From positions 4,774,001 through 4,838,000 of the forward strand of contig CM119379.1 in the NCBI GenBank assembly GCA_051294905.1: a stretch of DNA of 64,000 nt, in the 5' to 3' direction. The notes under the pieces were generated by a model, which saw nothing but the letters and a program-made list of their open reading frames with translations, ran no database searches and was not told where the DNA came from. Source of the stretch: Botryllus schlosseri (Eukaryota). Positions 1 through 64,000 of the stretch are shown here, one piece after another. Numbering within the stretch: the stretch's first letter is position 1; each line of letters starts with the position of its first letter. The position numbers were made by a program, and so were the translations under genes.

Positions 1-668
1 TTTTCTGGTACGTTTGGGCGATTCTGATATATTTTGACTATAACAATAATCCTGAAGGGAGCTCAAGAAATACCAACTAACACAAAGTTATTAATAAAAA
101 CCAGAATATGAATCATCATTAATTTTGTGCTCAAATTTTTCTAAGACACCTCCTTCATCCGCTCCACCGGTTAATGTGATGACGTAGTCTGAGAATAATT
201 AAAGAGAGTAATATGTGAACTGTGAAGGTACCAACATCATCGAAGAAATTCATTCAAGAGGTTGAAGAAACCGAGTTCCAACAGCTTTTCCTGACATTTA
301 AACTCGCGATTTTGGTGCCTATATGGTCATACACCGGGGATGTTCTGCTTCTACAATTAGAACCTTTTACACCCAAGTATATCTCAAGAAATCAGTGATG
401 GCACAGAACACCACAGGGGCTCTCCACAATGCGAAACTCTCAGTAGCCAATTTCAATTGAGTATTTGTCGTCCAGATGGGCCATGACGACTCTCCAATGG
501 AATGCGGCCGTATGCTATATACATATGCTATCGTAATGTGGATCACTATGGAATCGGTGTATTATACGGTCAAGGGTGTACTCAAGTTTTGAGTCAACAT
601 GAAAAGGGTGTACAACGACGAAAAAGGTTGAACAGCACTGATCCACAGCCAATACCAACCTTCCAGCA

Positions 669-1182
669 GAGTGGTTCTCAAACTGAGGGGCGCGCTCCCT
701 TAGGTAGGGTGGGAGGGGGGAATGATCCGAAGGGAGTGTGAAGCCGCCTAAGAGAAATGTATTCTTCTTGAACTTGGAAGAAATTTAATTTGTGCTGAAA
801 CTTCCATGTACCATCATGTCAATAATCCTAATTATAAGGGGTAGCGTGAACGTGAGGTTCACGTGCGTGTTCTGTGTGTAAACCTCGGACATTAAGAGGT
901 TACCGTTTGGTAGATTCTGCTCTGTGAAACTTTAGTGAGCTGAAAATATTTTCGCGCCCCGCGCGATTTACATGTAGCTCGTGATTCCTGGTCTGTGTAT
1001 AGTCCGATTGTCAGATTGGAGTAGACTCTCAGCAGTCATAACATTCCACATCATCGAAATATGCTCGGGGATTGCAAACATTATGGTTGATCTTTTTAAT
1101 AATTTTATGATATGACGATGAGGGTGGCGCTAGATTTTTCACTATCATCAACGGGGCATGACTAAAAAATTGAGAACCACTG
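669..1182. mobile_element. Degenerate hAT (Charlie-like) MITE
   Basis: Left end AGTGGTTCTCAAACTGAGGGGCGCG (670) and right end TTGAGAACCACTG (ends 1182) are inverted copies of a CAGTGGTTCTCAA-type TIR. No convincing TSD remains. Confidence 0.5.
838..935 (+). repeat. Fragment of the non-autonomous hAT family seen complete at 58965-60109
   Basis: GTGAACGTGAGGTTCACGTGCGTGTTCTGTGTGTAAACCTCGG closely matches 58975-59020. Confidence 0.55.
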
Positions 1183-1492
1183 TTCTGGCCGTTATGCTCA
1201 ACTATCTTTCATTCTGTATTGTTCATATCAATTACATAATGGATAACGTGGAATATTCGTCAGCAACATCGATATATAGGCCTAATATAGAGACCATCAA
1301 TGAGTGCATCATTAAATTCCAATAACGAGTAAAATGAATTTGATACATAATCGATTATAATATCAGAAATGATATGTTATGTATCAACAAATTGCCTATT
1401 TATATGGTATCATGCTTAAGTCATGTCACTGGGATTCAAAATAATTACCAGAGCTTCTTGGCGGTACAGAACTCCAGTAGACAATTGTACAT

Positions 1493-1618
1493 TATATTCA
1501 TATTGAAATTAACCGGAATATTTTCGGATGACACTGGTCAGGGCTAATCTACTAGTTGCCGACGACACCCTAACGAGTGTCAGCCAAAAATATTCGGTTT
1601 CATTTCAATATGAATATA
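1493..1618. mobile_element. Small hairpin/foldback MITE-like element
   Basis: TATATTCATATTGAAATTAACCGGAATATTTTCGGATGACACT (from 1493) is an imperfect inverted repeat of AGTGTCAGCCAAAAATATTCGGTTTCATTTCAATATGAATATA (ends 1618). Confidence 0.6.
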
Positions 1619-4107
1619 CTATTTGAAATAATTACATGTGAATAAAAGACCAACTATGAAGGGGTTATAAATTGATATTCAACATGAAAATTAGTAGGCT
1701 TGAAATACGACGACTGCAAATCTGCGACACAATGCTATTAGTGATTTCGATTGAAATTCGCCGTGAAACATCTTGGTAATGTAGGAAAGAAGTAAAAAGA
1801 TTTCTACTCAACATTTTACCGGCATCAAGAGTACTAGGTATACAGATAGGTATTGAAAGATGTCAAAGGCTTTCACAAGACGTGGACTTGCAAATTAGAT
1901 GTTGATACGCCATCTCCGTTCATGTTTATCAAAATATTTATAAATAATTCTTATTTTTTTCCATTTCATTTTTGGTTATTACTTTTTTATATATTTTCTT
2001 ATGGAGATGTATCATACAATATGCGAGGACACTACTCACTATACTTCTACTTCTACATTTTTTAATATTGATGTATCTTTTGTAAGTTTCAGTGTATTGA
2101 ATTATCCTTAAGCTATAAACATCAAATCAGCACAATCCCATGTTACGACTTTGACATATACATGCATATATATGTCTTCTACAACCCTCGGGAAATTTGT
2201 ACAACCCTCGTGAAATTTGTATTAAACATAAGCATATCTTTTCCCTTGGAAAGTAATATCACACGCCGATATTATTGATTCGAGTTGGACTACCATTGCT
2301 GGTCTGACACATACATTCAAGCAGAATTAAAAGTCTGAAATTTTCTGTTCTTGAGAGCAAGGAAAGGAACCCCGATGGCTACTAATATATTTATACAATA
2401 TGACAATCACTGGTCCTAAAAGACAACGATATCCATTCTCAAATCTCGGTTTTCCAGACCCCAAAGGGCCAAAAATGGTGGTACGCGATAACAGTATCAA
2501 ACTCAGAATTATATCGCTGTCATAAAACCTACGTGCCTACGTGCATACCTTTTTACCTTTCTATATACAGGCATAATTTGGAATAAAATGTTGTCCTAGA
2601 TTTATACCACTGTATAAGTCTGGGGTGGGCCTGGTTTCGAGTGCAATGGGTGTATTTTTGCACCCGTATATCAGGGCTGGTACACTGGTAAAAATACGAA
2701 CTATTTTCGGCTGGAGTGTGCATTCCAACTTCCTAATGAATCATAACAAAAGTAAAAAATCCTACATGATGACAGCTTCAATATATTGTAGTGAAACCCC
2801 GTTGTTCTTCGAATCCAGTAAATTTTCGCCGTAAAACATTCATCCGCTGTAAATGCGAGCATCGAAAAGACGCTTAATGGTATGGACATTGTTGTTGTCG
2901 AGCTGTGAAACATTATGCAACTATTTCGCTTACATAATTGTAAAATGCACAATATAAAGATTGTCATAAAATTGATCATCCATTGCATGAATCGAACGCG
3001 AAATTTTCAACTCGAAACGCAGTCAGTCTGCTGGCAACATTTCAATTTTGTTGATGACAAATTGTTTATCTTGTACGCGATTGGCGTAGCTGCATCTGTA
3101 AACGAATCTTTTCCTCTCTGAAAAATAAATAACTCAGCATAAAGCAATATCCTCATTAATCAAACACGTCTGCAAACTATGTGGCCTATGATGATCTAGA
3201 AATAACGAACTGCGTGTGTGTTGCATATATAAAGTACAGCAAAGTACATCGTACAAAAAGTACATGAGTAAATCTACCTTTTGTATACGATCCGCCGGCT
3301 CACACATTTGTGTGGATGGTACGGATTCAAGCTAAAGGTACACCGTACATGATTACTTTTGGCGATTGACGCCAATGTTTGCATGTTATAATTGCATTGG
3401 GGCTGCAGAGATGTGATCGATATTAAAGATGAACTCATATGCAAATTACGAATCAAAAGGAATGGTGCTCGCTAATTAATTAAATAATGCGCAGCTCGCG
3501 TCACAATATTCCTATGCGGTTGTTTCTAACTGGATTTATAGGAGAATTTACTTCTCTGGGCTCCTCATCGCCGACCCCACTATTACGGTAGTGCATTAAA
3601 AAGCCCAGACTGAAAGTGAGCCGTGCTGCAAGTCGGACGCAGAGACCACTATGGGGACGCATGGGAGCAAGAGAGAATGAAGAATGACTGCTAATGAGAT
3701 TGAAAGATGTTCTCAAGAATATAAAAAGCAAAGACCTATGAACAAATGAACATTATGAAATTCGTGTCGTGGAGCACAAGGCCTCAACTGTTTGTGCCCA
3801 TCAATACATACATACAATAATATGAGAATTGACCGACCATAATATACAGAGAAGGATAAGTCTCAACTATTTTTAGAACAGGTTGACGTCACTATATCTT
3901 ATCACCTCCAATAAAATGCGTCGTCAAGTCGCTTCCAGGCATCCGTTACTCGATACACTAAATGAAAAATAGAATTTACAATGTAATATATGTTTATTAG
4001 TAAAATATTGCGCACGGCCCCAAACATTATGTTTGATATTTGGAATTGTCATCGGGTTCAGAGCGTGTTCAAAGAAGTACAGATATCAAGTTACTATGTC
4101 ATACGAA

Positions 4108-4578
4108 AGTAGTTAATATGATCGCTCGCATGACGCGCTTTTTTGCATGGGGTAATATAGGGCGCGGTCGCATGCTAACGAGAAACCGGGGGTGGCATGC
4201 TAACGTTTTCGGGTATAGGCTCCGGTCGCATGATAGCGTTACAGAGATAGGGATCGGTCGCATGCTAACGTTTTCGGGTATAGGCGGCGGTCGCATGCTA
4301 ACGTGAAAACTCGTGGTGGCACGCTAATGTTTTTTTGGTATACGTGCGGCGACATGCTAACGTTCCAGTTATAGGGTGATGAAGTGGTGTTTCGGCTCCT
4401 CTCGGTGGCATGATAGCGTTACAGAGATAGGGATCGGTCGCATGCTAACGTTGTTGGTATAGACATCTCTCGCGTGGTGTTGAATATGTACGAGTCACCA
4501 ACAATAACCGCGCAGACGGAAACGTGGCTTGTTGTGCAAGAGGATTACGCAGCGCGTGCGACCTATATTTCGAATGAC
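4108..4578 (+). repeat. Pol-N left TIR with subterminal GGTCGCATGCTAACG tandem units
   Basis: Reverse complement of 8271-8741; the motif CGGTCGCATGCTAACG recurs throughout. Confidence 0.9.
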
Positions 4579-7136
4579 CCGCGCGCTGAATTGTTGCCCG
4601 TGCAGCTGTTTTGTGCTACTATCGTATCGATTATTACACTAATCCAGTCAGTGCGAAATAGTTTGCTAAATCTAGGAATCAGTCGCATGGTGTTACTTTA
4701 GTAATTAGTTTACCGTAGAGCCGGCGTAGACGGTGATTCAAATACCAACAATAGCCTCGTTCACATACTAACACTTCAAAAAAAAGGTGTGAAATATTTG
4801 TAAAATCCTACGATCGCCCACAAGATAACACCTAAGACATAGCCATTTTTCGCGTCTTGCCATTACTTACATTTCAATCGCTACAGTTTAATATGTCGAT
4901 GGTTTTTACTATCAAGTAATAAGTAATGAATAACAGAACCGGCGCAGACCGTGATTCGAAAACCAACAATTTGGCACTTGCACGCGATCGCTATATGTTT
5001 TGACACTTCGGAAGAGTGGTTGACTTTAGTTGCGTGATACAAATCATGAGAATATTCAATCAATATGTCAATTTGTCAACTTGAAATGAAACTCACTATA
5101 CACAAATCAAGTTGATTCGTATTTGAATATGTTGATTCGACACAACTCAAATCCTTTTAACACGATCTATCGAATCAAACGTAACCTGAATATACTGACG
5201 CTAACATTCGGCCGCATCGGATTATTCGCACATTCCGCGCTGCTGTTTTCACGTCAATAGAATCAATACCAACTAACTCTATGAGAATCAAGAATCGCAA
5301 GTATGCACATACAATCGTTGTATTTATTACTGGGGAATCAAACGCTTAACAAAAACACGCAACTAATCATTTGCCAACTCTAACTACCAAAAAAATCTAG
5401 GCATTGTTGATTGAAAATCCTTGAATCCTTATTATCAAAATGTTATAGTGCGGTGTCGGAATCCATTCGCGGGATGTACTAAAGGTAAATCCTAATAATC
5501 CAGAATAAAATATTTGAACTTTGACATTGTGTGAATTGAAATATGTTTGACAAACATGACTACCAACTTTCACCCAGTCACATTTCGAGATTATACGTAC
5601 ATTGATTTGAAACAAGTAATGAAACATTACAACTCTATTCCCGATCCAGCTTTCCGTTTGTCAAAGAGAGTTTCAGTAATTACTATCGCGATATTTTAAT
5701 GTGTTACCACACACAATAGAATCAATCAATGAAATGTCGCCCGTTGTTGTAAACATTTCCAACTTGACAGCCGCTTGCAGATAACACGATCGAGTTGCAA
5801 TGCGATGAGTTGAATCGGAATATTTCAACCTACTTTGTCATATCGCGATTTGAAGTAGGATTGCCAGACAGGCTGGGTAAACTTTCACTCCACGGCGTTT
5901 CAGATTAATTTATTCACACGATCACCATCTCCCTGTCTTCACACTTACACAATCGCGTACTGTTCCCACTCACAACTTCGGTACGATATTTCAACTTGTC
6001 ACAATAACTGATTATTCACATGTTGATTTGAAACAAAAGAAGCCTTGAACAAGTTATCTGGGTATTTTTTTTGTCACAATTGGGTTAATGGAAATAGTAT
6101 TACACCTCGAAATTTTAACATCTTACCATACGCTAAAGAGTCAATCATGAAAACCTTGTCAAGTAAATCTGTTTGTAACTTACCAGACCAACTAGACAGT
6201 ACCCGTACAGAAAGAAGATAAGATTACGCGAGTACATACAATCGCTACAATCTAAAATCCATAGCAAGTTCGGTTGTAGTCATATACCGCCAAATCGTCT
6301 TTTTTGTTCAACTGTAAAAGTCGTTACTATTCTGTAAGATAAAGTAATTACTACTCGGTATATTTTACAAACCAAAGTAAATACTACTCGGTGTGCGGTT
6401 TGAGATTAACATATTACATTTGAGTATACGAGATTTGAATGTCGGACCAACGTAGGTGAGAATTCATTTCTTACAGTCGAACGCAGGCGTTATATTGAAA
6501 ATTTTCACGATGTAAACATATGAATTGACACATTGATTTTGACATATGAGATTTTGTAATAGTCGATCATGACTTGATTATTAAATTATGACATTATTAG
6601 ACCAGGGTTGTGTTGAAGGTTATTACGATACCAACAAACTTTTCAGAAACATTGTTATTAACAAATCGATTTGTAAAACTAGATTAACATGTCTAAAATG
6701 TTTTGATTGGAAGATTACGCCGTGTTCGTAAACACCACGCAGCGTATTGTGGAAATCAGGAAATAATTTACAAATGTAATTGTCTCCAGTAACCAAGACT
6801 AAAGATGAAACAACAATTTTCTTTGTTGAACAATAACCGGTACAATACTTCATCGTCGTAATCTGTGGTGGGAATTGAAACACTTTCACACATTACCCGA
6901 TGTCAAGATATCACACTAGGTGAATTGACATACCGCCGCTTGATTAATGCTTAATCCGTTCGCACCATTTCACACACTTTGATCATTACAAAAAACAAAT
7001 TGGAATATGTTTGCTAGACACCACCTATTCAACTATACTTGAGTAATACAGAAACCTCTTAACATTAATAAAATCAAAATATGTGCTACACTGAAATCTA
7101 CAAAATGTGATTGTATTGTTGTTCATTAGTGATCAT

Positions 7137-8026
7137 TAGGGCGGTTTTTTTTTGACCTAAAAAAAAGAAAATTTTGACCTAAAAAATCCAAATTTTGACT
7201 TTTTTTGACCTAAAAAAACTTAATTTTGACCAAATTTTGACCTAACGTATGCAAATTAGGTGTTTTCCCACATAATGTTAAAATTGTACCACTTATCTTC
7301 ATTTCTGGTTGGATCCGACTGTCCTAACGAAGTAGTTTGGCCTGAAAAAGCGGTTTTGGCTTAGGAACAGGCAAATTTTTACTTGAAAAAAAAAAACAAT
7401 ATTTTAACGAAATCTGGCCCTATGAAGAATTCCAGTGGTGACAATATGTTTTATGGTAGAAATAATTAAAATATTTTGTAGTACAACGAGAGATACTTTC
7501 CTACATTCTTGGGTAGAAAGTGTATGTCCTTACTAAGAAGCTTGCCAAGGACGTTCAACAGCAGCAGTTGTTGGCTGACAACACTCAAGTTGTGCGTACA
7601 CTGCTGGTGCTGGTGAGTGGTGACACACCGTGTTGCTTCACTCTGACAATGTTGTCTACATCACAAATTTTCATCGTGCGCTTCTTAACATAAGAATGAT
7701 GCAATGCACAAGAAGTCTTTCTTCAGTTAGGATATTGCGGTACGTTGACCATAACACCATGTCTACCTATTATTTGTTTTATTTGACCGTTTATGATTCA
7801 CAATGAGCAGACAATTAGCCGTTTACAACGGTAGGCCTATAAAATAGGCTAACACCGGTAAAATATCATTTTATAAGTTAACCAACAGTGCAAAATCTAC
7901 GATACAAACAAAATGCAGACGTCAAAAATTTTTTGACTTCATGAAAAATTTTGACAAATTTTGACCAAACGCTACAATTTTGACAAAATTTTGACAAATT
8001 TTGACATGTCAAAAAAAAACGCCCTA
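7137..8026. mobile_element. hAT-type MITE inserted in Pol-N
   Basis: TIR TAGGGCG(G)TTTTTTTTTGAC / GTCAAAAAAAAACGCCCTA; perfect 8-bp TSD GTGATCAT (7129-7136, 8027-8034); subterminal TTTTGAC repeats at both ends. Confidence 0.93.
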
Positions 8027-8270
8027 GTGATCATGCATTATCATATGAATATTCTAAAGTAATTATAATCATAAAAACCAAACCGCTGAAAGTCATTACC
8101 ACCGCAAAAACAATTTGTATGATATTCACCAAACGCATCCCAACTCAGTATGCAGAAATTATTTGTAGAGTGCATACCGACAAAGAAATCATGAACACAA
8201 CCAACACCGAAAATGATAAACACGTTTCGCGTTACTATTGATACAAGTTCATTTCTATCGGGCGAAATGT

Positions 8271-8741
8271 GTCATTCGAAATATAGGTCGCACGCGCTGC
8301 GTAATCCTCTTGCACAACAAGCCACGTTTCCGTCTGCGCGGTTATTGTTGGTGACTCGTACATATTCAACACCACGCGAGAGATGTCTATACCAACAACG
8401 TTAGCATGCGACCGATCCCTATCTCTGTAACGCTATCATGCCACCGAGAGGAGCCGAAACACCACTTCATCACCCTATAACTGGAACGTTAGCATGTCGC
8501 CGCACGTATACCAAAAAAACATTAGCATGCCACCACGAGTTTTCACGTTAGCATGCGACCGCCGCCTATACCCGAAAACGTTAGCATGCGACCGATCCCT
8601 ATCTCTGTAACGCTATCATGCGACCGGAGCCTATACCCGAAAACGTTAGCATGCCACCGCCGGTTTCTCGTTAGCATGCGACCGCGCCCTATATTACCCC
8701 TTGCAAAAAAGCGCGTCATGCGAGCGATCATATTAACTACT
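8271..8741 (-). repeat. Pol-N right TIR
   Basis: Reverse complement of 4108-4578. Confidence 0.9.
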
Positions 8742-9501
8742 TACGAAGCATGGCAATTTAGTAACGTTCAGTAGGCTTACGGTACCTGCACTTAACAGAC
8801 GACGTTTACCAGGTGTAAATGTGTGTAACAGGGTAAAGCTTGTTATTGGTACCGGTACCAACTCGTTTTTAGTCGTTATCGTTACGTCGTATGTTGAGTG
8901 CCTGTAATACAGACTCGTCACCGTAACTAAACCTCCGTGGTTATCGAGACTCAGTGAATTCCTACTATTGACTGAGGATTATCTAAAATCCCTTCCCTGA
9001 CTTCATAGCGTTGCGAAAATGCATCAATGAAGACATGCGTGCAATAACTTTTACAAAGGCTTACCAAATGATGACGCGTCACCCACATATCACAGAGATT
9101 TATGAAGTAGGATGGCACCTCTTTTGACAAACATTTTAAAAAGACGGTGTCTTCCGAAAGAAAATGACTGCTGCCGAAATATTTTTCCGAATCTCAACTT
9201 CAATTTATGACTGTATCCTAACTCAAGGGTGGACACTGGGCAGTCATTTTCCACACGGGCCAAATTAAAAGCAGTAAAACATTGGTGGACCGAGTCAACA
9301 ATTTTAACGGTACTCCGCGGCGTGTGTATTTCTGAATTGAAAGCGGGGAATTGCATTGTTAATAAATGCTTCTCAGTGGATGCATTGATATTAGGCAATG
9401 GAAGAGTAACGATATTTATTCGCTGTCATAATTCAAAACAATGATGTCCAGAATATTGAATTAGACTAAAATTTATCAATATCGCGCTTTATCAGTCAAC
9501 C

Positions 9502-10663
9502 CTATGTACGACGACGCTTTATGCATGTGACTGTAGAGACACGATTTCTAATTGCGTCATTAACGTTAAAAGTGAAAATGGTAGAGTCGGACGCATTACG
9601 CTCGTTGCATGAAATAAGCATTTCGTACATATGCTTGGCGTTCAAAATAATTTCATCGTCATCATATTGTATGCGGAGTATTTGGACCAAGCCGCAACAA
9701 GCTCTAGTTCAGTAGTTCTCAACCGGGGGTCCGCGAAGCATTTTCAGGGGGTCCGCGAAGCCTCTAAATTTACAAAATAGTTGATAATTTAATATATACT
9801 TTTTAAATTAGGAAAATCACAAGGCAGTTTCGCTTCATTACTAGTAAAATTCCAGAACTCACATCAACAGAATGACTGTCTGATATGAAATATCCTACTG
9901 TGCAGACTCATTTTAATTGCTAAATTGCCAATAGCCTTCTGATACAGATAAGTTTGCTGTGTAGATGTTTTGTTGGGGATTGTGGAAAAAGTAAGAAGTT
10001 GGATTAGTAATGTCGATTACGATGACTTCGAAATGTTTACAAAAATCATTTTTCCATACCAACTCCAAGTGCGCTGCTAGATAGAAATGACGAGGCTTGG
10101 CGTTATATGTTCATTAAAAAAAAATTATTCGTCAATTTTGGTGCCATATATTTGTTGCGATAATACCAAAATGTGACATCAAACGCGTTACACGTTATTA
10201 TTACGTTCGCCATCACCTATCTCTTCGGAAATGTATTTTCGGCACTGGCTTTTATGAAATCGAAAACGCTGATTTTCAAGACTCGACCACGCAATTCAAG
10301 AAATGCAATTTCAAAATTCGCTTTGAAATATTAACATTCCACCCAATTTCTACATAAATACTATGATGTTATTTTCAAGAAAAATCATTTTGTTGCTGTT
10401 TATCATTAGCCTACAGTTATCATTTGCACAAGACATATGGCGATTGCACGATATTTGAGCTAAATTAGAACTAAAACTTCGGGGGTCCGCGGGGGTCCGT
10501 GACGGTCCAAAAGGGGTCCGCGAAGACAAAAAGGTTGAGAACCACTGCCTCTAGTTGATTCTGTTATAGGCCAGTCCTGCCATTCGATATATGTTAAAGA
10601 CTCGCTCCCGATGCGAATGGTGACTTTTTCATAAACTGGATATAAATTCCATTCAAACCACAT
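9502..10663 (-). pseudogene. Unidentified ORF remnant split by the hAT MITE at 9710-10547
   Basis: Removing the MITE and one TSD copy joins ORF 10663-10549 (MWFEWNLYPVY...ESTR) in frame to ORF 9701-9502 (ACCGLVQILRIQYDDD...). No family motif recognised. Confidence 0.45.
9710..10547. mobile_element. hAT (Charlie-like) MITE
   Basis: TIR CAGTAGTTCTCAACC / GGTTGAGAACCACTG; GGGGTCCGCG subterminal motifs; TSD CTCTAGTT at 9702-9709 and 10549-10556 (one extra C at 10548). Confidence 0.88.
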
Positions 10664-12159
10664 ACCTGTGACGTGATCTAAATTAAACCTGGGATGGTCG
10701 ACAATATATACAGACCGATTCGTAGAATATGAGATTGTTTATTTCCAGGATGATGCTAAACTTGATTTCGCTTCGTATCCATTGTTTTTCTAATATTGTC
10801 TGAAAGTAGGTTAAGCTAAGGAATTAATCGATGAGATGACAACAACCGGTAATAATTATACCTATGATAACTTTTTTGAAATACGCTGCAACGAGACAAC
10901 GACTAACAGTAATAGTATGAAACTTCCAACTCAGAACCAGGATCGGATGCAATCTTCTGGAATATTTTCAGTTCTTCTCCTTCCAACATATTTCCTTGAT
11001 CCCCGTACATCAATGTCACTTTTTTGAAATTAGAGTTGTTGACGAGAGATGACATCTTATCGAGTGAAACACCACATCCACGATAGAATATGCATCTGAT
11101 ATATTCGAACTGCGGCGCAAGATTATTATTATTAATATTGTGTATCATAATGATCCTTATCGACATTGTTGGCCTTGGGCAGACGACGATTTATTACCTA
11201 CAGGACTTTGGAGACAAAGCCAGTGCGCCAGAGCCGTATATTTGCAGCTGACTCGGTGCTCCACATGAAATTTGGCTTCAGCTCCGATGTACCTCAGAAG
11301 ATGCTGCTGCTGCCATTGGCCGAATTCACATAATTTAAAAACAGCACTTCGTAACTGTGCCTCTTTGGTGTCACCATTTCTGACTTAAGACATTTCTGAC
11401 AAAGACATGTTCAATTTTTCATAGCTGCAACCCTGGGTACATACCATCGACTGGTCCATTTGGCAGGACCGGAGCTGGCGCGAGACAGACAATATCAATG
11501 GGCTCCTGAGCTGGAGCTACTTTACGTAAAAAGAGAGATCCGGAGCTTGATCTTGAGCAATTCGACATGGCCTCCTGCTTCAAAGCCCTTATTACGAAGT
11601 ACTTCAGTTACACTTATTGCTAGTAGAGGTGGCCATAATAAATCGAGTACTCGAATCTGAACTGAGTAATATTCCTGATGATTTGGCCGGAGTAGTGAGA
11701 AACAAATGTTTTGAGACCATTAAGTGATCTAGTATGAATGCCCTTTTCGTAACTTGTAAGCCCTGAAACCTCTATATTTATCGTATACATGCACCCAAAG
11801 GTACGCACGTTAGTACAAAGGTACGCACGTTAGTGGTAATCACATAGCTGAGACATCGGGAACTGCCCAAATAATTGGAACAAAGTGGAATGAAATGGGT
11901 AAGTTTGAAAAATACCAAGTTATTATTACGTATGGTAGAACTGGCAATAACTACTTTGTAGTAGCATAAATGTAACATATTTGAACTGTTCAGATCCCGA
12001 TAATGTTATGACGCCAGGTTTATTGATACTCAAATACTTGACCCGAGGACTAATACTGGATGGAGAATCCAATTACTCAGGTACTCGAGTAACCGGGTTG
12101 TGATTATAATCACGAAACCCTCAACTTCGATGGATAGCTCGGCCAGGGAAATGAACGTG

Positions 12160-12440
12160 AGTAGTGAGGGTACCTGGAATTGGCGCCGTCCAATCAAATT
12201 TCACCACGTCGCCCTAATTGCCACGCCTACATTACCACATCATCCGCCCATTGCCGCACCTATGGGACACCCCTTGCCACATCATCCACCCATTGCCGCA
12301 CCTATAGCACACACATTGCCGCACCTATAGCACACCTATTGCCACATCATCCGCCCATTGCCACATCACCGCCACATTCATCTGTGTCACATCATCAAGC
12401 GCCACACCTATAGTGCCACATCATCCATTGCCACATCATC
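12160..12440 (+). repeat. Pol-A left TIR: about 70-bp core plus TTGCCACATCATCC-type tandem array
   Basis: First about 70 bp match the reverse complement of 43908-43977 with about 3 mismatches; the same short units follow in a different order at each end. Confidence 0.85.
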
Positions 12441-12882
12441 ACCGCATTGATTGCCGCATCTATATTGTGCACAGCGCCGCATCAACCAGCGCGATGTCGA
12501 TTGCTGCACTTATAACACTCATTACCACGCCAAAACTTACCTTAGCTAGAATCGAACCTGGTTTGAATGGGTATAATGTCACGTCGCTCACCACCGCGCT
12601 ATTGAGCAAACTAGCCGTATTGAGCTGTTTTGAGAATATAACCGCCGATTCTCTCTTAAATTCCGAGACAACACCTTTTTCGAGTTATTACACATAAATG
12701 TAAGACTATAACAGCTGTGTCATCATTAATTAGTCAATGATTTTGGGGAATTCTGCAAATGCAACTTAATAATACAGATATCGCAACTCGCAAGCATAAA
12801 GGCCTACGATCACGCAAAGCTCATGCGCCGCGCATATTGCTGAATACTATTCCAAGAAATTGACGCGCGTAAATGTGGTACG

Positions 12883-13056
12883 AATATAGTTGCTTACGAT
12901 TCCAAGAAGTCGGGTCACATCGACAATATGAATTAGAACATTCTAAATATATTTGCGATTCCAAGAAGTCGGGCCACATCGATAATGGGAATTAGAACAT
13001 TCTAAATATAGTTGCGTTTCCAAGAAAACGCCGCGCTGGCGATACGAATTAGAATG
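12883..13056. repeat. About 59-bp tandem repeat, 3 copies, in Pol-A left arm
   Basis: TTCCAAGAA recurs at 12900, 12959 and 13018, with GAATTAGAA in each unit. Confidence 0.8.
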
Positions 13057-13439
13057 TTTACTTCCGACGTAAAGCAATTCGCATTCTGAAAACTTCACAC
13101 TTCTGTTAAAAGTATTGCCATGTGCGCAGGGATGCAGGCATCGCAGACGAGGTAAGATCAATGTATTTTCGTGTCAATTTAAACTCAATTTAGCTATAAT
13201 TTCTCGATACAGCATTAGCTTACTTGTGAACGCAGATTGATTTACGTTGAGATTTCTCCAATAGCTAACGTAATAGTGAGTTCTGTGCGCGGCTATAATG
13301 TTAACCGGCAATATAGCCGAAGTCGCACAAATTCGAATGTATATGCAAGTTTTCTTTTATCGTATAGATTCGCACTAAATTTGGTTATAATTACGCGGGT
13401 ATGCACTTCGGATTTGAGATGGATGTTAGTCTATGAATT

Positions 13440-14153
13440 CTTGCTTTACTCACGACCTAAAGTTGATAAATTGCGAGTTGTAGCAAGCATCTAACTACTG
13501 AGATTATGCTGATTTTACAAGCCCATAAGCCGCTGCTTTTAGATACGTAATGGAGCTGATTTAATAGGTAGTGCAGTGATGCTTTATCTTACCATTTCTG
13601 ATAGTGAATAAAATATATAACCAATATAAACTTATGCTTATAGTGCTACGAATAGCATAGCTATATAATTTATCGACTATTCTAAGATTCGCTACGCTGC
13701 CGCGGATTGAAGCTAAATTTTTTCATTTCAGATCAAAACGCCGACATCGCACACACAATTTACGCTCAGAAAATTTCACATTTCTATCACAACTAGGCCT
13801 ATCTCTCTATGCACTTCGACTGATGACGCTGGTAAGTTACCGCTGCTTTTAGATATGTGATTTTAATAGCTAGTGCACTGATGCTTTATAATAACATTTC
13901 CGATAGTGAATAAAATCTATAGCCAATACAAACCTATGCTAATAGTGACACGAATTAGCAGAGCTATATAATTTATGAGCTATTCTAAAATTCGCTACAC
14001 CACAGCGTCTTGAAGCTAAATCTTTAGCTAGCTTTACTCATGCCATAAAGGTGGTAAATTGCGAGTTGTAGCAAGCATCTAACTACTGATATTATGTCGA
14101 TTTTACAAGTCCATAAGCTGCTGCTTTTAGATATGTGATTTTAATAGCTAGCG
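13440..14153. repeat. Pol-A left-arm tandem array, portion left of the Pol-B1 insertion
   Basis: GCTGCTTTTAGATA...TAGCTAGTG...TTTCCGATAGTGAATAAAAT units; the sequence resumes at 29410. Confidence 0.85.
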
Positions 14154-14796
14154 AGTAGTATAGTAGATCGGTCGCGATTCGTAATGGGCTCTTATGGGTG
14201 CGGCGGTGACTCGCCTGGAAACTCGTGGTGGTGACTCGCCTTTTCAGACCCCCCTCTCGGCGGTGAGTCGCCATGTGTTCTTATGGGTGCGGTCGTGACT
14301 CGCCTTTTTTGCCATAGGCGGTGGCGGTGATTCGCCGTGAAAACTCGTGGTCGTGACTCGCCTTTTTTGCTATAGGCTGTGGTGGTGATTCGCCATGTAT
14401 TCTTACGGGATCTGTGATGATTCGCCATGTGTTCTTATGGGTGCGGTCGTGATTCGTACTTTCAGACATCTCTCGCGTGGTGTTGAATAGTCACCAACAA
14501 TAACCGCACAAACGGAAACGTGGCTTGTTGTGAGGATTAAGCAGTGCGACCTATATTCCGAATGACCTGCGCACTGAATTGTTTCAAGGCCAACCGCGTG
14601 CTACTATCGAATATTACACTAGACCAGTCAGTGCGAAATAGTTTGATCGTAAATTATGATATATGATATCGTAGTTTAGTCGTGTCAAATGACCGATCGT
14701 GTTCTCTTTCCTCACTATTGATTGCTACCTGAATAATACTTTCGGCTTATTCGCTGTTTCGCGCCTACAGAATAGTCTGCTGTTCACAACCACAAC
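14154..14796 (+). repeat. Pol-B1 left TIR (GGTGACTCGCC/GTGATTCGCC tandem units plus inner block)
   Basis: Reverse complement of 28761-29403 with only a few mismatches, mostly near the inner end. Confidence 0.95.
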
Positions 14797-14828
14797 AAGA
14801 ATCACAAGTATACACATTTATACATTCA

Positions 14829-14834
14829 TTTATT
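14829..14834 (-). terminator. Putative polyadenylation signal closing the Pol-B1 structural gene block
   Basis: AATAAA overlaps the protease stop codon; similar AATAAA sites lie just after the Pol-A protease (about 31397-31402) and after ORF 43525. Confidence 0.5.
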
Positions 14835-15276
14835 ACTCTGAAATCAAACACTTCACAAAAGCACGTCCAATCGTATCATTCGCTTTTTTATCATCGCCAA
14901 AATTATCCAAGTATTCCTCGGCTGAAAACCCTTGAGCTCTTTTTATCAAGAATGCAATAGCATGATCTCCACACACATCCGAAGTTTTACTCTGTAACTG
15001 TTTCTCAGTCACAGAAAATTCATCCGGCTCCAGGAACTCGATTATCTGAGGTTTTAGCGGTCCGAAACCTAGCGAATCATGAAAATGAGTATCGTCATCT
15101 CTGTATATAGACACCCAGTGAGACCCAGGCAAACTCGACTCATCGTAATTAATGGTGATAGCGAATTTTCCGCTAATTGGTTTCTTCGGCAACTGGTCTA
15201 CTGGATAAGTCCCTAGATATAGACTTTGTGTGTCAGGGTGGTTATAGAGAATATCATTGATCTCAGACGTATTCAT
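14833..15276 (-). CDS. Adenain-like (Ulp1/C5) maturation cysteine protease, Pol-B1
   Basis: GSHWVSIY (His), FHDSLG (Asp), QLQ, VCGDHA (Cys); likely start MNTSEI at 15276 overlaps the MCP stop. Confidence 0.92.
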   Translation of the reverse strand: MNTSEINDILYNHPDTQSLYLGTYPVDQLPKKPISGKFAITINYDESSLPGSHWVSIYRDDDTHFHDSLGFGPLKPQIIEFLEPDEFSVTEKQLQSKTSDVCGDHAIAFLIKRAQGFSAEEYLDNFGDDKKANDTIGRAFVKCLISE

Positions 15277-16544
15277 ATTTCGACGACTTGTCTTTTTTGA
15301 TTCAGCTGTAGAAGATGTTGAAACTCCTTCAAACATAACAAGGTTACGGAGGTTGGTAAAGGCTTCGACGTAGTCAAAACCAGATGCACAGTTCCTGTCT
15401 TATGAAGTTGATAACATCCCAAACTATTATCGGGTGTCAAATCAAACACAAAAAGAGTGTATCCGTTGACATAATCTTTGCGTGAAATATTTAAAGGTGC
15501 CTCGGATTCCCAGCGACCTGTCTGGGAGAATAGTGTCATATAACCTTCCAGTCCGCCGAGTTTATCAAAATCGAAATGAAATTCGCGTCCGTTAATTTGA
15601 CGCCCATCCACACTTAAAGAAAGATTTTGAACATCAAAGTGTTTAAAGTTGAATGGGTTTTTGACTCGAACACCGTTAAATGTCGTGGTCTCGACTAAAC
15701 CAATTACGATCTTCTTTGGCATGGTGCCGCTAACTAACTCTCTATCAATTTTCGACAAGCCCGCGGCGAATGTATGAGTCGACATTTGTAAGCGTATCCA
15801 GGGGTACTTGGCAGTATTCTTCTGTAATACAGACTTGTGTGCTAAGCTTACACTTTCAGCGATCTTCATCTGTTTGACATACACCTCCATTTCGAGTAAA
15901 ACAATTTGTACATCTTCCGCATCACCAAGCAGACAGAAATTATCTTCGTTACGTGTAAATTTTAATTTCATGTCGACATTATCCAACATACATCTAGACT
16001 GTTCAAAAAGACCCATTCGAATTTTTCCGATCAACTCTAACGGAGTGCTGTTTTTTGTAAGGTCTTTTCGTTTAACATATCCAGTATTCGCTGCACCAAG
16101 AACGTCCATAGATCCAGCGACATCTTTATAAAAACCTTGTCCTTGCACAAAACTCTCCGAGGCACCATGTGTATCATTCAACAACCGAGAGATATAAGCT
16201 TTGTACGCATGACAATTATCCGAATTTGTGATAAACTCATTTGAAATAGTTACATCGATTTGTTTGAAAAGAGAATCCAACATGTTATTGACCAGACCCA
16301 CTTGTGTATCGTTTGCTAAATCAGTTCCATCGCGTTTAGTGAGCTTCAAACGTAATCTCAAGAACGTGTTTTGTAGATCCATATATCGATCCGTCCTTGG
16401 TAATTGTACTTCCATGACATTACCTAAACTATGGGGTTTGACGACGACATATTGCGATTCCTCAATACTGGTTTGTGTGTGGGGTATACTAAATATGTTT
16501 AATCCCGAGTTATGACATTCTCGGGAACCCACGTGCATCAACAT
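15273..16544 (-). CDS. Double-jelly-roll major capsid protein (Polinton PY/hexon-like), Pol-B1
   Basis: 423-aa intact ORF; NPFNFKH, GYTLFVFDLTPD and C-terminal LQLN..R.V pattern typical of Polinton MCPs; homologous to 31865-33142. Confidence 0.9.
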   Translation of the reverse strand: MLMHVGSRECHNSGLNIFSIPHTQTSIEESQYVVVKPHSLGNVMEVQLPRTDRYMDLQNTFLRLRLKLTKRDGTDLANDTQVGLVNNMLDSLFKQIDVTISNEFITNSDNCHAYKAYISRLLNDTHGASESFVQGQGFYKDVAGSMDVLGAANTGYVKRKDLTKNSTPLELIGKIRMGLFEQSRCMLDNVDMKLKFTRNEDNFCLLGDAEDVQIVLLEMEVYVKQMKIAESVSLAHKSVLQKNTAKYPWIRLQMSTHTFAAGLSKIDRELVSGTMPKKIVIGLVETTTFNGVRVKNPFNFKHFDVQNLSLSVDGRQINGREFHFDFDKLGGLEGYMTLFSQTGRWESEAPLNISRKDYVNGYTLFVFDLTPDNSLGCYQLHKTGTVHLVLTTSKPLPTSVTLLCLKEFQHLLQLNQKRQVVEI

Positions 16545-16549
16545 AGTTC

Positions 16550-16921
16550 TTAGTCGAATATATCCTGTTGTTTACGACGACGTTTGGATGAAGTGTTCTT
16601 TGACTTTGTTTTTTTCCTTTTTATAGCTTTTGGGGTTAAAATTTTATCAATCACTCGACCGCCAGCTTGTTTACTTCTCTTGACAACACTAGACTTGATC
16701 GAGTTACCCCGTAATAGATCTCTCGCTATTTCACCTCCAGTTCGTAACAATTGACCACCAGCGTATTTCGCAATAGGTGTCACTAAACGACCGAGTGATT
16801 TAAACAAACTCCCGATACCGGAACCGGCTTGAACTCCACCACTAAAATATCCATAACCATCACCTGTCTGGTTATAATGACGATGGACAGAGTGATGATC
16901 ACACGTGAAAACAACTTTCAT
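16550..16921 (-). CDS. Basic core/pX-pVI-like precursor protein, Pol-B1
   Basis: QAGSGIGSLFKSLGR amphipathic segment; K/R-rich tail ending DIFD; position just upstream of MCP. Confidence 0.7.
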   Translation of the reverse strand: MKVVFTCDHHSVHRHYNQTGDGYGYFSGGVQAGSGIGSLFKSLGRLVTPIAKYAGGQLLRTGGEIARDLLRGNSIKSSVVKRSKQAGGRVIDKILTPKAIKRKKTKSKNTSSKRRRKQQDIFD

Positions 16922-17313
16922 AATCGCTTCCTAATGTTAAATGTAGCTTGCAATGAACGACTTATTATATTTATAGGTTCCCCAAACTCATCCCTGAGGT
17001 AAAGACATACAGAATCTACAACATCTTTTGAAACAGGGAAATAATACGGATTTGTCGCTACCCAATTATGCGTGACAATACCAGGTGTCAGCGGTATAAC
17101 TCGTAATAAACGCGCTAACGTATCTCCAAGTAAGTGAGGGTGAATAATATCGCAATACACAAACAAATATTGACCAATCGCCGGTTCGGTTAAAGTGAAA
17201 TCGATCTCCATGAGGGCTAATTCACAATATCTCGTCGGGATGTTGTTGATGGTGAGTAGTCTGTGCTCAAAATCAGCCCCGAGGATAGAGGTGGTTAACG
17301 TCACTATTTTCAT
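16918..17313 (-). CDS. Penton/minor-capsid-like paralog 3 (short), Pol-B1
   Basis: ELALME...VYCDII.P...GD..ARLLR...PYYFPV...LRDEFG motifs shared with the two adjacent ORFs. Confidence 0.75.
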   Translation of the reverse strand: MKIVTLTTSILGADFEHRLLTINNIPTRYCELALMEIDFTLTEPAIGQYLFVYCDIIHPHLLGDTLARLLRVIPLTPGIVTHNWVATNPYYFPVSKDVVDSVCLYLRDEFGEPINIISRSLQATFNIRKRL

Positions 17314-17981
17314 CGTGCGTGGAGTGTCAATGTGGTCTCTATATCGTGTACTAACTGACCGTATTGGTCCCGGATGGTGATTTTTATATCGCGGACGTGG
17401 TTACTCGACACTGGGAAATAAAACGGTTTTTCATATACAACTTCTTGTCTCATACACGTCTCGTTATTTACTTGGATCACACGAAGCAATTGACTCATGT
17501 AATCACCCACCGGATGATATCGTAGTACATTCATACACACAAAAAGATATCTGAGGTGGGGTTGAGTTGGTTTAGGTTTGATCGATGTGACATTACATAC
17601 TGGTGTCGACACTTGATCAACTACACTGAAATAATTCGTGAATATATCCGTGAGGTGGAGTGTGATACGTTTCGAGTAACGAATTCCGAAAAGTTCATCG
17701 TTGATTCTTTCGGTGAAACAGTGTTTGAAACTTTCAGATAATATTCTTCGCGTCAACTCGAGGTTGTTTGCATAATTCCCAAGTGGTGATAGGTACGCTT
17801 CTACTATTCGATCTTTCTCATTATGTAGCTCCCAGAGTGCTTGATCGCGATTGATTATAATTCGATCAAGAGATTCACTGACAAAACTCATATCCACCAA
17901 CGCAAGCTCATTACAAATAATTTCATTCGGTAACACCACCGAGAATTCGCCTTTGGTGCCAGACAACGTGATGTAACTCAT
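17310..17981 (-). CDS. Penton/minor-capsid-like paralog 2, Pol-B1
   Basis: ELALVD...GDYMSQLLR...KPFYFPV...IRDQYG. Confidence 0.75.
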   Translation of the reverse strand: MSYITLSGTKGEFSVVLPNEIICNELALVDMSFVSESLDRIIINRDQALWELHNEKDRIVEAYLSPLGNYANNLELTRRILSESFKHCFTERINDELFGIRYSKRITLHLTDIFTNYFSVVDQVSTPVCNVTSIKPKPTQPHLRYLFVCMNVLRYHPVGDYMSQLLRVIQVNNETCMRQEVVYEKPFYFPVSSNHVRDIKITIRDQYGQLVHDIETTLTLHAR

Positions 17982-18808
17982 ATTGAATCAACAGCTCTAC
18001 GACGGAAGCGTAGGGTTACTGTCACTGGTGCTTTTCGAAATTTAATAGGGTTGCCAGCTGCGTCACGTAGATAAATTCGTATCGTTCTAAAATTGTTTCT
18101 CGCTAAAGCAAAGAAATATGGTTTTGGGAATATGTTGATTTGGTTTTCATTCGGTTTAGCGGTTACAGTAACCACCCATAAAAGTTGTTGCAGCTTGTTA
18201 CCGTGTGGTCTTGGTTGTATCAGATCACAATACACATAAACCTTATCAATCCGTTCCAACTTTATCGCGGGTGTAAAGATAAATTCTACCACTCCGCGGC
18301 GATGAGATAAAACGCGTCTAAATGTTATTGTATCCAACACAGAACCAAGTGGTATCAATCCGTAAGGTTCGGGTGAATCATGCGTGGTACGGGGTATGTG
18401 TTTGACGCTAGAGTCTGCGGTATCGGTATTTATGGGTACACCCCGCTTGTGTCTTTTTTTACTCGTGACTAATCTTCTGAATGTGATTCTAAAGTCTCCG
18501 AATCCTTGTAAAATGAAAATGTCCCCCATGTAATATTTCTCGTACGATTCTAACATTTCACCGATGCTGTAATACGAGCCTTCGGGAATATAATACCGAT
18601 CGGTGTATCCTTTCGCATCGACAAATCCAAAACCGATACTTTTCGCTGTCACTTCAATTCGCGGTTGAAAATCATTGGGGAAGGTCAGCTCACATAACCC
18701 TAGCTCATGGCGACTCATTTCTAATTCTTTGTAAAGTTCCGTTTGAAAATCTGTGCTAGTATTCAGAAATTTATCCAAACTCGCATTCGAAGGTAGAGTC
18801 AACCACAT
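17978..18808 (-). CDS. Penton/minor capsid protein paralog 1, Pol-B1
   Basis: LTLPSNAS...LGLCELTFP...VYVYCDLIQP...KPYFFAL...LRDAAG; canonical Polinton minor-capsid pattern; likely ATG at 18808. Confidence 0.8.
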   Translation of the reverse strand: MWLTLPSNASLDKFLNTSTDFQTELYKELEMSRHELGLCELTFPNDFQPRIEVTAKSIGFGFVDAKGYTDRYYIPEGSYYSIGEMLESYEKYYMGDIFILQGFGDFRITFRRLVTSKKRHKRGVPINTDTADSSVKHIPRTTHDSPEPYGLIPLGSVLDTITFRRVLSHRRGVVEFIFTPAIKLERIDKVYVYCDLIQPRPHGNKLQQLLWVVTVTAKPNENQINIFPKPYFFALARNNFRTIRIYLRDAAGNPIKFRKAPVTVTLRFRRRAVDSI

Positions 18809-18821
18809 TTTATTGTTTCTT

Positions 18822-19037
18822 TCAACATATACGATGAGGTGATGGATTCGGTAATGAATACCCAAGTGAAGAAGACAGTAGCGTTAAATATATCTCACGA
18901 TCCACCCCGACAGAAATTTGATATAATGAAAACACGATTACACACACTAACATACAAATCTGTACAATAAACACAATCTGGTTTTTCAGACTGTTCGAGA
19001 CTTGACCCATGCGAGATGAGACGGAATCAGAATCCAT
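18822..19037 (-). CDS. Small two-transmembrane protein, Pol-B1
   Basis: Two hydrophobic stretches and LLSSSLGYSLPNP, conserved as LLSSCVGYMLPNP at the same position in Pol-A. Confidence 0.7.
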   Translation of the reverse strand: MDSDSVSSRMGQVSNSLKNQIVFIVQICMLVCVIVFSLYQISVGVDREIYLTLLSSSLGYSLPNPSPHRIC

Positions 19038-19064
19038 AGTTTGGTTGAACAACATTTTCAGAGT

Positions 19065-20135
19065 CTATTTATACAAATCCGAGACCCAAGAATTAAATGT
19101 AGACGGATAACCCAACCATTTTACAAGATATTGCGTTTTCTTTCCTTTCCTGCGAGTAGACAGGATTTTTTCGATATTGTAAATATTATTATTTTTAGTT
19201 ATTGGTTGTAACTCTTCACGCTGAAAGCAACCATCTATAACTTCACCATGGTAGTCTTTCAATTGATAAGTAGGAGGGTCACCTTTACGACATTGAGATA
19301 CGAAAAGGATTTCTTCGGTCCAACTCGCCAAAGCACTTTTTACAAAATTACCACGTGATTTCGAAATCCTGACGGGTGTGCCGATAGTTAGTTTGGGTTT
19401 TTTAGGGGTCATGTCACCGTATAACCTATGGAAAATTTGTTCTTGATTTGAATAATCAACATCCGCTGGAGGACACCCTATAGCCACGTGAAAAGTAGTG
19501 TTATACCCCTGACATATCTCAGACAGGACATTAACATAATTCAAAGTCTTATTATGCGTGAAATACCGGTATAACACTTGCTTCAGAGTACGAATAACAC
19601 GCTCGCATATCGATGCTTTCAGTTCACTATTTGTATGAAAATGTCGCACATTGTTCTCTTTTAAGAAAGTCTGAAACGTACGATTAGTAAACTCGGAACC
19701 TTGATCACTTTGAATAACATGAGGTATACGATCCTAAAATGATTCCTTGAATCCGCGAATAATACCTTGCGAGGTTTTGTTCTTGAGTGGATACAGATAT
19801 AAAAATCGGCTGAAACAATCGATCGTCACCAACACATATTTGAAATTGTCGGTTTCTTTTGAAAGATTTTGCATATGCATGAGATCGGTTTGATACTGAA
19901 CACCGAGACCGGATGTAATCACTCTAGGTCTCTTAAATTTCTTACGATATGGAAAATGTTTCGTGTACGCATCCTTGCTCGAAAGAAACTCCTTGACTTT
20001 GGCTCTATTCCGCCCTCTAGAGAATACGTATGCACCGCGGTAACTACCAGGTAGCCCTGGCGTGAAATACTTAGTATGGCTACCATCCGTATCGGTTCGG
20101 GGTCTTGGGTGTACGACCACTTTTCGTCTTGGCAT
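19065..20135 (-). pseudogene. Retroviral-like DDE integrase with C-terminal chromodomain, Pol-B1 (one in-frame TAG)
   Basis: QTDLM (D), QSDQGSEF (D), CERVIRT (E), YLVKWLGY chromodomain; the two ORF pieces are in the same frame, separated only by TAG at 19736-19734. Confidence 0.93.
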
Positions 20136-20475
20136 GTTGAGTCTTTACTTTGCTTCGTTGGCTACTCGGTGATGGTGAGTGGGGTTTAGGAATCCTTGAT
20201 GGTTCACCCTTGATCAGGCGTCGCAGCGCGTCCAACTCACTAGCCGAAAATAGATTCCTTTGTTCTGATATATCGATTTTCATCGGTTGATTCAGTGTGT
20301 CGTGTTTTGTTTGATAACGATTTAGTGCGTCGTTATATAAGGCTAATTTTCGTTCTTGGGGTATGTTCATCTGTAATATGTCGCTCATACATTTGTCGAT
20401 ATCCAAATTCAATTTCTGAACTTCAACCTCATTGATCGGGTTCGGAGTTATGAAGATTTTTTTGAAAGAAGTCAT
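20080..20475 (-). CDS. Conserved Polinton hypothetical protein (between core precursor and INT), Pol-B1
   Basis: 131 aa, ERKLALYNDAL motif (EKLALYRHGI in Pol-A); near-identical copy at 63403-63798. Confidence 0.7.
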   Translation of the reverse strand: MTSFKKIFITPNPINEVEVQKLNLDIDKCMSDILQMNIPQERKLALYNDALNRYQTKHDTLNQPMKIDISEQRNLFSASELDALRRLIKGEPSRIPKPHSPSPSSQRSKVKTQHAKTKSGRTPKTPNRYGW

Positions 20476-20819
20476 TTTTTGAAAAGATTACCGAGTAAAC
20501 CAGTGACGACGGGTAGGATGCTTGATAATAGAGTCATAAACATACCACCACTCTGGTTAACCATGCGTTTCTTATGTCGAATAGGGATGTCTTTCCTGAC
20601 AAGTCGACGTAAACTACATTTATGAGCTGATAGTCGCTTTCTTTTATACTTTGAAAGAGGGATGTTGCCGTTTAAAATGTTCTATGTACAATCGCATTTA
20701 CACTCGATCAATTCTTTGCTGGCTCCCGATATAATTTGCTTGCGTATCTCGGTTTTACTTTTATGTAGGAACTCTAGTGTGGGTATATGCCGCCGTGTCT
20801 GAGCTGGTACCTTGGTCAT
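20472..20819 (-). pseudogene. Basic core (pVII-like) precursor with in-frame TAG, Pol-B1
   Basis: Manual translation MTKVPAQ...ECKCDCT*NILNGNIPLS...NQSGGMFMTLLSSILPVVTGLLGNLFKK; TAG at 20684-20682; homologous to Pol-A 36545-36952. Confidence 0.75.
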
Positions 20820-20852
20820 TTTGAGTTTAAAGTCGTCTCTGCGCTTGGCTAT

Positions 20853-21464
20853 TTATACCATCGGGCTATAAACCACCATGGTTTCACCAGGAAATATATT
20901 GGTCATAACTCGTCGATTTTCAGGTGCTTCTTGCGTGAGATCAAGGAATAAATAACTATGAGGTTGTCTAGCAGCGTCACGATAAGCCTCTGTTAAAAAT
21001 CTAGAGTTTGGATACATTTGTCGACCAAGAAAACTGATCTGCTGTTGGTCGCGCGGATTCTTGAAAATCACCATATACGAGCTTGAAAGACTCAAGTCAC
21101 GTGCCCCTTTACCCTTGTGGTACAGGTTCTGCGTGATATAGCAAATTGAATTGGCTGAATGATGTGAAAATCTTGTAAAGTAGTCTGCAATTTTCGCGGT
21201 CTCAGTCATGAAATCATCCACTATAATCAAGGTGTCTTCAGAGCAAATCTTCAACTCTTCTAAAATATCTAGACCGGCGTGGAATTCTACGTTATGCATC
21301 GTCTTGAAAACCTCCTGATAATTATTGTAACAATATACGACCCTGGATACACTAGGTTTAATCATTGATGTCGCATGTCTAATCAACTTTGCAACAAAAG
21401 TAGTCTTCCCACTTCTTGAAGGACCACTCACAATACACGCGAATGGGTGGATCAATTCCATCAT
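20853..21464 (-). CDS. FtsK/A32-like genome packaging ATPase, Pol-B1
   Basis: Walker A GPSRSGKT, Walker B LIIVDD, RFSHH, ITQN, VIFKNPRD. Confidence 0.93.
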   Translation of the reverse strand: MMELIHPFACIVSGPSRSGKTTFVAKLIRHATSMIKPSVSRVVYCYNNYQEVFKTMHNVEFHAGLDILEELKICSEDTLIIVDDFMTETAKIADYFTRFSHHSANSICYITQNLYHKGKGARDLSLSSSYMVIFKNPRDQQQISFLGRQMYPNSRFLTEAYRDAARQPHSYLFLDLTQEAPENRRVMTNIFPGETMVVYSPMV

Positions 21465-21498
21465 TTGTTGTTTATTGAAACTCGATAAAGTGCATGTG

Positions 21499-21506
21499 TT
21501 TATATA
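21499..21506 (-). promoter_or_regulatory. Putative TATA box upstream of ATPase/structural block, Pol-B1
   Basis: TATATAAA 35 nt before the ATG; conserved at 62373-62380 in Pol-B2. Confidence 0.55.
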
Positions 21507-21644
21507 TCAACAAGGTTGGGAATATCCACTGTTGTAGTCGTCGTGTTCTAGCGGAATATAAAAACCCAGTAAAGTTCGATTCAACAATTTTCCACGGGTT
21601 ATGAAATCTTCATCTGTTCCTCATCGTCAGGGGAAGTTGTAGTG

Positions 21645-21956
21645 TTACGAACGCTTCAGGTCGTCAAGCAGCTGACCCCAATCTGTAAAATAATAAATCA
21701 CATAAGAGGATTCATAATAAGAGAGGATTCATAGCGCTTTAAAATCTAACAGTGTTACTATACCAAACTATAGACCTTACCACGGATCACAAGTTTTGGT
21801 GGTCTGCTTTTCATCAATCGGGTATCGTCGACGTTGGGAGTTGTTTGGTAGAACCAAGAATCATGAACCGTGGTAATTCTCGCTCCAAGGTAATCATCTC
21901 TACATGTAAAGTGTATAAATCTAATGACATGACAGACTTTAGATAGCGTTATCAAT
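21645..21956 (-). other. Putative spliced exon pair between pPolB and ATPase (exon 21956-21781, 98-nt intron 21780-21683, terminal exon to TAA 21645)
   Basis: TTTTCCAG acceptor, GTAAGG donor, TTTTACAG acceptor; same 98-nt intron and same stop position in Pol-B2 (62099-62196). Confidence 0.55.
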
Positions 21957-22076
21957 CTGGAAAACAAATGATACGTTACCTCACACAAGTAAATCAAACA
22001 TATAAACAAGTAATAAACAAGTAAATCAAACACACAGAATATACAAATAAAATACAATAACACACAAAATATACAA

Positions 22077-25000
22077 TTACACATTTAATGGCAGGGTTGA
22101 CACACCATCCTCGAGCACTCGACGTTTGGCATAGAAATAGGAAAATGTTTTACGCTGTTGTTTGTACGTATAGACACCCCCATCTCTGCACCGAAACCCC
22201 TTGTTCACTCCCCCGACAGATTGCCTAGATGTCAAGAAACCCAGAAAAGTTTCGAAATCGACTGGGTTGGATTTCTGGAGACCTTTGGAAGCCAATTTTT
22301 TCTTTGGACCATCACAAAAGTAATTTTTGGATTGGAGACCACAGAAAGATGTACCACCTTCATACTCCACTTTCATCTAACCCGGTTGACGAAGGTAATA
22401 CGCGTACGTGTCTTTGCAACACTGCCTCGAGCGATCAAAAGAAACCGGGTCAACCAAAAACTCAGTTCGGTGCTCATCACAAAAATAGCGTGGAAACCAG
22501 TTCTCATATTCAAGATAAAATTCATCCCATTTCTCGGGGATAAGAATATCATCGAATGAGGCTGAATGCGAGAGATAGAGGGAGTCTGTGTCCATCATTA
22601 ATAGCATGAAGCACTCGTCACGGAAATATTTACACAAGCAGTCATAAAAAAACGACAACATCTTGAGCTTAGCATTGTTATACACCCAGAATCCTACTTG
22701 AATACAGTTACCACACTTGATCGTTTTAGGTCGCTTCGTTATTTCAAATAGATCAGCGTTCAATTCGTCACATTTCACAAAAAAACGATCCTTCACGTTG
22801 GTGCCTAATTCGCTTTTATCACAGTAGGAGGTTCGTTTGAATTTACGCGGGTTCATCAAGACGCGGCCATAGCTGCTGTTTCCGGCTAATTTTTGTGTCA
22901 GGGCAATGATCTCTAGGCTAGGGTCGCGGTCCCCAGCTCGTCGACAGTCTGAGACATTTTTCGCAAAGTTGTCAAAACAGGTCTTTTTTGTGAATTCGAC
23001 CGCCTCATGAATTTTGGATATAACCAACCCGTGCTCTACATACCACTTGATCAAGTCAGAGGTCAACAAGATTTTCTTGCCCCAGTATGAAGCAACTAAC
23101 ATGCGCGTGGGTTTGGTGAGTAATTTACGATCAATGGCAAACTGTTTCATGTGACCTGTCAAATGCTCGCGAGACACCATCGTATTTTTGAATATCGGAC
23201 ATAGTTCAACAAACTTCCTTTGTAAATGTTTTGGCGTAAAAATATCAACTGATAAACATCCGAAGAATGTATCGGTCATTACCATCTCCATCAATTTTTG
23301 TGCGGTGACAGACTTGGCTCGAGTCAATTGTGGTTGAATACCATTAAGATATCGCACAATATCAGGATTATCCTGTTTCTCCGTGTGCCAGTCGCATTCC
23401 CATTTACATATGACTTGGTAATTGAGGCTTTTGTAATAATCATGAACACGTTTAGTCCGTTCTCGACGTTCCAAATCATCACAGCCAAATCTGCACTGAT
23501 GTGCATGGAAATGACATCCAAGAAAAGACAAGATTACCCCTTGACCAGCTGAATTACGATAGAACCCATCAGCCGGATAATTACGAGCTCCTACACGGAT
23601 TTCAGGTCCATTAAAAGCATGGTGGACATGTACATTGTGGGTATACGAATACCAGTTTAGCCATTGAGCTGCTGTCTCCCCCCATTTCGGCGCGGTCTTC
23701 ACCGGTTTGAATTTAGTACACTCAGCATCAAGTGGTTGCCAATGTACCGGGAAACCAGTTGGACTAGGTTCACTCAAAGCAAAAAGGTATAACGAATTGC
23801 TGTCCAGCCCTGTTACATGTTGGGTAATCTGAGCGTTTTCCTTATAAAAAAATTCTTTGATTCGAGTTTCACCCTGTTTTTGATATCGATGGAAAATGAC
23901 TGACGGTCCACCCACTAAATTATCTCTGAATAGCGAAACCAGATCCTGGTGTTTATCATTGAACAAGGTGAAATCACGTGGAATGCTATTGAAAAGATGC
24001 CTCGATACAACCCCGGGTAGGGAGACGGCTTCTTTGAATATATCCACACTGAATTGACTTTTGAAAGATTGAAATTGTTTTTTTAACCCCTCAATGAAGT
24101 AATGAGTATCGATTGCGTTGTATCATTTGAGATAATCACGTAAAGTGGTCATTTTGTTATCGTTCCAAACCTTCAGACAGTTTTCATATTCAGCTGTGGA
24201 TATATTACGACCTTTTAGCGAGCTGTAAAACTCATCGTGGCTAGGTAGACTCGTATAATCCAGCTTTTCCAAACTAGTCAGAAACTCATACAGAAAATGA
24301 CCTTTAGCGGCGCTACATTTGAAGGCTTTCAAATAAGCATCGTACGAGAACCCGGGTGCCAAGTAATTTACAATGTCCAAAAATTTGAGTCTGTTGGTTG
24401 TCAACGAGAGGAAGTTGTTACCGCGCTTCAATACACTCAGATTTTCATCAACGAGTAAACCCATCAAGTACTCTTTGAGACAGTTCAAGTCATACCGACC
24501 ACCATTGAACGACAAAACAGGGATTTGTTTTAAATATCGCATAAACTCCTCTTGTAAACGTTCAAGAGGTATTTTTTTCTCGGAAGGATCGAGTGCTTTC
24601 ATTTCGGTAATTTTAGTTTCGAGCATGTCCAAGTAGTGTTGATTTTCCGTCTGTAACAACCTAAATGACTCACTTTGAATATCATGAAAATGATCAACCA
24701 TTTCCGCACACAAGTCGTTTGGGTCACCGTTCGAGACAATTACATACGGTTCCAAGAACCCTTCCACATTAGAAGATATGCTAACAGAAATGGGAATATG
24801 TTTGCACTCCCATGAAGTTTTGGAGGAATCTGGAATATCACACTTCTCAAACATACTCTCGATATCAAACGCGATACGGTATTTGAAATAACGAAGCTGA
24901 TGAGGAACAAACACCCCTTCTAGATCAAGTTTTTCAAATATGTTCAGAGGAGGTGTATACACGCCGCCGGGAAACACTTCAACAGGTTCCGTTGTACATT

Positions 25001-25670
25001 TGTGTCTGGTCAATTCATACTGCTCATAAAAAAATCTTTGACAAACATCACATCGATAGCTCTCTGCATAACGGTTCACGTTAGTAATGAGACAGAAATG
25101 GTTGCTTTCTAAATGTAAGTACACAGGTTTCGCTTCAAATGTACTACGACGGAGTGCGACAGCTTTACCCTCAGTTTTTGTGTACACAAATATGGCCACA
25201 TTAAACAAGTCCTCGATATCGTCCAGCATATCAAGAGTTACACCAGATTCTACATTGATACCATATACCGAAGTGAATTGTTGGGCCATTGCTTTTGTAT
25301 CTTTTCCTAGCGAGTGACCAATACAGCGGAAAGCACAGAGATTGTCTCTGTACCGATTTCGATTTGTTTGATGGGTAAATGTCATTATACATCTCGCTCT
25401 CGCAAGCCACGTCGGTAGTTTAATACCAACACAACCAATCAACACACCCTCGGTAGGATATTCATATATCTGCGGGTTGATCAGACAGGTCGATTGGGTA
25501 TTTTGGAAAACATCCGACCGCTTACGATTGCTGACGCTAGTATTGCGCACGTGGTTACTGTTCACTACATACGATTTCACCGCTTGCCAGTTCTGAGATG
25601 TAATTTGCTGCTTTTGGTTGTCGATCTCTGGCGGTGCGTGTTCTTCATGATTCCAAAGGTGTCGAGTCAT
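22077..25670 (-). pseudogene. Protein-primed DNA polymerase B (pPolB), Pol-B1; two in-frame stops
   Basis: FDIESM, SFNGGRYD, GLDSNSLY, KLAGNSSYG, MDTDS; vOTU-like DNLCAF...H, Zn finger and VSR-like insert. Stops TGA 24125-24123 (TGG in Pol-B2) and TAG 22379-22377; all three pieces share one frame. Confidence 0.95.
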
Positions 25671-26028
25671 CTGTAAAATTGATACCGCGTGGCTACATTC
25701 AACACTTGGGAATATTAAACTAGTGTTACTTACAATGGGGTTTCTTTTTCGGTATCTTCCTTGGATCTTTATACTAAACAAGTAACACGTCAAACTATGT
25801 CGCTAACATAGTAATATAACAGATAACTCACCAGTAGACTTGTGTACCCCACTTAATCATTGAGTTCGCTTTGTCTGTTCAACAACAAAATCATTACATC
25901 ATGCTCAATAGTTCTACACAGCAATAACTCACCGTTTCAATTCTTTAATCCCACGGTTGTTTTGTCTGGTGGATAAATAAATAACAAATTATATTCATAA
26001 ATCAAAGTATTCGCACCGAATAACTTAC
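25671..26028 (-). other. Four-intron/micro-exon cassette upstream of pPolB, Pol-B1
   Basis: GT-AG introns 26028-25966 (63), 25932-25875 (58), 25831-25774 (58), 25733-25671 (63); exons 33/43/40 nt; ends CAG|ATG. Confidence 0.75.
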
Positions 26029-26335
26029 CTATTAAACCCTTAATCCCTGTGTCAATGTAATCTCTATATGTAAACTATATAAATCTAATGACATAACCGA
26101 CTTGAGATATGAATTAATGTTATCCACCTGGAAAACAAATGATACATTAACACACAATACAAAAAAAAAATCATATTAAACAAACATAATGTACAATTAA
26201 ACCCCAATAACGCCACACACACAATATATACAAGTACATCTCAATAAAATTCAATGACAGGATTATTTTCTTGGGTCGCTATGAAAATGATTGAGATCAT
26301 GAAAAGACACATCGGCATCGTATTTCGATATCAGC

Positions 26336-27043
26336 TCAACCAATCAACAAACCGTCAGTGGGGTATACGTAAAACTGTACATTAGCCAGACAGACTGCCC
26401 TGTATTTTGTATCTGGTCGAGAGTCTTGTAACACATCTAGTGCCGTTTCCAACCTTATAGATTCAACAAATTCATCGAATTCAGCTAGTGATGTAATCGC
26501 TGCTGGGACTTCTAATACGCTATCGATGTTCGCCGACGCATGAAAATACCGAAATCTCCCAGCCGCGACGTTATGTAAAATGATTCCATACGCAAAATTC
26601 ACTTTGAAACGAGTCGACTCTGAGAAAAATATCGCTTGGATATCGCGGAAAACATCCGGTATCTCACGATCGATGACTCGGATATTATACACGCGCCGAC
26701 TCTGATTCACTACATATGATTTTATCGCTTGCCAGTTCTGGGATACAACTTCTTGGTATTGGTCGCCTGTCTCTGGTGGTGTGTCTTCTTCCTCGCGAAC
26801 ACGACTCCGTCTGCGTCGACTCACAGACTTCAGCCCCACCTGACGCGCTATATCTGCGTGGTTTGGTTGCATTTCGATCGTTGTCGTAGAGTTGCGTTCT
26901 GTGGCTTCAACTCTTAAATCAGGCGTCATAGGATCACCAGAATTAATCGCATCAAAGATATCCGCATTCTCTTCAAATTGCGATTCAAATGCATTTGGTT
27001 CATAACCAAATTTATCAAGATTATCTATCTGAGCCTCGGCCAT
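26336..27043 (-). CDS. Stand-alone terminal-protein-like ORF (paralog of pPolB N-terminal domain), Pol-B1
   Basis: SQNWQAIKSYVVN...FKVNFAYGIILHN...YFH...RPDTKY...LLIG matches the Pol-A pPolB N-terminus (FKVNYAYGFLLYN...YFH...RPDTKF...LLGC). Confidence 0.8.
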   Translation of the reverse strand: MAEAQIDNLDKFGYEPNAFESQFEENADIFDAINSGDPMTPDLRVEATERNSTTTIEMQPNHADIARQVGLKSVSRRRRSRVREEEDTPPETGDQYQEVVSQNWQAIKSYVVNQSRRVYNIRVIDREIPDVFRDIQAIFFSESTRFKVNFAYGIILHNVAAGRFRYFHASANIDSVLEVPAAITSLAEFDEFVESIRLETALDVLQDSRPDTKYRAVCLANVQFYVYPTDGLLIG

Positions 27044-27124
27044 TGTACAATAATTAATCTAACTGCTCCAACCAACGTTTATGTCTGCGACAGTGAAGTA
27101 TAACAATCTGATCGTGGTGTTGGC

Positions 27125-27132
27125 TATTTATA
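27125..27132 (-). promoter_or_regulatory. Putative TATA box for the TP-like gene, Pol-B1
   Basis: TATAAATA about 80 nt upstream of ATG 27043, in the divergent intergenic region. Confidence 0.45.
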
Positions 27133-27504
27133 GATTTAATTCGATAGTAGCACGCGGTTGGATGGAAAATAATTCGGCGCGCAGGCCATTCGATATATAG
27201 ACCGCCCGAATACTGCGTAATCCCCAGAACCGATCGCGTTTCCGACTTTCAGAACCGGACGTATTTAGTGTGTCACAGATCAAAACGCGGCCGCAGATAT
27301 CTGATTTTTCAAAATCGCACAGCGCACTGCGCTTTAGTGAATTTCCTGTTTAGCGAAACGGGCGATTTTATTGTGTCACACATGTCATACGCACCCGCCA
27401 ACATCTGTTTTTTCGAAATCTGAGTGGTGTATTTCACCATTTTAACACATTGTGGTGTCATTCTCATGGTTTACTTTTTCAGTTGATAGTTACATATACT
27501 CGTT

Positions 27505-27858
27505 ATGGCAACTAGCGCGATTATTGAGAATTACCTTCTCTACTATCATAACTTGACAACCCCCACATTGAGCGAAACGGAAAAATTCATCCACGGAGTA
27601 CTAGATTTCTATGTACATGGACAAAACGTGAGCCGTGTTCGAAAGTGTGATTTTACCGCATTGGTTAACTCGATTCGATCATACGGCATCGACTGGAATG
27701 GGGTTTTTAGTGTCATAAGCATTGCAGCGATGAAAAGTGACATACGCACCCTAGCGACGTACAGAGATTTAGCAACAGACATCTTGAATACTCACTACAG
27801 TACATTGATAAGTGACTGGGTAAGAAGAAAATTCATTCGTGTCGTTTGTCACTTGTGA
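27505..27858 (+). CDS. Hypothetical protein (117 aa), B-family cargo
   Basis: Intact and conserved at protein level in Pol-B2 (50436-50828); no motif recognised. Confidence 0.7.
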   Translation: MATSAIIENYLLYYHNLTTPTLSETEKFIHGVLDFYVHGQNVSRVRKCDFTALVNSIRSYGIDWNGVFSVISIAAMKSDIRTLATYRDLATDILNTHYSTLISDWVRRKFIRVVCHL

Positions 27859-27973
27859 ACGGCATCCTTTCTTACAGAACTCCTGTAAAGTTTATTTCAA
27901 TCCAAGTCTATTCACGCGGGCCATCAGGATTATACAAAGACTGTTAACTCACTCAATACCACGTGCCTAATTC

Positions 27974-27981
27974 TATAAATA
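27974..27981 (+). promoter_or_regulatory. Putative TATA box upstream of the OB-fold gene
   Basis: TATAAATA about 38 nt upstream of ATG 28019; the Pol-B2 counterpart reads TATAAATG. Confidence 0.45.
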
Positions 27982-28018
27982 TCGACGGGTTTGTTGATGA
28001 CTCCCACTTTATCAAACG

Positions 28019-28630
28019 ATGACATCGAACAGCGTCAACACTATGCAAGTCGGAGCAACTTCAAATTTTCACGTCGGTGTCAAATTCGTCTCATCACCCA
28101 AAAGAGGTGGCGTTAGCCGATATCTCAAAGGTATATTCATCGATGGCAATAACGAAGAGATATCTTTCACGTGCTTCAATCGTGATTTGTTCGGGAACAT
28201 TGAGAAAGCATTCACCAAACGAAAAAAACTCATGGTCAAATCCGGTTGGGTTCAAATTGATAAATTTACTGGAAAACCTGCTGTATTACTTGGTCGGGCT
28301 TCGTCAGTAACTCTACATGGAAAATCGAGACATACGACTGAAGAATACCCATTATTGACCTGTGAATCGGTATACGGAAATAAAGATGAATACGTCTCGA
28401 TCGCCGCTGCTTGTGTTTCTCGAGAGGAGAAGATGGTCAATTCTGGTGCCGGAAAGGAGTTGAAATTATACAGTTTTACATTGAAGGATGATACTGGTGA
28501 GGTGGTTTTGGACCAATGGAACAAAGCCTCACTCGTACCCGGGAAGAAATATCAACTCACTCGTGTTAAAAACTGTGTCGGCAGATTGAAAATCGATCCG
28601 TTAACTAGACTTGTTGAATTGAAAGAATAG
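28019..28630 (+). CDS. Putative tandem OB-fold ssDNA-binding protein (RPA-like), Pol-B1
   Basis: Two about 90-aa beta-rich halves; IDGNNEEISFTCF and FTLKDDTGEVVLDQW resemble the RPA/SSB OB-fold D.TG.I..T.W strand pattern. Confidence 0.65.
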   Translation: MTSNSVNTMQVGATSNFHVGVKFVSSPKRGGVSRYLKGIFIDGNNEEISFTCFNRDLFGNIEKAFTKRKKLMVKSGWVQIDKFTGKPAVLLGRASSVTLHGKSRHTTEEYPLLTCESVYGNKDEYVSIAAACVSREEKMVNSGAGKELKLYSFTLKDDTGEVVLDQWNKASLVPGKKYQLTRVKNCVGRLKIDPLTRLVELKE

Positions 28631-28760
28631 TTTGCATATTTGAATACCACAATACAATATTTCATTTCACGTAAAATGTATGACCTATGTGTTTCGACAA
28701 CTGGGTTAGCGCAGTGTTGTTCTACTGATCGAGGTGTGAAAATTGCGCTATCGCGGTGAA

Positions 28761-29403
28761 GTTGTGACTGTAAACAGCAGACTATTCTGTAGGCGCGAAA
28801 CAGCGAATAAGCCAAAAGTATTATTCAGTTAGCAATCAATAGTGAGGAAAGAGAACACGATCAGTTATTTGACACGACTAAACTACGATATCATATATCA
28901 TAATTTACGATCAAACTATTTCGCACTGACTGGTCTAGTGTAATATTCGATAGTAGCACGCGGTTGGCCTTGAAACAATTCAGTGCGCAGGTCATTCGGA
29001 ATATAGGTCGCACTGCTTAATCCTCACAACAAGCCACGTTTCCGTTTGTGCGGTTATTGTTGGTGACTATTCAACACCACGCGAGAGATGTCTGAAAGTA
29101 CGAATCACGACCGCACCCATAAGAACACATGGCGAATCATCACAGATCCCGTAAGAATACATGGCGAATCACCACCACAGCCTATAGCAAAAAAGGCGAG
29201 TCACGACCACGAGTTTTCACGGCGAATCACCGCCACCGCCTATAGCAAAAAAGGCGAGTCACGACCGCACCCATAAGAACACATGGCGACTCACCGCCGA
29301 GAGGGGGGTCTGAAAAGGCGAGTCACCACCACGAGTTTCCAGGCGAGTCACCGCCGCACCCATAAGAGCCCATTACGAATCGCGACCGATCTACTATACT
29401 ACT
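28761..29403 (-). repeat. Pol-B1 right TIR
   Basis: Reverse complement of 14154-14796. Confidence 0.95.
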
Positions 29404-29409
29404 CTAGCG

Positions 29410-31320
29410 TACTTATGCGTTATCATAACATTTCCGATAGTGAATAAAATCTATAGCTAAACCTATGTCTATGCTATAATTTATCTCTTATTTTAAAACG
29501 CTATGCCACTACGGGTTGAAGCTATATCTTAACATTTCAGATCACCGACATCGCAGCTGTTCCAGACGCCAGCGTTCAAGCCTACATCGTTGCGCAGCTA
29601 CATGTATATCGAAGAAGTATGCCAAGGTCGTATCATTTCAAGTCGCTCAACTATAGCATAGATTGTACCCGCAAAATGCAAATTCGTATTAAGTGTAGCC
29701 TGCCTAGCGCCGCATATTACTCGATGTTCAGTAACGCCGTATTAATGTAAGCTGCGTTTGCCGGGACTATAGGAGCGAAGTCACTCAATACAAATTCCCT
29801 AATAGGCTCCTGCTAGATGATGATAATATGAAGCCACTAGTCCATAAGCTGCTGCTTTTAGATGCGTGATTTAAATAGCTAGTGCACTGATGCTTTTCCG
29901 ATAGTGAATAAAATCTATAACCTATGTCTATGCTATAATTTATCTCCTAAAACGCTATGGGTTGAAGCTATAACATCACATCTGTACCAGACGCCGACGT
30001 TCAAGTCTAGATCGTTGTGCAGCTATAACTATATCAAAGAAGTGTGCTGAGGTCGTATCAAAGTCGCTCAACTATAGCATAGATTATGCCAGCGAAATGC
30101 AAATTCGTATTAAGGGTAGCCTGCCTAGTGCCGCTTATTACTCGATGTTCAGTAACGCCGTAATAATGTAAGTTGCGTTTGCTGTAGGAGCGAAGTCACT
30201 CAATACAAATTCCTGGTTCTTGCTAGACGATGGTAATATGTAGCCACTATCGCCTGTATAAATCGAAAGCAAGTCGCTACTGCTGATTTAAATAAAATTC
30301 GCTACGCCACAGCGTCTTGAAGCTAAATCTTTAGCTAGCTTTACTCATGTCATAAAGGCGGTAAATTGCGAGTTGTAGCAAGCATCTAACTACTGAGATT
30401 ATGCCGATTTTAGAAGTCCATAAGCTGCTGCTTTTAGATATGTGATTTTAATAGCTAGTGTACTGATGCGTTATCATAACATTTCCGATAGTGAATAAAA
30501 TCTATAGCTAAACCTATGTCTATGCTATAATTTATCTCTCATTTTAAAACGCTATGCCACAGCGGGTTGAAGCTATATCTTAACATTTCAGATCACCGAC
30601 ATCACATCTGTTCCAGACGCAGGCGTTCAAGCCTACATCGTTGCGCGGCTACATGTATATCGAAGAAGTATGCCAAGGTCGTATCATTTCAAGTCGCTCA
30701 ACTATAGCATAGATTGTACCTGCAAAATGCAAATTCGTATTAAGTGTAGCCTGCCTAGCGCCGCTTATTGCTCGATGTTCAGTAACGCCGTATCAATGTA
30801 AGCTGCGTTTGCCGGGCCTATAGGAGCGAAGTCACTCAATACAAATTCCTGGCTCCTGCTAGATGATGATAATATGAAGCCACTAGTCCATAAGCTGCTG
30901 CTTTTAAATGCGTGATTTAAATAGCTAGTGCACTGATGCTTTTCCGATAGTGAATAAAATCTATAACCTATGTCTATGCTATAATTTATCTCCTAAAACG
31001 CTATGGGTTGAAGCTGTAACATCACATCTGTACCAGACGCCGACGTTCAAGTCTAGATCGTTGCGCAGCTATATCGAAGAAGTGGGCTCAAGTCACTCAA
31101 CTATGGCATAGATTGCGCCCGCAAAATGCAAATTCGTATTAAGGGTAGCCTGGCTAGTCCCGCTTATTACTCGATGTTCAGTAACGCCTAATGTAAGCTG
31201 CGTTTGCTATAGGAGCGAAGTCACTCAATACAAATTTCTGGTTCTTGCTAGATGATGGTAATATGTAGCCACTATCACCTAACCGAAAGCAAGTCGCTAC
31301 TGCTGATTTAGAGTCTACTA
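29410..31320. repeat. Pol-A left-arm tandem array (about 0.47/0.58-kb subunits forming an about 1.05-kb higher-order repeat)
   Basis: CCATAAGCTGCTGCTTTTA at 14111, 29842, 30418 and 30888; 29410 matches 30461 and 29842 matches 30888 (offset about 1.05 kb). Confidence 0.85.
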
Positions 31321-31412
31321 CTTTGAGATGATTGCTATAATGAACGTAGCGAATATCGCCCTTAAACGTACTAAGCAAACTTTGAAACTATTGATTTTAT
31401 TCGCATATACAT

Positions 31413-31868
31413 TTATACAATTTCATTTTCTTGCTTCAGCTCCTTGACGAAGCGTCGTACGATCGAATCATTCTTGCGGTGATCTTCGCCAAAGGAATTT
31501 AAATAACGTTCTGTACTCCATCCGCGCGCCTTATGGACGATGAAGCTTAGACAATGATGACCGCACGTTCTGGAACGTTTGTGCTGCAGACGCTTTATGG
31601 AGCAGGTATAATTTTCTGGTTCTATAAAGCACGCAATCTCGTATTTCAGCGGCATTAAGCCAAAGCTATCGTGAAAATGTGTCTCATCCTCATCAGCGTA
31701 AATGCATATCCAGTGACTTCCGATTTTTCGAGCCTCGTCATAATTGATCACGATAGCATAAGGAGGAGGGGGTCGCCTCGGCAGTCGATCGATAGGAAAT
31801 GTGCCAAGGAAAATATGTTTTGTTGACTCGCAGCACCACAATATTTGGTATATTTCATCCCCGTTCAT
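31413..31868 (-). CDS. Adenain-like maturation protease, Pol-A
   Basis: GSHWICI, FHDSFG, LQH, TCGHHC; intact. Confidence 0.92.
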   Translation of the reverse strand: MNGDEIYQILWCCESTKHIFLGTFPIDRLPRRPPPPYAIVINYDEARKIGSHWICIYADEDETHFHDSFGLMPLKYEIACFIEPENYTCSIKRLQHKRSRTCGHHCLSFIVHKARGWSTERYLNSFGEDHRKNDSIVRRFVKELKQENEIV

Positions 31869-33142
31869 AGCACGGTCACTTTACGACTGCTACTGATTTG
31901 CAATAGCTTTTGGAATTCCATGAAACAGAGCAAAGTAGTTTCCGCTGTTAGCCCGCCAGCAGGAAATGTGATTCGTAAACTTAAGGTACCACTCTTTTGT
32001 AAGTCAAAGCAATCATCCAAATCATCAGGGCGCAAATTATAAACCAGTAGACAGAAACCACTAGCGAACTCTTCAGGTGTTAGGAGTCCTGTGTTTTTCT
32101 CCATTGCACCCGTACCTTCAATCAGGTTATGGTAAAGCTCCGTGTAATGACCCTTATCGAAATCTAGCTCATAACCTCCCTCTGGAATCATAAATCCGTT
32201 CAGTTTCAGTTCGAGTCGTTGCATATTATTGTGTATGAAATTATAAGGATTTTTCGTAACATCTCCTTGAAAACCTTTCGTAGCTACCATTCCGATGATT
32301 AGGCGAGAAGGTAGAGTCCCGCTATATAGATTCCCGATATCTATCTGCGTCGTAGCAGCCGCAAATGTTCGGGTGATTAACCTCATGTCGATATACGGAT
32401 ATTTCGCCTGAGCATTCACCATCATCGCTGTCTTCACATCGTCGCTGACTCGTACGGTACATAACTGTAATTCCTTTTTTGTTAAGGTGAATTGACCGGT
32501 AGCATCTCCCATCATGAAAAAGCTTTTCGGATTCAAGGTAAGCTCAAACTCGAGAGGCACGTCATGTAGGATGTAGCGGTCTTGCAGACATAGTCCGTGA
32601 TGGATTTTCGCACGTATTTCCACCACGTTATCATCCTTATAGGCTTTACTCCTGTTGTAATATCCTTTGTTAGCCGAGGCGCTAGTTCCACCAATCGTAT
32701 CCATTTCTCCTAAAGTATCTTTTCTCCATCCTGAGGCCCTCAGTGTGCTATTTTGCACGTCAAGCGGAGTGAATAAATTGTGCAGATAGGACGAATAACA
32801 CTGTACTTTTATATCTTGTTTCAAAGTTTCGGTAGCGACTTTAATTTGTAGTTGAGAAATCAAGGAATCCAAGATATTATTTACAACACCAACATCATCA
32901 TCTGCGCCAATTGCTTCGCCATCTTTCTTTAATTGTAAATGAAATAAGAAATAGCTCTCGCTCAAATCGATAAAGTCTTCTGACCCTTCGAAGCGGAATG
33001 TTATCACACTAGAGTTGTTCGAAATCGGCGCTATCTTGATGATTCTTTTCTTTTCAACGCTAGTCTGTGTCGCGGGAATGTGAAATAAATCCAATGAGGG
33101 ATGTACCCCCTCTGGGGACTGTACATGAATTAACTCCGCCAT
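31865..33142 (-). CDS. Major capsid protein, Pol-A
   Basis: 425-aa intact ORF; NPYNFIH, GFCLLVYNLRPD; homologous to the Pol-B1 MCP. Confidence 0.9.
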   Translation of the reverse strand: MAELIHVQSPEGVHPSLDLFHIPATQTSVEKKRIIKIAPISNNSSVITFRFEGSEDFIDLSESYFLFHLQLKKDGEAIGADDDVGVVNNILDSLISQLQIKVATETLKQDIKVQCYSSYLHNLFTPLDVQNSTLRASGWRKDTLGEMDTIGGTSASANKGYYNRSKAYKDDNVVEIRAKIHHGLCLQDRYILHDVPLEFELTLNPKSFFMMGDATGQFTLTKKELQLCTVRVSDDVKTAMMVNAQAKYPYIDMRLITRTFAAATTQIDIGNLYSGTLPSRLIIGMVATKGFQGDVTKNPYNFIHNNMQRLELKLNGFMIPEGGYELDFDKGHYTELYHNLIEGTGAMEKNTGLLTPEEFASGFCLLVYNLRPDDLDDCFDLQKSGTLSLRITFPAGGLTAETTLLCFMEFQKLLQISSSRKVTVL

Positions 33143-33191
33143 CTATCAAGTCTCAAGTAACAAATGATGCTCATCACCGTGTAATATATAT

Positions 33192-33563
33192 TTAATCGAA
33201 AATATCTTTGCGACGTCTCTTTTTCGTGATCTTACGACCTCGTCATGGCATTTTTCTTTTTCTCAGTAAAGAATCGAGAGCGTTCCCAGCGGCTTCTTTG
33301 CCGCGTATTTGAAGACTATCGCCGACATTCTCTCCATTAAGAACATCAGAGGCTACTTGCGCACCGGTATGTAGTAGACGCTTCCCGAGTGATTTTGCAC
33401 CTTTCGAAATTAGGGGCATAACGCTTCTTCCGAACGAACGAAATAAGTTTCCAAGTCCATGACCTCTCTGCACTTTACCCCGAAAAAAATTGATATCACC
33501 ACCGCTCTGTTGGTGATAATAGTTTCTGAACGCCTCGCGATCACAGCAATAATGACTCCTCAT
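33192..33563 (-). pseudogene. pX/pVI-like core precursor, Pol-A (late nonsense codon)
   Basis: QRGHGLGNLFRSFGR; TGA at 33245-33243 is followed in frame by RGRKITKKRRRKDIFD*, matching the Pol-B1 C-terminus. Confidence 0.7.
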
Positions 33564-34262
33564 GATGCCTCAAAGCAAGTGTGAGATGAAGAGGCGCGTT
33601 CCCGAACTTTATAGCTTCACCTTTATCATCACGAAGCATAACGCGTATCTGGCTTACTCGCTCCGTATTCAGAGGAAAGAAATATATTTTTTGAATAGCA
33701 TATGCTGATATTCATCTATCCCCGTCGTAACGCGGATATTGCGTAGTAGAGGCGCACTCGTATCACCTACAATTTGAGGGGTGATGACATCCGTATAAAC
33801 TAAAACGTTGGTCACGGGCTCAGTTTCCCCTTGAAAGTGAATTGTTCTTCGTCTATGTAATCCGGCATCTAGCTCTACCTCCGAACGAGCGCCTCCTCTG
33901 AGAACGGGGTTTCTATTATCCATGAAAAGTCTCGGACCGCTGGAACTCTTGTAAGGTCCCGCTATCAAGACCGGACCAGAACCATCTACCCAAATAAACC
34001 TTGCCTTTTTCTGGTCGTGATTGATACGCTTCATCAAACTAATTTTATCATGATAATCACCAGCCGGGAAATAGTAACAATTATTATCGCCTTCCGCATC
34101 ATTCACGTACTATAATAAGCCGTCGTAAGGTTCGAACCTGGGCTGAAAATTATTTTTAAAAGACAACTCGGCAAGCCCTATCTCCCATTCACCAGAATCT
34201 ATCGGTTTCGCGAGATCGATAGTAAAATCAGACTCGTGTGACGTAATATGAATATATTTCAT
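33541..34262 (-). pseudogene. Penton-like paralog 2, Pol-A (one TAG plus one frameshift)
   Basis: MKYIHITSHES...EIGLAELSF...LL*YVNDAE...VYTDVITP...GDTSAPLLR; frameshift in an A-run near 33690 restores YFFPLN...LRDDKG. Confidence 0.72.
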
Positions 34263-34270
34263 AATGCAAC

Positions 34271-35068
34271 TCACCGTCTACGAAAATGCAATACAACACT
34301 CGAAGGAGAACTTCGAAAGGGTATTTTCTCACCCTTCTCATCAAGTAGCGATATTTCGATGCGTTCTAGCCTATTTATATTAACAGGGAAATAAAAAGGC
34401 TTCGTGTAATATTTCGAAAATGATTTACGATTGTTCACCTGTACGACGCGTAACAACGGTAAGAGCCTACCGCTATCTTCTTGTGGCTCAATGATATTAC
34501 AATGAACATAAACGAAATCGATAGTCGGATCATGTCGCATACGAAAGTTCAAATGAATGATACCCCCAGTGAAAAAATAATTCCACAATGTACAATTAGT
34601 ATTCGGGAAATGAAACACCAATAACTCCTCCTTCGTTTCCTTATGCATAAGAGCACCGTACAATTCTCCGCGACGTAGCAAGCTACTATGCCCTATGTCC
34701 GTCTCTGGTCGCAATTTGTCGGTTACCTCGTTATGAGGTATAGAGATAGACATACTATGATTTTCTGGGAAACATGTTACTTTTGCATCAGGATTGTCTC
34801 TTTCCAACGATCTATACATGTCATATAACGAGTCGTATTCTCCCAATTTAAAATGAAAGTTTCTTGCTCTCTTTTGCGATCTGATCCCATACCTATTCTT
34901 CGTGATCCTATACTGTTTTTGATAATCCGTAGGGAAGGAGATCTCAGCCAGAGAAACTTCTGTATCTTCCACGTTTTTCGGGACGTCCAATTCAACGCAA
35001 TAACTCGCTGTTGTATTATCAGGAAATTTATCCATGGAAGCGTTCGAAAATAGCGTGACGTAGCTCAT
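34271..35068 (-). CDS. Penton/minor capsid protein paralog 1, Pol-A
   Basis: VTLFSNAS...FPDN...VSLAEISFP...VYVHCNII...LPLLR...KPFYFPV; likely ATG at 35068. Confidence 0.8.
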   Translation of the reverse strand: MSYVTLFSNASMDKFPDNTTASYCVELDVPKNVEDTEVSLAEISFPTDYQKQYRITKNRYGIRSQKRARNFHFKLGEYDSLYDMYRSLERDNPDAKVTCFPENHSMSISIPHNEVTDKLRPETDIGHSSLLRRGELYGALMHKETKEELLVFHFPNTNCTLWNYFFTGGIIHLNFRMRHDPTIDFVYVHCNIIEPQEDSGRLLPLLRVVQVNNRKSFSKYYTKPFYFPVNINRLERIEISLLDEKGEKIPFRSSPSSVVLHFRRR

Positions 35069-35274
35069 ATTTTGAGCTTGGGATTCGGAAGCATATAACC
35101 AACGCAAGAGGAGAGGAGAGATATCCAAAGCTCTTTGTTCCCATTCGAAATGGTAAGATTATAGAGAGAGAACGATACGATGACCAGTATGATTACTAGT
35201 TGCGCCAAAAACTGATAAAGGTTCCGACTAGACGATATCCTTCTTATCGACCCAGCTGTCGAATCCACTTCCAT
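35065..35274 (-). CDS. Small two-transmembrane protein, Pol-A
   Basis: Hydrophobic helices and LLSSCVGYMLPNP; syntenic with Pol-B1 18822-19037. Confidence 0.7.
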   Translation of the reverse strand: MEVDSTAGSIRRISSSRNLYQFLAQLVIILVIVSFSLYNLTISNGNKELWISLLSSCVGYMLPNPKLKI

Positions 35275-36226
35275 ATCCCAACCAGCGTACCAAATACTGT
35301 TCTCGTCCCGCGCGTTTACGCCTTCTTATAATCTTCTCGACACGCCAAGCTTGCGGTTCTTTTACGCGTTGGAGCTCCTCTCTATAAAATCTACCCTGGA
35401 TGACTTCACCACCGTAATCACGTAAGCGATACATTGGGGGATCCCCCTTTTGGGCGTCTGCGATATAGAAAATTTCCCGTTGCCAGTTGGGTAGGCTGCT
35501 TTTCTCAAAAAGATATCGAATTTTCGATATACGGACGGGTAATCCTACAGCGAGGTCGGGATGTTTAGCTTCTTGAAATCCGTAAAGTCTTCTCCAAACC
35601 GATTCCTGATTAGACGAATTCACTTGGTTGGGAGCCATAGCAATGCTACGATGGTATGTTCTGTTGTAGGAGTAAGTAAAGTCGTCAAGGACGTTCACGT
35701 AATTCCTCGTGTTATTTTTTGTGAAAAATCGATACATAATCGCTTTCATACTACGAATCACTCTTTCGACGACAGAGGATTTTAATTCGCTCCTCGTATA
35801 GAAATATCTAACTTTGTTCTCCTTTAGATAGTTCTGGAAAGCGCGATTGGTATATTCGCTACCTTGATCGGTTTGTAGCACTAACGGTACGCGTTCACGA
35901 AACACACGTTTGAAAGCAGAAATCATACTTGAAGCAGTTTTATTTTTAATCGCTATCATCCAAAGGTATTTGCTAAAAATATCAATCACGACCACAACAA
36001 AACGAAAACCGCTATTGTACTTTGAAATAGATTGCAGATCCATCAAATCGCTCTGAAACTGAGCATTGATACCGGAGACCACTACACGTTCACGCCTAAA
36101 TTTCTTACGTAACGGAAAATGAAAAGTATAAGTATCTTGTCCTTTAAGCCATTCTTTTTCCTTTTGCAAATAGGCGCCCCTATACGATTTGGGCTGTTTC
36201 GGATCAAAATAGTCTACGTCTCCCAT
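35228..36226 (-). CDS. DDE integrase with chromodomain, Pol-A (intact)
   Basis: QSDLMD, QTDQGSE, VERVIRS, YLVRWLGY; 332 aa uninterrupted. Confidence 0.95.
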   Translation of the reverse strand: MGDVDYFDPKQPKSYRGAYLQKEKEWLKGQDTYTFHFPLRKKFRRERVVVSGINAQFQSDLMDLQSISKYNSGFRFVVVVIDIFSKYLWMIAIKNKTASSMISAFKRVFRERVPLVLQTDQGSEYTNRAFQNYLKENKVRYFYTRSELKSSVVERVIRSMKAIMYRFFTKNNTRNYVNVLDDFTYSYNRTYHRSIAMAPNQVNSSNQESVWRRLYGFQEAKHPDLAVGLPVRISKIRYLFEKSSLPNWQREIFYIADAQKGDPPMYRLRDYGGEVIQGRFYREELQRVKEPQAWRVEKIIRRRKRAGREQYLVRWLGYGSGFDSWVDKKDIV

Positions 36227-36552
36227 TCTTTCCCGTATATACGGGGATTAGGCTTACGCTGTCTCTTATGAAGCCAGGGAAACGAAGGTTGTGGAATCCG
36301 ACGCGGGCGTTTCTTTTGCGGGCGCTTTTCTTTCGCTACGGGGCTCGCGAGCCCCGTGTGTGCGGCGGGAGGGCGGGCGGTCGCTGCGTCTACGTCTTTT
36401 CTCAAGTTTCTCAGTTGAGCAATACCATGCCTATACAGAGCTAGTTTCTCGGAAGCATTCAATGGAGAGCTTTTAATTTTCGATATATGTTTATCAAATT
36501 TCTTTTCCCATTCGTCCTTGCTTCGAAATGCGGGGAATTGTAGTTCACGCAT
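36214..36552 (-). CDS. Conserved Polinton hypothetical protein, Pol-A
   Basis: EKLALYR motif and synteny with Pol-B1 20080-20475. Confidence 0.65.
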   Translation of the reverse strand: MRELQFPAFRSKDEWEKKFDKHISKIKSSPLNASEKLALYRHGIAQLRNLRKDVDAATARPPAAHTGLASPVAKEKRPQKKRPRRIPQPSFPWLHKRQRKPNPRIYGKEWET

Positions 36553-36952
36553 TCTTCCCGAAAAGTTTACCCAACAGACTCCCGATGACGGGGATTGCAG
36601 CGCCTAATATAGCTAAAACAGACTAGTTAGAAAAAAGTTGCTATTTTATCATAATCTTTATACCTGAGAGGAATCCACCTTTTTGTAGCACCCTCCGTTG
36701 ACCTCTGCGAGTTTTTTGCGCCAGCAATTGTCTGATATCGGATTTGTGTTTTCCAAGCCTCAACTTTCTCGACGGGGAGATACGTACTGTCCCCGAAGCC
36801 AAGTTATGAACGCACTGGCAGACGCATTTTAAAAATTGATTGTTCGATAAAAGTTCTTTTCGCTGTTTCCCTTTAGCGTTTTTCAAAAGTTTTAATTTAA
36901 CGTGATAGTCGCTCAATCGTTTTCGAGATATGTTGCTTCCCCTCTTCGACAT
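36545..36952 (-). CDS. Basic core (pVII-like) precursor, Pol-A; two exons (36952-36664, 36612-36545)
   Basis: Removing a 51-nt GT-AG intron (36663-36613; contains a stop and CTAAC) gives ...QKGGFLSAILGAAIPVIGSLLGKLFGKNA*, matching the Pol-B1 homolog's C-terminus. Confidence 0.78.
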
Positions 36953-36987
36953 GTTGAATGCCCTAAAATCTGCAGCGCGAGCTGTAT

Positions 36988-37605
36988 TTATTCTTGATAT
37001 ACCGTCAACTTTTGATATGGGAATATTTTGCTGCGAAGACGATAATTTTCGTCTGTCTCTTGCGTCACGTCAACCAGTATGTACGAGAACGGTTTTCGAG
37101 TTGCCTTTTTATAAGCCTCCGTAAGGAATCCGGCTTTATCCGGGAACATTTGACGTGAAAGAAAACTGATTTGACTCGCATCACGGGGATTTTTAAATAT
37201 CACGATATAGCTCGCACTCAGGGTCATATCCCGAAAGCCTTGGCCCCTATAGAATAAGTTTTGACATATGAACACGACACTGATCTTTGCGTGATGGCTG
37301 TATCGAGTGAATAGATCTCTGGCCTCTTTCGCTTCCGTCATCATGTCGTCGATCACCAAGAGAACGTGTCTATTTCATTTCTGTAACTTTTTGAGCTCGG
37401 AGAGCCCTTGCGAAAATTCTACCCCTTTCATTTTATCGTACAACGCCTGATAATTATTATACAACCATACGATTTTTTCAGGAGCCGGTCTAATCATCTT
37501 CTCTGCGTTCTTCACCAACTCATAAGTAAAATAACTCTTCCCGCTACTGCTCGGACCAGCCACGATCATCCGAAACGGAGCATGCAATGTACGTATTCGA
37601 TCCAT
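36988..37605 (-). pseudogene. Packaging ATPase, Pol-A (one in-frame TGA)
   Basis: GPSSSGKS, then LQK*NRHVLLVIDD, RYSHH, VIFKNPRD; TGA at 37377-37375. Confidence 0.9.
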
Positions 37606-37608
37606 TTA

Positions 37609-40600
37609 TTACAGAGATAAAGGCAATGTATGAATTCCATCATTAAGCACAATCCTTTTATAATAACCATAACTCAAAGCACTTCGATATTGCTTATACG
37701 TAAACATATCGCTCCCATAGCAACGAAAACCGCTATTGACGCCACCCGTGATCGATCTATTTTGAAGAATGCCTTTGAAATCTTTGAAAGTTTTGTTGGC
37801 CGTTTTTTGAAGCCCTTTCGAGTTGTACTTATCGGTGTCGCCTTTGCAATAATAGGTCTTGGAATTCAGGCCTATAAATCCATGACCGACCCATTCCTCT
37901 TTGAATAAACCAGGTATACGTTTCGAGTAATTGCGAACCTCAATGCAGCAAGCTTTATCAGTTTTAAAACCAACGGGATCTCGTTCAAAATCGCATTTAT
38001 GCTCTGCACATGCGCGAGCCACGAACCATTTGTCGTGATTTTCAAAAAATTGTTTTTTCATGGAAGGCTTGATGAGAGAATAGATCGTATCGGAGCTTAA
38101 GCTTATGTACGCCGAATCAGTATCTGTTTCGAGGAAAGCCCAATCGCTATCGTCCAAATACACATGCAGACAGTCATATAGGAACTGGAGCATTCTCAGC
38201 TTGGCACAGCAGAATATAAAGAAGCCCACAAAGATTGGGTTTTCGTGACAAATGTTTAGCGGACGCGTAGCTACTTCGAGCAAGCCTTCATCGCTCTTAT
38301 CAATTTCAACAGCATCGACAAAAATTTTTTTTTCAACGCGCGATGGTAATTCTTCCGACGTAACGTATTCGTGTTCCCTATATTTATTAGGGTTTTGAAT
38401 AGTACGGCCGAAAGCACTATTTCCAATCGTCTTCCAGGTCAACGCCTCCATTTCACGGGCCGGATCTTTCGGGAGGACATCGCCTTTGCTACGCTCAGAG
38501 GATACCCGCTCAACGAAGGGTGTGAAAACTTGTTTTGGTTCATATTCGACAGCTTGGAATACGCGAGTCACGATCATGCCACTTTTCAAGTACCACTGAA
38601 GCAAATCCGTATTAAACAACTGTTTTTTCGTGAAATAACTAGAGCCCAGAAATTTTTTTGGAAACTTAATATTGTTTTCCTTGGCGTATTCACGCATATG
38701 TTCACCGATATCGCACTCGTTTACTTCCATATGTTTGAAAAAAGGAGGTAACTCTTCGAATTTCGATTTTAAATGGTCGGGACAATGAATGTCACACTCG
38801 ATTGCACCGAAAAATGACCCGTCTAGCGTGCGCTTGAGCAACTGCGCTTCAGTGAGATAATAAGCTTTCGTGACTTTACGCTCGAACTTTGAGACAAATT
38901 GCGCAATTTCGGGGTCTCGTTTCATATTCGTCCAAACGCACTCCTTCATTCGGATAACGGTATATCCCAATTTTTCCAAATACTCCGTGTTTTGTTTGGT
39001 GAGCTCACGCCTCTCGGCGTTCTCTTTATCAGGGAAGCAGCTCCTACAAGCGTGGTAATAGCACCCATCGTACTGAAAGATGAGTTTACCGGCGCTCCCG
39101 TCGATAAATAGGCGTTTATTTCCGATTCTCACTTGACTACCGTTCCAAGCGTGCTGAATTTTGATGTCACGAACGTGACTTTCGTATTCCAACCATTCAC
39201 GCTCCGCATGAGTAGGCCAAACGCGCTGTTCATGGAATTTTTGCTTTTCCTCATCAAAAATCCACCTTATAGGATAACCCGTTGGCATATTTTGATTTAT
39301 GCATCCCAAATACAAGGCATTTGCGTCATATCCTACTACTTTCTTGACGGTTTTAGCACTGTCACCGTAGCGAAGACTGCGTATTTTCGTTTCATCTGCC
39401 ATAGCGTATCGTGACGTAATCTGTGACAAACCTCCTATCAAGTTGTTCAGAATCGTTTCGTGAAGGTCAGCATTGGCCTTATTCAGAAGAGTGATTTCAT
39501 AGCAATCACGAAACATCAGTCTACTTGCTATATTCGGAAGGCTCACGTTACCCTTGAACATATCGATACCAAGCGTTTTGTAAAATTCGAAATTGTTATT
39601 CAGCGCAGTTAAGAAGCCAATGACGTCACCTTCGTTGTAATATCGGAGAAAATCACGGAATGTGGTCATACCCTCGCGTTCCCATACAGCGACGCATTCT
39701 GCGTATTGCTCTTCCGTTATATTCGAATTGCGGAACGCGTTGTAAAACGATTCATGACTCGGTAGCGACGTTTCGTCGAGGCGTTCGATGCTATCAGGAT
39801 ATTCGTTGGGGAAATAAAATTTTGCGTTCACCCCATCCCCGTACAGCTTCATGTAAGCATCCAAACTATAACCTGGACTCAGGAATAGCGAAATGTCCAG
39901 AAATTTTAATCTGTGCGTTGCGATTGTCAAATAGGCGCTGTTCCTTTTCAAAACGAAGAATCCGCTTTCCTTGTGCAAGGATTTGATTAAATATTTCTTG
40001 CATAAATTCAGATCGTAGCGCGAAGAATTGAAACCGATTATGGGTATCTGATCAAGCCACGTATGAAAGCGATGTGAAATATTATCCAAATAGGATCTTC
40101 TATTGGTAGGATCGATCAATTTCCGTTCTTCAATCAAATTCTCAAGTTCGATTATTTCGCTAGCGTAAGATTCTCGCATTTCGGCTGAGGCGAGTTCCTG
40201 TACGCGATAAATTTCCCCAATCATTTCATCGACCAACGTCTGCGGGCAACCCTCGGATATGAAAGTTTTAGTTTCATTCGTTACGTTATTTGATAAGGAT
40301 ACGGAGACGGGGACGTGCCGATTAACGTATTCCACTTTTGCAGAATTAGCTCTGAGCTCATCCTTCACGAGCATGGATTCAAAGTCAACACATACGGTAC
40401 GGGAAGAATCTCTTTTGTTCCTCAACGAAAATGCCTTCGGATTCCAATTGTTCGAATACGGTGGGTTTCGGTCGATATACGCCGCTAGCATATTTCCGAG
40501 TCTGGGACGTTGTGCATTTTTGTTTTATATGCTGCATCATATTGTCCTTAGTCTTGAAGAAAAACTTGCACAATTCACAAAAGAATGTCTCGGAATAATT

Positions 40601-41485
40601 TTCGATATTTGTAATCAGGCAAGAATGACCACTTTCCATGTGTATATGAACCACTGGTCCATCCGCTTCAGACTGTCGCAATAAAAATGGTTGATGATCG
40701 CGTTTTTCGTAAACAAGTATCTTTACGTGAAAACATTCCTCGACTTTGCTTAGTTCATCGAGTGGTACACCATCATCTATAGGGATACGATATCGTTCAC
40801 GGAATTGAGATGCCAATAGTGCGACGTGCTTCTCGTCTCGTTTTTTCTTGATGAAATGGGATAAGCGTCGAAAGAGGCATAGCGAATCGTTAATCGGTCC
40901 TCCTTGTCTATTTCGAATGAACGCTCTAATATGACGACATTTTGTTACCTCCTTAGATATCGATGCGGTGGGGCAGCCCAATAAAACTCGTGGCATTTCG
41001 TACAAGAAAAATTGGATATGTAATATAGCAACGCAGTAAAACTTAGTGTCCGGTCTTGCTTGTCTCGCCTGCTCGTAAGCAGCTGATAAATCGATTTCGT
41101 TGATAAAACGATCAAAGTCCTCCCGTGAAAGTATAAGTGTCGGTAGATCCAAAACAGCATGGGTTGATTGAGGATGAAAATAGCTATGTCTTTCCGTCTC
41201 TCGATTATACAGCAGGAAACCATATGCATAGTTCACTTTGAATTGACGCAATCTTCTCGGGTATATCGATGACATGCGTGCATGAATATCATTCATACCT
41301 CTCCCGATCAGACGTACATTGATCGCCTCTCTTGCACCCCTTGCAACCCTCCTGCTGTTAATCCATTCGGAATCGATAATCGAGTTGGAGTGCGATTGCA
41401 AAACCTCTGTTGCGTCGTTATCAAAACCGAGCGATTCATCGATGATGAAGCTAGCATCTTCCTCGTAGCGTCTTCGACGAGCCAT
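37609..41485 (-). pseudogene. pPolB with fused TP-like, vOTU-like, Zn-finger and VSR-like domains, Pol-A (one frameshift near 40390)
   Basis: DFESM, GFNSSRYD, GYDANALY, KTIGNSAFG, ETDTDS; DSLCLF...GH; CELC...H..C; QYDGCYYH; YRMC/VDFES junction shifts frame. Confidence 0.95.
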
Positions 41486-41518
41486 ATATTTTTAAGTATA
41501 TTCTGCAAAAATACACAT

Positions 41519-42091
41519 TCACAAATTTATTCCATATTTCAAACGCAATTTACACTTGAAAGCTTCATAAAGAAATAGAAATTTGATATTTTCTAAGTTA
41601 CGCAGTTCATTGGCATCGGGACCAAATTTATCGATATCTTTAAGCACATTTTTTGCAATAACGAGAAAATCTTTTTGCCATTCCCCATATCCTTCCAATG
41701 AGACCATTTTTCGCCAAGTAGCAACTCTCTTGATATCATCATCAATAAAACCTTCAAAGGTAGCGGTCGTGGCGTCTCGCGTACGTCTTGTGTCTCCGGA
41801 ACCGTATTGTTGTAACAACATATTTAGATCTTTACCACAATTAAAAGGTTCCATATTAATCTGAGAAAACAAATCAAATATACCAGTCATTGTACTGTCG
41901 TTTGATCTCATCGAATTTGATGTAAAATTCACGTGCATGCACACTGCCTCATCAATAATTGTCACGTCAACATCACTAGCCTCGTCCTCTTTACTCTTTT
42001 CAGCTGCAATCGTAACTTCGATCAATTCTACCTCAACATCGGAATCGAAAACACCAATCGGTAATGTATCTGCTTGATTATCAGGAATCAT
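41519..42091 (-). CDS. Hypothetical acidic protein (190 aa), Pol-A cargo
   Basis: Intact ORF downstream of a TATA box; no motif recognised. Confidence 0.6.
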   Translation of the reverse strand: MIPDNQADTLPIGVFDSDVEVELIEVTIAAEKSKEDEASDVDVTIIDEAVCMHVNFTSNSMRSNDSTMTGIFDLFSQINMEPFNCGKDLNMLLQQYGSGDTRRTRDATTATFEGFIDDDIKRVATWRKMVSLEGYGEWQKDFLVIAKNVLKDIDKFGPDANELRNLENIKFLFLYEAFKCKLRLKYGINL

Positions 42092-42176
42092 AGTTGTTCA
42101 TTTGCTAACTACGTCGCTTGCATTCTCTATTGTCGACATCCTTTTTGTGGTATAGTTTAGTTCGGATTCGAGCCTC

Positions 42177-42407
42177 TTTTATATAGTGAACCACATGCGC
42201 TTGACATGCGGAGAGCGCGTGATTGTACTCGTGGCATTCTTACTAGCATTCTAATTAATGATAACACGTACCAGGAACGGATATGAGCTACGTGTCCTTT
42301 TCTGTGAGCGGGCGACGTTCTAATTTCCGTGATACGACCTCGGGGCCTATCATTCGATCGGTACCAAGCACATATTCCAATGGTGCATAGGTCAATATCT
42401 ATATAAA
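42177..42407. promoter_or_regulatory. Divergent promoter region with two outward-facing TATA boxes, Pol-A
   Basis: TATATAAAA on minus (42185-42177) and TATATAAA on plus (42400-42407), between head-to-head ORFs. Confidence 0.55.
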
Positions 42408-42444
42408 GCATACTGATCATGAGAGTATATCAATTCGGATAGCA

Positions 42445-43026
42445 ATGTCGAACATTGATCAAAGCGATTCGCTACCTAAGCGTAGTGTGGATCCTACAAA
42501 TTACGCTACATTCAACTGCGCTTGCATCGGTACCACAAGTAGCATAGAAATACGCGAAGATGAAACTCGGACGGGTCCCATTGAACAGAACCAAGCTATG
42601 ATAAATTACAGAGGGGAACAGATTTATGAATGCTATGCGAAGCATAGAGATGTAACTGTCTCCCCGTTGAATGATCCCGTTTTCTATAACATGATACGCT
42701 ATGCTCGTAGACTAAGCACATTTATGCGGTGGCCGGATAATATCAATACCTCCGGAGCCGAGCTCGCAGACTGCGGATTGTTCTATTTGGGCTATAAAGA
42801 TCATTTAAAGTGTTTCTCGTGTGGCGGGCTGTTTCAAAATTGGTTGCCGTGCGATGACCCCTGGCTCGAGCATGCAAAGTTTTATCCTTCGTGTCCTTTT
42901 CTTATAAAGCGCAAGGGGTTGCCATATATTCGTAATGTCTGTTATGCGACACCTAATATAAGAAGAGGCTCGACTAAATTTGATGGCGAGGTGGAATTGC
43001 GTGATGACTGTTGTACTTATGTTTGA
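42445..43026 (+). CDS. Single-BIR inhibitor-of-apoptosis (IAP)-like protein, Pol-A cargo
   Basis: RLSTF..WP...LADCGLFY.G..D.LKCFSCGG.F.NW...DDPW.EHAKFYPSC: full BIR with CxxC...H...C zinc ligands; no RING. Confidence 0.93.
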   Translation: MSNIDQSDSLPKRSVDPTNYATFNCACIGTTSSIEIREDETRTGPIEQNQAMINYRGEQIYECYAKHRDVTVSPLNDPVFYNMIRYARRLSTFMRWPDNINTSGAELADCGLFYLGYKDHLKCFSCGGLFQNWLPCDDPWLEHAKFYPSCPFLIKRKGLPYIRNVCYATPNIRRGSTKFDGEVELRDDCCTYV

Positions 43027-43525
43027 TATTTCTTTTCAAAGAATGAGTCTAGCAATCCGTGGAGATACTATTCTGCCCCAGGGGCCCTATAGAAAAGACT
43101 TGTATCTTTTTAATGACATCACAAAATTACGTATCGAAGCCTCGAATGGAGCAGAATTGACCTCGGATCAACTCTTTGTACATTCCACAAGCGGGACCAT
43201 TCAGAAATATCGAGCCACTCTGAAGCATGAAGGAGGTTTGGTCGTTACGTATACTCGAGACGGGATCGAACATTATCAACCTCTGAATCCGGCTGACGAA
43301 TTCGTCATCTATTCGCCCAGTGTAGTTGTTCCTAATCCCGACCTTCCGCTCGTGTCGTATATACTACAAGCCAGTGATCGATACATCAAACAAAACGGTC
43401 AGATCGAACGCGAGAACTCGGATCGCAGCGTCGGATGGCAGCAAAGCGGTGTACCTCGAAACATCAACCGATCTGGAGGATTTCAACACGCGAATCGACG
43501 CAATGACGATCAACGATATCATTGA
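42980..43525 (+). CDS. Hypothetical protein, Pol-A cargo (likely start 43043)
   Basis: Open 181-aa frame followed by AATAAA; no motif recognised. Confidence 0.55.
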   Translation: MMARWNCVMTVVLMFDISFQRMSLAIRGDTILPQGPYRKDLYLFNDITKLRIEASNGAELTSDQLFVHSTSGTIQKYRATLKHEGGLVVTYTRDGIEHYQPLNPADEFVIYSPSVVVPNPDLPLVSYILQASDRYIKQNGQIERENSDRSVGWQQSGVPRNINRSGGFQHANRRNDDQRYH

Positions 43526-43759
43526 CATGCTCTTTTTTGAAATAAAATGAACTCCTACACTATACAATGCTATTTCAATGAGACCGAGTAAAGTGTTAGG
43601 AGACAAGAAAAGCGCTGAATCGTATGAAATGAGGTGACTACAGGGTTCGAACCTACAACCTAGATCAAGATAGTTGGCTGATTCCTCTGTGATGACGTTA
43701 TGAATGACGCGAGAATTCATATTCTCAAAAACAGCTCAGTACGCATAATCATGATGATA

Positions 43760-43977
43760 TAGCAATGGGCGTTATATAGGCGGACGATGGGGCAATGGGC
43801 GTGGCTGATGATGTGGCAATGGGCGGATGATGTGGCAATGGGTGTGCTATAGGTGTGGCAGGTGACGTGGCAATGGGCGTCCTGTAGGCGTGGCAATGGG
43901 GGTCATATAGGCGTGGCAATTAGGGCGACGTGGCGAAATTTGATTGGGCGGCGCCAATTTCAGGTACCCTCACTACT
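43760..43977 (-). repeat. Pol-A right TIR
   Basis: Array of GTGGCAATGGG units ending in GGTACCCTCACTACT. Confidence 0.85.
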
Positions 43978-44086
43978 AACGTCACGGGGACTTTGGATAT
44001 TGGTTGAAATTAGATGACAAGGGTGCGATAGTTCGATGGCAGACAAAGGTTGAAAAAATGCAAATAATAACAGATGGAAATACTAC

Positions 44087-44254
44087 CTTCTTTTGTTGAC
44101 AGGCTTCTGCCATATCTCTGAAGTCATTCTTCTCCTCAACATAAAACATTGCATGGATATTGAACACAACGGATACTTGCCCCCCGCACTTCAACATTCT
44201 GCTATTTTCATCAGCGTATGTCTTGCCGTTCACGGCAATATCCAGACGTTCGTC
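44087..44254 (-). CDS. Candidate isolated 168-nt exon of an unidentified gene flanking Pol-A
   Basis: CTCTCTTTCTCATTTAAG acceptor, GTAGTA donor, open phase-0 frame DERLDIAVNGKTY...ACQQKK. Confidence 0.4.
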
Positions 44255-44827
44255 CTTAAATGAGAAAGAGAGATGTTAATCGATGTCAATAGAAAGTACG
44301 AAATCATTACTGAAACAGTAGCCCTAAGGCAGTGCTTTTCAATCTGTGTGACGGTTCGCACTTGTGCGAATGAAAAAAATTGCAGTGCGAATGAGGAAGG
44401 TGGTGCGAATGGTGAGAATGACAAACCCGAATGAGTGCGAATGAAAATCGTGAATAATTGTTAAGTTTTTTTGTCGTGGAATAATTCAAATAAACCTAAT
44501 AGGAAATGCAAGGGCAGTGTAACGGTTGCAATTGAGACGCAATTATAAAAATTTGTTCAACTTTCGACGTACAACTAATAGTAGCTCTCACAACCGTAGC
44601 GAATTCATATCTTCGCATTATAATTATTACGTAACCAAAAGTCTGGTTGGAAAGCTGGTGTAGTGGCGTACATACAGTATATCAGCCCATCTGAGCCTGC
44701 GACAGGCTGGGAAAATGACGTCAAATTGATTTCCTGCTTTCTTTCGCTAAACAATCATCATATTTTCGTAATAACTGTTCGATTAGCGCGAGGCACGAGG
44801 ATAGTTGTAAATACCATCATTACAGAC

Positions 44828-46216
44828 CAGTGTTGGGATGACTCGAGTCATGACTTGACTCGAGTCAGACTCGTGTGACTTTTTTCGTGTGACTTGACTT
44901 GACTCGAGTCACTTTGCAAAAAGGACTTGACTTGACTTGACTCGGCGCTCCAAAAATCTGGATTGACTCGTGACTCGGAGCAAAATTTTCGAGTCAATTT
45001 CAAGTCATCAAGTAAACGGTGTCGATTATATGACTGTGTCTTGTGCATGTTCGGAATATTCACGATACGCCAGTGTCATTTGTGAGAGCAACCAGTCATT
45101 GATTGATTGTAAGTTTCACTTATCCTCCATTGTTACATCACAAATAAACTGACCGCAAACGAAATGATCACAGCTTGCGTTTTCGTTACAGTAGTATCTC
45201 AGTAGATTAAATCTAGTAGCAAGAGCAACGTACCGCTGTTCATTGGACGGCCCTGTCCTTACATTGCACAGCGCTCACCTTTACCAACTCTCTTGTATAA
45301 TTTAAATCGAACGAATGTAGTTTATGCGTTTATACTCTCACGGATGTGTAGATAGTTAGTGGATTGTACGACATCATTTTCTTCAACTTCTCGAGGCTTC
45401 GTATTCGACCCTCTATTTTGGCTGATACTAACAGAATACAGCTTGTAGTTCAGAGTCGTCAAACTCAACTGACGTCGCGGGTCGGATTCGAATAGTCAGA
45501 TCACTCGCGGGCCGCACCAGTCAAATGATTCCAAAATATTACCAACTCTTAACACAATATATGCACTTTTTCGCATTCTCAGTATCGGGTGTCAGTGTCA
45601 GCGATTTGCTTCAGACGATGACTAGAAACCACATCTCCGCTGTCGGGTGGTTATAATGTGACCTATGAACATACTCGACATTTGCTATCTTGGAGGAATA
45701 TGTTTTAGAAGTATTTCTTACTACAAATTCGACAAATGTGCTTGATAAAATACACCCATTTTTCAATCTATACTTAGAATTGCTTCGCGGGCCGGGTGAA
45801 ATCATTTGGCCGGCCTTATGTTTGACACCCCTGATGTAGCTATACTGTTACTGTCGTATTTTATTAGCAGTTATACGTGTGCGTGAGCGATACAACGCAT
45901 TGTTACATGTATATTTAACTTATATATTCGTTATTTGATTGATGATAAATGGCCAATAAATCTGCCTACATCACAGCTAGCAAAATGTAATGACTGTAAA
46001 TGATCAGATGATCAGTCATACTTCGAAAATTCAATTTGACTTGAATTGTGACTTGACTCGTGACTTGACTTGACTTGACTCGAGTCACCTCCAAAAAACT
46101 AGTGACTTGACTCGAGTCACCTTCAAAAATCGATTGACTTGACTTGACTCGAGTCAAAATGTGCAATGACTCGAGATGACTCGTGACTCGAAGGTAGTGA
46201 CTTGATCCCAACACTG
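44828..46216. mobile_element. Non-autonomous hAT element with GACTCGAGTC subterminal arrays
   Basis: TIR CAGTGTTGGGAT / ATCCCAACACTG; perfect 8-bp TSD TTACAGAC (44820-44827, 46217-46224). Confidence 0.92.
45451..45833. mobile_element. Degenerate Charlie-like hAT MITE nested in 44828-46216
   Basis: Right end GTTTGACACCCCTG, left end CAGAGTCGTCAAAC, CGCGGGCCG motifs; flanks TTGTAGTT/ATGTAGCT (6 of 8). Confidence 0.55.
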
Positions 46217-48801
46217 TTACAGACTCACATTTGCAGTTACTGTAACGCAGTAATGCAGTTACTTATAACCCCTTCAAGGTTTATTGAAGTATGGACCGCA
46301 AAGGGTATAATTTTGGGTCGACACAATGCCAGAGCAATCTGGTATTATGTAAGTAATATTTGTTGATTTTTAGCCCTATGAGACACATTCGTTTCGAGAC
46401 CAACCACTTCTGCATCGGGGCACATGAAAACGTTAAGTTTTGGCCAAGGAACCGCTTATAAAACACGCAAGCTGCGACAATATCTTGGCCAAAGAAGGAC
46501 CGATGCTGGATGGCCAAACCTTTCGACATGGATATGCTCCGTTGTCGGTACGGAATAGTCCCGTTCTGGCAATTTGAGTAGACAGTAGTTACAGTAGTAC
46601 CACTGCGACAAGCAGAGGAATTTAAGTCACCATAATTTCAAATCGCATGCGTCAGACATGTGTTGTAGAGCTATGTTGGGTATATAATTATGGTGTGCGC
46701 GTTCTGTATGTCATACATGTCCGTAAAATCTTAGCATAGTACAGTAATATTAAAAATGATTTCCTTTTTATGTGTGAGGCTCGGGTCGCGAGATGCCACA
46801 AAATCTCAGACTATGGTGGTAGTCTAAAAAGCTGCTTTACCGTTATTAAACTGTTATGAATTCTGAAGTTAAATTGAGCTAGCGAGCAGAACACACAGTA
46901 TCGTGAGATTATTTGCTCTTCTCATATAGGCTATACTCGCGAGAAAGAAAAATGGGAGATTGAAAAAAATCTGAACACAAGTTGGAGCAACGTATCATAA
47001 GATAGTGAGCTCTAATGTGCTTACTCTAGGGTTTCCATACGTCCGGAATTTCCCGGACATGTCCGGAATTTCACCGTTTAAACTGCGACCGGCGGGAATT
47101 TCTGAAGTATGCCTAAATGTCCGGAATTTTGAAGGTTTGAAGTAAGCTCAAAATATTTTCTTAAATCAGCATAAACAAAATTATTTCGGGGCAGATTTAT
47201 GCTACATGAAATTTTTCTTCGCGCTCCGCGCGATTTAGTATAATATATATATTGATTTCAATATGGGAGACTATACGAACCTCGCAAAAACTGCAATAAA
47301 AAATAAATAAAAATAACTTTCATTTACAAAAGGAAGTCTAATTGTAATCGCAATTACGAGATAACGATTATTCATAGAGTCGGTTTACGCCGTTTGGATG
47401 CTTTATTCAAAGATAGTAGTTCTAAACCTGAGGGTAGTTTGCCTTTATTCTGGAGTTCGCGAAGATGTTTAAACGTAATCAGCTTCCAAAATAGGCCGTG
47501 AGTAAGCAGGCCGTGAGTAAGTTTTGGCAAATGTACGCCCTTTAATTAGTAATAAGCTCATCAAATTTTGAGCTGGGCCACGGAACATTTTCAAATTTGA
47601 AATGGAGTCGCGACCATAAAAGGTTGGAAACCACCCGATGAGCGGTGTTTTACATAGCTCGGTGGTGCAGTGCGCACCGGCATTAGGCTGATAAATAATC
47701 TTATCGGTGTGACATGAACATGACTTAGCGATGTACAATTACGCTCCTTGCGTTTTCTTAGTCATCCTCCTCCACCAGCTTACTGCTCACTCTGATCATG
47801 TGAACGGAGAGAGGATCAAAATTATATAGTAGTATATTGAAGAAGCAATATTGACATAATTCATTCAAATCATTTAATGAGCAGATGCATATAGTAAGAC
47901 CCCGAAAGTTGCACCGATAACCCTACGGTGGGTCCTAGAGCAGTGTTTATTGGGGCGGGAGGGGTCTGAAAAATGTGACTTCGGTGCTGGTTATATACAA
48001 CTTATAGCACACAACCACATACTCCTGAACCGGATCGTGACCACCTCTAGTCGATAGACAAATCTTTGCTGGTATGACGTCATATTGATAACAATGTGCT
48101 CAAACCTCATTTTGAAATCCGCTAGTGGATATAGGACTGCAGAACCGATTTTAAGACGTGGTCATCCAAGCAATAGTAGACGTTCTTGTACGAAACCCAA
48201 CAACTTATTTGGGCCGAGAAGGGTGTTAGTGAAATATAGTTGAAATCAAAACGAGCGAAAATAAATTGCCTTTTTAATGAGACACTTGATAGCTTAAGCT
48301 ACATAGTAACCAATTTGTTTCACATATGAACAAAATGTTGCTAATTATCTTCCTCTTCTTATTGTACAACTGTTTTCGGTTAGTTTGTGCGAATGAAATT
48401 TATTTCACAAAAAAAATACGATTTGAGCTCAAAAAGGTTGAAAAGCACTGCTCTAACGCATTAAAATAACCATTGAACCGACTATCGGATTCGATGCTCA
48501 GTGAAATGATAAGAAAATATCAAAGTAATTGAAAACATTTCGACTATAAAATCAAGAATCTAACCTGATAGTTTTTCATGGAAGCTTCAATCAACGACCA
48601 ATCGATAGTTTGTTCCGCTGTGCGATCAAGCAATATCTTGGTTATCTGAACGAAATTTTCCTTTCATGAAACATGATGTCGTAATCATGACGATGATCCA
48701 TTGTAATGGTTCCCCTTATATTTACAGTAGGCTGCAAAAGCTATCCATTCAAAACATTTCGTTTTCCGTAATGCATCAACCCCGTCGCTTTGATTGGCAT
48801 C

Positions 48802-49545
48802 AGTAGTGTATATGATCGCTCGTGAGCGGCTAATTTTTGCATGGGGTAGTATAGGGCCCGCTGGTGACCTGCCGCGAAACTCGTGTTGGTGACCCCACCC
48901 TTTTGACCCCCCCTTCCGATGGTGACCTGCCATGTGTTCTTATGGGATCTCTGGTGACTCCACCCTTTCAGGTATAGGGCTCGCTCATGACCTGCCGTGA
49001 AAACTCGTGTTTGTGACTCCACCCTTTTCGAGTCCCTATCGCTGATGACCTGCCGTATCGTCCGTGATACCACTCTTTCAGGTATACGTTGTGTCGATGA
49101 CCTGTCTGATAACGTTACGGGTATAGGGATCTCTGGTGAAGTGGTGTTGAATATCAAGTATAGTAAACAGTGACGCCATTACTTAGTATGTATATTCAAA
49201 AATATTATATATGACCGATTTGAGCTATTCCCAACGTTTACGGCGAGTGCGACTTCAATATATCGTTATTCTTATGGGTGCGGCGATGATTCGTACTTTC
49301 GGGCATAGACCGCGGTGGCATGTTAACGTAGTTGATATAGACGCGACATGATAACGTTACAGATATAGGGATCGCTCACACGAAGACGTCGTAGTTCAGG
49401 CATGACAAATGACCGATCGTGTTCTAAGTCTTTTCTCACTTTTGATTGCTACATAACCTGAATAATACTTTCAGATCGGATTATTCGCACCTTCCATACC
49501 GATGTCTCGCACCTACAGAATAGTCTGCTGTTCACAGTCTCGACT
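48802..49545 (+). repeat. Pol-B2 left terminal region (GGTGACCTGCC tandem units, mosaic inner part)
   Basis: Tip resembles Pol-N; 49265-49295 resembles Pol-B1 units; 49340-49375 resembles Pol-N units; 49405-49545 matches the Pol-B1 inner TIR block. Confidence 0.75.
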
Positions 49546-49691
49546 TCACCGCGATAGTGCAATTTTCGCACCGCGATCAGTAGAACAACACCGCGCTAAC
49601 CCAGTTGTCGAATCACATCTTGTGAATGGAAATATTGTATTACAGGGTACAAATAAGCAAACTATTCTTTCAATTCGACAAGTCTAGTTAA

Positions 49692-50315
49692 CTAATCGAT
49701 TTTCAATCTGCCGACACAGTTTTTAACACGAGTGAGTTGATATTTCTTCCCGGGTACGAGCGAGGCTTTGGTCCATTGATCCAACACCACCTCTCCGGTA
49801 TCGTCTTTTAATGTAAAACTGTATAATTTCAACTCCTTTCCGGTGCCAGAATTGACCATCTTCTCCTCTCGAGAAACACAAGTAGCGGCGATCGATACGT
49901 ATTCATCTTTATTCCCGTATACCGATTCACAGGTCAGTAATGGATATTCTTCAGTCGTATGTCTCGATTTTCCATGCGGGGTTACTGACGAAACCCGACC
50001 CAGTAATACAGTCGGTTTGCCAGTAAATTTATCAATTTGGACCCAACCGGATTTGACCATGAGTTTTTTTCGTTTGGAGAATGCTTTCTCAATGTTCCCG
50101 AACAATTCACGATTGAAACACGTGAAAGATATCTCTTCATTATTACCGTCGATGGATATACCTTTGAGATATTGACTAACGCCGCCTCTTTTGGGTGATG
50201 AAACGAATTTGACGCCGACGTGAAAATTTGAAACAGCTCCGACTTGCATACTGTTGACGCTGTTCGATGCCATATCGTTTGGAAAAGTGAGAGTCATCAG
50301 CAAATCAATCGTCAT
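49692..50315 (-). CDS. OB-fold SSB-like protein, Pol-B2 (C-terminal 10 aa lost to a TAG)
   Basis: Close protein match to 28019-28630; likely ATG 50273. Confidence 0.65.
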   Translation of the reverse strand: MTIDLLMTLTFPNDMASNSVNSMQVGAVSNFHVGVKFVSSPKRGGVSQYLKGISIDGNNEEISFTCFNRELFGNIEKAFSKRKKLMVKSGWVQIDKFTGKPTVLLGRVSSVTPHGKSRHTTEEYPLLTCESVYGNKDEYVSIAATCVSREEKMVNSGTGKELKLYSFTLKDDTGEVVLDQWTKASLVPGKKYQLTRVKNCVGRLKID

Positions 50316-50435
50316 TTATAGAATTAACCGCGTGGTATTAAGTGAGTTAACAGTCTTTGTATAACACTGATAATCCGCGCGAATAGACTTGGTTTGAAGT
50401 AGGCTTTACACGAATTCTGTAGGAAATTACACCAT

Positions 50436-50828
50436 TCACAAGTTACAAATGACACAAATGAATTTTCTTCTTACCCAGTCACTTATCAATGTACTGTAGT
50501 GAGTATTCAAGATGTCTGTTGTTAAATCTCTGTACACCGCGATGGTATGAATGTCGCTTTTCATCGCCGCAATGCTTATGACACTCAAAACACCATTCCA
50601 ATCGACGCCGTATGATCGAATCGAGTTAACCAACGCGGTAAAATCGCACTTTCGAACACGGTTCACGTTTTGTCCATGTACATAGAAATCTAGTACTCTG
50701 TGGATGAATTTTTCCATTTCGTTCAAGGCGGAAGTTGTTAAGTTATGATAGTACAGAAGATAATTCTCAATAATAGCGCTAGTTGCCATAACAGATGTCT
50801 GTAACAATAACTGCGAAGAGAACCACAA
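50436..50828 (-). CDS. Hypothetical protein, homolog of 27505-27858
   Basis: MATSAIIENYLLYYHNL...; likely ATG 50789. Confidence 0.7.
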   Translation of the reverse strand: MWFSSQLLLQTSVMATSAIIENYLLYYHNLTTSALNEMEKFIHRVLDFYVHGQNVNRVRKCDFTALVNSIRSYGVDWNGVLSVISIAAMKSDIHTIAVYRDLTTDILNTHYSTLISDWVRRKFICVICNL

Positions 50829-51064
50829 TAAGGTGTGAAACGCCGCGCAGTATCGAGAGGGAAAGGATTGTTACATAATAGAAATAAAAAGCGAGTCACC
50901 TAAGCGCGTGAAAATGAATCCTATAAATGGATATCGCTGCGTGTCGTACTTTATTGATCTGGACATCATCCGCGGGTTGCAACAGTTAGATTGAGCTATA
51001 GAGAACGACGTATTTGGCGAGCTGAGTATATTCAAGAGCGAGTCGACGGTTAACTACTTAATAG

Positions 51065-51423
51065 GTAAGTTATTCGGTACGAATACTTTGATTTTTGAAT
51101 ATAATTTGTTATTCGATTATCCTACAGACACAACAAGCGTGGAATTGAAGAATTGTATTGGTGAGTTATTACTGTTCAGAATGATAGGAGCATGATGTAA
51201 CGATTTTGTTGTTGAACAGACAGAGCAAACTCAAGGATTAATAACAACACGCAAGTCTACAGGTAAGTTATCTGTTATATTACTATGTTAGCGACATAGT
51301 TTGACGTGTTACTTGTTTAGTATAAAGACCCAAGGAAGATACCGCCAAAGAAACCGCCTTGTAAGTAACGCTGGTTTAATATTCGAAAGTGTTGAATTTG
51401 ACCCTGTGTTATCGCTTCTACAG
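51065..51423 (+). other. Four-intron/micro-exon cassette upstream of the TP-like ORF, Pol-B2
   Basis: Introns 51065-51127 (63), 51161-51219 (59), 51263-51320 (58), 51361-51423 (63); exons 33/43/40 nt; CAG|ATG at 51424. Confidence 0.75.
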
Positions 51424-51912
51424 ATGAGTCGACGACGTAGAAATCGCGTTCGCGAGGAGGAAGACACACCAACAGAGACAGGCGACCAATATCAAGAAAT
51501 TGTATCCCAGAACTGGCAAGCTATAAAATCATATGTAGTGACTCAGAGTCGGCGCGTGTATAATATCCGAGTCATCGATCGTGAGCTACCAGACGTTTTC
51601 CGCGATATCCAAGCGATATTTTTCTCAGAGTCGACCCGGTTCAAAGTGAATTTCACGTATGGAATCATTTTACATAACATCGAGGCTGGGAGATTTCGGT
51701 ATTTTCATGCGTCGGCGAATATCGATAGTGTATTAGAAGTCCCAGTGGGGATTACATCACTAGCTGAATTCGATGAATTTGTCGAATCTATAAGGTTGGA
51801 AACGGCACTAGATGTGTTACAAGACTCTCGACCAGATACAAAATACAGGGCGGTCTGTCTGGCTAATGTACAGTTTTACGTATACCCCACTGATGGTTTG
51901 TTGATTGGTTGA
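51424..51912 (+). CDS. Stand-alone TP-like ORF, Pol-B2
   Basis: Near-identical to the C-terminal 160 aa of 26336-27043, ending at the same LLIG* codon. Confidence 0.8.
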   Translation: MSRRRRNRVREEEDTPTETGDQYQEIVSQNWQAIKSYVVTQSRRVYNIRVIDRELPDVFRDIQAIFFSESTRFKVNFTYGIILHNIEAGRFRYFHASANIDSVLEVPVGITSLAEFDEFVESIRLETALDVLQDSRPDTKYRAVCLANVQFYVYPTDGLLIG

Positions 51913-52237
51913 GCTGATATCGAAATACCGCCAGGACTTGCACAATCAAGATGTGTCACACCGTGTCTTTTCATGATCTCAATCACTTTCATAGTGACCC
52001 AAGAAAATAATCCTGTCATTGAATTTTATTGAGATGTACTTGTATATATTGTGTGTGGTGTTATTGGGATTTATTTGTACATTTTGATTGTTTAATATGA
52101 TTTTTGTATTGTTTGTTAATGTATCATTTGTTTTCCAGGTGGATAACATTATTTCATATCTCAAGTCGGTTATGTCATTAGATCTAAATAGTTTACATAT
52201 GGAGATTACATTGACGCCGGGATTAAGGGTTTAATGA

Positions 52238-52616
52238 GTAAGTTATTCGGTACGAGTACTTTGATTTATGAATATAATTTGTTATTTGTTTATCCTACAG
52301 ACAAAACAAACATCGAAATTTAAACAAAGAATTGCAGAGGTGAGTTATTACTGTTCAGAACTAGCGAGTGTGATGTAATGATTTTTTTTTGTTTGTTGTT
52401 GAACAGACGGAGCGAACTCGAGGTTCGAGTTGGATACACAAGTCTACTGGTAAGTTATCTGTTATAACACAATTCAGCGGATATAGTTTGATGTGTTGGT
52501 TGTTTATTAAGCATAAAGAATCAAGGAAGACGCCGAAAAAAGAAAATAGATTGTAAGTAAGGCTAGTTTGATGCTCCCTATGTGCTGAATTTGACCGCGT
52601 GTTATCAATTTTACAG
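52238..52616 (+). other. Four-intron/micro-exon cassette upstream of pPolB, Pol-B2
   Basis: Introns 52238-52300 (63), 52340-52406 (67), 52450-52511 (62), 52553-52616 (64); exons 39/43/41 nt; CAG|ATG at 52617. Confidence 0.72.
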
Positions 52617-55600
52617 ATGAGTCGACGCCTGTGGAATCACGAGGATGAGAATGTGCTGTCAGAGATCGACAACCAACAGCAACAAATTACATCTCAGAAC
52701 TGGCAAGCGGTGAAATCGTATGTAGTAAACAGTAGCCACGAACACAATACTATCGTCATCAATCGTAAGCGGTCGGATGTTTTCCATGATACACAATCGG
52801 TCTGTCTGATCAACCCGCAGTTATATGTATATCCTACCGATGGCGTGTTGATTGGTTGTGGTGGTATTAAACTACCGACATGGCTTACAAAATCGAAATG
52901 TATCATGACATTTACACGTCGAAAAAATGGTACGAGACTCAAGGTCAATCTGTGTGCTTTTCGCTGTATAGGTCACTCGATAGGTAAAGACACCAAAGCA
53001 ATGGCCCAACAATTCACTTCAGCATATGGTGTAAATGTAGAATCTGGTGTGACTCTTGACATGTTGGACGATATTGAGGATTTGTTTAATGTCGCCATCT
53101 TCGTGTACACCAAAACCGAGGGTAAAGCTAGCGCTCTCCGACGTAGTACGTTTGAAGGGAAACCTGTGTACTTACATTTAGAAAATCGACATTTCTGTTT
53201 AATTACTGATATGAGGCGATATATGGAGAGCTATCGATGTGATGTTTGTCAAAGATTTTTTAATTTACAGTACGAATTGACCAGACACAAATGCGCAACG
53301 GGTCCTGTTGAAGTGTTTCCGGGTGACGTTTATAGCGCTCCTCTGAATATTTTTGAAAAACTCGATCTAGAAGGGGTGTTTGTTCCTAACCAGCTTCGTT
53401 ATTTCAAATACCGTATCGCGTTCGACATAGAGAGCATGTTTGAGAAGTGTGATATTCCAGATTCCTTCAAAACTTCATGGGAGTGCAAACATATTCCCGT
53501 TTCTGTTAGTATCTCTTCTAATGTGGAAGGGTTCTTGGAACCGTATGTAATTGTCTCGAACGGCGACCCAAACGACTTGTGTGCGGAAATGGTTGATCAT
53601 TTTCATGATATTCAAAGTGAGTCATTCAGGTTGTTACAGATGGAATATCAACACTACTTGGACATGCTCGAATGAAATGAAAACGCGCGATCCCGCCGAT
53701 AGAAAAATACCTCTCGAACGTTTGCAAGAGGAGTTTATGCGCTATTTAAAACAAATCCCTGTTGTGTCGTTCAATGGCGGTCGGTATGACATGAACTGTC
53801 TCAAAGAGTACTTGATCGGTTTACTCGTTGATGAAAATCTGAATGTATTGAAACGAGGTAACAACTTCCTCTCTTTGACAACCAAAAGACTAAAATTTTT
53901 GGATATTGTGAATTTTTCGGCACCTGGTTTCTCGTACGATGCTTATTTGAAAGCCTTCAAATGTAGCGCCGCTAAAGGTCATTTTCCGTATGAGTTTCTG
54001 ACTAGCTTAAAAAAGTTGGATTATCCGAGTCTACCCAGCCACAGCGACTTTTACAGCTCGCTAAAAGGTCGTAATATATCCACAACTGAATATGAAAACT
54101 GTTTGAAGGTTTGGAATGATAACAAAATGTCCACTTTACGTGATTATCTCAAATGGTACAACGCAATCGATACTCATTACTTCATTGAGGGGTTAGAAAA
54201 ACAATTCCAATCTTTCAAAAGTCGATTCAGTGTGGATATATTCAAAGAAGCTGTCTCCCTACCCGGGGTTGTATCGAGGCATCTTTTCAATAGCATTCCG
54301 CGTGATTTCACCTTGTTCAATGATAAACACCAGGATCTGGTTTCGCTATTCAGAGACAATTTAGTGGGTGGGCCGTCGGTCATTTTCCATCGATATCAAA
54401 AACAGGGTGAAACTCGAATCAAAGAATTTTTTTATAAGGAAAACGCTCAGATTACCCAACATGTAACAGGGTTGGACAGCAATTCGTTATACCTTTTTGC
54501 CTTGAGTGAACCTAGTCCAACTGGTTTCCCGGTACATTGGCAACCACTCGATGCTGAGTGTACAAAATTCAAATCTGTCAAGACCGCGCCGAAATGGGGG
54601 GAGACGGCAGCTCAATGGCTAAACAGGTATTCGTATATTAATAATATACATGTCCACCATGCTTTTAATGGACCTGAAATCCGCGTAGGAGCCCGTAATT
54701 ATCCTGCTGATGGGTTTTATCGTAATTCCGCTGGTCAAGGGGTAATCTTGTCTTTTCTTGGGTGCTATTTTCATGCACATTTGTGCAGATTTGGCTGTGA
54801 TGATTTGGAACGTCGAGAACGGACTAAACGTGTTCATGATTATTACAAAAGCCTCAATTACCAAGTCATATGTAAATGGGAATGCGCTGGCGCACAGAGA
54901 AGCAGGAAAACCCTGATATTGTGCGATATCTTAACGGAATTCAACCACAATTGACTCGAACCAAGTCTGTCACCGCGCATAAATTGATGGAGATGTAATG
55001 ACCGGTACTTTCTTTGAATGTTTATCAGTCGATATTTTTACGCCAACGCATTTGCAAAGGAAGTTTGTTGAACTATGTCCGATATTCAAAAATACGATGG
55101 TGTCTCGCGAACATTTGACAGGTCACATGAAACAGTTCGCCATTGATCATAAATTACTCACCAAACCCACGCGCATGTTGGTTGCTTCATACTGGGGTAA
55201 AAAAAATCTTGTTGACCTCTGACTTGACCAAGTGGTATGTAGAGCACGGGTTGATTATATCCAAAATTCATGAGGCTGTCGAATTCACAAAAAAGACCTG
55301 TTTTGGCAACTTTGCGAAAAATGTCTCAGGCTGTCGACGAGCTGGGGACCGCGACCCTAACCTGGAGATTATTGCCCTGACACAAAAATTAGCCGGAAAT
55401 AGTAGCTATGGCCGCGTCTTAATGAACCCGCGTAAATTCAAACGTACCTCCTACTGCGATAAAAGTGAATTGGGCGCCAACGTGAAGGATCGTTTTTTCG
55501 TGAAACATGACGAATTGCACGCTGATCTATTTGAAATAACGAAGCGACTTAAAACGATCAAGTGGGGTAACTGTATTCAAGTAGGATTCTGGGTTCATAA

Positions 55601-56201
55601 CAATGCTAAGCTCAAGATGTTGTCCTTTTTTTATGACTGCTTGTGTAAATATTTCCGTGACGAGTGCTTCATGCTATTAATGATGGACACAGACTCCCTC
55701 TATCTCTCGCACTCAGCCTCATTCGACGATATTCTTATCCCCGAGAAAAGAGATGAATTTTATCTTGAATACGAGAACTGGTTTCCACGCTATTTTTGCG
55801 ATGAGCACCGAACTGAGTTTTTGACTGATCCGGTTTCTTTTGACCGATCATGACAGTGTTGCAAAGACACGTATGCGTATTACCTTCGTCAACCGGGTTT
55901 CATGAAAGTGGAGTCCGAAGGTGGTACATCTTTCTGTGGTCTCCAATCCAAAAATTACTTTTGCGATGGACCAAAGAAAAAATTAGCTTCCAAAGGCCTC
56001 CAGAAAGCCAATCAAATCGATTTCAAAACTTTTCTGGGTGTCTTGACATCTAAGGAAGCTAAGGGGGGAGTGAACAAAGGGTTTCGGTGTAGAGATGGGG
56101 GTGTCTATACGTACAAACAACAGCGTAAAACATTTTCCTATTTCTATGCCAAACGCCGAGTGCTCGAGGATGGTGTGTCAACCCTACCATTAAATGTGTA
56201 A
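52617..56201 (+). pseudogene. pPolB, Pol-B2 (about 4 frameshifts plus a CGA>TGA)
   Basis: Five ORF pieces collinear with the Pol-B1 pPolB; breaks near 53673, 54887, 54996, 55200 and TGA at 55851. Confidence 0.95.
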
Positions 56202-56547
56202 TTGGATATTTTGTGTGTTATTGCATTTTATTTGTATATTCTGTATGTTTGATTTTATTTTGATTTATTACTTGTTTATATGTTTGATTTACTTGTGTGT
56301 GGTAACGTGTCATTTGTTTGCCAGATGGATAACACTATTTCATATCTAAAGTCTGTCATGTCAATAGATTTACATAGTTTACATATAGATGATTACATTG
56401 GAGCCAGTGATGAGCGGAGTCTGCTTTTCGAGACTCCGAGTCCCTCCGACAACTTTGGTCTCTGAGGCAAAGTCCCTCCGACTCCGGGGATCTCAATCCC
56501 AGACTCCGAGATAACCCGAAGAATCTTGTCCAGTCCCCGAAATATAT

Positions 56548-57196
56548 TCAGACCATTGTCGAAGAATCCCAATCGATGTTTTCGATAGCCTGTCTGATAT
56601 TCATACCAGTTTTTTTAATATCCGTGAATTGCCGAACAGTCGCAACATTACTTCTGAGAGTCAAGTTCTCTCCAACAAAATGGACAGTCAAGCTAATGGA
56701 ACTGCGACCCTTTAGATCGGTCCACATATCTGTGGTGATGCCAGCCAGCCCATAACACTTGATAGCAACTCTTAGTTCCTCTGACAGCTTCTGCTTCAAA
56801 GATGAAGCCTCCTCATCGAACTTACGTTACACCGTAAATCTGGATGGCAAAACGTCTTCTGCACAACACCACGGCAAACCGGCACTTCTTCGGTATTCTC
56901 CAGAATCTCAACCCGGCGATCAGTGTTCCCCATGATCACCTTCTCCTTTAATTACTAGCTTACTTGCATTTCAACTGCGATCAATTCTTCTTACAAGCTT
57001 CGATATGTCTTCGAAGATGCGACGTACCACTTGTCAACTTGTGATGCTTTAGCTGAACATTGCAATTTTGACATCTCGCAAACCCAGTATACTGGCCGTT
57101 ATTATCATGCAGCATCAGAGTTAAATCCTTCCACACGTCACTCTTTTTCTGCGTCTTAGTGAGTAACCCACTTGACGTCGACGGTGCTTCAGCCAT
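56548..57196 (-). pseudogene. hAT transposase remnant (BED finger plus first catalytic region)
   Basis: SDVWKD...ARCQNC...GTSHLRRH (BED); LPSRFTV; TTDMWTD...SLTVHFV (first catalytic Asp); C-terminal half missing. Confidence 0.88.
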
Positions 57197-58035
57197 TATA
57201 TTAAAACGACGAAGGAAGACCAGTCAGTTCGAACTAACTACCACTAACACCACTGAAATCGACGATCACATCACAGGTTTCAGTAAATTAAGTTCCGCAT
57301 CGCCATGAAACAGTTGATGGAACTGCACTGCACTAAACATACATGATGCATCACTGACACACCGATCGACGCTCCTTGAAGTTGACTAAATGACTAGTGA
57401 CTTCCAATTTTAAAGCTGCTACATGATATCTGGAATTTGGAGTCTGAGACAGACCAGCAGCAGAAACTTGATTGCGGTGCTGATTTTTCATATCACATCA
57501 AAGTCATTTCTCAATCAAACCAAACATTACATGACGAAAATTCAGAAGAATTCTGGATGACTGACTACGTCAATCAATATTGAAGGAAGCGTAGTTGAGT
57601 TGATGCGAGCAGAGCAAAGCAGACGGTTGTAGTTATTTAGTGTGGCTGTTCAGAAATTCGGAATATCCTGTTTTTACAGGGTAAGATCAGCTTACCTTAG
57701 TGATTTATGTATTGTTGAAATCTTTAAAGTGGGCTTAGATGCTGGTATGCCTCTGTGAGCGGATCTTACTAGCGAAAATTCGTCGCAATGTCATTAAATC
57801 ATGTAACACATTGCATAAGTTATTATTGTTTCCATCCAGATACTTGCTTGTTGTATGTATATTTCTCACAGATATAAAGGTAATATTGATGTAACACTTA
57901 TTATCGATATCTCTCACTGCAAATTGCAAGTACGATGAAAGTTGCGAAAAGTTATCACAAAAGTGGTATCGGATATTATCTTGTTTCAACTGATACCAAC
58001 GTTGGGAATACATTTTCACAAAATGGACCTATTAC

Positions 58036-61000
58036 CAGGGTTGTAATGACTCGAGTCATGACTCGACTCGAGTCAGACTCGAGTTACGATTTTTTTGTGA
58101 CTCGACTTGACTCGAGTCATTTTCTTGAAATGGGAAAATGACTCGACTCGACTCGAGTCAATATTTGGATTGACTCGACTTGTACTCGAGTCATTACGCA
58201 TGACTCGACTCAAGTCATTGACTCGGCTTATTTTATGTGACTTGAAAATGAAGAAAGTTGCGAATCACAATGGTTAGATCAACGCATGTGACGAATTCTG
58301 TCGACATCGCTATTTTTCACCACTGCTTTCGTTGCACTCGTCTGATATCAGATATGCGCCGCCGTAAAAACAAAAGACAATGGTAGCCTACATAGTAGCA
58401 AAGAGCAATGCATTGTACAAAATCATCCAGTGATGAAGAGGTAATAGATCCTCCGCGATCAAAGTACTCAAGACATTTCAATTATATAAGCAAACAATCG
58501 AAGCAAAGTTCAATTATAGCCAAAGAAATGACTCAGATGGTCAAGTAGCCTACTTGGAAGAGACTGCATGATAAGCTCATGTGTAGATATGAAGGCGATG
58601 ATTCTTTGCATTTTTGGCCGACTAGAATGGATGAGTATCTAATGCTCTTCAGTGTGGTTCAAAATTGCTTTTCAATTCCTGCATCTAATGCACCAGAGGA
58701 ACATGTATCCAGTGGATGTGGATTATTCTAAGGCCATGCCGCCTCAACATATATGAGAATCTCCTTTCCACTTTAGTATTTTTCAAGTGTCACTCATTGA
58801 TTTGATCTGCTGTCTGTGAAAACACACAATACCCTCCGTCCGTTTGACGTTTTGTTCGGTATGTGCATTGTGCACGTGATAATAATGAGTGGCTAATGTT
58901 GTGTGATATTTGTACAATAGGGCCGATCAAAAATACCTTCTTTTTTATTCTACTGGGTGGCTACTAGGGATGGTGTGAACGTGAGGTTCACGTTCGCGTT
59001 CTGTGTGTGAACCTCGGAAATTTAGAGGTTCGCGTTCACAACAGAACCTTGGTAGGTTCTGCACTGTGAACCCTTTTCAAATATTACAATTTTCACTTCA
59101 TTACAACATCGTTGGTTCAAATTTATTGCATTTCAACTGCAGAACACTCTATGCATGGCGATATAGGCATAAAAAAATCAACACTAAACGAGCATGTACC
59201 TTAACAATCTCAAAAGTTTTACTTGCTTTGTTGCAAAAGTTTGCTCGAAATATCCAACTTTCCGTTTGTAAATATTTATTGACCCTCTGCTGCGAGCTTG
59301 ACCCACAATCACAAAATATCACGATCGATATAAGCTACGTAGTCAGCGAATGATGCTTATTCAACTAATCAATCTAGCAGGAGTATGGGGTCAATCTTGA
59401 CTTCATATGTTTACTGGATCATTAAGACCAAATCGGTGCGATTGAGGTGTTGGCTACTGCTGTATAACTTGTTAATGGGGTAATATTGGTAACAAGTATA
59501 GAAACCCGTTTCACACTCTGCTCAATATCAATGTAGCAATACTCAGACGCCGAATACATTTTCCGATCTGTCATACGAAAAATGTGACTCGAGTCTGACT
59601 TGAGTCAAGTCATCTCAATACTGCTACAAGGCTATATCTGCATCTTCCTTGCCCGACGGCATATGCACATCATGTACTCATGGTATGCATATACGCAGAT
59701 CGTGTTATGTATATCATCAGTCGGTGTATATGCCGCAAGAACATCAAGGACAAAAATACGTCCCTTCCTTCCCTTTTATTCCCTGGTAAGTCTGCGTCAA
59801 AATTGTTGGCAAAGCGACGGAAGATATTCATTTTATGAGATTATTATATAATTTGATTGCCCCAGTTGATACATCTGGCGACGTTTAAAACGTCAATATG
59901 CATTTCAGCCTTGTGACGTAATGTTGCCCGAGTCGTCGCAAGGTATCGTGCACGTTAATATAGGCTATCATTTCATTGAAGGATAGGTTGGAATTAGCAA
60001 TATGACGTCCCGTGACGTCATGAGGTTCACGTTCGTGTTCACACAGAATCTTTCAAAAAGGTTCGCGTTCACACGAACCTGAACCTTTTAGAGGTTCACA
60101 CCATCCCTAGTGGCTACTTCATAAAATCGCTACGTTGCATAAAAAGAACACTAAATCTGGCCTAATTTGAAAAAGTGGAATCAATGAAATGAGAGGAGAA
60201 AATTTTGGATTTGAAAATACATGGAGTATTTTTAGTGAGAAATGATTTCATAAAATATAATTACATATTAGCAGTAAGTCGACTATTTTTTCATATCCAA
60301 AATATCCCACTCTAATAACTCCGCTTCGTCTAGTTTGAATTGAGCCAAATTTTCTATGAATCATATTTTTACACAATCTAACAATATCATGAGGTAGCCG
60401 GTACATTTCGAAAGTCTCTATTTGTAATTAATCCAAAATATTTTCTCTTAGCATTGCTTTCTACTGGTTGGAATTAAGCCAAATTTAAGTTCTTTTAGAT
60501 AATCTAACAATTTTAAGAAGTAGCCTCTTTTTTGACATTTTTTCCTCATTTTGAGATTCTTTTGGTAAATGTAGGGCAAATTCGACTAAGACAACAGTAA
60601 ATCAGCACTAAAGTAACGCTCCGGCGACTATTTCGGCAGCTGAGCAGGAAAGTTGACCTTATTTCTGGCCAACCACCTAATATGATGTGAAAGAAAAACT
60701 GTACCTCTACATAAGCGTTTATCTGTTGATTCTTTACCAGCTTGTATCTAGCTAGACGTGACTTCGTAGGTCCTCTATCAGATAGTATGTAGACGTGAAT
60801 TCGTTAATTATCTATCAGCTATTTGTGAGCGGTCGTCGATGTGCTCGTAATAAAAACTGAATGCTTTTATTTGTGATATATCAGACTGACAAGACGGATA
60901 TTTGATTTAAAGTTCTAAGATTAGTAACGTTATCGTATTGGCGGCCTGTCTCGTCTATCTGTAGCATCGGTATATGAGGCCTGGAACTGTCTGTTATCTG

Positions 61001-61298
61001 CCTAACTAAATAAACTTGTGCCAAGACTATGATAGGGATAAATAAGCATGTTTGGCAAGCAAGGAATTCGATATCACCCAAGCAGGATTGAAAACATAAG
61101 TTGAACATGACTTCAATACTGTGACTTGGACTCGACTCGAGTCATAACACTATGACTCGGACTTGGCCCTTAAAACGGTGACTTGGACTGGGACTCGATT
61201 CAATATTGAATTGAAAATGACTCGACTCGACTCGAGTCAAAACCACAAAAGTCAGATTGACTCGTGACTCGGAACCATGTGACTTGGTTACAACCCTG
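58036..61298. mobile_element. Non-autonomous hAT element with GACTCGAGTC arrays, nested in 56405-61990
   Basis: TIR CAGGGTTGTAA / TTACAACCCTG; perfect 8-bp TSD CCTATTAC (58028-58035, 61299-61306). Confidence 0.92.
58965..60109. mobile_element. Non-autonomous hAT element nested in 58036-61298
   Basis: TIR TAGGGATGGTGTGAAC / GTTCACACCATCCCTA; perfect 8-bp TSD GTGGCTAC (58957-58964, 60110-60117). Confidence 0.93.
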
Positions 61299-62414
61299 CC
61301 TATTACTATATTGAATGTCATCAGGATAATGGGATATATTCCGTTATGATCATCAACTTGCTGGAAGAATCAGGTTAGCCAAAGGCTGTACCATAGGGAA
61401 GCCCCGCTGTATGTTGCTGATTGTAAATGTTTCGCACAATTACTGGGGTAGCATGAAAATTAGTCACGAAACAAATACGCAAGGAGGAATATGATGTGAC
61501 TATAGAAGACTGCAATGACAGCAACGTGGAAGATTCTGGAGATCTTATCTCATAATATGGTGACATTCAGCAGTGGATTCAAAGACTGCATCTCATTGCA
61601 GGGAAAAATGATGCGCTGCGAACGATATTGGGTGTCTTCAAGTTTGTGAACTACAGACACTGCTCAGCGGAAATGCCTTGCTAGATCACTAGGTTACTCT
61701 CCAGTCCCCAATTGCCGTGCAGATGACTGATTTTTATGCACTTGTCAATCATTTTTGCATGTTACCGGTCATATTACAACTTTACAAGGTGTCAACTGTC
61801 TGTGTTTTGGTTTGTAATCAATAGTGTCTTCTGGTCAAAGCTATCGAAAGATATCGCGGGCAAAACTAACAATACTCCGTAAAACTCCGGAAAAATATCT
61901 GTTGTAAACTCCGACTCCACTCCGGGTATCACAAAATTGGCAAAACTCCGCTCCGACTCCACTCCGACTCCGCTCCGGTGCTCATCACTGATTGGAGCAG
62001 GAATTACCACAGTTCATGATTCTCGACTCTACCAACAACTCACAACACCGACGATACCTGATTGATACAAAGCAGACAACTAGAACTTGTGCTCCATGGT
62101 GCGGTCTAAAGTTTTGTATAGAAACACTGTTAGCTTTTAAAGCGCTATTAATCCTCTCGTATTATGAATCCTCTCATGTGATTTATTATTTTGTAGATTG
62201 GGATCAGCTGCTTGACGATCTGAATCGTTTGTAACACTACAACTTCGACTGACGACGAGGGACAGATGAAGATTTCATAACCCATGGAAAATTGCTAAAT
62301 CGAACTCTACTGGGCTTATATATTCCACTAGAACAAGATGACTACAACAGTGGATATTCCCAACCTTGTTGATATATAAACACATGCACTTTATCGAGTT
62401 TCAATAAACAACAA

Positions 62415-63025
62415 ATGATGGAATTGATCCACTCATTCGCGTGTATTGTGAGTGGTCCTTCAAGAAGTGGGAAGACTACTTTTGTTGCAAAGCTGATTAG
62501 GCATGCGACATCCATGATTAAACCAAGTGTATCCAGGGTCGTATATTGTTACAATAATTATCAGGAGGTTTTCAAGACGATGCATAACGTAGAATTCCAC
62601 GCCGGTCTAGATATTTTAGAAGAGTTGAAGGTTTGCTCTGAAGACACCTTGATTATAGTGGATGATTTCATGACTGAGACGGCGAAAATTGCAGACTACT
62701 TTACAAGATTTTCTCATCATTCAGCCAATCAATTTGTTACGTCACACAGAACCTGTACCACAAGGGTAAAGGAGCACGTGACTTGAGTCTTTCAAGCTCG
62801 TATATGGTGATTTTCAAGAATCCGCGCGACCAACAGCAGATCAGTTTTCTTGATCGACAAATGTACCCAAACTCTAGATTTTTAACAGAGGCTTATCGTG
62901 ACGCTGCTAGACAACCTCATAGTTATTTATTCCTTGATCTCACGCAAGAAGCACCTGAAAATCGACGAGTTATGACCAATATATTTCCTGGTGAAACCAT
63001 GGTGGTTTATAGCCCGATGGTATAA
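62415..63025 (+). pseudogene. Packaging ATPase, Pol-B2 (1-nt deletion near 62729)
   Basis: GPSRSGKT, IIVDD; GCCAATCAATT versus GCCAATTCAATT in Pol-B1. Confidence 0.92.
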
Positions 63026-63058
63026 ATAGCCAAGCGCAGAGACGACTTTAAACTCAAA

Positions 63059-63406
63059 ATGACCAAGGTACCAGCTCAGACACGGCGGCATATACCCACA
63101 CTAGAGTTCCTACATAAAAGTAAAACCGAGATACGCAAGCAAATTATATCGGGACCCAGCAAAGAATTGATCGAGTGTAAATGCGATTGTACATAGAACA
63201 TTTTAAACGGCAACATCCCTCTTTCAAAGTATAAAAGAAAGCGACTATCAGCTCATAAATGTAGTTTACGTCGACTTGTCAGGAAAGACATCCCTATTCG
63301 ACATAAGAAACGCATGGTTAACCAGAGTGGTGGTATGTTTATGACTCTATTATCAAGCATCCTACCCGTCGTCACTGGTTTACTCGGTAATCTTTTCAAA
63401 AAATGA
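63059..63406 (+). pseudogene. pVII-like core precursor, Pol-B2 (same TAG as Pol-B1)
   Basis: Near-identical to 20819-20472; TAG at 63194-63196. Confidence 0.75.
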
Positions 63407-63798
63407 CTTCTTTCAAAAAAATCTTCATAACTCCGAACCCGATCAATGAGGTTGAAGTTCAGAAATTGAATTTGGATATCGACAAATGTATGAGCGACAT
63501 ATTACAGATGAACATACCCCAAGAACGAAAATTAGCCTTATATAACGACGCACTAAATCGTTATCAAACAAAACACGACACACTGAATCAACCGATGAAA
63601 ATCGATATATCAGAACAAAGGAATCTATTTTCGGCTAGTGAGTTGGACGCGCTGCGACGCCTGATCAAGGGTGAACCATCAAGGATTCCTAAACCCCACT
63701 CACCATCACCGAGTAGCCAACCAAGCAAAGTAAAGACTCAACATGCCAAGACGAAAAGTGGTCGTACACCCAAGACCCCGAACCGATACGGATGGTAG
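63403..63798 (+). CDS. Conserved Polinton hypothetical protein, Pol-B2
   Basis: One amino-acid difference from 20080-20475. Confidence 0.7.
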   Translation: MTSFKKIFITPNPINEVEVQKLNLDIDKCMSDILQMNIPQERKLALYNDALNRYQTKHDTLNQPMKIDISEQRNLFSASELDALRRLIKGEPSRIPKPHSPSPSSQPSKVKTQHAKTKSGRTPKTPNRYGW

Positions 63799-64000
63799 CC
63801 ATACTAAGTATTTCACGCCAGGGCTACCTGGTAGTTACCGCGGTGCATACGTATTCTCTAGAGGGCGGAATAGAGCCAAAGTCAAGGAGTTTCTTTCGAG
63901 CAAGGATGCGTACACGAAACATTTTCCATATCGTAAGAAATTTAAGAGACCTAGAGTGATTACATCCGGTCTCGGTGTTCAGTATCAAACCGATCTCATG
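63743..64000 (+). CDS. Integrase N-terminus, Pol-B2 (truncated by window end)
   Basis: Matches Pol-B1 20135-19878. Confidence 0.88.
   Translation, partial: MPRRKVVVHPRPRTDTDGSHTKYFTPGLPGSYRGAYVFSRGRNRAKVKEFLSSKDAYTKHFPYRKKFKRPRVITSGLGVQYQTDLM

Follow-up and report, generated by a model that had tools for sequence, protein, structure and literature searches.

In a family of Maverick/Polinton elements from Botryllus schlosseri, two small genes between pPolB and the ATPase gene, here called Y and Z, have been fused by deletion into a dead unit whose splice acceptor survives. On the sequence evidence, the acceptor is likely kept in the dead fusion as the boundary of a trans-spliced operon, since trans-splicing at this point would mark the end of the message upstream; the account as a whole is probable rather than secure. 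The element at its centre, B1, occupies positions 14154 to 29403 (minus strand) of the window, the 64,000-nucleotide stretch that was analysed, and is delimited by terminal inverted repeats of ~640 nt with AGTAGT...ACTACT ends and a 6-bp target duplication.

Read along the minus strand, the relevant arm of B1 begins with a stand-alone TP gene of 235 codons (26336..27043), which consists of the N-terminus of a further gene, X, and a 162-codon TP domain. It is followed by a relic of the 3' tail of a dead-polymerase, short-tail pPolB lineage (26230..26335), by a copy of a T/G-rich tract with a Y-type acceptor (26128..26229), and by a 99-nt hybrid exon that joins the decayed 5' end of Y, without its ATG, to the end of the first leader exon (26029..26127). 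A leader with four short GT-AG introns and three micro-exons (25671..26028) then runs up to the AG|ATG of pPolB, whose frame (22077..25670) lacks the TP core and is interrupted in this copy by in-frame stops. Behind the pPolB stop stands another T/G-rich tract with a Y-type acceptor (21957..22076), without an AATAAA or a close donor, leading into the decayed 5' part of Y (21813..21956), where the start codon is gone and the frame broken. The Y-to-Z deletion junction (21782..21812), a gap between two BLAST matches, marks the absence of the remaining Y and of almost all of Z exon 1, and is followed by the 98-nt Z intron (21683..21780) and by a shortened allele of the last Z exon (21507..21682) with an early stop at 21645. 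Finally, a TATA box and an AATAAA lie between Z and the ATPase gene (21471..21506), both being present in 50/50 copies that reach this point; the segment is likely the end of the left transcription unit together with the promoter of the next.

The inverted sister of B1, B2, carries on the plus strand the post-TP acceptor (exon from 52139), a second leader, pPolB and the post-pPolB acceptor (exon from 56325) in 52136..56404. Its chimeric exon is interrupted by the 5.6-kb remnant of a hAT-type transposon (56405..61990), recognizable by terminal inverted repeats, an 8-bp target duplication and transposase-like fragments, and resumes in 61991..62400, which also holds the Z intron, with a donor reading GTGCGG, and the shortened last exon. 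The products of B1 include pPolB and an rve integrase (PF03175 and PF00665 hits) as well as an ATPase, relatives of which carry PF04665. Candidate frames for a double jelly-roll capsid protein and an Ulp1-like protease, presumptive labels that go by resemblance, stand at the expected places without a Pfam hit. Three tandem frames at 16918-18883 (minus strand), in the position of the minor capsid, look related to one another by eye. An OB-fold-like frame, also identified by eye and without a Pfam hit, adjoins the terminal repeat and diverges from the pPolB unit (28001-28630, plus strand, and 49692-50315, minus strand), and possibly encodes a single-strand DNA-binding protein. B1 sits within a tandem repeat array with a period of ~400-630 nt (13398-14151 and 29404-31280). 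The window also holds a second, unrelated Maverick (31413-43525), whose TP and pPolB form a single frameshifted gene; it has no gap the size of Y and Z ahead of its ATPase and carries a BIR-domain gene (PF00653; 42391-43026, plus strand). A further feature is a 4.6-kb element with 475-nt inverted arms (4104-8745) whose repeats resemble Maverick terminal repeats and which is possibly a non-autonomous Maverick derivative.

The segment 21645..22076 of B1 had been read as a small spliced gene, with an ancestral product of about 70 residues and an acceptor block duplicated downstream of TP. The block itself is as described: the T/G-rich tract, the TTTGTTT(T/G)CCAG acceptor and the homologous exon start are present at all four places, with exons starting at 26127 and 21956 on the minus strand and at 52139 and 56325 on the plus strand. 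The family was sampled through 39 long loci around scored matches (41 rows; 40 of 147 candidates were scored), which with B1 gave an analysable set of 40 sequences; the criterion for choosing these and the loci added below was either resemblance to B1 or an open last exon, and all counts are to be read as counts of this sample rather than as population frequencies. The splice dinucleotides are intact in all 38 of these sequences that could be analysed, with donors reading GTAAGG in 20 and GTGAGG in 18 and acceptors CAG in 36 and TAG in two, a variation that obeys the consensus GTRAG and YAG. An intron of 98 nt is common to B1 (21780-21683) and B2 (62099-62196), as predicted, but its length is not fixed in the family (89-98 nt), and in whole Z genes it ranges from 80 to 102 nt. 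B1 and B2 likewise end at the same codon, but the stop at 21645 is the early stop of a shortened allele: the last exon measures 176 nt in 22 of 35 copies and 185 nt in seven, and the 185-nt form, 9 nt longer, is open to just before the TATA box of the ATPase gene.

The ~70-residue product does not exist as a gene. None of the 38 copies encodes it, the longest frame from the exon start being 55 codons, and the exon shows no conservation at the codon level, with ratios of 0.98 in the start frame and 0.96 in the 'DDYIG' frame of the original prediction (30 loci). For the initial 100 codons of the ATPase the same test gives 0.11-0.26; further along this gene no codon signal is seen, probably due to a frame shift of the reference row there. 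A ratio of 0.41 (p 0.004) was obtained 3' of the predicted stop, as one among many frames tested. The 'DDYIG' frame was rejected, with protein scores against Y of 19-34 vs 103 for the start frame of the 183-nt exon allele; the other frames, and comparisons with Z exon 1, score 15-34, the value for 21813..21956 against Z exon 1 being 24. Since the start frame aligns with Y and the 3' part is Z, the predicted peptide mixes two genes and two frames: the ~70-residue ancestral gene is false, and 21645..22076 of B1 is real as DNA only.

The genes themselves are found in sister copies. A search with a natural open last exon returned 125 match rows, 62 of which cover at least 58 of 60 residues free of stops, and 60 further loci were picked from this match list, 58 of them orientable. 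Most hold ~750 nt more than B1 between pPolB and the intron, and this extra sequence contains Y and Z, each beginning at AG|ATG behind a T-rich tract. Y is a single exon, of 164-182 codons in 41 of the 49 loci where its start was located. Z consists of two exons separated by a conserved phase-1 intron; exon 1 measures 187 nt and ends in phase 1 in 39 of 42 loci, a recognizable last-exon acceptor is present in 54 loci, and the spliced frame has 123 or 124 codons in 37/42. The same structure is seen in a second subfamily whose pPolB is ~70% identical. Y, Z exon 1, Z exon 2 and the ATPase have pN/pS values of 0.37, 0.21, 0.10 and 0.04, respectively, when copies of the main subfamily are compared, and of 0.35, 0.59, 0.13 and 0.25 in comparisons between subfamilies; both Y and Z are under purifying selection. 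The left arm of a whole copy thus reads promoter, gene X, acceptor, micro-exon leader and AG|ATG of TP-pPolB, followed by tract, AG|ATG of Y, tract, AG|ATG of Z exon 1, intron and Z exon 2, and lastly AATAAA/TATA and ATPase.

The start of Y resembles Z exon 1, and Y from residue 64 on resembles Z exon 2 in the same order, which makes the two genes likely old paralogs; hhalign supports the pairing with E values of 6e-5 and 2.5e-4, at probabilities of only 65 and 43%. Both appear to be orphans in the collections searched. No homologue of the last Z exon was found among 50%-identity representatives, and searches with Y, against protein-database entries of similar length and against metagenome contigs, were likewise negative; Y, Z and X matched no Pfam family above the cut-off, an Atlas search gave nothing at 0.9 or above, and a search with the ATPase detected no related viral contig. 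The predicted model of Y, mostly helical, is weak (pLDDT 59) and had no PDB match at E <= 0.001.

Against these whole copies, the unit in B1 is very probably a decayed deletion chimera, in which the start of Y is joined to the Z intron and a truncated last exon. Positions 22076-21813 match the pPolB-Y spacer and the start of Y (first ~260 nt) at 67-72%, with 72% DNA identity to whole Y in 21813..21956, and from the donor on, 21781-21500 match Z at ~90%; B2 behaves likewise. Y and Z were joined close to the point at which the two paralogs correspond. The idea that the unit represents a single pre-duplication ancestor of Y and Z was rejected on the strength of these matches, the 5' part being much nearer to Y and the 3' part having 90% identity to Z. 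The pN/pS is 0.81 within chimeras vs 0.28 within whole Y; measured against whole Y it is 0.45-0.55 for the chimeric exon and 0.29 for the post-TP block, values which indicate that part of the divergence predates the loss of coding by Y. The deletion took most of Y and Z in one defective lineage, most copies of which also have replaced catalytic motifs in pPolB; B1 and B2 would be mosaics of an active-type polymerase gene and a defective Y/Z region. In one further locus (L053, L025), the OB-like gene abuts the short pPolB tail and the acceptor block as the result of an internal deletion, and in another (L051) the 5' region of pPolB is missing as well; L051 and L053 both retain the acceptor.

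The second acceptor, behind TP, is explained by a duplication. TP is encoded apart from the polymerase in 19 sampled elements, B1 and B2 included, and 17 of the 19 carry the chimera (all sampled sequences). Among the first 39 loci, 15 have a fused TP-pPolB with one acceptor block, 14 a separate TP with two blocks and eight a TP-less polymerase only, while two are without polymerase. The fused gene is the form of the outgroup subfamily (13/13 outgroup copies with Y and Z) and of most copies with whole Y and Z. In split elements, the sequence directly 3' of the TP stop matches a degenerate short-tail pPolB tail (score 122, maximum of 39 after shuffling), and the polymerase downstream is without ~80 residues of TP core. 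Directly compared with the long pPolB tail, the relic does not reach significance (35.5, shuffled maximum 46), so that its homology runs via the short-tail lineage. A 3-nt deletion relative to whole Y (0/36) is shared by 13/15 post-TP blocks and 34/44 chimeras, and the post-TP and post-pPolB blocks form sister groups with support of 100/99, in a tree of 99 columns whose bootstrap was unsettled and in which identical rows had been merged within groups. The pPolB-tail relic after TP and the sister acceptor block indicate that duplication explains the TP split, and the grouping of post-TP blocks with chimeras places this event within the defective lineage. The original prediction of a tandem duplication behind the fission of TP is therefore upheld as regards the duplication and the reciprocal loss, but its unit of leader cassette, frame and acceptor exon gives way to one composed of TP-pPolB, tail, acceptor and the opening ~85 nt of Y, with the first leader donor attached. 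By duplication or recombination in head-to-tail order, an internally deleted TP-pPolB would have come to stand before the leader and a TP-less polymerase, and the acceptor carried along would now separate the TP and polymerase cistrons. The stand-alone TP frames are open in 12 of the 14 tested, with a pN/pS of ~0.29.

The acceptor has outlasted the coding sequence that it precedes. In blocks located by their exon and not by the acceptor (one further whole Y was not anchorable), the acceptor AG is present in 44/44 chimeras, 19/19 post-TP blocks and 39/39 whole Y genes, and the start codon has been lost from 9/44, 19/19 and 0/39, respectively. Identity among four lineages, each represented by up to 12 copies, is 0.95-0.99 at positions -15 to -1 and is also raised at positions +1 to +15 (0.78-0.93), while in windows more than 15 nt from the acceptor it is 0.54-0.84. 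Among 29 unique short-tail chimeras, 14 of 15 acceptor columns are invariant vs 127 of 273 elsewhere (p 2.7e-4, from alignment columns that are not independent).

This acceptor lacks the usual partner of a cis-spliced site. A GTRAG donor lies 20-125 nt upstream in 1/104 Y-type and 0/46 Z acceptors, and in the same range in 86/91 and 87/89 cis acceptors; behind gene X, 27 of 53 acceptors have one. No A(A/T)TAAA occurs within 40 nt of Y-type or Z acceptors, and AATAAA with a TATA box precedes the ATPase in 50/50 copies. The Y-type and Z boundaries, with a lone acceptor before the downstream gene, short spacing and no AATAAA, resemble those of Ciona-type spliced-leader (SL) operons in these points. 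According to the available text on SL-resolved operons of Ciona (Satou et al., 2006, PMC1488885; Satou et al., 2008, PMC2760879), these share with the present elements same-strand genes ~50-150 nt apart, a lone acceptor before the downstream gene and no AATAAA at the boundary. In the part of the report consulted (PMC1488885), Ciona operons have their upstream poly(A) site at the trans-splice acceptor itself, 16 of 18 being without AATAAA. A G+T-rich sequence 5' of the acceptor is a further shared feature, although the enrichment described in the relevant section of Yokomori et al. (2016, PMC4691747) lies at the start of outrons and not at the acceptor. Unlike the Ciona operons covered in these sources, the operon-like unit would belong to an endogenous virus, and its boundary survives before dead genes.

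By analogy, spliced-leader trans-splicing by the host at the Y-type acceptor would cleave a polycistronic transcript and so create the 3' end of the pPolB or TP message lying upstream; after TP, the acceptor would also start the polymerase mRNA by way of the hybrid exon and the four-intron leader. Two GH6 matches above the cut-off are present in the host genome, GH6 being a mark of the tunicate cellulose synthase. A search of this genome for the Ciona leader exon and donor returned two single mismatched places only and no gene array, and the leader sequence of other ascidians was not found in the literature.

The original prediction had proposed that the leader may splice alternatively to TP, pPolB or the small gene. 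In its present form, a multi-exon viral leader would be joined in cis to one or another of the acceptors of TP, pPolB, Y and Z, as in adenoviruses, giving mRNAs that are 3'-coterminal at the AATAAA after Z. Splice sites of the pPolB leader are retained in 70-77 of 77 unique copies (the last site by construction), and one leader exon occurs in all three length classes modulo 3, the leader being likely non-coding on this pattern. This conservation, the start of every frame at AG|ATG and the single AATAAA after Z in 50/50 copies speak for such a scheme, with which orphan acceptors are also compatible; furthermore, adenovirus E2B pTP and polymerase are made by alternative splicing, as stated in the portion of PMC9499273 seen. 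However, 14/19 split elements, B1 included, have the beginning of gene X attached to TP and a single leader, located 3' of TP, and five, B2 among them, have two leaders. The leader would in addition have to skip a conserved proximal acceptor over ~4 kb, and the scheme offers no reason for keeping an acceptor before a dead frame. We therefore regard it as unlikely, and a Ciona-type trans-spliced operon boundary would fit better than an adenovirus-like shared leader. With respect to the leader region itself, gene X (L044:4312-5190, L071:2793-3677) encodes ~293-295 residues upstream of the leader, with a low-complexity middle, a helical C-terminus and no Pfam family. Its first ~73 codons are fused to TP in B1-type elements (27043-26824, minus strand), while in B2-type elements gene X is absent and the first exon, led by a TATA box, extends directly to the first leader donor (50809-51064, plus strand). 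The leader of the divergent subfamily (L071:3740-4190), too diverged for BLASTN, has three introns by eye vs four in the B family.

A second alternative, to which we give an equally low probability, holds that the acceptor of the dead unit is now without function and owes its likeness to recombination or short gene conversion with whole copies at the shared block. Short conversion could homogenize an acceptor, a point that weighs against the boundary account; moreover, the family is strongly mosaic, with tail type, fused or split TP and whole or chimeric Y/Z occurring in many combinations, and 12 chimeras have a long-type tail. In 32 short-tail chimeras, however, the sequence on either side belongs to the defective lineage, and the match to whole Y is limited to the acceptor (0.99, vs 0.60-0.68 more than 15 nt away), which would confine conversion tracts to ~15-30 nt in many lineages. 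Less probable still is that the chimera works, or recently worked, as an in-register Y/Z fusion or as a truncated Y of ~49 residues acting as dominant-negative or decoy: the junction near the homologous point, the ATG with 49 open codons in the commonest allele and the Z donor and acceptor intact in 38/38 are offset by the absence of a codon signal among copies (0.98; 0.81), the loss of the start codon in 9/44, common frameshifts and 0/38 copies reaching the last exon in frame.

In the short-tail lineage, 9/9 copies picked for long open frames (a choice that may bias pN/pS downward) have substitutions of acidic catalytic residues in exonuclease motif I and in polymerase motifs A and C, and lack the C-terminal ~80 residues, but retain the Cys and His of the vOTU. 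The pN/pS of this pPolB is 0.22-0.29 against the active type and 0.20-0.26 among five fused short-tail copies, and the exonuclease change is found in 27 of 34 short-tail chimeric loci, five being unreadable and two different. By its pattern of substitution, the short-tail lineage carries a maintained pseudo-polymerase. More than 30 sampled short-tail copies (e.g. L044, L047, L054, L057, L060) combine a pN/pS of ~0.24 with an intact vOTU dyad. In the TP-less active-type frames, too, Cys and His of the vOTU are retained (10/10). Searches of the open literature, judged by titles and abstracts, turned up nothing on Maverick trans-splicing or on a dead pPolB lineage that is maintained.

Tentatively, these observations can be combined into one reading, in which the transition from a polinton to an adenovirus-like gene layout may be caught in progress in the B family. 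Its four parts, doubtful when taken jointly, are that a dead yet selectively maintained TP-vOTU-pPolB lineage would serve as primer donor; that a TP-less lineage would retain the active polymerase; that the joining of both would yield the stand-alone TP gene; and that the host trans-splice acceptor would act as a portable cistron boundary, making the fission expressible at once. Such portability would be the reason why the acceptor outlives the gene it opened.

A comparable arrangement is known from a polinton of the coral Stylophora (Krupovic et al., 2024, PMC11161782), in which, according to the sections available, TP is a gene of its own beside a pPolB that starts with the vOTU region, and the vOTU Cys and His are retained as in the B family. 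The same sections describe one such coral polinton and propose the split as a step on the way to adenoviruses. In contrast to the coral polinton and to adenoviruses as presented there, fused, split, TP-less and dead-polymerase forms share one genome in B. schlosseri, and the relic after TP reveals the duplication route; also, the vOTU is inactivated in adenoviruses, while the B family keeps the dyad. With the adenovirus E2 unit, for which E2B splicing and the tripartite leader are described in the part of PMC9499273 consulted, the B family appears to share a multi-exon non-coding leader and the separate encoding of TP and polymerase. Unlike the adenovirus leader as described in that part, the only leader of 14/19 split elements is positioned where TP is unreachable, the adenovirus arrangement being possible in five.

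Vertebrate Mavericks (Barreat and Katzourakis, 2021, PMC8097293) are, in the extracts available, like B1 in their terminal inverted repeats, 6-bp target duplication and (AGT)2...(ACT)2 ends, and in encoding pPolB, ATPase, integrase and small conserved genes of unknown function. The same extracts report no introns in intact elements and a pm gene between atp and pz; this lack of introns is a description given there and not a formal Polinton/Maverick criterion. The B family differs from the vertebrate elements so described in having two paralogous orphan genes between pPolB and ATPase, a conserved phase-1 intron in Z and an intron-rich pPolB leader. The accessible text of a preprint (bioRxiv 10.1101/2023.08.22.554363) contains nothing on spliceosomal introns.

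The analysis thus replaces a false gene by two real orphan genes, of which one has an intron, in elements that have been described as intronless. The relic after TP and the dead-polymerase lineage would render the proposed polinton-to-adenovirus split of TP testable with intermediates from one genome. Finally, an acceptor that appears to be under selection before a dead frame may offer tunicate operon biology a natural experiment on whether trans-splicing itself makes the upstream 3' end.

Follow-up and report, generated by a model that had tools for sequence, protein, structure and literature searches.

A family of Polinton elements in the genome of Botryllus schlosseri carries its terminal protein (TP) in a separate gene, which stops at the predicted vOTU cleavage site and lies upstream of a protein-primed DNA polymerase (pPolB) lacking the core of the same domain. 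We consider it probable that the Polinton replication polyprotein has here been divided into two functional parts, derived from two pPolB genes in tandem, and that the free TP primes replication.

The window analyzed here, a stretch of 64,000 nucleotides from an assembly of 495 Mb, contains two elements of this family, termed B. Polinton B1 (14154..29403, unstranded; 15,250 bp) displays the hallmarks of Polinton/Maverick elements, namely, long terminal inverted repeats (TIRs; 644 nt, 98.8% identical), AGTAGT-type ends (5'-AGTAGT) and a 6-bp target-site duplication (CTAGCG). Element B2, a second B copy, lies on the opposite strand to B1 and starts at ~48800. Judging from their size and motifs, the B1 ORFs at 14833-21464 presumably encode integrase, packaging ATPase, cysteine protease and capsid proteins; Pfam returned AAA/Pox_A32 matches for the ATPase ORF and no match for the protease-like and capsid-like ORFs. 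The TP-less pPolB of B1 (22077..25670, minus strand) belongs to the active lineage and, in this copy, contains two premature stops (24123-24125 and 22377-22379), and that of B2 (52617..56201, plus strand) is broken into several frames. The family pPolB scores above the Pfam cut-off of PF03175 (protein-primed PolB), and the motifs Exo I-III and Pol A-C are all present in 10 of the 16 split copies with an active-type polymerase.

The B1 ORF at 26336-27043 (minus strand, 235 aa) ends in LLIG-TGA, and so does the B2 ORF (51424..51912, plus strand; 162 aa), which has its native start. At the stop position, which in B1 is 26336..26338 (minus strand) and coincides with the predicted vOTU cleavage site, the fused form has the Cys codon that follows LIG. 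The pPolBs downstream (from 25670 on the minus strand in B1 and from 52617 on the plus strand in B2) keep both flanks of the domain and miss 79 codons at a single junction (~25493 in B1); the QNW-to-LIG distance is 134 versus 54 residues, one further codon having been lost upstream of the 79-codon deletion. What is left of the TP at the start of the B1 polymerase (25434..25670, minus strand) ends in LIG before Cys80, and the vOTU catalytic pair, Cys112 and His191 (25098..25337, minus strand), is intact. Both the separate ORF ending at an LLIG stop and the in-frame loss of about 79 aa at the same place in the two polymerases had been reported for B1 and B2 by an earlier, sequence-only reading of the window, and both recur elsewhere in the genome. 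Pattern searches recovered the stop allele in 25 genomic copies, along with 2 near matches having the Cys codon, and the deletion junction 28 times, whereas the reversed control patterns matched nowhere in the genome, so that the split cannot be ascribed to chance. The homology past the stop, previously put at about 17 codons, is likewise real and reaches ~23 codons of vOTU remnant in the least-deleted copies, nearest to the fused copies L073 and L074. The stop codon is TGA in 24 of the 25 split copies and TAA in one. A retro-processed origin of the 79-codon deletion was rejected, because its junction is not bounded by GT-AG and can be explained by 3 nt of microhomology (GCG).

The extent of the domain and the choice of comparator had to be corrected. 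The TP domain of B1 occupies 26336..26824 (minus strand) and not the whole ORF, as had been claimed: residues 1-73 (26825..27043, minus strand) are the first 73 codons of a separate, neighboring 297-aa gene, which a deletion of ~1.25 kb has brought into frame with the TP. This join is found in 16 of the 25 split copies and is absent from B2. The 297-aa gene, located upstream of the family pPolB (L063:2778-3656), is lost or cut to 73 codons in most split copies; its product has no Pfam family, and its Atlas matches are all below 0.9. Pol-A, the third pPolB of the window (37609..41485, minus strand), in which TP and vOTU are fused, had served as the comparator; it belongs to a distant family and is frameshifted, and we rejected it as the ancestor of the B-family split. 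The proper comparators are the fused copies within the B family.

The 148-residue TP domain was modeled with a pLDDT of 93.7 from a 92-sequence alignment (36 from the single sequence), in the order beta1-alpha1-beta2-beta3-alpha2-beta4, a little-finger/PAD-like arrangement of a four-stranded sheet and two helices. A VIA-align comparison with 48,161 chains retrieved the little-finger/PAD domains of Pol eta, kappa, iota, IV, Rev1 and Dpo4 at Z 4.2-5.0 (rmsd 3.1-5.0 over 83-109 residues), scores that are all weak, given unrelated top rows at 5.3 and a caution level of 8 for the tool. According to the accessible text of Krupovic et al. (10.1101/2024.03.18.585575), such little-finger matches are a signature of Polinton TP domains. 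The identification of the domain as a TP is thus supported at the level of the fold; of the expected similarity to known TPs, the little-finger fold was recovered, whereas neither the PRD1 TP nor the adenovirus TP is among the 50 structural matches listed. In BFVD, the highest-ranking match is a protein of Drosophila-associated adintovirus 2 (E 4.1e-4), and a Foldseek search of the PDB with the model gave no match at E<=0.001. The domain has no Pfam family, its Atlas matches are all below 0.9, and a near-length word search returned one protein.

The model places Thr212 of the RPDTK motif (26408..26410, minus strand) in the alpha2-beta4 loop, where it is the predicted linking residue. This column is Ser/Thr in 89 of the 92 aligned sequences, and the Thr is conserved in all 80 family TP cores scored. 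In the accessible parts of the sources, linking hydroxyl residues are described as sitting in the alpha2-beta4 loop with Gly/Pro nearby (PMC11161782), and Ser or Tyr are named as linking in the D1 TP set, Thr being known from other TPs (10.1101/2024.03.18.585575). Since the 79-codon deletion takes away the end of alpha1, beta2, beta3, alpha2 and the linking loop, the remnant on the polymerase would be unable to form a TP domain.

Fused, split, TP-less and dead-polymerase forms coexist within this one family. A protein search of the genome, in which 150 of 328 candidates were scored, returned many same-family copies with the TP fused in frames of ~1,300 aa. Motif-C patterns identified 97 polymerase genes, 59 active-type and 38 dead-type, as lower bounds. 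Classified by position, including 10 initially unresolved loci that were fetched, they comprise at least 54 fused elements (35 active, 19 dead; "fused" denotes distance to the TP core, the Cys codon having been read directly in 52 copies), at least 25 split elements (16 active, 9 dead), at least 15 TP-less-only elements (6 active, 9 dead) and at least 3 truncated polymerase genes. The split layout is therefore not fixed in the family, fused relatives being the majority (54 of 97 polymerase genes). Such a majority is, to the letter, what had been named beforehand as evidence against a split, yet the split is not refuted by it, because young split copies exist. Three of them, located on C1, C15 and C16, share 99.96-99.99% identity over 17 kb, with a fourth at 99.5%; a further three, which have a dead polymerase, show 99.0-99.7% identity, and each of the 7 has its own 6-bp target-site duplication. 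The TP frame is intact in 22 of the 25 split copies, the breaks being unshared, and the polymerase frame is open in 16. TP-less polymerases retain LIG|C in 32 of 32 cases, the vOTU Cys in 31 of 32 and the vOTU His in 32 of 32.

The dead lineage, whose polymerase is catalytically inactive, accounts for 38 of the 97 family copies (e.g., L070, L042 and L055). Six of 8 copies have changes in Exo II, and an open frame of more than 1,030 codons is preserved with the vOTU dyad intact. Dead and active types have diverged to a dS of 0.6-1.0; dN/dS is 0.18-0.22 inside the dead lineage and 0.07 in 20 active copies. When only alleles missing from active copies are counted, the shared variants of the dead lineage occupy 28 of 1,605 0-fold and 15 of 307 4-fold sites (ratio 0.36, p 0.002), which indicates that the lineage is conserved as a protein. 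Inactivated archaeal polymerases of the PolB2 type are likewise family-B enzymes that have lost their catalytic residues and are conserved as proteins. Unlike these, the dead lineage here is the protein-primed polymerase of a mobile element, with its vOTU intact; we found no description of a dead Polinton polymerase lineage in the literature searched.

The anatomy of the region between the two B1 genes is informative about their origin. Past the TP stop, 26060..26335 (minus strand) holds a decayed vOTU remnant, then the 3' end of a dead-polymerase gene and its 3' flank; 26326-26060 is 77-78% identical to the last codons and 3' flank of dead-type copies. A second copy of the pPolB 5' leader follows (25671..26042, minus strand), which contains three GT-AG intron-like segments and begins at the first donor; this leader copy (26042-25661) lacks the region upstream of that donor, and the native promoter region is absent. 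In B2, the 5' leader of the TP gene (51058..51423, plus strand) is 73% identical to the polymerase leader (52231 onward). This anatomy indicates that two whole pPolB genes once stood in tandem, the first of them dead-type, each having since lost what the other kept; the stand-alone TP gene is accordingly derived from a dead-polymerase gene by truncation. Of the proposed tandem duplication followed by reciprocal loss, the two tandem pPolBs and the reciprocal deletions stand, whereas duplication of a single intact gene is one of two possible beginnings. Alternatively, the tandem may have joined two genes that were already defective, given that the upstream copy is of the dead lineage and that TP-less elements exist alone; the TP-donor dead gene and the TP-less gene are each found alone in the genome. 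A tree of 34 remnants cannot order these events, because split and TP-less copies are intermixed in it (7 changes, at least 4 of them forced).

We propose that two pPolB genes came into tandem, the upstream one from the dead lineage. In the upstream gene, a stop arose immediately behind the TP and ~3 kb of the remaining sequence was deleted; the downstream gene, which lacks the TP core with the linking loop, retains the polymerase together with the LIG|C site and the vOTU dyad. As the stop lies at the predicted cleavage site, the stand-alone TP would equal the product that the vOTU would cut from the fused protein, and, if the polymerase can trim its own remnant, the mature TP and polymerase would both match those of fused elements. 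By homology, the free TP would prime replication at the AGTAGT ends. The polymerase gene, without a promoter of its own, is probably expressed from the upstream promoter, its transcripts being spliced at a captured acceptor. A splice-acceptor-like site deriving from the next gene is retained at ~26128, and the ATG at this site, which 45 of 50 native-classed matches possess, has been replaced by GTG (as in B1) or GCG in all 25 split copies. This loss represents a single event and would be in keeping with a non-coding leader exon of the polymerase. Co-resident elements probably draw on a common supply of TP and polymerase, allowing all forms to coexist and recombine.

The elements without any TP bear directly on such sharing. 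The complete sequences of 5 of the 15 TP-less elements, read from end to end, show TIRs and target-site duplications in every case and a TP core in none. Three of the 5 additionally give no match to the capsid, protease, integrase and ATPase genes and form a lineage 93-97% identical. L071, L072 and L139 (C11:16027956-16042091, C15:3043945-3057957 and C11:3271754-3286594) are 14-15 kb long, with TIRs and a TP-less active-type polymerase; TP, capsid, protease, integrase and ATPase genes gave no match in them, and their left arm derives from a diverged sister family. Lacking the TP core, TP-less elements would have to obtain TP from other elements, and dead-type carriers, their own polymerase being dead, would have to obtain polymerase in the same way. 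The TP thus probably works in trans, and the dead-polymerase and TP-less lineages together point to trans-complementation among Polintons, of which we found no description in the literature searched. At the same time, the spread of TP-less elements weakens the argument that split elements need a TP of their own.

The stand-alone ORF could, accordingly, be a passenger, with TP borrowed from the 54 fused copies and the ORF refreshed by recombination, an explanation that we regard as unlikely. Besides the existence of TP-less elements whose ends are intact, including the three of the 93-97% identical lineage, it draws on the tracts identical to fused alleles that many split TPs contain; these tracts imply that recombination between split and fused copies continues and that the low dN/dS of split TPs is partly inherited. 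Pairwise dN/dS is 0.24 for the stand-alone TP (20 distinct split copies) versus 0.18 for the TP of 52 fused copies. By comparison, the TP remnant on the polymerase is relaxed (0.58-0.65; 17 distinct copies), with the vOTU of the same polymerases at 0.17 versus 0.16 in fused ones. Refreshing is impossible for a haplotype group of 13 split copies, which is seen in no fused copy and differs by ~17-18% from every one of the 52. Its shared variants comprise 7-12 synonymous changes and 6 conservative replacements (dN/dS 0.15-0.25), with no shared stop and no shared indel, although the 0-fold/4-fold test on these variants is significant under one of three masks and non-significant under the other two (p 0.014, 0.105 and 0.107), as a passenger would allow. 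Deletions accumulate only past the stop, where three different shared ones lie within 90 nt, and none falls within the TP core. The ~1.25-kb upstream join preserves the frame in 16 of 16 copies, but it reflects one event. Purifying selection on the TP while stand-alone is thus moderately supported by these sequence comparisons, in line with the earlier expectation that the ORF does not evolve neutrally.

It is also conceivable, if quite improbable, that the free domain no longer primes and instead binds the ends or acts as a competitor, perhaps in the manner of the dead polymerase, so as to favor its carrier in the use of shared replication proteins; its descent from a dead-polymerase gene and its pairing with a dead polymerase in 9 of the 25 split elements would suit such a role. 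The predicted linking Thr is nevertheless kept in every family TP core scored, and the other 16 split elements have an active-type polymerase. Even less credible is the notion that splicing or readthrough of the stop links the two ORFs again, the protein still being a fusion. Several GT-AG intron-like segments do occur in the leader region, the stop is TGA in all but one copy, and a GT stands just before it. However, this GT precedes TGAG, unlike the GTAAGT/GTGAGT donors of the element, is mutated in L033 and L039, and would join the polymerase acceptor out of frame. Readthrough, for its part, would enter a post-stop sequence that ranges between 28 and 90 nt and lies in several frames, and the stop of one copy is TAA. 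A working split with a free priming TP remains the reading that we favor.

The same boundary is seen outside the family. Among the best 150 of 587 distant homologues, 142 align at beta4, and 27 of these 142 end 26-28 residues past the RP motif, at the boundary used by the split, compared with 21 over the next 32 positions. The same end is repeated within some 90% clusters, and a cluster from Elysia marginata holds a 259-aa form together with a 1,422-aa fused form. Many of the distant TP homologues carry N-terminal C2H2 zinc fingers. Loci of the short homologues were found in 0 of 183 and 0 of 128 candidate stretches of viral contigs; metagenome contigs provided one locus for the distant homologues, which is fused. 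As a phase-2 intron at the Gly codon combined with a prokaryotic gene caller would yield the same end, the boundary-ending homologues serve as a lead only. Should they be genuine, stand-alone TPs ending at the cleavage site would recur in about a fifth of the homologues sampled, providing a repeatable route to the adenovirus arrangement. It is conceivable, although less likely than not, that the family has distributed its replication functions over co-resident elements: TP and polymerase activity would be common property, the conserved pseudo-polymerase of 38 of the 97 copies would serve, without catalysis, to capture them, and the split would have arisen when a pseudo-polymerase gene donating the TP and a TP-less active gene came together in one element.

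The split-TP layout as such is already known from a coral polinton: the Stylophora pistillata element StCAV has a separate TP gene and a catalytically intact vOTU on its pPolB, as described in the accessible text of Krupovic et al. 2024 (PMC11161782). The B family shares both features and, relative to what that text describes for StCAV, shows in addition a remnant with the cleavage site on the polymerase, readable duplication scars and coexisting forms. The same source proposes that adenoviruses derive from polintons with an already detached TP, giving one example and, in its accessible text, no route (PMC11161782). With the canonical Polinton/Maverick pPolB (TP-vOTU-Exo-Palm), the family has in common the domains, AGTAGT ends, 6-bp duplication and integrase-, ATPase-, protease- and capsid-type genes; it differs in that, in 25 of the 97 polymerase-bearing copies, the TP is freed by a stop codon and not by proteolysis. 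The separate, PRD1-like TP upstream of the polymerase is as in adenoviruses, whose pTP and DNA polymerase are expressed from one spliced transcription unit, a possible further likeness. The proposed convergence on the adenovirus layout holds for the separate TP and fails for the protease: the vOTU dyad is intact here and the TP is a bare domain, whereas the adenovirus vOTU is inactivated and pTP bears large helical additions, as stated in the accessible text of 10.1101/2024.03.18.585575. Resemblance to the PRD1 TP extends to the separate gene, the alpha/beta fold order and the position of the linking loop; the phi29 TP, also the product of a separate gene, is assigned an unrelated helical fold in the accessible text of the same source, and the separation of TP in the B family is secondary.

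What appears new is that the route to the split passes through a dead polymerase conserved as a protein, and that TP-less forms coexist with the others; both are undescribed in the accessible literature, a body outside which subscription papers and Repbase mostly fall; the accessible parts of PMC8502044, 10.1101/2023.08.22.554363 and 10.64898/2026.10.13.758929 mention neither a split route nor a dead pPolB lineage. Fused, scarred split, TP-less and dead-polymerase intermediates stand side by side in one genome. In addition, the position of the predicted vOTU cleavage site (after IG) is indicated by a naturally occurring stop, which delimits a priming domain of 148 residues with a clear candidate linking residue, making the predicted TP and vOTU assignments easy to assay.

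In RNA data from 6-13% of each of three raw runs and from one contig set, depth over the TP gene and the polymerase gene is ~0-2x, and no joint is seen there. A conserved 203-aa ORF at 28019-28630 (plus strand), without a Pfam match and with the look of an OB-fold single-strand DNA-binding protein by eye, has the highest RNA read count of the replication-side genes. Deep read coverage with poly(T) loose ends and sharp boundaries is seen at 21444-21656, where most reads run on into other sequence, and probably stems from a transcript of another locus sharing that piece. B2 contains ~6 kb of additional DNA (56200-62370) between polymerase and ATPase, with fragments that, judging from a motif, appear to resemble a hAT transposase. 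A 4.6-kb element at 4104-8745, with 475-nt TIRs (99%), AGTAGT ends, a 6-bp duplication and no long ORF, is likely a non-autonomous Polinton. The ends of Pol-A, at 12155-43982, have 82-nt inverted arms (93%) that flank B1 on both sides, and B1 appears to be inserted within the terminal repeat region of Pol-A. Pol-A also carries a gene for a BIR (inhibitor of apoptosis) domain at 42445-43026 (plus strand; PF00653, E 1.2e-18).

Follow-up and report, generated by a model that had tools for sequence, protein, structure and literature searches.

Adenoviruses depend on host splicing, and their protein X coding sequence is not known to be interrupted by an intron. The adenovirus protease cuts at an XGG motif and, according to the portion of the source that deals with the motif, tolerates glutamine at P4 (PMC4246237). 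Among the described relatives of the element presented here, the Beta-class adintoviruses or Mavericks encode a GasderminX protein, and the main text of the paper that describes it contains no word with 'splic' and a single, unrelated 'intron' (Starrett et al., 2021; PMC8502044). The core genes of vertebrate and nematode Mavericks are intronless in the sections of the two accounts that cover them (PMC8097293; 10.1101/2022.07.12.499685). Introners have been described in dinoflagellate eupolintoviruses, where, in the sections concerned, they are mostly young, were gained after integration and are under-represented in coding regions (PMC12166617). Full-text literature searches turned up no paper that describes an intron fixed in a virion gene of an animal Polinton.

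The locus described here is part of an element termed Pol-A and lies within a window of 64,000 nucleotides, the whole stretch of Botryllus schlosseri DNA that was analysed. The features needed for the description are the following.

12160..43977, no strand assigned: Pol-A element, with AGTAGT at 12160, ACTACT at 43972-43977 and imperfect inverted repeats.
36984..36991, minus strand: TAAATA box, likely a TATA-like promoter, ~30-35 nt upstream of the start codon and overlapping the ATPase stop.
36664..36952, minus strand: GasderminX (protein-X-like) exon 1, 96 codons plus one base, a basic helical domain ending in QKGGFLS.
36674..36685, minus strand: QKGG, predicted cleavage motif of the adenovirus protease type, separated by 10 nt from the 5' splice site downstream.
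36613..36663, minus strand: phase-1 U2-type intron of 51 nt, assigned from sequence and copy comparison, with GTATAA first, TTTTAG last and an in-frame TAG at 36643-36641.
36626..36630, minus strand: predicted branch site CTAAC, assigned from copy conservation, with the branch A at 36627, 14 nt from the 3' end.
36545..36612, minus strand: exon 2, two bases and 21 codons (ILGAAIPVIGSLLGKLFGKNA) plus the stop at 36547-36545; a hydrophobic/amphipathic protein-X-like tail, assigned from codon constraint and a hydrophobic moment of up to 0.51.
36214..36552, minus strand: downstream 112-aa ORF without a Pfam match, whose ATG (36552-36550) lies inside exon 2 and is the first ATG after the intron acceptor.
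31413..31868, minus strand: likely cysteine protease and candidate QKGG enzyme, assigned from position and an H/D/Q/C pattern.

The 6-bp target duplication of Pol-A matches at 5/6 positions. The minus strand carries, in order, the polymerase, the ATPase, the GasderminX gene, the 112-aa ORF, the integrase, a small hydrophobic ORF, two minor-capsid-like ORFs, a 124-aa ORF, the major capsid gene and the protease gene. Apart from that of the integrase (35228-36226; rve, E 4e-13, plus a chromodomain), these names derive from weak matches, size and order. The ORFs have the expected size, order and motifs, with sub-cut-off matches to IVa2/A32 (E 0.005-0.02) and to a DJR-like fold (E 0.005); no PolB family match was obtained for the polymerase in the library search. 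Eight Pol-A copies were mapped, four of which have a polymerase of ~1290-1310 aa, and at least some Pol-A copies have one undivided ORF each for the polymerase, ATPase, integrase, two minor-capsid-like proteins, capsid and protease. The GasderminX intron is the only one seen in the core reading frames of the eight.

The Pol-A copy in the window is decayed: the ATPase (37605-36988) contains an in-frame stop, the polymerase (41485-37609) is spread over two frames, and two downstream ORFs at 34271-33243 are shorter than in other Pol-A copies. A pyrimidine tract followed by CAG (41511-41503, minus strand) lies 17 nt before the polymerase ATG, and equivalents are present at 9-17 nt in all five Pol-A subfamilies; it is a candidate acceptor for a 5' leader joined in cis or in trans. 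At 33242-33143, a gap of ~50 nt that starts with TAAATA lies between the 124-aa ORF and the capsid ATG in all five subfamilies, where the Pol-B families have 1-5 nt, and this gap likely represents a dedicated capsid promoter in Pol-A. A gene with a BIR domain (IAP-like; Pfam E 1e-18) was found at 42445-43026 on the plus strand and occupies the same place in A1 and A2 copies. An A3 copy (L066 element; L105:7060-8274, gene strand) has a 405-aa ORF after the protease region, the start of which resembles the BIR gene. The cargo differs between Pol-A subfamilies.

A second element, Pol-B (14154-29403), is nested in the Pol-A sub-terminal repeats and has 644-nt inverted repeats and an exact 6-bp target duplication, and a further Pol-B copy on the opposite strand extends from ~49500 to the end of the window. 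The segments 19878-21149 and 62729-64000 are 99% identical while the neighbouring parts reach 87-94%, and the two copies may have undergone conversion or recombination with each other recently. The Pol-B homolog of the GasderminX gene had been taken as intronless in the preliminary description. This holds for uninterrupted copies elsewhere in the genome, but the two copies in the window (20819-20472 and 63059-63406) carry the same in-frame TAG at codon 46.

In the unspliced state, the Pol-A GasderminX frame ends at the TAG inside the intron after 103 aa. The preliminary description had proposed that a spliceosomal intron of 51 nt at 36663-36613 completes this core-protein gene, and the comparison of copies confirmed it, with the splice signals kept in five subfamilies. 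As had also been stated, the intron begins just after the predicted cleavage site, and the loss of the C-terminal tail upon retention follows directly from the position of the stop. The new stop had further been said to overlap the next ATG; the frames of the GasderminX gene and the next ORF do overlap, by 8 nt, but the stop and the ATG share no bases. In the Pol-B families, the overlap between the GasderminX gene and the next ORF is ATGA.

A DNA search of the genome yielded 40 scored hits among 48 candidates, and all 40 spanned 550-554 nt, so that none was without the 51-nt segment. Removal of 24 duplicates from loci L001-L080 left 56 distinct copies, and the intron was again present in all of them. 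Among these, GT was found in 55/56 (the donor is lost in copy L067), AG in 56/56 and CTAAY in 54/56, with CTAAG in the other two. Intron lengths were 50 nt (2 copies), 51 nt (25), 52 nt (8), 53 nt (1), 54 nt (19) and 67 nt (1), and an in-frame stop in the exon-1 frame was present inside the intron of every copy. A requirement for lengths that are multiples of three was rejected because 12/56 copies break it. When 30 copies were aligned, a 1-nt indel was observed in six, every one inside the 51 nt and none in the 357 nt of exon. Variable sites amounted to 10/51 in the intron, 26/289 in exon 1 and 6/68 in exon 2, and the GT, the branch A and the AG showed no variation.

A protein search (150 scored of 208 candidates) resulted in four further subfamilies, 20 loci of which were fetched. 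The five Pol-A subfamilies share 47-88% protein identity, and the position and phase of the intron were identical in all fetched loci. Between subfamilies the intron interiors align at 43-60%, values that refer to one representative each and to AT-rich sequence without a shuffle control, and the distance from the branch motif to the 3' end ranges from 10 to 17 nt. Judged from these alignments, the shared position, GT, branch motif and YAG amid diverged interiors are more than chance. A U12-type (minor) intron, which has the strict 5' consensus RTATCCT, was rejected, as the donors GTATAA, GTAAAA, GTAAAC, GTAAAT and GTGAAT do not fit. A TTTTAG before the A1 start codon was likewise discarded as a conserved acceptor, being absent in A2-A5.

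In the first 18 codons of exon 2, differences among the five subfamilies at codon positions 1, 2 and 3 numbered 53, 12 and 102, and the codon differences over 10 pairs were 83 synonymous versus 42 non-synonymous. This third-position excess, together with the intron lengths of 50, 52, 53 and 67 nt, argues that exon 2 is read as protein via removal of the segment. The earlier suggestion that these elements use the host spliceosome is thus upheld by the conserved splice signals, the tolerated frame-shifting indels and the codon constraint on exon 2, and the lineage very likely needs the host splicing machinery for its predicted membrane-active tail.

The protein split by the intron is GasderminX with a protein-X-like tail, likely a virion core protein. 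Exon 1, exon 2 alone and the two Pol-B proteins gave no Pfam match, PDB sequence and fold searches returned nothing significant, and a single-sequence homologue search with exon 1 found nothing; a profile search did find homologues. Pfam Adeno_PX was detected in 25/79 aligned homologues at E up to 0.1 and exceeded the cut-off in P0076. Homologue P0121, which has 45% identity to exon 1 (E 3.8e-15, tail-free search), was modelled with a pLDDT of 83, and its BFVD match was the GasderminX of the Terrapene box turtle adintovirus (E 1.2e-5, TM 0.70/0.76). The PDB fold search with P0121 gave no significant match and gasdermin was not among the listed fold matches; for this model, the 'gasdermin' part of the name has no support from the PDB fold matches listed. 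The GG of the cleavage motif is invariant in 79/79 aligned homologues, and QKGG fits the relaxed rule for the adenovirus protease as given in the relevant portion of PMC4246237. Exon 2 encodes 21 of the 25 residues of the predicted C-terminal peptide. The protease ORF showed a weak PDB match to the S273R protease (E 0.2) and no Pfam match. The presence of GasderminX in virions, its cleavage and its membrane activity are predicted.

From the signals and the copy comparison we conclude with considerable confidence that the 51-nt segment is a lineage-wide intron, likely gained once and likely removed by the host major spliceosome for the sake of the tail. Host RNA polymerase II would transcribe the gene in the nucleus from the TAAATA box, which lies upstream of the GasderminX gene in 7/7 families compared. 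The short intron would be spliced like the host's own introns of 55-74 nt to yield a 118-residue precursor, the precursor would be packaged, and the protease of the element would cut after QKGG and free a 25-residue amphipathic peptide that would resemble the C-terminal piece of adenovirus protein X. The intron would persist most likely by a ratchet and not by benefit: Polintons replicate DNA to DNA, exact intron loss is rare without a spliced RNA template, and damage to the splice signals would remove the conserved tail.

An unlikely extension is that the captured intron, whose acceptor may in addition give rise to the mRNA of the following gene, became a splicing-controlled switch of a virion protein. 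For the switch itself, in which retention would give a tail-less core protein and splicing would set the amount of tail or keep the tail off in dormancy, several observations can be cited. The intron lies 10 nt past the predicted cut site, so that the tail-less product would be like the protease-matured N-terminal piece; every one of the 56 copies has the in-frame stop; the size is at the small end of host introns; and the only intron seen in the core ORFs has lasted through ~50% protein divergence. However, the residues read into the intron are unconserved, with the stop 3 to 12 codons in and sequences that vary among and within subfamilies, a stop within 50 AT-rich bases is unremarkable, and the persistence is explained without a benefit. 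A working switch is consequently considered distinctly unlikely. The use of the acceptor for a host spliced leader in addition to cis-splicing, which would give the downstream 112-aa gene a separate message, is in keeping with the first ATG after the acceptor at 36552, 60 nt on, and with the AG kept in 56/56 copies, but the donor is also kept (55/56), and the intronless families with the same gene order express the downstream gene without such an acceptor. We regard this double duty of the acceptor as improbable.

The origin of the intron was investigated in the intronless relatives. In families B1 and B2 the tail is in one frame at 20/20 fetched loci, and in families C and D it is in one frame at 8 loci (10 were fetched, one more of which proved to be B1 and one had no ORF). 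In the best 120 of 340 database homologues from a profile search, 118 continue from the GG motif into a hydrophobic tail; the profile included tails and thus favours intact homologues. One of the other two, P0001, has a stop three residues after GGFLS, like an intron bearer, and the sequence of the second, P0030, is garbled. The contiguous register of P0050 and P0057 is identical to that given by splicing. Of the best 150 of 304 homologues from a tail-free search, for which exon 1 was the query, 115 comply with the rule for an intact tail; many of the other 35 have a tail on reading, and ~10 diverge after the motif. The database gene calls of contiguous-tailed homologues could likewise hide splicing, as could P0121, which comes from a single contig of 961 nt and may be a spliced transcript and not an intronless gene. 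Scans for related loci in viral contigs and metagenome contigs found none.

The trees, which have no root and little resolution of their deep branches, were calculated from the exon-1 part only, with 93-99 columns. A rapid tree with 128 rows placed P0001 and the five subfamilies on a single branch (SH-aLRT 99). A more thorough tree with 45 selected rows again united the intron bearers on a single branch (94/79), with P0121, which has a contiguous tail, as sister (99/94) and the intronless families of the genome placed elsewhere (98/82). The single branch of intron bearers, the contiguous-tailed sister and the contiguous tails in four other families make a single old gain in the Pol-A ancestor likely, a much simpler history than a long series of precise losses. 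The 'gain or loss' between Polinton families of the preliminary description is hereby reduced to what was likely one gain in the Pol-A lineage, based on the contiguous-tailed relatives and the tree. Presence of the intron in the ancestor of the gene family, followed by its loss from the remaining lineages, would be compatible with trees that have no root and little resolution at depth, but it would require either that the root fall on the branch leading to the six intron bearers or that the intron was precisely lost many times, in the face of P0121 as sister and of more than 100 diverse homologues with contiguous tails, and is very improbable. A recent introner origin was rejected, since an A3 intron query (one subfamily tested) retrieved only the two element copies that carry it; an introner origin far in the past would leave no copies visible today.

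The host assembly comprises 495 Mb and contains spliced host genes. Top-scoring introns of host chaperonin genes measured 55-74 nt, with 8/9 junctions resolved, and the Pol-A intron at 50-54 nt is slightly shorter than these 8. Single-exon host chaperonin genes are located at C7:10230688, C9:19924282, C9:21391512 and C6:21422887, while their paralogues contain many short introns. Of four raw RNA runs, ~6-12% of each of which was read, one gave no alignments; in the other three, labelled as the same species, the depth over 36268-37095 was below 1 and no joint was found at the listing threshold. The only stretch of real RNA depth was at 43290-43600 (30-45 on both strands in two runs); the reads there come from diverged copies that continue into unrelated sequence, and likely belong to a distinct repeat or satellite family that is expressed. 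The view of the segment as a disabling insertion or a decayed spacer, with the gene ending at the first stop or reaching exon 2 by read-through or frameshifting, could appeal to the lack of spliced reads at this depth, to an unspliced 103-aa ORF that looks complete and to the commonest lengths of 51 and 54 being multiples of three, but it is hardly credible given that exon 2 is unharmed in the 12 copies with lengths not divisible by three, that several subfamilies have two or three in-frame stops, and that exon 2 is under coding constraint while the interior has diverged around a preserved GT, branch motif and AG.

An intron-bearing GasderminX gene would be labelled as truncated by an annotation based on open reading frames. 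An old, fixed intron in a virion gene would imply that, for as long as the lineage has existed, its transcripts have been made in the host nucleus and spliced, and such nuclear transcription and splicing would set it apart from virophage-like relatives that rely on cytoplasmic giant viruses. The locus also provides a clear and datable example of a likely gain of an intron by an element that replicates as DNA. The exon junction can serve as a DNA-proof RT-PCR marker for the timing of virion gene expression, which gives a practical handle on whether Polintons make particles.

Compared with the known systems, the presumed gene set of Pol-A (polymerase, integrase, ATPase, protease, major and minor capsid), its inverted repeats and its 6-bp duplication match those of vertebrate and nematode Mavericks as described in the relevant sections of the two accounts (Barreat and Katzourakis, 2021, PMC8097293; Widen et al., 10.1101/2022.07.12.499685). 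The Beta-class adintovirus/Maverick GasderminX, as presented in the main text of Starrett et al. (2021; PMC8502044), is similar in the P0121 fold and the protein-X-like C-terminus and differs in that the Pol-A tail is encoded by a separate exon, the second. The precursor of adenovirus protein X (mu) shares the basic domain, the XGG cut motif and the hydrophobic C-terminal peptide, as far as the portion of PMC4246237 on this precursor extends; in Pol-A the N-terminal domain is larger and helical, and the cleavage is a prediction. The eupolintovirus introners, in the sections of PMC12166617 that treat them, are likewise spliceosomal-type introns within Polinton-like elements, whereas the Pol-A intron appears old, fixed and lineage-inherited, with no copies elsewhere (A3 intron tested). 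As judged from the sequences compared, the Pol-A case is that of an intron kept at one spot in five diverged subfamilies, in a gene that is unbroken in almost all relatives.

Follow-up and report, generated by a model that had tools for sequence, protein, structure and literature searches.

A predicted multi-intron, non-coding 5' leader of the protein-primed polymerase gene in Polinton-like elements

The window, which is the whole stretch of 64,000 nt that was analysed, carried three copies of a cassette of four intron-like segments placed directly upstream of genes for a terminal-protein (TP)-like domain and the protein-primed polymerase (pPolB) of Polinton-like elements. Judged from its conservation across the genome, the cassette is very probably a spliced, non-coding 5' leader of TP-pPolB. 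The original prediction of a spliced multipartite leader was thus sustained by conservation as a non-coding leader of TP-pPolB, while no junction read was seen in the sibling copy L091. A fuller model, in which this leader serves as a splicing gate within an operon resolved by host spliced-leader (SL) trans-splicing, is considered probable. The expression of Polinton genes is barely known, and the leader, the SL sites and a split of the polymerase gene are all missed by annotation based on ORFs only.

Polinton-like elements and leader cassettes of the window

Three Polinton-like elements, X, Y and Z, were recognised in the window (Table 1). Matches to PF03175 (protein-primed PolB) and PF00665 (integrase) within the window agreed with an assignment to Polinton/Maverick elements, and the same two families were matched in the sibling copy L091 (E 2e-8 and 4e-16, respectively). 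The inverted repeats (a 644-bp match at 98.8%) and the 6-bp target duplication, with CTAGCG flanking both sides, placed element X in this group as well. The ATPase ORF produced weak matches to AAA/Pox_A32, and 423-aa and 167-aa candidates for capsid or protease were without a Pfam match. Approximately 5.6 kb of sequence foreign to element X (56407-61991) breaks element Z just past the beginning of the next ORF after pPolB. Element Y, which belongs to a different family, carried a BIR (inhibitor of apoptosis) gene at 42445-43026 (E 1e-18).

All 12 segments that had been proposed as the introns of three four-intron cassettes were recovered. Every segment started with GTAAGT or GTGAGT and finished with AG, as claimed, and the last segment of each cassette ended in CAG directly before the ATG of the following ORF (CAG/ATG). 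The exons of cassette B were 39/43/41 nt long, and those of cassette C were 33/43/40 nt long with one ATG in the middle exon. The TATAAAT at 50922 was present, and the leader of cassette A was free of ATG both in its three exons, in agreement with the original prediction, and over 50935-51064. The 99-nt first exons of cassettes B and C contained three ATGs and one ATG, respectively. Three chains of four GTRAGT motifs with a spacing of 85-125 nt were found in the window, while 0 of 300 block shuffles yielded any, and the analytic expectation of such a chain was 2.6e-4 per window. Since cassettes A, B and C were mutually homologous (73-79% identical), they count as one event and not as three.

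Table 1. Positions of the Polinton-like elements, predicted leader parts and associated ORFs in the window
Feature	Position	Strand	Remarks
Element X, Polinton with cassette C	14154-29403	-	inverted repeats ~640 bp, AGTAGT ends, 6-bp target duplication
Element Y, different family	~31400-43700		
Element Z, holds cassettes A and B	from ~48700	+	87-97% like X
TATA-like box	50922..50928	+	aligns with promoter preceding ORF-U in typical copies
First leader exon of cassette A	50950..51064	+	putative start; no ATG
Cassette A (51065..51423), predicted introns	51065-51127, 51161-51219, 51263-51320, 51361-51423	+	63/59/58/63 nt
Cassette A, predicted non-coding exons	51128-51160, 51220-51262, 51321-51360	+	33/43/40 nt
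Stand-alone 162-aa ORF	51424..51912	+	N-terminal pPolB part ending before vOTU motif
Upstream of cassette B	52026..52237	+	duplicated T-rich spacer, acceptor (AG ends 52138), 99-nt first exon
Cassette B (52238..52616), predicted introns	52238-52300, 52340-52406, 52450-52511, 52553-52616	+	63/67/62/64 nt
pPolB gene	52617..56201	+	~80 aa lost inside TP part; four pieces: 352, 467, 240, 115 codons
T-rich spacer and CAG/ATG acceptor after pPolB stop	56202..56324	+	homolog of SL trans-spliced L091 site
235-aa ORF	26336..27043	-	first 73 ORF-U codons fused in DNA to TP domain, no cassette
Upstream of cassette C	26029..26128	-	acceptor (AG ends 26128), 99-nt first exon; same duplication origin as B
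Cassette C (25671..26028), predicted introns	26028-25966, 25932-25875, 25831-25774, 25733-25671	-	63/58/58/63 nt
TP-deleted pPolB of element X	24123..25670	-	first piece 515 aa, then stops

Conservation of the leader family across the genome

DNA and pattern searches of the 495-Mb assembly revealed 89 cassettes, of which 80 were distinct; five of 90 loci that had no cassette match, three overlapping duplicates and nine identical cassettes were left out of the counts. The commonest layout (57 of 93 instances, overlapping loci included) consisted of a TATA box, an upstream ORF (ORF-U), its stop, a spacer, an acceptor, an exon, the four segments and TP-pPolB. Typical copies had an ORF-U of 292 codons, a T-rich spacer of 61 nt, a first leader exon of 175-180 nt and a single cassette preceding one long TP-pPolB ORF. 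Alignment to a typical copy showed cassette A to be a subtype having lost ORF-U, and its TATA box is therefore the ORF-U promoter. No relatives were found among the viral contigs or metagenome contigs searched, so the analysis of the leader covers this genome.

A sister family with approximately 65% amino acid identity, 74% identical in TP DNA, had three GT-AG segments of 69-75 nt in the same place at 15 of 15 loci (13 parsed, two by eye). When intron interiors were compared between the two families, only one pair was clearly homologous (z 5.0), matching intron 3. In two families that are more distant (~40% identity), 18 loci showed no donor chain and had only a single acceptor 1-17 nt 5' of the ATG, which indicates that the chain is not required by such elements. 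One copy, L116, joined the leader and TP start of the sister family to the TP body of the main family, a sign of recombination between families. Apart from the pPolB of element Y, CAG/ATG was absent at the 27 other ORF starts inspected (integrase, ATPase and capsid region), and the acceptors thus mark the early region only. The pPolB of element Y had one T-rich acceptor (41485-41530, minus strand) lying 17 nt 5' of the ATG, right after the stop of the upstream ORF; this junction had the operon-like layout of the main family without the intron chain.

All eight GT/AG dinucleotides were intact in 77 of the 80 distinct cassettes. Donor 1 was excluded from the conservation test, as the copies had been selected on it; the remaining 14 splice columns were 99.5% conserved compared to 89.4% for the 335 background columns, a value matched in 0 of 200,000 permutations, although the copies are related mosaics, so that this and the other P values reported here overstate independence and serve as guides only. 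GT and AG dinucleotides elsewhere in the leader were retained in 78% and 80%, respectively. A further set of 22 loci was approached from the protein side without donor selection; ten of these were not anchored, and among the 12 anchored leaders nine had all eight sites, two had lost intron 1 through rearrangement while keeping introns 2-4, and one was of the sister type.

By sequence, the segments resembled U2-type introns in their GT-AG ends, donor consensus, host-like size and ends conserved beyond the flanks. The cassette introns measured 57-69 nt, and host myosin introns (n=6, scan of 40-400 nt) measured 57-80 nt; an intronless myosin head region, L181 (G000:C8:22962764-22964773), was the query for the host intron sizes. 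The exons were 45% A and 16% T, and the introns were 39% T. No strong branch-point consensus was found in the cassette introns. Introns 2 and 3 were alike (z 2.8 and 3.8), and four of the six intron pairs showed no similarity.

ATG triplets were distributed unevenly over the leader. Exons 2-4 were free of ATG in 73 of 80 copies and contained it in 7 of 80, the first exon was ATG-free in 50 of the 52 typical copies (3.35 expected), and the introns held 4-11 ATGs per copy. At equal allele density, alleles creating an ATG were present at 1/18 exon sites compared to 12/35 intron sites (two-sided P 0.04) and to 27/84 control triplets in exons (P 0.02). The first exon of the sister family contained 0-2 ATG. 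Given that ATGs occur in exon 1 of B and C, in the sister family and in exons 2-4 of 7/80 copies, an ATG-free leader is not a strict rule.

RNA reads and the proposed mode of expression

RNA reads from 4 of 24 listed runs, sampled at 6-13%, were aligned to 7 kb of the sibling L091, which was chosen for its position near the centre of the family, and not to the window copies. None of the listed runs was registered as RNA. One leader sequence was observed 5' of two downstream CAG/ATG acceptors in L091 (15 reads; 78 and 369 reads). This read-borne sequence was identical to the 'Chordata 1' SL consensus, as given in the part of PMC3795323 that was covered; no SL sequence was found in the covered part of PMC3691228. 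A genome-wide count gave 254 occurrences of the sequence, compared to 0 for the control, and GT followed it in two of the four genomic loci inspected. The host is thus likely a tunicate. One of the SL-bearing acceptors is the homolog of the acceptors at 52138 (upstream of B), 26128 (C) and 56324 (after pPolB). The spacers between stop and acceptor measured 61, 106 and 97 nt, with 42-58% T and without a GTRAG donor. The arrangement corresponded to an SL operon in two respects: close same-strand ORFs with unpaired acceptors were present, and the downstream cistrons carried the SL at two of three acceptors. The two downstream ORFs concerned had the same stop, spacer and acceptor layout as that preceding the leader, with SL reads at their start codons. 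Among the listed read ends of L091 no SL end occurred at the leader acceptor, where raw depth was below 2.

In L091, a gene further downstream showed cis-splicing, with a 97-nt GT-AG joint covered by hundreds of reads. A small SL-capped, spliced and polyadenylated gene lay 5' of the ATPase (L091:7214-7746) and had by far the highest expression in the aligned 7 kb (X21 depth ~250 per orientation); its window copies (21780-21444 and 62100-62435) seemingly lack the first exon. A 3.8-kb GT-AG joint connected a TP-internal donor with the acceptor of the next ORF (L091:2725-6568; one contig, two reads). Its GTATGT donor lies 107 nt into TP, and the joint excises almost the whole of pPolB, so it is possibly a non-productive splice limiting the polymerase. 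The donor was intact in the TP regions following cassettes B and C (52718 and 25572), but the two TP-only ORFs present in the window have ATATGT at this site.

Taken together with the conservation data, these observations are consistent with the following course of expression. The early region would be transcribed as a polycistronic RNA and resolved by host SL trans-splicing at unpaired acceptors, with the acceptor after ORF-U receiving the SL for the pPolB unit. In the A type, which has lost ORF-U, the leader would begin at the TATA promoter with a cap. The host spliceosome would then remove the four introns in cis, thereby clearing the upstream ATGs. Since the introns hold 4-11 ATGs and the exons hardly any, translation of TP-pPolB would require complete splicing of the RNA. 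With a conserved spliced leader and host SL trans-splicing, expression would take place in the nucleus, depend on the spliceosome and be attuned to the host, and the four-intron leader would offer a concrete control point for the polymerase; an element usually called intron-free would thus depend on host RNA processing. This also suggests a constraint on host range, as the units would need another mode of resolution in hosts lacking SL trans-splicing. The HUSH complex silences intronless RNA, and escape from this silencing is a possible benefit of the leader introns.

The introns may also be spliced without having any control role, having arisen in one lineage, in part through the doubling of an intron-exon unit, with their ends kept to avoid retained upstream ATGs. 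This explanation, which differs from the preferred reading in purpose only, is possible but judged unlikely. The likeness of introns 2 and 3, the variable intron number (four in the main family, three in the sister family and three in rearranged copies) and the two distant families without the chain are in its favour. However, the chain was present in two families, and apart from the ORF-U fusion type no intron-free version was found in either.

The original prediction compared the cassettes to an adenovirus-like leader, in which shared exons would be joined in cis to alternative acceptors of TP, pPolB and later ORFs. The ATG-free leader, the CAG/ATG preceding several ORFs and the one cis joint that reaches the acceptor of the next ORF agree with such sharing. 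Nevertheless, it is improbable, since a single cassette normally precedes TP and pPolB as one ORF, the additional cassette is a duplicate, split copies have a cassette for each half, and both downstream acceptors receive the host SL. Moreover, the 3.8-kb joint begins within the TP coding sequence and not at a leader donor, and no joint from the leader to a distal acceptor was listed at a leader depth that is too low to exclude rare ones.

The preferred reading of a spliced leader was also weighed against the segments not being spliced at all but representing tandem-repeat relics, DNA-level signals resembling splice sites, or, for intron 1, part of a small ORF. None of the four introns had a listed junction in the L091 alignment, where raw depth was approximately 0.2-1.8 and small exons are hard to align, and contigs of set X1, which may be DNA, covered the cassette unspliced at a depth of 120-200. 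Intron 1 was also exactly 63 nt long in 78/80 copies with a stop-free read-through frame. Against this, conservation was focused on GT and AG and persisted in the diverged sister family, which leaves little probability for unspliced segments. A tandem-repeat origin of all four units was rejected, as only introns 2 and 3 were alike, and a read-through ORF spanning intron 1 was rejected because its omega-like value of 0.94 indicates no coding selection. Of the six frames, another frame of intron 1 gave an omega-like value of 0.43 (P 0.008) with an excess of synonymous-type alleles, yet it contains a stop.

The exons of the preferred leader were assessed for coding capacity. Their length sums were spread over all three frames (23/31/26 of 80 copies), in-frame stops in the TP frame occurred in 75 of 80 copies, and 7-nt exon indels were common, also in copies with a long open pPolB ORF. 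The last exon of the sister family ended with TAA directly before the ATG at 13/13 parsed loci. These mixed frames, the stops and the sister-family TAA indicate that the exons are untranslated. The TP frame itself was under purifying selection (omega-like 0.34). The exons of cassette A are indeed open in frame with TP, as had been noted, but this is exceptional, with 5/80 distinct copies stop-free. The view that the exons encode the N-terminus of TP-pPolB as micro-exons, which A would have preserved and the other copies lost by decay, is accordingly very improbable and largely refuted for the present state by the frames, stops, indels and TAA together with the lack of an upstream ATG after the TATA box in A, although a remote coding ancestry is conceivable.

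Comparison with known systems and split of the polymerase gene

The literature comparison draws on portions of the cited sources. Core genes of Polinton/Maverick elements are described as free of introns, which are confined to cargo genes (PMC8097293; 10.1101/2022.07.12.499685). The present elements resemble them in the inverted repeats with a 6-bp target duplication, the rve integrase, a putative ATPase and a pPolB with uninterrupted coding sequence, but differ in the predicted intron chain of the pPolB leader, the read-supported intron in a small gene and two SL trans-spliced genes. In operons of the ascidian Ciona, same-strand genes lie less than ~100 nt apart, and downstream genes are SL trans-spliced at unpaired acceptors while paired ones are spliced in cis (PMC1488885). 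The same layout with SL at two acceptors was found here; however, the proposed operon belongs to a virus-like transposon, and its polycistronic precursor and upstream 3' ends are presumed.

The adenovirus tripartite leader consists of short, non-coding, AUG-free exons common to many late mRNA bodies (PMC7851563). Predicted spliced AUG-free exons are shared by cassette A and typical copies, but B and C deviate in exon 1, and the Polinton leader would serve the adjacent replication gene while other ORFs take the host SL. Introners of dinoflagellate Polinton-like elements are young mobile introns, mostly acquired after integration (PMC11957031). Both cases concern spliceosomal-type introns in Polinton-like elements; the four predicted leader introns, in contrast, are mostly dissimilar and inherited with the family. 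Searches of openly accessible literature found no spliced pPolB leader or Polinton SL trans-splicing, and neither topic appeared in the covered portions of PMC8502044, PMC11161782, PMC11131425, PMC11296320, PMC12220804, PMC8097293, PMC11957031, 10.1101/2023.08.22.554363 and 10.1101/2022.07.12.499685.

The 162-aa ORF following cassette A corresponds to residues 1-162 of a 1280-aa pPolB whose vOTU Cys motif is at 193. Based on its position and a weak likeness of the modelled fold to Y-family little-finger domains and an adintovirus protein, it is likely the terminal-protein (D1) domain. The model (pLDDT 76) matched Y-family polymerase chains with Z 3.5-4.4 and rmsd 3.6-4.9 over 85-106 aligned residues, and these matches ranked below ATP-grasp (Z 5.6). 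The best viral match of the model was an adintovirus protein (E 5.6e-5).

The two pPolB genes in the window were broken, and the vOTU Cys and His motifs were kept in the split pPolB. Upstream of cassettes B and C lay a duplicate of the spacer and acceptor found after the stop of pPolB. The first gene copy ends after 162 codons, before the vOTU motif, and the second is without approximately 80 residues inside the TP part. This arrangement points to a tandem duplication of leader and gene; the resulting TP-only ORF and TP-deleted polymerase would each have a leader of their own. Split TP and pPolB genes are reported for adenoviruses and a coral polinton in the covered part of PMC11161782. As in those, a stand-alone TP-like ORF is followed by a vOTU-bearing polymerase; unlike them, the present split probably involves a tandem duplication with reciprocal losses and a separate leader for each half. 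The pair can be regarded as a living parallel to the adenovirus split. A lineage whose early region is expressed as an SL operon and whose polymerase lies behind a four-intron, ATG-loaded gate that determines the time and place of its replication, with the split subfamily replaying the adenovirus pTP/Pol arrangement, is offered as a tentative and rather doubtful proposal.

At 8/8 two-cassette loci (including L003, L004, L006 and L012-L015) the TP-only ORFs ended at the same codon and were open at 162 aa, a uniformity suggesting selection. Some single-cassette copies had a TP-deleted polymerase without a TP-only ORF directly upstream. The ORF-U/TP fusion of element X (26823-26824, minus strand) occurred in 13 instances among the loci examined and also as a contig joint (L091:1363-2620). 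It starts at a GT within ORF-U, ends one base beyond the last AG of the leader and makes a new GTGAGT donor; it may represent a plain deletion or the trace of a spliced RNA.
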